Positions 1 to 64,000 of a stretch of 64,000 bases of DNA are shown here, in pieces. Within the stretch, counting starts at the first letter, position 1; every line of letters begins with the position of its first letter. The position numbers were made by a program, and so were the translations under genes. The notes beneath the pieces were generated by a model. It did not search any database. It was not told the origin of the DNA and was given only the letters and a program-made list of their open reading frames with translations. This DNA is from Chrysemys picta bellii (Eukaryota), in contig NC_088799.1 in assembly GCF_011386835.1 (NCBI RefSeq), positions 24,180,001 through 24,244,000 of the forward strand, in the 5' to 3' direction.

Positions 1-26687: not shown

Positions 26688-27091
26688 CAGGGCCGGTGCT
26701 ACCATTAAGGCAAACTAGGCGGTTGCCTACGGCGCCAAGATTTGGGGGCGCCAAAAAGCGGTGCCCCCAATTTTTTTTTTACAGCGTTCCTGGGCTGGGC
26801 TGCCGGCAGCGCGCTGATACATGTGGCTCAGACTACCTCTCCCAGCACAGCGGCCGCTCCACTTCTCCCGCCTCCCAGGCTTGCGGCGCCAATCAGCTGT
26901 TTGGCGCCGCAAGCCTGGGAGGGGAGGAGAATTAGAGCGGGGGCGGCATGCTTGGGGAGGAGGCGGAGCAGAGGTGAGCTGGGGTTGGGAGCTGCTGCGG
27001 GGGAGGGCACCTCAGGGCTGGGGGGGGGGGTGGCGCGCAAGGTGGAAGTTTCGCCTAGGGCGTGAAACTTCCTTGCACCGGACCGGCCCTG
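26688..27091. mobile_element. Young CpG-rich hAT MITE upstream of TIPARP
   Basis: TIRs cagggccggt / accggccctg; perfect 8-bp TSD cctatggt (26680-26687, 27092-27099). Confidence 0.9.
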
Positions 27092-27478
27092 CCTATGGTG
27101 AGATGGACATTTGCTAACAAGCATTATTAGTCTATGCAAAGCAAGTCGAATATGCTTAAAAGTTTAGTAGTAATGAGGTAATTTAACAACACACAATAAA
27201 GAGATAATAGAAATCCTTGAGCATTTGATTTGTTACTGTTGGTTTTACAAATAATTTTAGATATAAAGGCCCCATCCTGTATTCCCTGTACACCACAAAT
27301 TCCCACTGTAGCCAATGGGAGCTTAGGGTTTGCAAAGAATGTAGGATTAGGTCCCCAAATAGCTATTTATATGTGAATAAAATATGTGCTTAGATGTATA
27401 TGTGTGTGTGAGAGAGATGGAAACTGCTCTCTTAAAACTAAATAAATGTAACATGACCTCAGTCCTCATGGTTTAGGA

Positions 27479-27874
27479 CAGTGGCTCTCAACCTTTCCAG
27501 ACAACTATGCTCCTTTCAGGAGTCTGATTGGTCTTGCATACCCCCAAGTTTCACCTCACTTAAAAACTACTTGCTTACAAAAATCAGACATAAAAATACA
27601 AAAGTGTCACAGCACACGATGACTGAAAATTGCTGACTTTCTCATTTTTACCACATAATTATAAAATAAATCAATTGGAATATAAATATTGTACTTACAT
27701 TTCAGTGTATAGTATATAGAGTGGTATAAACAAATCATTGTCTGTATTAAATTTGAGTTTGTACTGACTTCGCTAGTGTAGAGTAGCTTGTTGTAAAACT
27801 AGGCAATATCTAGATGAGTTGATGTACCCCCAGGAAGACCTCTGTGTGAGCATGCCTCTGATTGATAACCACTG
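27479..27874. mobile_element. hAT-Charlie-like MITE
   Basis: TIRs cagtggctctcaa / ttgataaccactg; perfect 8-bp TSD gtttagga with central TA (27471-27478, 27875-27882). Confidence 0.88.
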
Positions 27875-30148
27875 GTTTAGGAGACAAAAACCCATGGATG
27901 AAATCCTGGGCCCCAATGAAGTCAATGGCAAAATTCCCATTGACTTCAGTGGGGCCAGGATTTCACACCATGGATGATCAGATCAAATATAAGGGCCCTG
28001 CAATGAGCCACATGTGGATGGACTCATGTCTGTGTGGAGCCCCTGTGAAGTCAATGAGGGCAGATCAATGTGGGCAGATCTCTGTACCAGGCAGAGACCC
28101 TTTTACTGTAATGGAGCACCATGTGGCACAGGCATGGGCCTGCACTGAGCTCATTGAAGAATTGGGGCTAAAGCCATTAATTAATGCTTGTACAGCATTT
28201 TAAAGAGGAAAACATTATAGAAGTACTATTACTATAATATACAATAAATTTGTTTTTTTTCTGCATTTTTCGTGGGATATCTTTATCTCGTATATTTTAT
28301 ATATGGTTTTGTAAATAATATGTTTCTAATTTTGCTTTTGTGCAGCAGCAGTTACCATGCTGTCATTTTTGTTGCTATACTTTGTGCATGTGCCAGAACA
28401 TGACGGATTAGTTCAATATGCTGGTGCCATTGGTTGAGATGTTTCTATGGTGAGTCATATACATATATTTGATTAGTGGGTTTCAGCAGAAGGCCTGGCT
28501 ATGTGTCCATCAACTTTAAGGGACTTAATAGCACCAGAATTCCATTTACCTGGGGGGTAATTAACTCCCCAGAGATAGTGAATTATAATGAGGTAAGTAA
28601 TACAACATACAAGTCATTGTAGTGTAATTAATATTTTTTTTTAGACAAGGGCTCAATCCTTCACTCCTTGTGCACCCAGATGCCTAGTTACTTTAGTGAG
28701 AGTTCTGGACGCAGAGGAAAATGCAGGATTGGGCCCCAAAATTATATAGGTGATTTTTAGATTAAATAACTAACCTCAGACTGTAATTTGAAAATGTATT
28801 TTAAATGCAGAGAGAAAAACTATTCTGTGTCATTGCTATATTAAAACTAAGAGATTTCTCTTCATGAGCTGGGGGCTGACTTCATTTGAGAATAGCATAT
28901 TAAAGAGTGGATTATAAGGGTATCCCATCTGTAGCAAAAATGAAACACAAATCTTCACTATAATTATTATTACATGTTTATGGAGCGCTGAGTGTCCAAA
29001 ATATTACACAGGATCAAGCCTTTAGTCTTTGTAACTACACTATACTTTGACTAACAAAACAAGAGCTTTACAACGTGCAGGCAATGAGAATATGGAACAT
29101 GCTGCCATGTCTGCAATTATGTCAGACTGAACTAACTACACAGCTCAGTTTATTTTTCAAAAACTACCAACACAGAAATTATCTAATTGGTTTGGAACAG
29201 CATATTTTATATGTAAGCTATAAAGAACACATACGGTCAAACTCTGTACTTAGAGAAGCATGCACAATTCCCATTCATTTCAGTGGGGTTGACAGAGTGT
29301 AACTCAGGTAAGAATTTGGCCCAGAATATCTGTCTTTCTGTAGATAGACACATAATTTAAGGAGATACAGCCTGGCACAGTGCAGGATCACACAGCACTT
29401 TCTGAGGCTACACAGCATACAAAGAGAAACCCTGACCACCATGAAGATATGATCTCATTTCTATTTACATGTTTCCAGCCCTTGGCAATAGCAAGTGTGT
29501 TTTAATTAATTCTTTCAAATGGTAAAATGCATCAGAGTGCTGTAATTAACGATTTTGACATCCAAGTAATGGAATACTCAAGATGTGCACTTCATTTCTA
29601 TACTGGAGTCAGAGAGGAAACTTCTCAGCTTTAGCCTCAAATGTTCCAATTTAAAAAAATAATAAAAAAAGAAGGGTTCAGGCTCCAACATGCATCCTTC
29701 TGATAAAAATAAAATCTCCTTGACATTTGAATACTTGCAGAATGACGTGTATAATTTCCCAAAACACCACATTAAGCTGATCTTACTGCCATGGAGGGAA
29801 GCTAAAGTGGGTGCAACTTGGGAGAATGTTGCAGAAGGAGAAGGGGGAGCAGCAGATGTGCTGCTTGCTTCCTTCCCTCTTATGGCCCTCTGAAATTCAA
29901 ATCTACACAACTGGGACTCTGTAGATCTGGGCGTGGTGAAGAAGGGTGAGTCAGGAGCCAAGAAAGAATCACTTTGTGGCATGCTTCTATCCTAACTCAA
30001 TTTACTTCTACTGGCTATCCCAGCAAAAGAGAATGCTCATTATTTCTTTTCCATGGCTTCTACCCCAGCCTACAAGATGAATGGTAGGTACAACCAATGG
30101 CAGCAAGGCTCACAATGGCAGCAAGGCTCACAAAAGACCCCTCCTGCC

Positions 30149-30795
30149 TAGGGTTGCCAGGTGTCCGGTTTTCGACCGGAACGTCCGGTCGAAAAGGGGA
30201 CCTGACAGTGTCCAGTCCGAACTACTGACCGGACACCAAAAGTCCAGTTACCTCAGTAACCAATCACAATTGGCTTCCGTTTTGCTGCTGGGAGAGCAGG
30301 AAGAGCAGCTGCTGCTGGAGCTGGAGGAGCACTCAGGAACTTCCTTGTTCTGCTAGAAAGAGGTGCCGGTGGCTGGCACCTGGGGGAGGGATCCTTGAAG
30401 GGCAGGACGTTTGAGGATCAATACCGGTGGCTGGGCTCACTGCCAGGGTCACCTTCTTAGCCTCCTTTGTGCCCCACCTCTGGTGTGCTGCCCCAGTCAT
30501 CCCTTCACCCCCAAAGCGTGGCACTCCCTCCCCTGTCCTGCCCCAGTCACACACCTCCACGCAGCTCTCCCTCCCTGATCCTGCCCCAGTCACCCCTCTA
30601 CCGCTCAGCTGGCAGGGGGAAGGAGGTGGAGAGAGCAGCAAATGATGAGAGGTGGGTAGGGGAAGAGGAGTGGGGAGTCCTCGAGGGAAGAGGTGGAGCA
30701 GGGGTGAGGCATTGGGGGAAAAGGTGGGGCAGAGGGTAGGGGAGCTTCTGGCACTCAGTGTCTGGTTTTCACAAATTAGAAAGTTGGCCATCTTA
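30149..30795. mobile_element. hAT MITE (tagggttgcca family)
   Basis: Left TIR tagggttgccag; degenerate right TIR aagttggccatctta; TSD ctcctgcc / ttcctgcc. Confidence 0.8.
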
Positions 30796-33321
30796 TTCCT
30801 GCCATGGAGGCCCTACAATAAAAAAAGTCTGATTAATCACATGGATGGTGGGGGCATGTATGTGTTCTGTCTGTGTGTGTTCTCAGGATCCACAGAGCTT
30901 GCAAGCCACTTCTTTCACCTCACTCTGCAATCCCGTCCACTTGCTCTGGATGCTGCAGAAGAAACTATGAGAGGAGACGCTCAGGTTTTTTCCTCCTCCT
31001 ATTGCTTTTCAGGGGAAACAGAGTTGTCCTAGAGAATTTGAAGATACAGCAACTTTTTGAGCTACATGCTCCTACTTGTAATAAAAAGGTGCAAAAAGGG
31101 CTAAAATTCCCAGAACATGACTATCAAACTGAGCTGTGTTACTAAATAGGTATTGTGCCATCAAGTCAGGTAGAAACAATGTTAGTAATAACCAGCAGTG
31201 GGTGGCGCCAGAAACATCTACTAAAAAGATTAAAAACCCATAGCTAAACTTTTGGGGATGCTATGTAGCAGGGCTCTACTACAGGAGCTGTTGGGCAGAA
31301 ACTGCAGCAAGGGGCCATGCCATATGAAAACATACAGCAAACTTTTCTAAATCCCTTGCTGTCTGCGATCAGTTTCTTTCCCCTCACTTCACACACCATT
31401 TACAGATGGTCTCTATATGCTTAGACACCCTCAGAAACATTTATCTTTGGCCACACCAAGGTGCAAGATTTTTGCTAACAGCAAGTTAAGTCAAAGCAGC
31501 ATTAACTTATCAGATTTCTTCAGTGATTTAGGGCATGATCTTTTAAGTGTATAGGAGATTTGACAATTACTTTTAGAGGAGCAAGACAGGATCCTTTCTT
31601 TATTTTTCCAGAGCTAACACTCTGGATTTGTCCCACCCACTCCAAGACTTCTTCAGATTATGCCTTCTTTCTGAAGTTGTTAGATCTTTTCCAGATTGTC
31701 CACGATTTTGTATGTCAGAATACTACATAGGAGATTTTAGTTTATGCAGAGAACTTGGAGGCAGGCTTCACAGCATGTTACTATACTTTCCAGGGCACAA
31801 GCCATGGAAGCATATGGCCCTAAGTTTTTAAACACATTTTTTACTGACTTCTTAATAATTAGGAAAACAAGTTAGTGAAGCGAAAAATACTTTCATCTTT
31901 TAAGATACTTTTCCCAACTGCATTATCTAGTTTAGTCATTTGCCTGAAACTTTATGTGTTTACATTTTCATTTTTTCAAATATGGGACCGGTGAACTTTG
32001 AAACCACTGAAAAGAAAAGGCTCTGAATGAAGGTCTTGTTTAGCACATATCTCTGTACAGCACCTGAGCCGGTCCCTTCAGATAAAGGTGTTGCAAGGTC
32101 AGCATGCAAACCAGTTTGTACAGTAAGAAGGCTATGTTCCTTTGTGAAATTACAGTGTGATCATGAGTGAGTGCAACACCTTTATTATTTTAAGAGCTTA
32201 GCTACTACGAACAGAAGCTCAGTGGCTAACACCCATACTAAGAAAGCCCAAATAATACTGAAGTTAATATAGAAAAGTAGTTTTAGGTTACTTGTAAAAC
32301 TTGGACTCACCTGGTGCTTTTCAGCTGAGGATCTTAAAGCATTTTACAAAGGTCAAGCTTCACAATATCTTTTGAGGTACTTATTGTTCCCACTTTGTAT
32401 TTTATAGATTGGAAATATAGGTTAAGTGATCTCTCGAGTTTATACAACAAGTCAATAGAAGAATCAAGAATACAGCTCAAGGATGGGATCTTGTCTCAAA
32501 TGAAGGCAATGACAAGATTCCCAATAACTTTAATAGGGCCAGAATTTCACACAAGGATTCCTGTATCATTTTATTGATCTAACCGCCATATCATATTTTT
32601 CATTTACTGTATATAGTAATTTTCACAACTAGCTCTACAAGTGCTTTAAAAAATGGGAAAGTATCATTATTGTTGTAAAGCGCTTTGAGATCTACTGAGC
32701 CAAAATGCTATCTAAATATAAATATTATTAATATTACACAATTTAAATGGTCTGCTGTATATTTTTACCAGAAAGAGAAAATGAACACAGAGCAGTGACT
32801 CACCCAAGGTCAAACAGCAAACCACTGACAATGGGAATGGAAACTAGGTCTCCTGACTCCCAAGTCTACTGCCCTTTCATCGTTGTAAAGGATTCTGTAG
32901 AATTGCCTTTTTTCTTTGCTGTGTAGCAGCTCTTATGAAAAGGTGGTAGAAAGTGAGAGAAAGGAATGGATAAACTTCCTGTTCTCTTTAATTAAACTGC
33001 TGAGTAGCTACTAATTATTTATTTACAGTAAGAGGTGTAGCGTACAAAGCCATAATTACTTTAATATTTTATCAAAACTCTCCTGTCAGCATTTCACATC
33101 CATTAAATATAATTTGCTAATGTTTAAAAGCTTTGGATAAATGAGATGTAAATACATTGTGCAGAAGCCAAGGAGTGAAGCTAACTATCCAAGGAAATAA
33201 TTCATCTATACAAACTAATATTTATTAACAAGCTGTCACTCTGTATAAAGTAATCAAATAGATGGTATCTTTTGAGGCCTGTGCTTAATGGCCTCAAAAG
33301 GTACCATCTCATTAACCTCTG

Positions 33322-33574
33322 AGGATAGGACAAGAAGCAATGGACTTAAATTGCAGCAAGGGCAGCTTAGGTTGGATATCCTAACTGCCAGGATATTTAA
33401 GCACTGGAATAAATTGCCTAGGGAGGTTGTGGAATGTCTGTCATTGGAGATTTTTAAGAACAGGTTAGACAAACACCTGTTAGGGATGCTCAAAATAATA
33501 CTTAGTCCTGCCTTGAGTGCAGGGGACTGGACTAGATGACCTCTCGAGGTCCCTTCCAGTCCTACAATTTTATG
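33322..33574 (+). mobile_element. 5'-truncated CR1 LINE 3' end
   Basis: aggacaagaagcaatggacttaaattgcagcaaggg...cactggaataaattgcctagggaggttgtggaa...ggactagatgacctctcgaggtcccttccagtcct, the CR1 ORF2 end and 3' UTR. Confidence 0.9.
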
Positions 33575-34710
33575 TTTCTAAATGCTAATATTAACCCCAG
33601 TAATAATATGAATGCCCCAGCCCTGTTCTGATACGGACATGTGCCAGCAAGTCAGGTTATATACATTCCAAGAGAAAAGGAATGTTAATTATGCAGACAC
33701 TAAACAAGTTAACAACTGGAAAATGAAACTCTGAGATATCTCAGTTCATAATGTCAGTGAGAGGTGCTGAATCTGGTAGATGATCTAGTTTTTGGGACTC
33801 TAATTTATTTGGGTCCATTTTTAGTGCAAAATACTTCATAGTCTGGGTTTTGTAATATTTAAAGATTGCCACTTTTAAAAAAAAGAAATTATAGCACTTT
33901 CTATAAATAAATAATGTGGACCTCTGGCAAACTCCAGTTCCTGGATGTCTATTTCCACCAGCCCTCTTTATCCTAGCCTTGATAATTGCAACCCTACAGG
34001 CTGTGATTTTAATTTTTGTTTTTCAAAAATCAAACGATGTGGCTGGAATGCTCACATGAGGGAAAGGAAATGAAGAAGATGAAGATCAGTTCTGAATGTA
34101 ATGGAGATCCGCAGGAGGAAGGCAGCAAAGGTTTGTGAACTAGGTCCAGGGCATTAGCTTTAGCTTTGGTGCCACCTAGTGGGCGAATCTTGACCTTCTC
34201 TACACTGATCATTTTCATAATTTTTCCCAATGTTGCTTTAGCCCCGGTGTAGCTGAAACTGCAAGGTCCAAACAGGATGAGGTGAGATTTTCAAAAGCTC
34301 TCAGCATTAGCCTAAAATTGTTTCTAAGTCTGCTTCCAATCTGAGTGCTTAGCATTGACCTACCTCTGCTCCTACTGGGAGCTGTGACAGAGTGAGAGTA
34401 GTCTAGGACAGGCTCACCACTCTGTATTTTGTAACCATCCCACTCCCTGCATGGGCCAAATTAGAGACAATTGATTAGGACTGGGTGATTAACCAGTTAA
34501 CAAGGGGATTCAGCTTACTAGCTGGGGACTGTTAAATGGGGGACAGGAAGGAAGGGCAAAGGAGACCAGGATCTCAGAGAGGTGAGACCTCTCATCTCCT
34601 GTGCCAAGGAGGTAGGCTGAAGCTTGGTAAAAGTCTTATGGTGATGGGACATGAAGCTGCATAAGACACAGTAAATAAAGTACACCATGATGAACTTACA
34701 TAACAGTATC

Positions 34711-34840
34711 AAGTATCAGAGGGGTAGCCGTGTTAGTCTGTATCCACAAAAGCAATGAGGAGTCTGGTGGCACCTTAAAGACTAACAGATTCATTTGGGT
34801 ATAAGCTTTCATGGGTAAAAAACCCGCTTCTTCAGGTGCC
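34711..34840 (-). mobile_element. Penelope-like terminal fragment with a minimal hammerhead motif
   Basis: aagtatcagaggggtagccgtgttagtctg terminus; minus strand reads gcac-CTGAAGA-agcgggttttttacccat-GAAA-gcttatac; TSD not evident. Confidence 0.8.
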
Positions 34841-36013
34841 TGGATGGACTCCTGTACAAGAGTCATTTACTTCAATGGCAGCAGAGTTAGGCCAACATTG
34901 AGTGCTTTTGAAAATGCTACCCCTATTAACGATATACCTGACAATACATAAAAAAGAAGTAATTACTTGCCCTACTTGTACCCCATTGCTGACTGATGCA
35001 GTCACAAATCTCATATAGTTCAGTAGTATCGTATATCTGATTAACACATGTTGTCTTTTGGGAGGACAGCAGTGTCCTACTGCAGCAATAGTTTTGAGCA
35101 GACACTTCTGTTAACCCATCAGACACACAGATTATTCGAATTTCTGGTACTATCCACGAGCAAGTCTACAATCAGAATCAAGTCTCAGACTAGTCTGTTT
35201 CCTTCTGTGCCACCTATTTGGTCTTCCTGTGTAAATGGAAAAAGTTGGCTAATTTAATTTGTATTTTTAAATTAAGAGTTCAGATGAATTAAAAATAAAT
35301 ACACGCGTATGATTATTTTTTTTTTTTGTATACAATATAAGCCTGATTTTCTTTTCATTTATACTGATGGACACCAAGAGCAATTCCAATGAAGTAAATG
35401 GAATTACCCCATCATAAAACCACAGTGAGTGAGAACCCTGTGGTATCTAGAGTTGTAGGAGCTCAGCCCTTGTGCTAGTATGTGACCACATCAAAAGTGT
35501 GTTTCCCCTTATGCATCATAAATTCCACATTACCATTGGTGCTCAAAATCTCGTATCAAGAATGTGACCCAGCTATGCATTTATTTTTAGCGAATAAGGT
35601 CTTGAATACTTAGTGAAACCACTGTATTACCCAAAATATACAGTGCACACAGATACAATATACATTTTCTGATCACTCTTTTCTGGCTTGCTCATAAGAA
35701 GTATCTGTGTGTGTAGTCTGATTCATTTGTGGGAATGTGGAATTAATGATTCAGACAGTCTCTACCCTGAAAATATTTAGCTGTTGATCTTTTTTTTTTT
35801 TACAGACAAATCTTGCTATTTTAGGGTTGCGGTCTGAGGACTGTGGGCCTTGAAGCACACTGGCCTATATATCTGCAAGATGATCCAATGTTTTCAATTT
35901 ATTAGTACAATGAAACGTACTGATTTTTGGAAATACGTAATTAATTTCTGTTGTAATTTAGATATCAATTCTGCCATGGGAGTTGGTCACCTGAAGAATG
36001 GCTCCAAATTCTG

Positions 36014-36686
36014 AAAAGTTTGCCCACCCCAGTACAGTGCAAAACTCAATCATCTCAACCATGTATTCTAATATAGGTCTAACAACATGGTATTTCATCA
36101 ATATGAGAGGGACCTTTAAATAAAATTCATGTCTACTCACCAAAAGAGAATTTATAAGGACTTTACTACACACAAAAATTGCACTAATTTATCTACATCA
36201 GTTTAGAAATTGGGTGGGCACTTTCTAAACCAATTTAAGAGTGTCCACACAAGGGGATTACACCCATTTCACTAAATCAGTGCAATCCCTTTGAGTGGAC
36301 ACTGTCAAATGCGTTTAAGAATGCCTTATATCCATTTAGCTGTATTCGTAAACTAAACCAATATAGGGCACACAAACCGATTTAGTTAAATCTGCACAAC
36401 TTTTGTGTTTAGACAAGGGCTAATTCTATGCTACATGTGACCTCTTTCTAATAGAAGGGTCCTATCACATGGTAAAAATGATTGTGTGGATGGCAGCCCC
36501 ATGTTTCCTTTCATGTAGGCTGGTGCCTATTTAAACTAAACTGAGTTGGAACATTCTTGGTTTTATAGTTCACTTTAATTTATGTCAAATAACACTAACT
36601 TAGAAACACTTCCAAGAATTTAAAGAACTAACCTGAGTAGGTGAGTTACTGTCTCACATATAAGTAACAGTCATTCACTAATCATA
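36014..36686. repeat. ~670-bp segment duplicated in inverted orientation at 55989-56011 plus 57318-57974
   Basis: Direct comparison shows about seven differences over ~670 bp. Confidence 0.95.
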
Positions 36687-36957
36687 GTTTCAGTGAATTC
36701 AAAAGTGGCCATCTGGAAGATGGCAGCACTGCAGTATATTGTGTCTGACAATGACTGCTAACACTTTTGTTACTATAGCAAATATTTAATAGAGCTTCAG
36801 TTGCTAAATCAGAGGCTGATTCTGAAAAGGCTCTGCATGAATATTCCTTTACACCTATGAGGCATTCCACCAAACTTTCGGATCCGACCCACCAGCCGTT
36901 TTAAGCCAGCCCTCGAGGTCCCGCTGGGGAGCGGAATCTGGGGCTTGACCAGCTGCA

Positions 36958-37175
36958 GTGCTCCAACCGGGGAGCAGGGTTGGGGGCTGCTCCAACTGGC
37001 TCCTGGAAGCCACAGCATGGCCCTGCTCCGGTGCTCCAACTGGGGAGCAGGGTTGGGGGCTGCTCAACGTGGCTCCTGGAAGCCACGGCATGGCCCCCTC
37101 TGGTGCTTCAGCCGGGGAGCAGGGTCACGGGTCGTTCCATGCGGCTCCCAGAAGCAGCAACATGGCCCCCCTCCA
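36958..37175. repeat. 72-73-bp minisatellite, ~3 copies, inside a GC-rich MITE-like sequence
   Basis: Units start gtgct(c/t)ca at 36958, 37031 and 37103. Confidence 0.8.
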
Positions 37176-37971
37176 CTCCTACCCACTCCAATGGCCCCCT
37201 CCGGCGCTCCAATGGGAGCTACAGGGGCAGTGCCTGTGGACAGGGCAGTGTGCAGAGCTGCCTGGCCGCATCTCCACGTAGGAGCCAGAGAAGGGACATG
37301 CCGCTACTTCCGGGAGCCACTTGAGGTAAGCGCTGCCCTCAGCCTGCACTCCTAAGCCTCTCCCCATGCTCCAACCCCCTGCCTCAGCCCCGATCCCCCT
37401 CCCACTCTCCAACCCCCTCGGTCCCAGCCCAGAGCACCCTCCTATACCCCAAACTCCTCATCCCCAGCCCCAGCCCCACCCCAGAAACAAATCTAGGACC
37501 TCATCCTGCCATCCTTATTCAGAACTGAGTAAAGTCCTTATTTGTCTGAGAAAACAATGCGGGGCCTCATTTTTGGTGTAAACTAATCTAGAAGGCACAA
37601 AGGGTAAATTTTCAGCAATATATGTTTGTGTAGGGATGAGGGGAAAAATTAATCACACACAAATCCTAAATTAGGGCCAAATTCTCTCCTTACTTAGGTC
37701 CAAGTTTAGCCCATTATTACATGAAGAGATGCCAGCTGCAAAGTCCAGATTTGGATTTAGATCTGAAGTTAACCAACGTTCAGTGGTGTTTGGGTCTCTA
37801 GTTTTGGTTCAGGACATTAATACAAGAGTCTCTGATAGAGGCAATCAGAACCAAAATGAGCGGAAATTCATCACTATCTGGGATTACATACAATTTTCCT
37901 CAAGAAAGGATGACAGAAAATGTCTGAAAGATAAAGGGTAATCTTTAGCTCAGGCTAATGGGGCTTATTAC

Positions 37972-38466
37972 GGTGTCTACACTGCAACTAAGACGTGTGA
38001 TTGCAGCACATGTCCACGCTAGCTTTGATCCAACTAAATCAAAGCTAGCTTCTCTCATAATAGCATTGTAGCTTTGGCAGCAGGGGCAGCAGCATAGGCT
38101 AGCTGTGAGAGTACATATTCAAGACCCTGGGCAGAGTTGTACTCAGGGGGCTAGTTCATGCCATTGGCCATGCTGCTGCGGCTACACTGCTATTGGTAGT
38201 CAAGCTAGCTGTGATCTAGATATGTCTACATGTGCTTCAAACACACCTCCCAATTGCAGTGTAGACATACCCAATGGGCATGTGTACACACTACAGACTG
38301 GAGCTCGGGCTCTGAAGCCCTGGAGAAAGTGAGGGGTGGGCTTGAGAACCCACACCACGTCAAAGCAGTCTACATGGCTATTTTTAGAGCACTAGCATGT
38401 GCCCTACTAGAACAAGTCTATAGACCTGGGCTTGGAGATTTTCTCCCAGATGCAGTGTAGACATGC
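37972..38466. mobile_element. Two adjacent palindromic gtctacact...agtgtagac MITEs
   Basis: ggtgtctacactgcaa ... cagtgtagacatacc (to ~38272), then gggcatgtgtacacact ... gcagtgtagacatgc. Confidence 0.55.
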
Positions 38467-41400
38467 TTTTAGTGGCCAACACAGTCCACAGACGGTGAGG
38501 TTAGAACAAATAGCGTATTACAAAGATAAAGGAAATGATGGAAGTCCAAGAAGTCATGCCTGTGTGAGGAAGGACTTAGAGGAGAAATACTTATTGAAAC
38601 CAAGTAAAAGATACTGCATTTGTGCCTAAGCAATGACTCTTTTGGAGGAACAGAGCAGGACAGAGGATTGCCAGACAGGAAAACTAATGGCTGCTAAGTC
38701 AGCCAAGTGCACCTCTTATCTTAGGATGCTGATTAAAGGGTAGCTTTCAGTCAACAGAAAGAGGTGGGTACTTTTGGTATTAGTGGTATTATGAATGTGA
38801 TTCAGTTTGAAAATATATCATACTGGAACAGAGGTCACAAGCTGAGACATAAAACTTGATTGCACAGGTGCAGGAAATCTGTAGGAAACACTCAATGAAT
38901 TCTTGCTGATCATATTAAAATAACCGAGTTTCATCTTTAAACTGATTTGAAGAGAGGAGCATTTGACAGGATTTGTTCCTAATGCAATAGAAAAAAATAT
39001 CACTGATACGGATTTTCTGTTCTAAAAGCAGGATAGATGCACTGCTAGCTCACATTCTGCAGCTGGCTGGAATAAAATAAGTAGTTCTAAAATATCAGTA
39101 GTCTAGATTTTATGTTCTGTGATTTACTCAGTCATGTTAAAAAGGGAAAGAACAGAAAAAGCATATTAAAGTCCACGTCAGGGACATATGGTTTATGTTA
39201 TGTTATATGGGTGTGGACCCTAGCAACTGCCACACTGGACACCATATTTTATACGGTCTCTAAGATAGTTCAAATTGTGCAAACTTCATTGGGATAGTAT
39301 ATTTCACCAAAAAGGTGACATCTGTTTAATCACAGATGGGATTTTCATAGCTCTCCCAGAAGATGTATTCTAGTTCATATTTCTTCTTGGCACAATTGTT
39401 AAAGTTGGAAATTGATAACCCTAGCCTAAAAATCTTTAGCTATACAGTATTTTTAATTAAAACTATATCATTATACAAGATGTGAGCAATTGTCATAACA
39501 AAGGACAGAGTCATATAGTGGACTATTAGAGGTACAGAAATGTTCTAATGTAAATGCTGTGTGATCGCAAACATGATTCTACTCAATCTGTTCACTACAT
39601 AAGCCTCTTCAATTTCAGTTTTTAAGTTGTTTAAAATTTCCCAGGAATTCATCAGATTTTTCAAAGTTTTGGCCCAAGCGAGGGGTCATGGGGGCGTCAT
39701 TTGAGCTCCCCGCCTCAGGTGCCAAAATGTTGTGGGCCGGCCCTGACTGGCAGGCTGTAGCTTTAAGTAGAGCCTTGGTTGGAACAAAACTCCATAAAAG
39801 TTGTGTGTTCATTTTCAATTGTGTCATATTTGTATGACAAAAAATAAATCAGGAAACGAGTCCAAGGTGTTTGGTCAAAACTACTGGAGTTTATTGCTTT
39901 TCCCTAAGGGCCTGACTGCAGTGTACTGAGCACCGCCTGTAAGAGCTGAATGCTCTCAACTCTGAAACCCCGGGGAATAGAGGACACTTAGCAGGAGCTC
40001 AGCACCTGGCAGAATTACTTCCTATGTACTTCGATTTCACTACATAACATTTTTTATTGAGCCATGAGCAGCCTCATGTTGATCTCCTGAATGTTTCAGT
40101 AAATAAATTCTGAATAACTGCAAGAGTCCAACTATTCCAGAAACATGTAACCTTTTAGGACTTTTATGACCCTTCTGCATGAGGTTTTTTTTTTTTTTTT
40201 TTTCTGACTGCACATAAGTGATATGTGTAGGATTGAGCACTCCTTCTGTTGTTTGAAATTACTCCCATGAAAAGAAAAACTCAACAGTAGCCGTTTCCTT
40301 TCTGAACACCTTTGCCTTTGGTTCAAAACAAAGTCACATCCAATACAGGGTCCAGTCACAACCCTGCAAGACTTACTCTCATCAGCAGTCCCTATTCATG
40401 TAAGTAATGCCATTGAAATTAATGAGACTACAGTCCTAAGGACTGCTCTCATAAGGTCTATTTGCATGAGGAAGGATTTGCAAAATCAGACCTATAGTTT
40501 TGATATTAATCACTGTCTGAGAGAAATGGATCTGTGCAAAAAATGTAATTTACATTTCTGGTGAAACAGTTAAAAAAAATGTTGTGGGCCAGCCCTGACT
40601 GGCAGGCTGTAGCTTTAAGTAGAACTTAATCATTTTTCACTGATTTTGCCAAAACTGGAACATAGTGCAAGGTTATTCCTCCTCTTCTGTGTTTTGCTAT
40701 TTTCCTAACCCAATTTATTTTTTAGAAACAATAATCTCTTTTTCCCTGTAAAAATTGTGAATTTTCATCTGGGGCATGTCTTAGAAAATTGTCATTTTTC
40801 CTCCAGGGTAGAATTTTAATATTTTTCTTTCTACTAAAGTTTGTTTGCTAGTATAACTGGCAAGTTTTTGCCCATCAACTAGTTCCCACATTGTCACAAA
40901 CCTACGAAAAACCTCCAAGCTTGCATATGGCCAAGCCATTATTGCTTATGTATGCAAAAGGAGAAAGGAAGACTAGTTTTAGGCCATATGTCATAATCTT
41001 CATTAGCATCTGGTAAAGAAATGCCGACCTATAGCTAAAATTCTAACACTTTGTCCTTTACTCAAACCATCATAGAAAATCAGAGACACAACAGCATAAG
41101 GAAACTTTGGAAGATCAGCCGAGACTTGTTGCCTGAATTACTCTTCACCTCTTAGTCCCTGATCATGCAAGCAGATCCAGTTGCAGGATCAGGACCTTAG
41201 TTCAGTCTTGTCTAAACTACAAAATATCTCCCATCCTGAGAGGGTTTTTATGCACAGTTCTTGAAAATCTTTTCAGTTAACAGTTCATTTTGTCTGTCTA
41301 TGCATTTATGCCATGCACATCATTCCTGGTGTCTGAGTGCCTTCATGTAGGACTATATAGTGAAATAGTGAGAGACCCTTAATAATAATGTGATGAATCC

Positions 41401-42454
41401 TGCACATAGCACTCTCAAAAATTTAATGCAGAGCTAAGGTTGTGTAGTGAGTGACAATTGCATATTTCCTGGTTTTCAGACATTTAAGTTTGTTTTTCCA
41501 TAATTCTTTATTTCTTGGTTTTCAGAGGTTTAAGTGGAGGTGCATTTCACATTCTAGAATGGTACAAGTCACTGACGACCAGCCTTAACTCTGCATTAAT
41601 GAAGGTTTTGGGCAGTGAATGTTGTTTTTTGAAGCAGTGGTGGTAGTGAGGGAGGCATGGTTGAGGGGCGTTGTGTGTGTCTGAAGGAGGAGTGAGGATT
41701 GATGGCTTTCCCTGGGAACACCACACGACAACTCAGACCCAGCTCTGCCCACCTCCTGGGCCCTCCATAACCCAGTAGGACTGGAGGGCCATGGGGAGGA
41801 GGGAATGTGATAACCGATGGACTGTGAGGAGCAGAGCTACCTGCAAAGGCAGCAGGGGGAAGGTAAGAGAGCTTCAGACTCTACTCCACTCTTGGGGAGG
41901 GGAGGGAGGCTAATGTAAGGGGAAAGGCCTTTTCAGCCTAGGAGGATTTCAGAGTTGTAACATACCCCATTCATCTCAATGGAATGTTCTCAGCTGAATA
42001 AAAATATAGGGATGAATATAGCCTGGCCCAGTAGCTCAGAGAGATTTGAACTGACCCATTCATCTCAATGGTGTTCTCTGCCCGCCTCTCCTAAAGTCTA
42101 CTCCAGCTCTGCTGTTGAATACCAGTTTTCAAAACAATCTTTGTATACAGATGGATTTTAGAGCAATTTGAATATTAAAATATAAAAATCCTTATTGGAG
42201 GGGCAGTCTGTAGCTGATGTATTTGAACACCTGGACAAAATGACTCCAATTTGCACAACCAAGAACACCCTTTCCCTGATAATCTCACCATGCTTGTGAA
42301 TTTTACAGCATTTTGAAAATTAAAAGAAGCTCATTTTGTGGGGATCTGGAATTTAGGAACCCCATGATCAGTGATACCAAATTTGTACCACAAATGCCAG
42401 CCCTGGTTGCCACATATCAGTTTTTTAGGCAATTAAGTGGATCTTAGAGCACTT

Positions 42455-43572
42455 TAAAAAGCAACAGAGGGTCCTGTGGCACCTTTGAGACTAACAGAAG
42501 TATTGGGAGCATAAGCTTTCGTGGGTAAGAACCTCACTTCTTCAGATGCAAGTAATGGAAATCTCTAGAGGCAGGTATATATCAGTGTGGAGATAACGAG
42601 GTTAGTTCAATCAGGGAGGGTGAGATGCTCTGCTAGCAGTTGAGGTGTGAACACCAAGAGAGGAGAAACTGTTTCTGTAGTTGGATAGCCATTCACAGTC
42701 TTTGTTTAATCCTGATCTGATGGTGTCAAATTTGCAAATGAACTGGAGCTCAGCAGTTTCTCTTTGGAGTCTGGTCCTGAAGTTTTTTTGCTGTAAGATG
42801 GCAACCTTTACATCTGCTATTGTGTGGCCAGGGAGGTTGAAGTGTTCTCCTACAGGTTTTTGTATATTGCCATTCCTGATATCTGACTTGTGTCCATTTA
42901 TCCTCTTGCGTAGTGACTGTCCAGTTTGGCCAATGTACATAGCAGAGGGGCATTGCTGGCATATGATGGCATATATAACATTAGTGGACGTGCAGGTGAA
43001 TGAGCCGGTGATGTTGTAGCTCAGCTACAATATGCCAGCAATGCCCCTCTGCTATGTACATTGGCCAAACTGGACAGTCACTACGCAAGAGGATAAATGG
43101 ACACAAGTCAGATATCAGGAATGGCAATATACAAAAACCTGTAGGAGAACACTTCAACCTCCCTGGCCACACAATAGCAGATGTAAAGGTTGCCATCTTA
43201 CAGCAAAAAAACTTCAGGACCAGACTCCAAAGAGAAACTGCTGAGCTCCAGTTCATTTGCAAATTTGACACCATCAGATCAGGATTAAACAAAGACTGTG
43301 AATGGCTATCCAACTACAGAAACAGTTTCTCCTCTCTTGGTGTTCACACCTCAACTGCTAGCAGAGCATCTCACCCTCCCTGATTGAACTAACCTCGTTA
43401 TCTCCACACTGATATATACCTGCCTCTAGAGATTTCCATTACTTGCATCTGAAGAAGTGAGGTTCTTACCCACGAAAGCTTATGCTCCCAATACTTCTGT
43501 TAGTCTCAAAGGTGCCACAGGACCCTCTGTTGCTTTTTACAGATTCAGACTAACACGGCTACCCCTCTGATA
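42455..43572. mobile_element. Fold-back Penelope-like (Neptune-type) retroelement encoding a GIY-YIG endonuclease C-terminus, with two hammerhead motifs
   Basis: Identical mirror ORFs at 42611-42940 (-) and 43054-43383 (+): YIGQTGQSLRKRINGHKSDI...VGEHFN...RETAELQFI. The left arm extends to NVIYAIICQQCPSAMYIG. Arms 42455-42963 / 43031-43539; TSD cttagagcactt(t) at 42443 and 43573. Confidence 0.95.
43445..43485 (+). ncRNA. Minimal type I hammerhead ribozyme motif (mirror copy on minus strand at 42509-42549)
   Basis: gcat-CTGAAGA-agtgaggttcttacccac-GAAA-gcttatgc: core CUGANGA/GAAA, helix II gtg...cac, palindromic AAGCTT at helix III, predicted UUA cleavage triplet, helix I gca/tgc. Confidence 0.75.
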
Positions 43573-44652
43573 CTTAGAGCACTTTGAAAATTATAAGCAA
43601 CTCATTTTTGTTTGGGGGGCAGGGGAGCCTATTTCCCAGGAACCTTTTAACCAAATGACCCCAGATTTGCATCACAGATTGTACCCAGATCCCTGTTGTG
43701 CATGTGAAGACACCTCTCCAGCATTAAGCTACCAGCTCTCTATACACAGGCTCCACTCTCCTTCTAGTCCTGGTAAGCTTGGAGAGGTCATAGAGAGGAG
43801 GGAAGTTGGTGGGTCTGCCTTCTTACCTGCCACAGAGTAGCACTCCCACAGTACATGTGCAAATCATTCTCCAGTGCATCACCCAGGCTTGGGCCAGCTC
43901 GTAGATTTAACTTTAATCCTAATTTTTTTTTTAAATATTGCTTCCCTAAAGGGGCAGTGGGTGCCAGATTCTAGCCGACTTGAAACCTGCCCTGGTGATA
44001 TTAGTTTGGAGTAGATCAATGCCCTAGTTTGATCTGCGGGTGTATGCAAAACATGTTATAAGAACTATCATTTTGATATCACATGATGTTTTTTAGGGGA
44101 TGTTGTATCTCAGGAACATGTTGCTGAAACAACCACAGGTTTGGATCATTAACCCTACACAGAGCCCCCAACGAGACAAAGGAAATTTCAAGGAAATCAG
44201 AGTATGCCTGTGGGTTTTAGAGTACTTAGAAAAATCAGCTCTTAAAGAGTAAGCGGGTCTCAACCTTAACTATAGTGGTGCTACCAGCTTAGTACACTCT
44301 GCAGATGCAGACAGCAATAAAGGTAGTGAAACAGAAGGGTTCTGCTCTGCCAAACCCACCCCCTCATACAAGACAAACGCTATCATAGAGGCCACTGCAG
44401 CTCTAGAGGCTCCAAAAGGGCCACTAAGTGGTGTACTGACATTTCAACCTTAAGTGGAGGATTTTGTCTAACGGACCCTTGCAAAGCAGTATTGTGTAAA
44501 GCCCATTTACTCAAGTTGTGCACAGAGGAGAATATTTAGCCCATGGTTCAACAGCAATCGTCTCCCTATATGTGTAAAATTCCCAAGAGTTCTGTGCTTT
44601 CTCTGAAAACAAAATATTTCTATACATACCAAAAGTACAGAATATCAGTGCC

Positions 44653-45479
44653 TAGGGTTACCATATCTAATAAATAAAAAAAGAGGACCCTCCACGGGCC
44701 CTGGCGCCGCCCATTTCCCCACCCCTAGCCCCGCCCCAACTCTGCCCCTCCCCGCCCCAACTCCGCCCCCTCCTCCCTCCCACTCCCAGCCACGCGGAAA
44801 GGGCTGCCCGAGCGCTACCGGCTTCACGATTTGCCGGGCAGCCCCCAGACCCTGCGCCCCCGGCCGGCGCTGCCCCAGCGCAGCTGGAGCCCGGGAGGGG
44901 AAGTGCCCAGCCGGGGGCGCAGGGTCTGGAGGCTGCCCGGCAAACCGTGAAGCCGGTAGCGCTCGGGCTTTGGGCAGCCCCTATGCCTCCGGACCCTGCG
45001 CCCCCAGCCGGGCACTTCCCCTCCCGGACTCCGGCGGCGCAGGGTCCGGAGGCACGGGGGCTGCCCGAAGCCGGTAGCGCTCGGGCAGCCCGGCTCTTAA
45101 ACAGAGCCGAAGAGTCGGGGAGGAGCAGAGCCGCCGCGGCCGGAGGCTCTGCTCCTCCCCTGACTCTTCGGCTCTGTTTAAGAGCCGAGCTGCCTGAGTG
45201 CTACCGGCTTCGGGCAGCCCCCGTGCCTCCGGACCCTGCGCCGCCGGAGCCCGGGAGGGGAAGTGCCCGGCCGGCAGCTGGGGTCCGGAGGCAAGGGGGC
45301 TGCCTGAAGCCCATAGCGCTCGGGCAGCTCGGCTCTTAAAGAGAGCCAAAGAGTCAGGGGAGGAGCAGAGCCGCCATTTTCCCGGACATGTTCGGCTTTT
45401 TGGCAATTCCCCCCGGACAGGGGTTTGACTGCCGAAAAGCTGGACATGTCCGGGAAAAAGAGGACATATGGTAACCCTA
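44653..45479. mobile_element. Young CpG-rich hAT MITE with internal palindrome
   Basis: Perfect TIRs tagggttaccata / tatggtaacccta; perfect 8-bp TSD tcagtgcc (44645-44652, 45480-45487). Confidence 0.95.
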
Positions 45480-47287
45480 TCAGTGCCAACATCAGCCATT
45501 TTGACCCAAGACCAGAATTTTGCCTAGTGATATAAATGTTAATGCTGTCAGCTCTGTTATTTATGGAAAGTAGGCCTCCTCTTAAGTTGTAAAATACCAG
45601 GAATAGCAGTAAGCATTCTGGAAATGCAGAGATTATCTGTACTACTGTGCTACTCTCCTACTTTCTTTGAATCTCTAAACTGGAAACATTTCAAAGTGTT
45701 TTACGAGGACTCTTATTTCCTACATGGGATTTGTTTTGTCTATTTCATGGTCTTGTTTATCTGTGTTAAATGTAGGCTGCAGGCACAATCAATGTTGGAT
45801 TAAAAAGCAAAATTTTCTGAGACTTGTGATTAATAGTAAATCAGTTAGCTCTTTAGGACATTTGCATCTGTTTGCCTTAATGTGAATCTTTATTTCTCAA
45901 TGCCCAAGAATGACTGTCATCAGTATGACAGCCTAAAAAAAGCTAAGTCCTTACCAGACTTGAACATTCCTTTAATTATAGAGGCAGCAATACTAGTGAC
46001 TCCATAATTAATATTACTTGGAAGTTTTCACTCAGAGTTAAGTGCTCCTTAGGTGTGAAAAACTTTCTGGCAGTGGAGCTGATGTAGTTCTGATATGCAA
46101 AGGAGGGGTAGGATTCACAGGGGCCTGTGCAGAGGTTGCTCCCTAGACTGGGTGAGCATTCCTTCTCTTCCCACTGACCAGCCCCATGCACAGATATCTA
46201 TTGCCCAGCCTGTTGCTTGGGCTGTATGTTCTGGATGGGAGGATTTGGGCCTTAAGTTATGCATGTGCTACAGATCATCAAAATAAAACTATGTCCAAAC
46301 ACACCAGAACTTTTCAGTTCTGATTTGAATCTAAACTTGGTGAGTGTCTCTTCCCAGTCCCTGTAGTAGACCAAATGATCCGCCGCAGATCTGACTGTTG
46401 TGATGTAGGTCCATATATCATCCAGTATTTCCAGTCTGTCACTTGGGCCTGTACTCTCAACGTGAGACTTTTCCCCATTCTGTCAATGTTATTTTCATGT
46501 ATTAAAAAATGTTTTATAGTGATTATTTCAAGCTATGAAGGCATTTCCCTTTGTTCCCTTTTATACAATACCTTTTTCACAGATTCTGATTACACTTGCT
46601 TGGTTATGCCTATATAAACACTTGGGAACAGAAAGAGATAATTTCTGCAGGTAGCAGAGTACTGTGAATATTGCTTCTCAAGCTCTCCAAACATCCTGTA
46701 TCATTTCAGTGTTGGTTTCGCTCTATTAAGATGATGAAATATTTTTTACAGCCTGATAACGTATACTGTTCTAGTTTAATTCAAAAGCTCATGATAACTC
46801 CACGACCATGGAAAAGAGCCTTGAGGTTAATAGTTTGTACATAAAAGCTTTCTGCATTGATAAGACTTTTGGTTTTCAATTTTTACTGAAAAGGTCCCAG
46901 GTTTTACAAAAACTATTACTCAGTTTTTAGTGATTTTCACCCGAATTTTGGACTATTTAAGTACATGAAAATACTGATTATGCTAAGAAAATCCAATACA
47001 TTACATTAGATTGCTGTGTTTATGTTAATCATAAATTAATCTAAGTGCAAATGTGAGGTTGTCTGTTAAAGAAATGCAATGTCATGGAATGGAATCAATT
47101 CTGCCTTCTTCCTGTTCTACTCCTCTCATGGTACTGCTCTGCTACCTACCCCAATAAAGGAGAACTAACAACTTAAAATGCCTTGTTCAAAAATGTTAAG
47201 TAACACTTAACTTCCAAACGTCTGAACAGCAAATGTAACTTTTCTTCGCTGTATAGAAAACACTGGCATTTTTATCTGTTTGAATAA

Positions 47288-50200
47288 TCAAAGTGGTGCT
47301 TTCTGTGCCTTCTTGGTTGCAAAGATTTGAACTGCTTCCTGAAGGTCCACAGTCTGGGCCAGCTCAAGCTCTATCGAGATGGTTGCAAGGCCAACCAGCC
47401 TCTCCTGTGTCATTGTGGAGCGTAGATGTGTTTTTATTAACTTCAGCTTGGAGAAGCTGCGTTCTCCACTGGCAGCTGTTACAGGAAGTGTTAGAAGTAT
47501 GCGCAGAGCAACAAAAGCATTTGGAAAGAGGGTGGTCAACTTATTTGTGCACATATATTCCAGAACAGCCTTTGGAGTTGATTGTGCTGAAATGTATATT
47601 GAAAGGGCTTTCAGTTCATCACCTAAATCACTCGCATCAATATCGTGCATGTCATCATGTGTCAACACTGTCTCTAGTGCCATGCATTGCTGGTCTTCTT
47701 TAGGTATAGTAAGGAGTTTTGGAATATCATACAACATCCAAATATACTGCTGTGTTCCTTGAGCTGCATTAAACGTTCTTCAAATGACTGTATTGCACAA
47801 TCTAGCACCTGGTTAAAGAATTCAACTTTGAATTGTTGTTCGGGGTCTCTTATGGGAATATCCCGTGCCTCGTAATCAAAATGTCTTCTTCTTCTTCGGT
47901 GACTCTTGTATTCTTGAATGGGTGGAAAAATAACTTCAGTGTGAAGTTCCTCTGCCAACTTCTGTGCACTCTTCAGAACATTTTGAAATCCCTCATCTGA
48001 CTGGTAAGACTATGGGTAGGACTTTGCTTTGTCCAGTTGTTCCATTGCTCCAGATATATCAAGGTCAACACCTTGGAGTCTCTTGCTTACAACATTTATT
48101 TCAAACAGTATGTCATGCCACTACACTAAGCCACACAGAAATTTGAAGTGATGTATGTTTCTGGTGAGTCCATTTCCCTCTGCCACTGTTCTCCCACGAA
48201 CAGTTCCTGTCATAGCATTATCCTCCATAATGGCAACTATGGCATCATCTATCTTCCCAATTTGGTGTTTGATAGGCTTTATCGCCTCCACTCGACTTTC
48301 CCATCGTGTGGCACTCGGTGGTTTCAGTGTCAGAGAGGATGTTCCCAGATGTTGCTTCAAAATTTGCCATCGATGAGTCGAAGAGAAAAATATATAGATG
48401 CTTTGAATTACATTAAAAAATTCAGCAGCCTCACTAGAAGCTGATGCTGCATCACTGACCACCAAGTTCAATGAATGAGAACTGCATGGGACAAAAAAAG
48501 TTTGAGGGTTTAACTTTCAGATCCGTGTCTGCACTCCTCTGTTCTTTCCTCTCATGTTGGCACCGTTATTGTAGCCCTGACCTCTCATGTCCGCTATCAC
48601 AATTCCCGTATTTTCCAGCTTTTTAAGAAGCACATTTGTCATACCAGATCCTGTAGTATCATCAATGTCAATAAATTCTAGAAAATGCTCTTTGACAGTC
48701 ACCACTGCAGGGACATTTTCACTAGGTTCTGTTGTTGTTACAAAACGCACCATTAAAGTCATTTGTTACATATGGCTGATTGCCAGGTGTGCAGTCCAGA
48801 ATAACAGACTAATATCTTGCTGACTTCAGATCTGTCACAATCTTCTGTTTGACTTTTGTTGCCAGTAACTGTATGATCTCATTTTGAATTGTTTTTTCAA
48901 GGTAGTGGTGTATGTACATTTCTTGGGTGGTGACTCTTCTTAGATGCTCCTGGAGTACAGCATCAAACTCAGCCATCAGCTCCCCAATTTTAAGGAAGTT
49001 TCCATTGTTTGGCACATATAGCTGATCTGAAGTGCCACGCAGTGCTAGGTTTTGGGTAGCAAGCATTCTCACAATGGCCATGAGCCTTTTCAGAACATTT
49101 TGCCAGTAAAGAGACTCTGATGCAATCTTCTCTTGATACTGATCATCTATGGTGGCCTTTAACCTTAGTCTCATCTCAAGCTCTTTCCACCTATGGAATG
49201 CTCTCTGGTGATTTGCTGCCTTCTCATGGCATGCCAGATTTCTAGCCAGATTTTCCCAGTCCTTTGGTCCTGTAGAACCCAATGTGGCTGGAACATTAGA
49301 CTCGAAGAGTTTGCAACAAAAACAGTATGCAGCATTCTGGGTTTTTGAGTACATAAGCCATGGCCTCTCCACTTTGTCACCATTGGGGATTTCAAGCCAG
49401 TAATGTGTGGGGCGGAAACTTCTATTTTCATTGTCTTTGGGGAACATGAAATTTTTCACTTTCTGTGGCCCATGCAGTACAAGGAAGTCCCTTGGGCTAC
49501 TGCTCAAGTGGATCCACAGTCTTGGATCATCTAGACTTAGGGAACTAAACTCAGGAGCAGCTGTTTCTTGCGCCTCCACCACACTCTTCTCTGATCTACA
49601 ATTTTCTTCAGGAAGGTGCATGGTTACATCCATTTGATATGGAGATATGGATGCTGCAGTAGCTGCCAGGTCACCTGCACTCTGACTAACTGGAAGATCA
49701 GGCATCTCCTCACCATTCACATCCTCACTGGGGCCGGAAGGCTCACCATGAACATTTGTGTCTATGTATCTCAGGAAAGCTCCTTCCTGCTTAGATAGAA
49801 AAGCTTCCTTTGCTTTCTTTCTGTCATGAACATACAGCTAAGGGTAGCAGTAAATCCCTCCTTTACCTGTAAAGGGTTAAGAAGCTCAAATAACCTGGTT
49901 GGCACCTGACCAAAAGGACCAACAAGGGGAGAAGATACTTTCAAATCTAAGGGTGAAGGTTTTTGCTTTGTGCTCTGTGTGGGTGCTGTCTCCAAGACAA
50001 AGAGAGAGACCAAGCAAGTAATCCAGCTCCTACTGAAATGACACATCTAATATTACAGAAATAGTAAGTAATAGCAAGGAAATGCGTTAGATTATCCTTT
50101 GTTTTAGCTTGTGAATTTTCCCTGTGCTAAGAGGGAGGTTTATCCCTGTTTTTGTAACTTTGAAGTTTTGCCTAGAGGGGAAATCGTCTGTGTTTTAAAT

Positions 50201-50646
50201 CTTATTACCCTGTAAAATTACCTTCCATTCTGATTTTACAGAGGTGCTTCTTTTACTTTTTTTTTCTTTATTATAAAGTTCTGTTTTTTAAGAATCTGAT
50301 TGGTTTTTAGTGTACTAAAAACCCAAGGGTCTGGTCTGTGCTCACCTTGTTTACCTATCTGGTTGGTAGATTATTCTCAAGCCTCCCCAGGAAAGGGGGT
50401 GAAGGGGTTTGGGGGGATATTTTGGGGAAACAGGAACTCCAAGTGGTCCTTTTCCTGAATCTTTATCTAACTCATTTGGTGGTGGAAACAGTACTCATCC
50501 AAGGACAAGGAAGGATTTGTGCCTTGGGGAAGTTTTTAACCTAACCTGGTAGAAATAAACTTAGGGGGTCTTTCATGCGGGTCGCCACATCTGTACCCCA
50601 GAGTTTTGAATGCTGCCCCAGAGGGGCGTTTTCTTCTTTCACTCAT
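47288..50646 (-). pseudogene. Degraded hAT transposase (Tip100/ZMYM1-like, DUF4371 type), split by an LTR
   Basis: ATG at 50646 (MSERRKRPSGAAFK|RKKAKEAF...); TTF-type zinc finger (RPWLMYSKTQNAAYCFCCKLF); LATQNLALRG...GNFL; ILDCTP; GQGYNNGANM; CSSHSLNL; TRWESR; SGERSFSKLKLIKTHLRSTM. Several in-frame stops (e.g. 48809, 48517, 48121) and frameshifts. Confidence 0.9.
49822..50605. mobile_element. Solo LTR with one end clipped, nested in the hAT ORF
   Basis: Begins TGtcatgaac; its other end matches the reverse complement of the LTR at 63358 but lacks ~24 terminal nt; the flanks rejoin in frame in the transposase. Confidence 0.8.
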
Positions 50647-52504
50647 GACTGCTGTTCTGTGCCAGCTATAGTGGCTCTCAATGCTCAATTGAAGGGGACA
50701 AATAAGCAGGCTGGTAGCAGGGCCTGAGTGAGGGAAGAGATCAGCATCTTAAGGGCCTAACTGGCTCCTACTACTTCAGTTGGCTGCCTGTTCTCCTCAA
50801 GTGAGTTCAAGGAAGCAGCAGGAAATAGGAAGCTCCCTGAGAAGCTGGTGTTAATCAGTCCAGGCTCCTGGGGGTGCTAGAGAGGTACATAAGAGGCTCT
50901 TCCTCCTCTCTCTCCCTGCAGCTCCTGCTGCTTTCTGTTATTCTCTCACCTTTTCTCCTGCCCGCCTGTTATGTCTCTTGTGCCCTCCTTCCTCCAGCAC
51001 AGCACTCCACCATCTCTGTGCATCTAGAGCAGAGAGAATACATATGCACCAGCAGCAGCCACAATTTTCTACACTCTGGGTCCTAGTGGTGCCCCCTCAC
51101 AGTTTGGCACCCGAGGCAGCCGCCTCAGTTCGCCTCATGGTAAGGCCAGCCCTGCTGCCAGTGACAATGTCATTAAAAGAGAAAAATGTCAGGTTGTTTT
51201 TTCAAGAAACATATATTGTTCCATTGCCTGCAGAAAGACTCGAAGCCCATTCACCTCTAATTTAAATTCCTTTTTACAGTGTTTGTTTGTTTAACTTTAT
51301 CAAATAAATCTTAGCAGTGTGTCTTCCAGAAAGAAAGATGTGCATGAAAGCTACTGAAATAATGTCACCTGGATTTTCAATTAAAAAAGTATCCTGTGGT
51401 ACTTACAGGATTTATATTAAAAATACTAATAGTTCTAGGCAGAAAATTTAAACCAAAATTGGGCCTGAAATGCTTTCAAACATCTTAGAATAATTCAAGG
51501 TTCTTTTTTTTTTTTTTTCCCAATTGGAAGGCCCTTCTCATTCCTACTTCCCTTTCCTATCATGTGTTTTCTTCTCACCATCCCATAGCACAGTGACAGT
51601 CCCTGCGCTGGATGTCACTTCCTTCGGAGTCTGAGCAGAATGACTGGAAAGTAACTGAGACACTGAAAAGCAACCCTGGCTGGCCTGGGCTGGATCCTGC
51701 ATTCCGTGTACATCCAAAGCTCCCTGTGATGTCAATGCAGGACTGAGCCTCTTGGGAGCTCAGGATTCAAACTCAGACCCTCCCATGTGCTGTAACAGTG
51801 CCAGAAATCCATCAGCGCAGCCACTGCACATAGTTTTGAATTCAAAACAACACAGCATTACGACTGGATTGGTATTCTAACCCTATTTCTAGAGACTATG
51901 TGCCTAATCCGAAACCCACTGAAGTTAACAGAAAGCCTCCCACTGACGTCGATAGAATTTGGCTCAGGCCTACAGTACGAGCTCAAGCAGATATGGAATA
52001 AACACCCCTCTGACACACACTGTTCTGACAGCAAAATATTAACTATTTAGCTGAACCTGGCAGGGTGGGGCCAAGTCACCAAAGAACTCTTATGTTCTTC
52101 CAAGGTACTCCTAGTTGCAGTTGGTGTTAGGGCTTGTGATTTGTTCATATTCTGTCTAATTAGTATTGAACAAGGCCCTAACACGGCATTAAGGGCACTG
52201 TGCTATTGGAGTTTCCATGATCCAGAAAGGACCAAAATAAAATAGAGGATGCTGATTACTTATGCTCATAGAAATTATTTCACTTTTAGTAAGAGTTGAG
52301 TGTTAGACATGGTGTCTTTGGAAAAATTCCAATCCAGGTAATTAGTTATATCCTGTCTCTCTAAATTCTTCCTGATTGATTCGGAATTCTCCTCTTCCTA
52401 AACTGCTGTGCAGTGTGGCTGTGCATTGTTAAACAGCTACTGTATTCCACTCCAGAGGTGGTTGCATTTCAGTAGTTTGTGATGTCCTCATATAAACGTC
52501 CCTC

Positions 52505-52965
52505 TGTCACAGAGTTTGGGGGAGACAAGGCCCTGCACCCCCGGCTTCCTGCGATTCACCGTTACTCTCAGCCAGACAGTAGAACAGAAGGTTTATTAGA
52601 TGACAGGAACACAGTCTAAACCACAACTTGTAGGCATAAACAGGACCCCTTAGTCAGGTCCTTCTGGGAGGTAGGGAGCTTAGACCCCAACCTTGGGGTT
52701 CCCTCCGATTCTCCAGCCAGCTCAAGACTGAAGAACCCCCTCCAGCAGTCTCACTCCCCCAACCCCTGGCTCCTCCTCCAGCCTTTGTCCAGGGTCCCGG
52801 GCAAAGGTGTCACCTGGCCCAACCCCCCTCCCGGCTCGGGTTACAGGCTCAGGTATCATCCCTTAAGAAAAGTCATCCCCTGCTATCCCATCCCCCATGC
52901 AGAAAGTCCCAGTAAAACTAGACGACATTCCCAGGTCAGTCCACCCCTCTCCCTACTGCATCACA
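52505..52965. mobile_element. Solo LTR
   Basis: TG...CA termini (tgtcacag ... gcatcaca); 5-bp TSD ccctc (52500-52504, 52966-52970). Confidence 0.85.
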
Positions 52966-53638
52966 CCCTCAAAGGAGTATTCTGAGGTTCAATAGTGTAA
53001 CATTAATAAAGCACTTTGAGTTCCTTAGATGGGCGAGGCTACATCAGTCAAAATAGACATTAAATAAAAAGCCCTGATACCATCCAAAGAATTTGAATTT
53101 ATTTCTTTAGATTATTTATATACAGTGGCTTAAATAAAAGTTCTTTTCTCCACTATAGAAATCCTTTGTGACAATGCCCAACATGGATAAAGCATGGTTT
53201 GCTCTTGCATTACAGAAGAGACCAAGCCATATTTTAATCCATTTCCAAATCTAGCTACAGTCTTGAACTTTGCAGGGCTGTGTCACAATTCCGGAGCATG
53301 ATGAAAACATAGTTCTGCCTCATCTACACTGGGATACACAAATGTTTTAATAATACTGGGAAATACCATATTGTGACTAGCTCCCAAACAGGGTGAGATC
53401 CATGGTGGGGTGTACCATGCAGTCCTGAACCATCACATGTTTTGTAAAGGATCTGCTCAGTATAACAAAAAAACCCACATACCCCTCTCTATTTGCAATA
53501 CTGAAGGCTGCGAACCTGCTACTTTATTCAAGTGTATAACAAAAAGAATGGAGAGAAAACTCATGTACAAAATGGGAAGGAAGGGCTGGAGCCTAACTCC
53601 ACCCCATTATACTCTGGGTAACCCAGTTAACCCGTAAC

Positions 53639-54565
53639 TAAGGCTGCAAGTCTGTCACGGAGGTCATGGATTCCGTGACTTTCCATGACCTCCGTGACTT
53701 CTGCAGCGACCAGCAGCAGCAGTTTGGGTATGTGCGAGGGGGCTCAGGGTTAGGAGGTTTGGGGGGTGGGTGCTTACCTTGGGGTGGGGGGCTCCCCGGC
53801 TTCCACTGGCATGGCCCTGCAGCTCCAAGGCAGCGGAGGGGCCAGGGGGCTCAGCGCGCTGCCCACACCCGCAGGCACCACCCCCACAGCTCCCATTGGC
53901 TGCGGTTACCGGTCAATGGAAGCTGCACAGCCAGTGCAGCACGCGGAGCCCTCTGGCCTCTCTGCCACCTAGGAACTGCAGCCAGGATAGGCGAAACTGG
54001 GTAGGGAGCCCCACCCCACCCCCAGCACCAGCGGGGGTCCCAGGCCACCCGCCACTGCCTCCCCACAGCACCAGTGGGGGTCCCAGGCCGCCCGCCGCTG
54101 TCCACCCTGCCCAGCACCAGTGGGGGTCCCGGGCCGCCTGCCACTGCCCGCCCCGCTTAGCACCAGCGAGGGTCCTGGGCCGCCTGCCAGTGCCCGCCCC
54201 GCCTAGCACCAGCAGGGGTCCCAGGCCGCCTGCCGCTACCCCCCTGTCGTCCCAGCACCAGCGGGGGTCCCGGGCCACCCACCACTGCCCATCCTCTCCC
54301 CTCCCAGCAGCACCAGCGGGGGGTTCCAGGCTGCCCGCCGCTGCCCAGTCCCCGCAGCGCCAGTGGGGTCCCAGGCCACCTCCCCCAGCACCCGCGGCGC
54401 TCCTGGACCACCCCCGCCTCCAGAGCATAACCTCCCCCCCCCAAGTTTTAGTTAGGGGTATATAGTAAAAGTCATAGACAGGTCACAGGCCATGAATTTT
54501 TGTTTACTGCCCGTTCCCTGTCCATGATTTTTACTAAAAATACCCATGACTAAAACGTAGCCTTA
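53639..54565. mobile_element. MITE (taaggct...agcctta) with internal GC-rich minisatellite
   Basis: Terminal taaggct / agcctta; ~9 copies of agcaccagYgggggtcccRggcc at 42-50-bp spacing over ~54020-54370; TSD weak (cccgtaac / attataac). Confidence 0.65.
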
Positions 54566-55336
54566 ATTATAACCACTTTACTACAATACGTTTTCTCTCT
54601 CATCCAGCTTTCAACAAATGGCATAAGCCAACAAAGTTATGAAACTATAATAAAGGAAAACTAACTTCCTTACCACATGCTCTAGAAGCCTCTTCAGACT
54701 GGAGACAAAACTCTTTTAGACTTTGCATGTAACTATGTTTCAAAACATATTTAAACATGGTTCAGAGGTGGTTACAACAATCCCTACTTACAATATGGCT
54801 TATTCAGCCAGTTTGGATTTGAAAAGCAAATGGTCTAGTTGACCAGAAGGAAGAAGATAGTGTTCCAAAGTGATGTTCTCCCTCCTGTGTGTACCCAGTC
54901 CTAGGACAGGAACTTGGATTCCTATCCTACATGTTACACTGTTTAAAAAAAAAAAAAATTTACCCACACTACTAAAACAGAGAAATGTGTGTGTACGGAA
55001 AAGCACTGCCAAGGCACTACTATATCAAAACATCCCCACCCTGAAATCTCCCCGCAAGTAAAGCTCTGGTCAATTCTCTGAGTAATAACATGTCTTGGAC
55101 AGAAAGTTCCTTTGACTAGAACATTTGCACACTGCTTAGTCACATAAATAAACAGTATTATTAGTAAATATGTAGTTGTTCTAGTGTTTGTTTTAAGAAG
55201 AACCCATAAGCAAATCTCATTATTCCAGTCTTTCTTACTTGGGTAATGCTTTATATTTAATAGAAATTTTTGAGTGCCATCTAGGGGCAAACAGCATTTG
55301 CCAAAGGACTTTTGAGGACTGTTATACAGTATAAAG

Positions 55337-58272
55337 CAGAGGTGGGCAAACTACATCCCGTGGGACCGTCCTGTCTGGCCCTTGAGCCCCCAGCCAGGGA
55401 GGCTAGCTCCCAGCCCCTCCCCCACAGCCTCAGCTCACCGTGCCGCCAGCGCTCTGGGCAGCGGGGCTGTGAGCTCCTGCCCAGCAGTGTGGCTGCAAGA
55501 GCCGCCAGGTGTCGTGTATTAAATTGCTCCTTGTAGGAATGTGCTACTTAGGGAGCACCAGGACTGGCAGCCGTACGTAGTACACTATAAGTAGCACATT
55601 CCTACAGGGAGCAATTTAATACACTACACCCAGGTAGGGAAGGCTGTGCCTCCCCAAATCGCCTGGCCCCCACCCCCTATCTGCCCCCTCCCACTTCCCG
55701 CCCCCTGACTGCCCCCTCCGAACCCCCCGACCCATCCAACCCCCCTGCTCCTTGTCCCCTGACTGCCCCCTCCTGGGACCCCCCGCCCCAACCGCCCCCT
55801 GGGATCCCACCCCATATCCAACACCCCCTGTTCCTTGTCCCCTGGGACCCCTGCCCCTTATCCAACTCCCCCGCTCCCCACCCCCTTACCATGCCGCTCA
55901 GAGCACCAGGACTGGCATCTGAAAGTAGTACATCGTAAGTAGCACATTCCTACAGGGAGCAATTTACTACACTACAGGTTTAATACATTATGATTAGTGA
56001 ATGACTGTTACCAGAGGTGAAAGTAAGCCGGTACGGAGGACCAGGACCGGTAAGAAAAGGTGCAGTCTGACTCCTCCTCCAGCCAGGCTGACAACGCTAG
56101 GCTCCGTGCTTTCCCCCTGCCTGGCACTCAGCAGCGGGTGCAAGGGCTCCCCTCTAGCTTGCAGCAGGGAGACTGGCTGAGAGGGAGAAGCAAGCCACTG
56201 TTCAACCCCCAGGGTTAGGAGCCGTTTCTGGCATCCTTGTTAATTTCACTCACAGTTGCTGGGGGGAGGGGGCCGGGGAATGGTGTGTTTGACTATGGCA
56301 GGGGCAGTTCTTTTCTGCCCCCGGGATGAGGGCACAACAAATACAAGCATTTGGCTGCATAGCTTAAATCCTCCCCACCCCCAACTCAGCAGGGGCTCTC
56401 CCCTCTAGCTGCCTGCATAAGAACATAGGGTGCAATCTCAGATCTCTTTTTGTTTTGTCCTGCCTGCAGAGTGCAGTGGCTGAAATTGACAAAACTTTCT
56501 CTAAGTATTTTGTATATTTCATGCAGGCTATTCCAGTTGTCCTTCATTCACCCCTGCCCTGCCTTCCCCTACTACTAGCCACGCACTGGTGTGCCCCCTG
56601 CACTCTTTTATGTGCCTGGAAGGGAGATTAAAAAATCCTTGATATCTGACTTGCTAGGAAATAGGGAGGATCTAGGGAAAGCAGGGCACTGGTGGGCATG
56701 GTGCAACGTAGTCCCTTGCCCTCCCTGGCTCCCACCATGTGGGGGTATGGCACTCAAAAGCTAACTTTGGAACATCCGTATGAATGTCTTCCTGGGAAAA
56801 CAAAATCTTATTGTCTTGCTTCACAGATCTAAATCTACTCTGATCCAGGTATGTTCTAAATGTATAGGTACAGTATGGATGGATCTCTCAAAAAAGATAG
56901 CTCTTCAGTGTAGGAGTTGGACCAACAGTCCCCTGGGGAAGGACTGATTCCATTAAGCAGCACACATTAAGCAGAAGTTCCTGAGGTGTTAGCCCAGAAA
57001 CATTGTCTCCCCCACACACCCCTTAAAAGGGCACTGGCACCTCCCCCACCCCCGTCCCGATTTTTCACATTTGCTGTGTGGTCACCCTACCCAGGGTTCC
57101 CAGCCACCTCTGCAGCTGGTAGCTCTGGGGGTGATTTAAAGGACCCGGGGCGCCTAGCTTCAGCTGGATCCCCAAGCCCTTTTAAATCCTGATTTAAAAA
57201 TCCTGGGATTTAAAGGCCCCACCTCTTCCAGTAGAGGCTACGCCTCTTCCGGCTGAGGCCCTGCCCCCTCCGCAGGACTCTGGAGTACTGGTAAGTCCTT
57301 TAAGTTACTTTCACCCGATTGTTACTTATATGTGAGACAGTAACTCACCTACTCAGGTTAGTTCTTAAAATTCTTGGAAGTGTTTCTAAGTTAGTGTTAT
57401 TTGACATAAATTAAAGTGAACTATAAAACCAAGAATGTTCCAACTCAGTTTAGTTTAAATAGGCACCAGCCTACATGAAAGGAAACATGGGGCTGCCATC
57501 CACACAACCATTTTTACCATGTGATAGGACCCTTCTATTAGAAAGAGGTCACATGTAGCATAGAATTAGCCCTTGTCTAAACACAAAAGTTGTGCAGATT
57601 TAACTAAATCGGTTTGTGTGCCCTATATTGGTTTAGTTTACGAATACAGCTAAATGGATATAAGGCATTCTTAAACCCATTTGACAGTGTCCACTCAAAG
57701 GGATTGCACTGATTTAGTGAAATGGGTGTAATCCCCTTGTGTGGACACTCTTAAATTGGTTTAGAGAGTGCCCACCCAATTTCTAAACTGATGTAGATAA
57801 ATTAGTGCAATTTTTGTGTGTAGTAAAGTCCTTATAAATTCTCTTTTGGTGAGTAGACATGAATTTTATTTAAAGGTCCCCCTCATATTGATGAAATACC
57901 ATGTTGTTAGACTATATTACAATACATGGTTGAGATGATTGAGTTTTGCACTGTACTGGGGTGGGCAAACTTTTTGGCTCAAGGGCCACATCTGGGTGGG
58001 GAAATTGCATGTAGGGCCATGAATGTAGGGCTGGGGCAGAGGGTTGGGGTGCGGGAGGGAGTGCGGTGTGCAAGAAGGGGCTCAGGGCAGGGGATTGGGG
58101 TGCAGGGAGGCGTGCAGTATGTGGGAGGGGGCTATGGGCAGGGGGTTGGGGTGCAGGAGGGGCGTGGGATGCAGCAGAGGGTTGAGGTGCAGGAGGGGTG
58201 CAGCAGGGGGGATCAGAGCAGGGTGTTGGGGTGCAGGAGGGGTGCGGGGTGCGGCAGGGGGTTGGGGTGCAG
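55337..58272. mobile_element. Composite, rearranged hAT-MITE locus with captured DNA
   Basis: Left TIR cagaggtgggcaaac at 55337 preceded by gtataaag (55329-55336); the same 8-mer recurs at 58273-58280, exactly where the GC-rich MITE-like sequence stops. Confidence 0.6.
56012..57317. mobile_element. Non-autonomous hAT element nested in the duplicated segment
   Basis: TIRs cagaggtgaaagtaa / ttactttcacccg; TSD actgttac / attgttac; the empty site is visible in the paralogous copy near 36664-36671. Confidence 0.9.
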
Positions 58273-60820
58273 GTATAAAGCATTTCCAGGACACATTTAG
58301 TGTAACCTAAAGATGCAGCGATGAACTGGGACACTATGGGCCATATTTTTAAAGGTATTTAGGTGCCTTAAGATAGGCAACTAATGGGATTTTCAAAAAT
58401 GTCTAGGTGCCATGGCAGTTAGGCACCTAGGTGTTTTTGAAAATCCCAGTAAGGTGCTGCTGTGCATCCTTAGGTGCCTAAATACCTTAAAAAACTTGGA
58501 GCTATGGAACTTCTTTTTTGAAGAATTTATGCTTTTTGTTATTTAATTAATATTTTAACCCTTTTGGGGTGTGAAGAAATCCTTCCAACTACAAGCTAGT
58601 GTAGTTGTATTGTCTGGAGATAGGCAAAAAATGGCTTTAAGACAGGGGTGAATGGACTATATGGGGAATCCCATTACTAATTACTAGATTTTACAATTTA
58701 GTGAAAATGCAAAACAGCGCTAAAAACCTCACCAATGGTGCTTAAAATAAAAACCTCACCAGTAGTGCTTAAAATAAAATAGTGTTGTAATAGGAGGGAG
58801 GTACAGCATGAACCAATTTTTGCAGACTAAGGGTACTAGGTGTGAGAAGAAGTAACAGCACCACCCAAAGGTTATAAATGCCTTAGTTCTATTTCAAGCC
58901 ATGACTGAGAACTGGGGGAAGAACTCATTTGCCGATGTGTTGTTTCCCCATTGGCCCATAGGTAGCATGACATCACTGACATTAGCCCTGCTATCACAAT
59001 AGCAGTCTTGTTGGTCTACATTTTGGTAAATTTCAAATAATTAAATCAACTTTCAGTATGAGTTTGCAGTTTAACAAAAGGAGGTCCAGAAAGAGTCAAC
59101 CATGCTTAGATTTTTTCATGGATGTCTCTCTCAAATTAATTTTGAAACTTTCAGGTACCACTTCCCTACAGCACCTATTTTTTCTCACATCAAAGATACC
59201 GACAAATTGGAAAATTAAGCAGAGAACTGCAAGAGGGATTGATTTATGAGAAAAGATTAAAAACTAACAATTTCTATTTTGGCTAAACAATAATAAAGAA
59301 ATTGTAAATTATCCTCATGTATGTGTAAATGTATAGGTAAATACTAAGGAGGGAGAAAACTGCTTTGTCCTAGAGGACATGGAGTAATGGAACAAAATTA
59401 CACCAAAGAAAATATCCTAATAGCAAGAGCCATTAGATTATGGAATATTCTCCCAAGACTACTGGTGAAAATTCCAAAAGTTGAAAGAAGCGTGAGAGAA
59501 ATGGCTGCAAAGGAGCTATGCCAACTACATTTTAAAAGGGTGGTTAGGAGTTAGGACAAACAGTAAATGTTGTTTACTAGTGCTCTCTTTTCTCTCTTTT
59601 CTCTAGTTTCTCACACACAAGCTTTGTTCCTGGTTTCTTAGTTTTTCAATGTACTTAGCCTAATTTAGAATTCATAATTCAAAATGTCCTAGTGGGGCAT
59701 GTCCTTTGACATTATCACAGAAGGCGATTACACACATTACCTTAAACAAAAAACTTGGTCCCCAATCCTGCAAGCTGACAGATCTCTGTGCTCTCAGTTA
59801 CAGTAATCAGAGCAGGTGGCAACAGCAGTGTTGGAAGGTGATGAGATCTTGAGGAAACAGTATCATAAGGTGTAATACAGTCCGTACGTTCTTATGTGAC
59901 TTTACCATGTTGTGCGTAGAGTGGCGACCTCTTGATATTGCATGCTCATGTTGGTGCAGGCGCAGCCCTTTCAGTGCGAGGTCAGTGTGCTGTGGTGCAG
60001 GGCTGACACGTAGGTGTGAAACCACTACAAGGCCAGCAATGACCCAGCAGGGTGAGGTCACCGTGGGCCGTTGCTGTGGCACTTCAGAGCACGACCAGCG
60101 GGAGGCGCCACTGACTGCACTGGTACCGTGGGACAGACTGACTGCGGCAGCTCCACTTGGCCAAACCCAGCTGCCATCTCTTGCGCAGGGGCACCTGTGA
60201 CACTTTATGCAAAGGGCTGCAGGAGCGAATTCACTAGCTACAGGGAATTGCCGGTGGTGACAGAGACCGGCCGTGGCGGAGCTGAGCACTGACCCCGGCA
60301 CATCCGAGACCTGCCTCGCGCCACCGCTTAGCTGCCCGTGAAAGGAGCGAACCATAACGGCTTCCCCTGACTGGGTGGCCCGGGGCTATGGCGGGCTCGG
60401 CGGGGGGAGGGCTGGCCATGACCACGGGGCTCCCTCCCAGCTGCGACCCAGGGCACTTTCCCCCGGGCCGGATACCGGCGGAGGATGCTCCGCCCTCCGA
60501 CCGGCTTGTTCAGCATCTCGGCGCGCTTACGCCGCTCCACCTCTCTGGAGGCAGGTGGAAAGTGACCCCTCCCCCGCACCCATCGCCTTCCACGTCGGCC
60601 GGGCCTGGTGACCCGGAAGTGATCCCCGCTCTGTTGCGAGTCCGAAATATTTTCTCCGGCGTTTCTTTAATACGACGCTTCTCGGCGGGATCCGCTCGTT
60701 TAAACAGCGGAAACTAGCCGCTTTCCGGGGCGTTTCGCGGCCGCGAGGAGCGGAGGGGCTGCAAATTGACCCCGGAAGGACTCGGGGCAGAGGCGCCCCC
60801 GCCCTTCGGCTGTGTGCTGA

Positions 60821-61225
<405 letters not shown>

Positions 61226-61927
61226 CTCGGCTCCCGCCGCTTCCTTTCCGGCCTGGCTGTCCCGGGTGAGGGGTCGCGGCTCGAGGCAGCCTCCGTGGTG
61301 GCGACGTGGCACGTTGGGGGGGGGGGGGTCTGAGCCGTGAGCGTATCGCGGCTACGTCCTGAGCCGGGGCCCTCAGGCAGCGCTGACTCCCTGAGCCCAT
61401 CTTCCGTTGCTGGCAGCCGGCTGCCCTGGAGAAGGGAGACGTGGGGCCGTTAGTAGCCATGCGAAGCAGGGGGGTCTCGATTCACACCGCCCGCTCTGAA
61501 ATTGCAGCGCCCTCGGAAGCATTTGCTCCAGCAAGCTGAAGGGAAGCATCGCCTCCAAATCCTGCCGCGATTACTTTGGCCTTCAGCTTCCCCGCGCCTA
61601 ACTCCGTGGCAGTGGGGTTGGAACAGTTTATGTAGTGGGGGTGCTGAAAGCCATTGAACAAAACTGTAAATCTGTATATGATGGAAACCGCTCCAAGCCA
61701 GGGGGTGCTTCTGCACCCCTAGTTCTAGCACCCTTGCTGTGAGAGTGTCACAGATGAGCCCCATAAAACATAGATCTTCTCTGCCTCAGCGAAGTGACTT
61801 TTTAAAAAATGGACAGCCCTGTCCTCTTAGCTCTGTCCTGTTTCTATCCAACACATCTGACTAATTCTAGATCAAGTGTAGTGAAGACAAAAATGTTAGT
61901 AACCTGTCTCACTTAATGGGGGACTGA

Positions 61928-62086
<159 letters not shown>

Positions 62087-62988
62087 TAAGCTTGCTAACA
62101 ATTTGAATGCATCTTTTCATAACAGAGATAGTGAAATTAACATTTACAGTGGGTTGTTTATTCAATTTTTTACCCAATTCTGGCATGTTGAATAAGGCTC
62201 AACTCACTGAGGCATCATTTGCCACTAGGAGGAGTATCTTAAAGGACCCATGGGGTGTCCTTAGAGAATCTCCTTCATGCAGTGAACGCATCTCCTCTTC
62301 TGCTCCAAAATGTAATTCTAGTTAAAAAAAATTTCTTTGTTTTACATAAGGATTGGAGTAGCTTTGGAAGTTCTGATCTGCTTTTCCATGACTTCTGATA
62401 TTGCTTTGGTCAGTGAATTGTCCTAAATCTTGATTGAATAGAGTTTTTAAGCATCAAGCTCAGATTTTGCATGGTAAATTTCTGCTGAAAATCCTAAACC
62501 AACAGAAGAAAAATTAAAATGTCATTGGTTTCACTGTGGAGATGAGCATCCTCAGCCAAGTGAATGCTGTCTCAAAACGTCAGTGTGCTGAGGGTTTATG
62601 AGTCTATTACTTGAAAATCATGCTTAAGTCTGTTTTTACAATTGTTGCATGTAACTCCTGAGATCACTGTAGCTGAAAGATCAGAGGGAAACTTTTTTTT
62701 TTTTAGTTGTCTGTGATTTGATGGCCTTAACACCAAACATACAAGAAAGGTCGTACTATTTCCCTTACATTGGCAATAGATTTCTACTGTTTGTGTAGGT
62801 CTATCCCATTTGTGTGTGGAAAGACAATAACTAAAAGGGAAGAAAAAAAAAAATTTTTTTCTCATGGGCAGCTATAGTACCAGAAACTACATTTGACTAA
62901 TTCTTTAAAAATCAACTAGCTTTCAGTTGGTGTCTGTTTAACGTGATACAAAGTTGCTAAATGTTTTGGTTTGTTTTTGACTCCATAA

Positions 62989-63159
<171 letters not shown>

Positions 63160-63357
63160 TAATCTCCTTTGATTCACATTGTAAAAATGAATAGGATCCT
63201 AATTTTAAAGGCCCATGATAGGATATTAGGCACTGTCTCTTGCTTTATGACTTGAGAAGACATCTACAGTCAGTGGGAACTCTGCAGCTGATGGCGCCCA
63301 TGGTGAAGCACTTTTGAGCTGAGGCAGGGTTGTTAACAGAAAGTCTGTCTTTGAAAC

Positions 63358-64000
63358 TGTCAGGGTTCCCTCCCCACTCTGAACTCTGGGGTACAGATGT
63401 GAGGACCCACATGAAAGACCCCCTAAGTTTATATTCCACCAGCTTAGGTTAAAAACTTCCCCAAGACACAAATTCCTTCCTTTGGACAGTATTGCTGCCA
63501 CCACCAAATGATTCAGGAAAAGGACCACTTGGAGTTCCTATTGCCCCCAAATATCCCCCCAAGCCCCTTCACCCCCTTTCCTGGGGAGGCTTGAGAATAA
63601 TATACCAACAAATTGCCTTTAATAAAAGTACAGACCAGACCGTTTATGTTTAGGACATTAAAAACGAATTGGGTTCTTAAAAGAAGAACTTTATTATAAA
63701 GAAAAAAGTAAAAGCAGCACCTCTGTAAAATCAGGATGGAAGGTAATTTTACAGGGTAATAAAAAGATTTAAAACACAGGGGATTCCCCTCTAGGCTCAA
63801 CTTCAGTTACAAAAACAGGACTAAACCTCCCTCTTAGCATAGGGAAAATTCACAAGGTAAAACAAAAAATAATCTGACACATCTAAAATTACAGAAATTG
63901 TAAGTAATAGCAAGGAAATGTATCATTTCAGTAAGAGCTGGGTTACCTGCTTGGTCTCTCTCTTTGTCCCGAGAGGGAACAAAAACAAATCCCCCCGCCC
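63358..64000. mobile_element. LTR in SSR3 intron 3 (runs off the window); same family as 49822-50605, opposite orientation
   Basis: Starts TGtcagggttccctccccactctgaactctggggtacagatg; reverse-complement match to 50.1-50.6 kb (gaaagaccccctaag..., ggaccacttggagttcc..., aaaattacagaaat...). Confidence 0.85.

What the first reader, a model, noticed from the sequence alone, without database searches (positions are those of the whole stretch)
36014..57974. ~670-bp, ~99% identical inverted duplication about 20 kb apart
36014-36686 is the reverse complement of 55989-56011 plus 57318-57974, with about seven differences. Most of it looks like ordinary AT-rich sequence rather than a bounded transposon, and no TSD flanks the 36-kb copy. 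One breakpoint falls ~17 nt inside a hAT-type terminus (ggggtgggcaaactttt), which continues as a MITE only in the 58-kb copy. Inference: homology-guided template switching at a transposon tip.
Basis: partly seen in the sequence, partly recalled or inferred. Interest (0 to 1): 0.7.

Follow-up and report, generated by a model that had tools for sequence, protein, structure and literature searches.

The report
Host DNA copied into hAT relic
A 673-base stretch of ordinary turtle DNA sits in two mirror-image copies 20 kb apart; both are real and shared by related turtles, and the second copy most likely arose when a broken cut-and-paste transposon was patched with nearby DNA, a known and ordinary process.

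Summary
Window 36014-36686 is the reverse complement of 55989-56011 plus 57318-57974, with 6 substitutions and 1 single-base indel.

- **Not an assembly error.** Independent short-read contigs from a second individual and three related taxa (about 1.0-1.5% diverged) bridge both junctions of the 36-kb copy.
- **Not a transposon family.** The ends of the segment carry about 1-3x contig depth, while true repeats beside it carry 100-70,000x.
- **Older than it looks.** The duplication predates the split of these taxa.

The new point is the setting of the 58-kb copy. It lies between the two halves of one 8-bp target-site duplication (GTATAAAG, 55329 and 58273). With it are the left part of a hAT MITE, 12 nt of filler and a 317-nt hAT tip fragment that is flipped. 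The 58-kb copy is therefore probably the derived one.

The likely history is that, after hAT excision, the gap was patched by copying the 36-kb locus backwards (Pack-TIR-type abortive gap repair). These cannot be told apart here.

The scan noted similar hAT flank captures elsewhere in this genome. This is a known kind of event, and interest is modest.

The parts
36014..36032 (-). Solo 19-nt hAT tip (CTGGGGTGGGCAAACTTTT on the minus strand) at the outer edge of copy A. Nothing MITE-like lies to its left.
   Evidence: The left flank is about 1x unique DNA.
36033..36686 (+). Copy A of the 654-bp host segment, the probable donor and native copy. It is flanked by unique DNA.
   Evidence: Contigs of 4 runs bridge both junctions (records 3, 12, 13, 18, 20, 26, 27).
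36154..36424 (.). Old palindromic MITE-like repeat inside the duplicated segment. It is the only multi-copy part.
   Evidence: Inverted arms. About 7-9x summed contig depth in bins 36171-36504.
55329..55336 (+). Left copy of the 8-bp target-site duplication GTATAAAG.
55337..55976 (+). Left part of a hAT MITE. It has an intact tip (CAGAGGTGGGCAAACT) and a mosaic interior with a palindromic unit and a repeated 76-nt unit.
   Evidence: (I8, I9, D5).
55977..55988 (+). 12-nt filler at the junction between the MITE part and copy B. It holds the 9-mer TTTAATACA, also present 360 nt upstream in the same MITE (55615; reverse complement at 55515).
55989..56011 (-). Copy B, inner 23 nt (matches 36686-36664).
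56012..57317 (+). Nested hAT-like insertion of 1306 bp, present in copy B only. Its ends are CAGAGGTGAAAGTAAG.. and ..TTACTTTCACCCG. The 8-bp TSD lies at 56004-56011 and 57318-57325 (7 of 8 match).
   Evidence: A contig break at 36669|36670 in X5, X6 and X9 suggests it is present in the related taxa too.
57318..57955 (-). Copy B, main part (matches 36671-36033). It is the probable captured copy.
57956..58272 (+). Flipped hAT terminal fragment: a tip (CTGGGGTGGGCAAACT) plus a G-rich arm. The tip points the same way as the left tip at 55337, and the interior end abuts the right TSD copy.
   Evidence: The D3/D8 repeat units end at 58273.
58273..58280 (+). Right copy of the 8-bp target-site duplication GTATAAAG.
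   Evidence: The chance of this 8-mer lying within 3 nt of the arm boundary is about 3e-4.

Best explanation
This is a real, old, two-copy inverted duplication made by DNA repair at a hAT transposon. The 36-kb copy (A) is the native one. About 19.3 kb downstream, a hAT MITE had inserted at the target GTATAAAG. When that MITE was later cut out by transposase, the gap was only partly restored from the sister copy, giving the left part 55337-55976. The growing strand then stuttered (12-nt filler), jumped to the A locus and copied it backwards (654 nt plus hAT tip sequence). It ended with 317 nt of tip-plus-arm in flipped orientation and was end-joined to the untouched right flank. The tip at A is the remnant of a MITE that once abutted the segment. 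There are two versions. In version 1, only 19 nt were left at A, and they guided a second template switch onto a MITE tip. In version 2, the whole arm was still there, was copied in one run, and was later deleted at A down to 19 nt. A second hAT-like element then landed in copy B. Shown: the anatomy, the two-copy status, and presence in four taxa. Inferred: the direction (A to B), the excision, and the order of template switches.
For: Copies and differences. Both junctions of A are bridged, with at least 45 nt on each side, by contigs of an independent individual (X15) and of three taxa that are 1.05-1.54% diverged. Contigs over the segment have about twice the depth of their neighbours in X5 (94.8 vs about 50) and X6 (76.2 vs 39-47). 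In X5, X6 and X9 they end at 36669, exactly where copy B departs. The composite 55337-58272 is bounded by identical GTATAAAG octamers, one next to a perfect hAT tip and the other exactly where the G-rich arm repeats end (chance about 3e-4). Everything between them, copy B included, was therefore inserted there. Both hAT tips at the B locus lie on the plus strand, so the right fragment is flipped. The junction at 55977-55988 has a 12-nt filler containing a 9-mer templated from 360 nt away, which is typical of error-prone repair. The A-side junction at 36686|36687 has no filler and unique 1x flanks. hAT elements capturing nearby DNA in cis by gap filling, with 1-36 bp of microhomology, are documented in animals (PMC8277862).
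Against: No outgroup lacking the duplication was found, so the direction rests on the TSD argument alone. The flipped tip fragment is not the normal Pack-TIR layout. It needs either an extra template switch or a vanished MITE at A. No second remnant or TSD of such a MITE is visible left of 36014. hAT excision usually leaves small footprints, yet the right TSD copy is intact. Copy B was not itself laid with reads. Contig depth is only a rough guide to copy number.
Confidence: 0.5

Rival explanations
1. Aberrant hAT transposition with inversion. Transposase cut the MITE's right tip at the tip/flank boundary, and the tip was joined to the target site just left of the segment at 36 kb. The roughly 20-kb piece between the breaks was re-joined in inverted order, and 673 nt were copied as fill-in at one junction (equivalently, an inversion with a staggered break). 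A later flip between the two arms gave the present order.
For: The host segment abuts the very end of the tip at both copies, as after a strand transfer. The flipped fragment abuts the right TSD copy precisely, as after a transposase cut. The two copies are inverted and flank a 19.3-kb spacer, the geometry expected for inversion-associated duplications. Alternative transposition by the hAT elements Ac/Ds makes inversions, duplications and TSD-flanked composite insertions in maize (PMC4270019 and PMC8225341).
Against: It needs three breaks, one at an unexplained site inside the MITE, plus a 673-nt templated insertion and an extra flip of the spacer. The composite lacks a transposon tip at its right outer end, unlike maize composite insertions. 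No outgroup showing the un-inverted order was available.
Confidence: 0.2
2. The 36-kb copy is the derived one: a templated insertion at a double-strand break between 36013 and 36687, copied from the 58-kb locus. Copying began or ended 19 nt inside the MITE tip and 12 nt short of the other transposon.
For: It explains the 19 nt of tip at A without any lost MITE. Both ends of the copied stretch lie within 20 nt of structured, hairpin-prone transposon ends, which could stop a polymerase. A 7-nt inverted repeat spans the 36686 junction.
Against: Copy B lies inside a TSD-bounded insertion, so it cannot be native there, and a third, now lost, source would be needed. There is no microhomology or filler at either A junction. 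The only filler is at the B-side junction. A is present in all four taxa sampled.
Confidence: 0.15
3. The 673-bp unit is an unrecognised low-copy transposable element, or part of one.
For: Its middle (about 36154-36424) is an old palindromic MITE-like repeat with about 7-9x summed depth.
Against: At a threshold of 80% likeness, the two end thirds of the unit carry only about 1-3x the flank depth in four genomes. The SINE and MITE blocks nearby carry 100 to over 70,000x. The unit has no terminal repeats and no TSD, and the window holds only two copies.
Confidence: 0.03
4. Assembly artefact: a false duplication or a chimeric join.
For: None was found. Raw or long reads could not be checked.
Against: A 2328-nt contig from another individual spans the whole of A and both junctions. 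Contigs of three other taxa bridge the same junctions. The copies differ at 7 places, and one holds a nested insertion with its own TSD.
Confidence: 0.02

Closest known systems
Pack-TIR / Pack-hAT capture by gap filling (Tan et al. 2021, PMC8277862)
   Same: Non-transposon DNA lies inside a TSD-flanked hAT element. It is a single-copy capture whose parent lies nearby on the same chromosome (about 20 kb). There is homology at a breakpoint (19 nt, within their reported range of 1-36 bp).
   Different: The right terminal fragment is flipped, so the two tips are direct and not inverted. The break must have been at the tip/flank boundary, which favours excision over an internal fragile-site break. 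The 19-nt match is itself transposon sequence at the donor.
Abortive gap repair after Ac/Ds or P-element excision, with filler DNA (my own knowledge: Rubin and Levy 1997; Yan et al. 1999; not checked here)
   Same: One end is restored, the interior is a mosaic, and short templated filler and ectopic sequence lie at the repair junction.
   Different: This is a germline-fixed vertebrate case inferred from sequence only. The captured piece is long (654 nt) and inverted.
Composite insertions and inversions from alternative Ac/Ds transposition in maize (PMC4270019, PMC8225341)
   Same: hAT superfamily, an 8-bp TSD around a composite of transposon ends plus duplicated flanking DNA, and local action over tens of kb.
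   Different: Maize composite insertions have a transposon terminus at both outer ends. Here the right outer end is MITE interior. No pair of reversed termini is evident.
Inverted duplications flanking inversions made by staggered breaks (my own knowledge: Ranz et al. 2007, Drosophila; not checked here)
   Same: Two short inverted copies bracket a roughly 19-kb segment.
   Different: No evidence that the bracketed segment is inverted relative to any outgroup. The TSD logic requires further events.

Membership tests
Pack-TIR (hAT) | Non-TE sequence lies between two parts of one TIR element, bounded by a target-site duplication. | tested here: met
   GTATAAAG at 55329 and 58273 brackets the MITE part, the host copy and the MITE part.
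Pack-TIR (hAT) | The two terminal inverted repeats are in normal inverted orientation at the outer ends. | tested here: not met
   Both tips (55337 and 57956) are on the plus strand. The right outer end is MITE interior.
Pack-TIR (hAT) | A parental copy of the captured sequence exists elsewhere, usually nearby in cis. | tested here: met
   Copy A at 36033-36686 lies 19.3 kb away, is 99% identical and has unique flanks.
Pack-TIR (hAT) | An orthologous TE without the capture is present in outgroups. | not testable with these tools
   All four taxa laid already show signs of both copies.
Dispersed transposable element family | Many copies share the same ends, with terminal repeats and/or a TSD. 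| tested here: not met
   About 1-3x depth at the unit's ends against 100 to over 70,000x for true repeats. No terminal repeats or TSD.
Alternative-transposition composite insertion (Ac/Ds type) | Transposon termini at both outer ends of the composite, next to the TSD. | tested here: not met
   The left end meets this (tip at 55337). The right end does not: the G-rich arm interior abuts the TSD at 58272|58273.
Inversion with staggered-break duplications | The segment between the inverted copies is inverted relative to the ancestral order. | not testable with these tools
   Contigs of about 0.3-2 kb cannot link the outer and inner junctions across the 673-nt arm.

The most novel reading that the evidence does not exclude
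The locus is a fossil of aberrant, one-ended or alternative hAT transposition in a vertebrate germline. The MITE tip was cut by transposase and joined to a target 20 kb away, producing in one event an inversion, a flipped terminal fragment and a re-copied 673-nt flank. That class of transposase-driven rearrangement has been demonstrated experimentally mainly for maize Ac/Ds.
Probability: 0.15. Interest if true: 0.55.

Novelty: new member of a known kind. Interest (0 to 1): 0.28.

Why it matters
This is a clean, datable vertebrate example of how cut-and-paste transposons duplicate ordinary DNA nearby. All junctions are still readable: a perfect TSD, a templated 12-nt filler and a tip-level junction. 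The flipped tip fragment set exactly against the target duplication shows that a transposase cut was involved, and not just a random break. That bears on the open question, raised in PMC8277862, of whether such captures in animals depend on transposition. The two 673-nt arms could also mediate flips of the 19-kb spacer, which lies upstream of a ZAP-like (ZC3HAV1-type) gene. No function is implied for the duplicated DNA itself.

Tried and rejected
- **Giant element.** I considered that the arms are terminal repeats of a 22-kb element such as a Polinton. There is no TSD at the outer edges, and the interior has no large ORFs other than a decayed hAT transposase.
- **Long target duplication at A.** I tested for one; the best flank alignment is not significant (p about 0.06).
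- **Second tip or TSD copy left of 36014.** Only a 9-mer, TACAGTGCA, recurs, at 35639, with no tip beside it. I judged this to be chance.
- **Gene conversion to explain 99% identity.** It is not needed: 6 substitutions are compatible with the 1.05-1.54% between-taxon divergence (P = 0.11-0.44).
- **Sister chromatid, reversed-ends and macrotransposition schemes.** I worked these through on paper. None gives the observed junction set without extra steps.
- **Metagenome contigs.** A scan for the tip/segment junction found nothing.
- **Rfam.** No hits in the window.
- **Raw reads.** None were on offer, only Logan contigs, so copy number by read depth and long-read spanning could not be done.
Full report
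**Observation**

The inverted duplication is present as described. The repeat finder reports arms 36077-36672/57317-57912 (596 nt, 99%) and 36014-36076/57912-57974. blastn adds 36664-36686 = 56011-55989. A base-by-base alignment gives 6 substitutions and one 1-nt indel over 673 nt. The window has no third copy.

Copy B (58 kb) is split by a 1306-bp element at 56012-57317. This element has hAT-like ends with an 11-nt perfect inverted core and an 8-bp target duplication, ACTGTTAC/ATTGTTAC. Copy A (36 kb) shows the uninterrupted target.

**Is it real, how many copies, and how old?**

Earlier notes of this scan identify the genome as a turtle, the painted turtle. Only Logan contigs were on offer, not raw reads. 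I laid contigs of four runs on 34000-39000 at 80% likeness. X15 has the same species label but comes from another sample and study. X5, X6 and X9 are three other taxa.

Both junctions of copy A are bridged in all four runs:
- 36013|36014 by records 3, 12, 18 and 26.
- 36686|36687 by records 3, 13, 20 and 27.
- Each record has at least 45 nt on both sides.

Substitution divergence from the window over the unique parts is 0.23% (X15), 1.05% (X5), 1.17% (X6) and 1.54% (X9).

The evidence for copy B in the other taxa is indirect:
- The contig over the segment has about twice the word depth of its neighbours in X5 (94.8 vs about 50) and X6 (76.2 vs 39-47).
- In X5, X6 and X9 the contigs stop at 36669 with a 30-nt overlap to the next contig. 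This is exactly the base after which copy B departs into its nested insertion.
- The X5 contig carries the copy-B letter at five of the seven differing sites.

So both copies, and probably the nested insertion, predate the split of these taxa. This inference is direct for A and indirect for B. The 0.89% substitution difference between the copies is compatible with that age (P = 0.11-0.44), so gene conversion is not required.

At the 80% threshold, the SINE at 34.7 kb and the MITE block at 36.84-37.5 kb collect 100 to over 70,000 times the flank depth. The outer thirds of the segment collect about 1-3 times, and the middle (36171-36504) about 7-9 times. That middle is an old palindromic MITE-like repeat. 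The tool warns that contig depth is not a copy number, so I use it only for this order-of-magnitude contrast. The unit is therefore ordinary DNA that includes one old repeat. It is not a transposon family, and it is not a misassembly.

**Anatomy of copy A**

- 36014-36032 is a 19-nt hAT tip on the minus strand.
- It is followed by 654 nt of host DNA.
- Both flanks are unique, about 1x DNA.
- There is no TSD or long direct repeat, and no filler at either edge.

**Anatomy of copy B**

Reading the plus strand:

| Coordinates | Feature |
|---|---|
| 55329-55336 | GTATAAAG, left TSD copy |
| 55337-55976 | Left part of a hAT MITE with a perfect tip and a mosaic interior (palindromic and repeated units; I8, I9, D5) |
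| 55977-55988 | 12 nt of filler; its 9-mer TTTAATACA recurs 360 nt upstream in the same MITE |
| 55989-57955 | Copy B, with the nested element |
| 57956-58272 | A hAT tip plus 300 nt of G-rich arm |
| 58273-58280 | GTATAAAG, right TSD copy |

The octamer occurs only three times on this strand in 64 kb. The chance of finding it within 3 nt of the point where the arm repeats end is about 3e-4. The flanks at 55336 and 58273 were therefore once contiguous, and everything between them is inserted DNA, copy B included.

Both tips at this locus lie on the plus strand. The right-hand fragment is therefore flipped. Its tip faces inward and touches the host segment, and its interior end touches the intact right TSD copy with 1 nt of ambiguity.

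**Direction**

Copy B cannot be native to a site defined by a split target duplication. Copy A sits in unique DNA with no filler. The simplest reading is that A is the donor and B the captured copy. This is an inference; no outgroup lacking the event was available.

**Mechanism (inferred)**

The intact right TSD copy next to MITE interior calls for a break exactly at the tip/flank boundary, which is where a hAT transposase cuts. I therefore favour excision of the MITE followed by abortive gap repair, in these steps:
1. The left end was restored from the sister copy up to about 55976.
2. The strand stuttered, leaving the templated 12-nt filler.
3. It switched to the A locus and copied it backwards.
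4. It was finally end-joined to the right flank.

Two versions explain the tip:
- **Version 1.** A already carried only a 19-nt remnant. After copying it, the strand re-annealed through these 19 nt to the right tip of a MITE. Because of the orientation of the filler, this forces the flipped arm.
- **Version 2.** A still carried the MITE arm, which was copied in the same run. A later lost all but 19 nt by deletion.

Both versions need one deletion at A. Version 2 needs one switch fewer. I cannot separate them.

**Rivals**

- **Transposase-driven integration or inversion** (0.2). The tip is integrated next to the segment, followed by a three-break inversion with 673 nt of fill-in. It explains the exact tip/segment junction but needs more steps.
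- **B-to-A templated insertion** (0.15). It avoids a lost MITE at A but conflicts with the TSD logic.
- **Transposon family** (0.03) and **assembly artefact** (0.02). Both are effectively excluded.

**Comparison with what is known**

Capture of nearby host DNA by hAT and other TIR elements through gap filling is catalogued in animals (PMC8277862):
- 370 Pack-TIRs, 208 of them hAT.
- 57% lie within 15 kb of the parent.
- Microhomology at the breakpoints ranges from 1 to 36 bp.

This locus works like that but fails one layout criterion, because the tips are not in inverted orientation. It also resembles, but does not match, the composite insertions of maize alternative transposition (PMC4270019), which have termini at both outer ends. 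Earlier notes of this scan report similar hAT flank captures and fold-back scars elsewhere in this genome. I used them as leads only.

**Limits**

- Only one read-laying run was allowed, and contigs only were available.
- A metagenome scan was blank.
- No turtle genome search or transposon library was available, so the MITE family structure rests on this window alone.

**Verdict**

It is a real and ancient example of a known kind of event. It has an unusual flipped terminal fragment and an unresolved role for the 19-nt tip homology. Interest is modest.

Noticed in passing
window 42452-43542: A perfect palindrome: two 513-nt arms that are 100% complementary, with a 65-nt spacer (I2). Zero mismatches could mean a very young event or an assembly artefact.
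   Followed up: no
window 47288-49720, minus strand: A decayed autonomous hAT transposase in several frames: a TTF-type zinc-finger-like N-terminal ORF, DUF4371 and the hAT dimerisation domain. It lies in the spacer between the two copies. Its ends were not found, and no tip of the MITE type occurs nearby.
   Followed up: partly
window 22144-23121, minus strand: A long open exon with a CCCH zinc finger followed by a WWE domain. Its best solved relatives are the central domain of ZC3HAV1/ZAP. The duplication lies 13 kb or more upstream of it on that strand.
   Followed up: partly
window 54016-54426: Seven tandem copies of a 46-nt C-rich unit lie within open frames on both strands (D1). No Pfam match.
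   Followed up: no
window 44806-45375: A dense nest of GC-rich inverted and direct repeats of 60-117 nt, 88-95% alike (I3, I4, I6, I7, D4, D6, D9). It looks like a stack of fold-back MITE copies.
   Followed up: no
window 36866-37490: A truncated high-copy MITE (100-1000x depth) with 72-nt tandem units and a C-rich arm that resembles the reverse complement of the G-rich arm at 57990-58272. It lacks its tip and lies only 180 nt from copy A. Similarity to the 58-kb arm is too low for blastn.
   Followed up: partly
window 60001-62000: A CpG-island-like block (63% G+C) with overlapping ORFs on both strands and no Pfam match. It is possibly a promoter or first exon.
   Followed up: no

What the first reader, a model, noticed from the sequence alone, without database searches (positions are those of the whole stretch)
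55329..58280. Composite hAT locus: intact left end, captured host DNA, lost right end, one apparent 8-bp TSD
gtataaag precedes the TIR at 55337 and recurs at 58273-58280, exactly where the GC-rich MITE sequence ends, although no right TIR is present. Between them lie a MITE left half, duplicated and inverted filler, the inverted copy of 36014-36686 (later hit by another hAT), and the interior of a second MITE entered through a TIR-like 17-mer shared with the 36-kb copy. Abortive gap repair with template switching is established for Ac/Ds and P elements. Inference: this is such a capture event in a vertebrate, a route to Pack-type elements carrying host DNA.
Basis: partly seen in the sequence, partly recalled or inferred. 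Interest (0 to 1): 0.75.

Follow-up and report, generated by a model that had tools for sequence, protein, structure and literature searches.

The report
One-ended hAT transposon patched with nearby DNA
A small cut-and-paste transposon upstream of the turtle SSR3 gene lost its right end, which was replaced by about 1 kb copied backwards from 20 kb away; this is a clear but ordinary, immobile example of a repair-patch process already catalogued in animal and plant transposons.

Summary
The 8-mer gtataaag sits just before a hAT-type terminal repeat (TIR) at 55337. It recurs at 58273, exactly where high-copy G-rich transposon (MITE) sequence gives way to unique DNA. No right-hand repeat exists.

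Between the two 8-mers lie:
- MITE-family sequence (55337-55978)
- a 10-nt junction
- an inverted 99% copy of 36033-36686, split by a later 1.3-kb hAT insertion
- a true MITE left terminus plus 298 nt of G-rich array

- The "filler" hairpin is itself a high-copy repeat (about 430 times unique depth), and one of its odd junctions recurs elsewhere in the genome.
- The shared "17-mer" is 19 nt and is a genuine transposon terminus.
- A second gcactgta 386 bp beyond it suggests the 36-kb locus once held a whole MITE. The patch may therefore be one contiguous copy rather than several template switches.

Single-copy contigs from four related organisms (about 0.5% diverged) carry the left junction. 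One fully bridges the right junction and two nearly do. No empty site was available. The copied segment stands at about twice unique depth, so it has not amplified.

Best reading: break repair after cleavage at the right end. This is a new member of a known kind (Pack-TIR / Ds filler / fractured Ac). The scan has noted similar hAT patches elsewhere in this genome.

The parts
55329..55336 (+). Left copy of the 8-bp target-site duplication gtataaag
   Evidence: Single-copy contigs of four organisms run from unique flank across 55336|55337 into the TIR (records 1, 9, 17, 26).
55337..55506 (+). A-type left end of a hAT MITE. The TIR is CAGAGGTGGGCAAACT, followed by subterminal sequence.
   Evidence: Depth is about 1,500 times unique. 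The same end type is the right end of a complete TSD-flanked MITE in L024:371-729.
55507..55629 (.). 123-nt fold-back with arms of about 44 nt. It is itself a high-copy repeat.
   Evidence: Self-complementary at 81% over 122 nt. DNA fold gives -43.7 kcal/mol. Depth is about 15,800 at 55576 in 30 contigs. A paralogous contig joins 55395 to 55534 and spans the arm|loop junction.
55630..55900 (+). C-rich MITE interior. In other genomic copies it follows the B-type terminus after about 37 nt. Here it lacks that terminus.
   Evidence: joint 57990 to 55641 with 37 letters between; consensus loose end before 55633; depth up to 7e5.
55901..55978 (+). Second copy of the loop-plus-arm unit, 89.5% identical to 55553-55628
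   Evidence: 8 of 76 positions differ, against 6 of 655 in the captured segment.
55979..55988 (+). 10-nt junction of unknown origin. Its 9-mer tttaataca also occurs 365 bp upstream at 55614-55622.
   Evidence: The chance of such a nearby 9-mer is about 0.03 (own estimate from base composition).
55989..57955 (-). Inverted copy of 36033-36686 (654 bp of low-copy DNA), interrupted by the nested element. It ends with gcactgta next to the B-type TIR.
   Evidence: 6 substitutions and 1 indel. Depth is about 2x unique in organisms A, C, D.
56012..57316 (+). Later insertion of a 1.3-kb hAT-like non-autonomous element. It contains a fragment of an ultra-abundant repeat at about 57043-57089.
   Evidence: Perfect 11-nt TIRs at 56016-56026 and 57305-57315. 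Duplication gactgtta/gattgtta, absent from the 36-kb copy. Contigs of A, D and E all break at 57320, so the insertion is probably shared.
57956..58272 (+). True left terminus (CTGGGGTGGGCAAACT...) of a very high-copy B-type MITE plus a truncated G-rich array. Its first 19 nt are shared with the 36-kb locus. No right TIR.
   Evidence: 130-149 paralogous contigs per run diverge without consensus just before 57958, as expected at a transposon end. Paralogs run on with more G-rich units past 58261.
58273..58280 (+). Right copy of gtataaag, abutting non-terminal MITE sequence
   Evidence: The junction is bridged by a single-copy contig in organism D (48 nt on the MITE side) and nearly bridged in A (27 nt) and C (29 nt) (records 22, 6, 14).
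36014..36686 (-). Probable donor locus: 654 bp of low-copy DNA plus a 19-nt MITE terminus remnant (36014-36032)
   Evidence: In organism E the contig of this locus stops matching exactly at the position equivalent to 57974 and runs on 316 nt unlike (record 29).
35639..35646 (-). Second gcactgta, 386 bp beyond the one that abuts the 19-nt terminus (36033-36040). Possibly the other half of a target-site duplication of a MITE since lost from the donor locus.
   Evidence: The chance of an 8-mer recurring within 400 bp is about 0.025. Suggestive only.

Best explanation
A hAT MITE with an A-type left end inserted at gtataaag, about 2.6 kb upstream of the SSR3 start codon. Later its right part, including the right TIR, was lost. 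The cut fell exactly at the element/flank boundary, which is where hAT transposase cuts.

The gap was closed by repair synthesis on an ectopic template about 20 kb upstream, read in inverted orientation. That template supplied 654 bp of low-copy DNA, its adjoining gcactgta, and the first 317 nt of a B-type MITE that I infer then sat at the 36-kb locus. The patch was joined to the remaining MITE through a 10-nt junction and to the right flank with at most 1 nt of overlap.

Afterwards a 1.3-kb hAT element inserted into the patch, and the donor's MITE was reduced to 19 nt. The product has one TIR, cannot move, and has not amplified.

Shown: the anatomy, the copy relations, the high-copy nature of every MITE block, and presence of the outer junctions in four related organisms.

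Inferred: the break, its cause, the direction of copying, and the former MITE at 36 kb.
For: - The 8/10-mer pair sits exactly at TIR|flank on the left and repeat|unique on the right (boundary confirmed by depth and contigs).
- No right TIR, even a degenerate one.
- The captured block fills almost exactly the space between the two MITE blocks. This is expected for a patch but not for an arbitrary duplication out of this locus.
- The donor is 99% identical, on the same chromosome, about 20 kb away. This is the cis bias reported for animal Pack-TIRs (PMC8277862).
- 57956 is a genuine transposon terminus (loose ends).
- A second gcactgta lies at 35639-35646.
- The junction 9-mer is repeated 365 bp upstream.
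- The assembly is not at fault: independent contigs of A, C, D and E carry the left junction. The right junction is fully bridged in D and nearly bridged in A and C. D's contig crosses 57974 with 57-kb-type variants.
Against: - No empty or intermediate allele was seen. All four organisms laid, and by word share probably all seven found (0.45-0.70), already carry it.
- Direction of copying rests on parsimony from the 8-mer pair, not on an outgroup.
- The second gcactgta has about a 2.5% chance expectation, and the 367 nt it encloses show no MITE features.
- The right flank shows no hAT excision footprint.
- Without a family consensus I cannot say whether 55337-55978 is colinear with its subfamily or is itself rearranged (junctions at 55629|55630 and 55978|55979).
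- Inner junctions other than 57974|57975 were not among the contig pieces listed.
Confidence: 0.5

Rival explanations
1. After excision, one-ended gap repair wandered over several templates: MITE left half, inverted and duplicated filler, the 36-kb segment. It then entered a different MITE through a TIR-like 17-19-mer that happened to lie in the 36-kb DNA.
For: It rests on the same outer anatomy as the best explanation. A 19-nt identity would make an efficient switch point. Microhomology of 1-36 bp is reported at Pack-TIR breakpoints (PMC8277862). There are several unusual junctions in 55507-55988.
Against: The 'filler' is high-copy family sequence, and its arm|loop junction recurs in a paralogous contig. 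Its two copies differ by 10.5% against 0.9% for the captured segment. A 19-mer that begins exactly at the transposon's first base is a transposon remnant, not chance host sequence (loose ends).
Confidence: 0.2
2. A two-ended composite (a true Pack-hAT or macrotransposon bounded by the A-type end and the right TIR of the B-type MITE) transposed as a unit into gtataaag. It lost its right terminal part afterwards.
For: The 8-bp duplication flanks the whole block. Both ends share the same terminal 16-mer, so one transposase could use them. L024 shows A-type and B-type ends paired in one element.
Against: It still needs a later deletion ending exactly at the element/flank boundary. The donor retains the 654 bp, which a cut-and-paste move would have taken. 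The captured segment has only two copies. No other copy of the composite is seen in the window.
Confidence: 0.1
3. Unrelated events with a chance 8-mer. The 654 bp is native here. Two MITEs inserted on either side of it and each lost its far end. The 36-kb copy is a later duplication taken from this locus, including 19 nt of MITE.
For: A duplication with arbitrary ends explains the 19-mer without any switch. After 55978 comes gtttaata, a 5/8 match to gtataaag. An 8-mer recurs somewhere within 3 kb 9% of the time.
Against: It requires a perfect 8-mer (really a 10-mer) exactly at the repeat/unique boundary, with odds of about 1e-4 to 1e-3. It needs two independent one-sided truncations. The duplicated segment would have to match the inter-MITE interval to within 10 and 19 nt.
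Confidence: 0.1
4. Transposase-independent replication error (fork stalling and template switching, or microhomology-mediated break-induced replication) at a G-rich, hairpin-bearing MITE.
For: The G-rich arrays and a -43.7 kcal/mol fold-back are plausible fork barriers. Tan et al. favour transposition-independent gap filling for most single-copy animal Pack-TIRs (PMC8277862).
Against: It does not predict loss of the right TIR ending exactly at an intact duplication copy. In Tan et al. both TIRs are retained and breakpoints lie toward the interior of the element.
Confidence: 0.08

Closest known systems
Single-copy Pack-TIRs of animals (Tan et al. 2021, Nat Commun 12:4280; PMC8277862)
   Same: A hAT element carries a copy of nearby non-transposon DNA. 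The parent is on the same chromosome within tens of kb. Junction homology is short. The element is single-copy. The origin proposed is gap filling with template switching.
   Different: Pack-TIRs keep both TIRs, and their breakpoints lie toward the interior of the element. Here the right TIR is gone and the right breakpoint is the element boundary itself. Their table lists 0 Pack-TIRs for painted turtle.
Ds and Ds-like elements with filler DNA; abortive gap repair after Ac excision (Rubin and Levy 1997 and Yan et al. 1999 from my own knowledge; Du et al. 2011, PMC3260210)
   Same: A hAT family in which interrupted repair after excision yields elements with foreign filler, sometimes traceable to a donor locus.
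   Different: Ds elements keep both 11-bp TIRs. This is a turtle MITE family with no autonomous partner identified here.
Fractured Ac (fAc) of maize: a hAT element that has lost one terminus (Ralston, English and Dooner 1989, from my own knowledge, not read here)
   Same: One terminus is retained at its original junction, the other is lost, and the element is immobile on its own.
   Different: fAc is a plain terminal truncation. Here the missing part is replaced by about 1 kb copied from 20 kb away, and the flank's duplication copy is intact.
P-element-induced gap repair with ectopic templates (Gloor, Nassif, Engels and colleagues, from my own knowledge; cited as reference 21 in PMC8277862)
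   Same: An excision break is repaired by copying from a nearby ectopic template, with efficiency falling with distance.
   Different: That is an experimental system in Drosophila with a different superfamily. Here there is only a fixed, old end product.

Membership tests
hAT-superfamily non-autonomous element (MITE) | 8-bp target-site duplication | tested here: met
   gtataaag appears on both sides of the block. The nested element has gactgtta/gattgtta.
hAT-superfamily non-autonomous element (MITE) | Terminal inverted repeats at both ends (5' CAG...) | tested here: not met
   The left TIR is present at 55337. There is no reverse-complement TIR within 4 of 16 mismatches in 55000-58700. The composite is therefore a remnant, not an element. 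The nested 56012-57316 element does have paired TIRs.
hAT-superfamily non-autonomous element (MITE) | High copy number, with other copies ending at the same terminus | tested here: met
   Depth is 1e3-1e4 times unique over the MITE blocks. 130-149 contigs per run diverge just before 57958.
Pack-TIR (Tan et al. 2021) | Non-transposon insert with an identifiable parental copy | tested here: met
   36033-36686, 99% identical, inverted, about 20 kb away.
Pack-TIR (Tan et al. 2021) | Insert flanked by both TIRs of one element | tested here: not met
   Only one outward-facing TIR is present. The second TIR at 57956 points the same way as the first.
Pack-TIR (Tan et al. 2021) | Mobility or amplification of the chimera (multicopy class) | tested here: not met
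   The captured segment stands at about 2x unique depth in A, C and D, which is the two known copies.
Abortive gap-repair or fractured-end product | One original junction intact, other terminus missing, duplication copy on the flank retained, foreign DNA between | tested here: met
Abortive gap-repair or fractured-end product | A precursor allele (a simple element with both TIRs) at the same site | tested here: inconclusive
   All four organisms laid already carry the left junction; the right junction is bridged in one and nearly bridged in two.

The most novel reading that the evidence does not exclude
Both loci may be one-ended remnants of the same kind. Each would have an 8-bp duplication, a left TIR, foreign DNA and no right TIR: gtataaag...gtataaag at 57 kb and gcactgta...gcactgta at 36 kb. 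One would have served as repair template for the other before being damaged itself. With the other hAT-patch notes from this genome, that would point to a recurrent, one-sided repair outcome peculiar to this G-rich MITE family in turtles. Such a pattern could be counted genome-wide.
Probability: 0.15. Interest if true: 0.5.

Novelty: new member of a known kind. Interest (0 to 1): 0.3.

Why it matters
It is a tidy vertebrate example of what happens when a cut-and-paste transposon is cut and the break is patched from nearby DNA. The donor, the junctions and the later history can all still be read.

It adds little in principle. Hundreds of animal hAT and Tc/mariner elements with captured DNA are catalogued, and the maize Ac/Ds literature covers filler DNA and lost ends. 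Its modest value is twofold:
- It shows a one-ended, dead-end outcome that Pack-TIR screens miss by design, because they require both TIRs.
- The painted turtle scored zero in the published census, so turtles may be under-counted.

It lies 2.6 kb upstream of SSR3. Nothing here suggests an effect on that gene.

Tried and rejected
1. Orthologous empty site. One run search and one read-laying run showed the insertion in all four organisms laid. No 55336-to-58281 skip was among the joints listed. Word shares of 0.45-0.70 in all 20 holders suggest none is empty.

2. Orthologues from more distant turtles, anchored on SSR3.

3. Family consensus.
- BLAST of each block against the window found no further copies.
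- A metagenome scan for the B-type terminus gave 25 loci. Only L024 and L011 extend the match, to 31-37 nt, and they are MITEs of other eukaryotes.
- L024 was useful only to show that A-type and B-type ends pair in one element.
- The canonical order of the blocks in 55337-55978 therefore stays unresolved. My recollection of a consensus was not used as evidence.

4. Alternative-transposition models (reversed-ends, sister-chromatid, composite insertions by re-replication) were rejected because they put a TIR next to each duplication copy.

5. Assembly artefact was rejected on the cross-organism contigs.

6. The search of earlier findings by sequence and by mechanism words returned nothing.
Full report
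**What is there**

The window is turtle DNA, according to the scan's notes. It has no N runs. The finding lies 2.6-5.6 kb upstream of exon 1 of SSR3 (TRAP-gamma). That exon was recognised by Pfam PF07074 at about 60896-61030 on the + strand and by 96-100% identical SSR3 proteins of reptiles and birds.

The 8-mer gtataaag occurs at 55329-55336 and 58273-58280. There is one more copy in the whole window, counting both strands. The identity actually extends to 10 nt.

The first copy abuts a hAT-type terminal repeat, CAGAGGTGGGCAAACT, at 55337. That 12-mer core occurs only three times in the window: at 55341 (+), 57960 (+) and 36017 (-). The second copy of the 8-mer abuts a G-rich tandem array. 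A search allowing 4 mismatches in 16 finds no reverse-complement TIR anywhere in 55000-58700.

**Is the 8-mer pair chance?**

- The per-site probability from base composition is 2.5e-5 for the 8-mer and 1.6e-6 for the 10-mer.
- An arbitrary 8-mer of this window recurs somewhere within 3 kb 9.4% of the time.
- Here it falls on the exact boundary between very high-copy repeat and unique DNA. The laid contigs fix that boundary independently:
  - Depth drops from 1e5 to about 40.
  - Paralogs continue with further G-rich units past 58261.
  - Single-copy contigs start in the last 27-48 nt of the array and run into the flank.
- Allowing about ten candidate boundaries, the odds are 1e-4 to 1e-3. I take the pair as a real target-site duplication.

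**Anatomy between the two copies**

1. **55337-55506** is the A-type end of a MITE family present at roughly 1,500 times unique depth.
2. **55507-55629** is a 123-nt fold-back with DNA fold energy -43.7 kcal/mol.
3. **55630-55900** is C-rich MITE interior.
4. **55901-55978** repeats the loop-plus-arm part of the fold-back at 89.5% identity.
5. **55979-55988** is a 10-nt junction. Its 9-mer tttaataca also stands at 55614-55622.
6. **55989-56011 plus 57317-57974** is the inverted copy of 36014-36686. Apart from the nested element's duplication, it differs by six substitutions and one indel.
7. **About 56012-57316** is a nested non-autonomous hAT-like element. It has perfect 11-nt TIRs and the duplication gactgtta/gattgtta. 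It is absent from the 36-kb copy.
8. **57956-58272** is a B-type MITE left terminus plus 298 nt of G-rich array.

**What the reads add**

The run search found 20 runs of seven coded organisms holding 0.45-0.70 of the sampled words. An empty allele could hold little more than the flanks, which are about 41% of the stretch scaled by recovery. So probably none of them is empty.

I laid contigs of four organisms (A, C, D, E) at 90% likeness or better.

- **Left junction.** It is crossed by single-copy contigs in all four (records 1, 9, 17, 26).
- **Right junction.** It is crossed in D with 48 nt on the MITE side, and nearly crossed in A (27 nt) and C (29 nt).
- **Age.** Flank differences between organisms are about 0.5%, less than the 0.9-1.2% between the two copies of the captured segment. 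The capture therefore predates their split, and the assembly is not at fault.
- **Copy number of the captured segment.** Depth over it is about twice unique in A, C and D.
- **Both copies in each genome.** The contigs are mosaics of 36-kb-type and 57-kb-type variants, so both copies exist in these genomes.
  - D's contig crosses 57974 by 13 nt and carries 57-kb-type variants.
  - E's record 29 is the 36-kb locus. It stops matching exactly at 57974 and continues for 316 unlike letters.
- **Nested element.** Contigs of A, D and E all break at 57320, right after the one-base difference in the nested element's duplication. This suggests the nested element is shared too.

- **The "filler" is not locus-specific filler.** Position 55576 in the hairpin loop has depth about 15,800 in 30 distinct contigs.
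- **One of its junctions recurs elsewhere.** A paralogous contig joins sequence like 55395 and earlier to sequence like 55534 onward for at least 34 nt. It therefore spans the same arm|loop junction. At least that junction is a subfamily feature.
- **The two loop-arm copies are not copies of each other from the capture event.** They differ at 8 of 76 positions, against 6 of 655 in the captured segment (Fisher p = 1.7e-5). They are either much older or were copied from different family members.
- **The C-rich block and the terminus at 57956 belong together in ordinary copies.** Paralogs join position 57990 to 55641 through 37 other letters, and a consensus loose end precedes 55633. Here the two are separated and out of order.
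- **57956 is a real transposon end.** In every run, 130-149 contigs diverge there without consensus.
- **A-type and B-type ends pair in one element type.** A complete MITE with an 8-bp duplication in a metagenome contig of another eukaryote (L024:371-729) has a B-type left end and an A-type right end.

**Which copy is the parent?**

No outgroup was available, so this rests on parsimony.

If the 654 bp were native at 57 kb, three things would be needed:
- The 10-mer pair would be chance.
- Two MITE blocks would each have lost their far end.
- A duplication out of this locus would happen to match the inter-MITE interval to within 10 and 19 nt.

If the 36-kb copy is the parent, the duplication pair, the missing TIR and the extent of the copy all follow from one patching event. 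I therefore take 36 kb as the donor.

**The 19-mer**

The shared stretch is 19 nt and begins at the first base of the terminus. It is therefore a transposon remnant at 36 kb.

The 8-mer gcactgta abuts the terminus in both copies (57948-57955 and 36033-36040). It occurs again at 35639-35646 on the same strand, 386 bp beyond the remnant. The chance expectation for that is about 0.025.

This suggests a whole MITE once sat at 36 kb between two gcactgta copies. If so, the host segment, the duplication and 317 nt of MITE were copied as one contiguous stretch, and the donor lost its MITE later. This sub-claim is inference and only weakly supported.

**Mechanism**

The right breakpoint coincides with the element/flank boundary, which is the site of hAT transposase cleavage (established knowledge of hAT excision). 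The left junction is untouched.

The simplest account has four steps:
1. Cleavage or excision at the right end.
2. Loss of the right part of the element.
3. Repair synthesis on the 36-kb template in inverted orientation.
4. Sealing by end joining, with 0-1 nt of overlap at 58272|58273 and a 10-nt insertion at the inner junction that partly repeats nearby sequence.

I cannot exclude:
- the multi-switch version (0.2)
- a two-ended composite that transposed and then lost an end (0.1)
- unrelated events with a chance 8-mer (0.1)
- a transposase-independent replication error (0.08)

**Comparison with what is known**

Tan et al. (PMC8277862) catalogued 370 Pack-TIRs in 100 animal genomes.
- 208 of them are hAT.
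- 57% lie within 15 kb of their parent.
- Junction microhomology is 1-36 bp.
- Most are attributed to gap filling with template switching.
- Their table lists none for the painted turtle.

Du et al. (PMC3260210) describe maize Ds-like elements carrying filler DNA that is sometimes traceable to donor genes.

The present locus works like these but fails the Pack-TIR definition. It has one TIR, a breakpoint at the element boundary, and only two copies of the captured DNA. It is closer to a fractured element with a patch. It is a dead end rather than a route to a mobile Pack-type element.

The scan has already noted similar hAT patches on other pieces of this genome: s1-320921 (judged ordinary on follow-up), s1-329969, s1-318421 and s1-328323.

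**Limits**

- Read laying and the look-up of sequencing runs allow one call each, and both were used.
- No family consensus could be built. The internal order of 55337-55978 relative to its subfamily is unresolved.

**Verdict**

This is a new member of a known kind, of modest interest.

Noticed in passing
window 60896-61030 (+), CpG-rich 60000-62000: Exon 1 of SSR3 (translocon-associated protein gamma): Pfam TRAP-gamma E = 1.6e-11, and 96-100% identity to reptile and bird SSR3. The composite lies 2.6 kb upstream of the start codon.
   Followed up: partly
window 35639-36040 (-): gcactgta, then a 19-nt MITE terminus, then 367 nt of unrelated low-copy DNA, then gcactgta again, with no right TIR. 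This is possibly a second one-ended hAT remnant in the same window. The chance of the 8-mer recurring this close is about 0.025.
   Followed up: partly
window 57043-57089, inside the nested element: A fragment of an ultra-abundant repeat (depth about 6.7e5 in organism A's run). Paralogs show a consensus upstream of 57043 and diverge without consensus after 57089, which marks a family terminus. The nested 1.3-kb element is therefore itself composite.
   Followed up: no
window 36217-36325 and 57664-57772: The captured 'host' segment contains a roughly 110-bp imperfect palindrome (about 75% self-complementary). Depth there rises to 3-4x unique, so part of it is probably an ancient MITE-like relic rather than plain unique DNA.
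   Followed up: no
L024:371-729 (metagenome contig ABEF01051842.1); L007:913-1609 and L014:664-1346: These are complete MITEs of other eukaryotes with the same terminal GGGTGGGCAAACT core. L024 has a B-type left end, an A-type right end and an 8-bp duplication. This TIR type is evidently widespread beyond turtles.
   Followed up: partly
window 53640-54572 and 58340-58500: Two further high-copy repeats flank the unique DNA around the locus. The first is a GC-rich element whose paralogs diverge at 54565-54572. The second is a small palindromic MITE built on taggcacctaa motifs, with paralogs showing 64- and 101-nt internal skips.
   Followed up: no
window 57641 and 57724: Both window copies of the captured segment agree at these sites (C and G). 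Contigs of organisms C and D read T at both sites, and E reads T at 57724 in part of its contigs. This could reflect gene conversion between the two copies in the window's lineage, or contig mosaicism.
   Followed up: no
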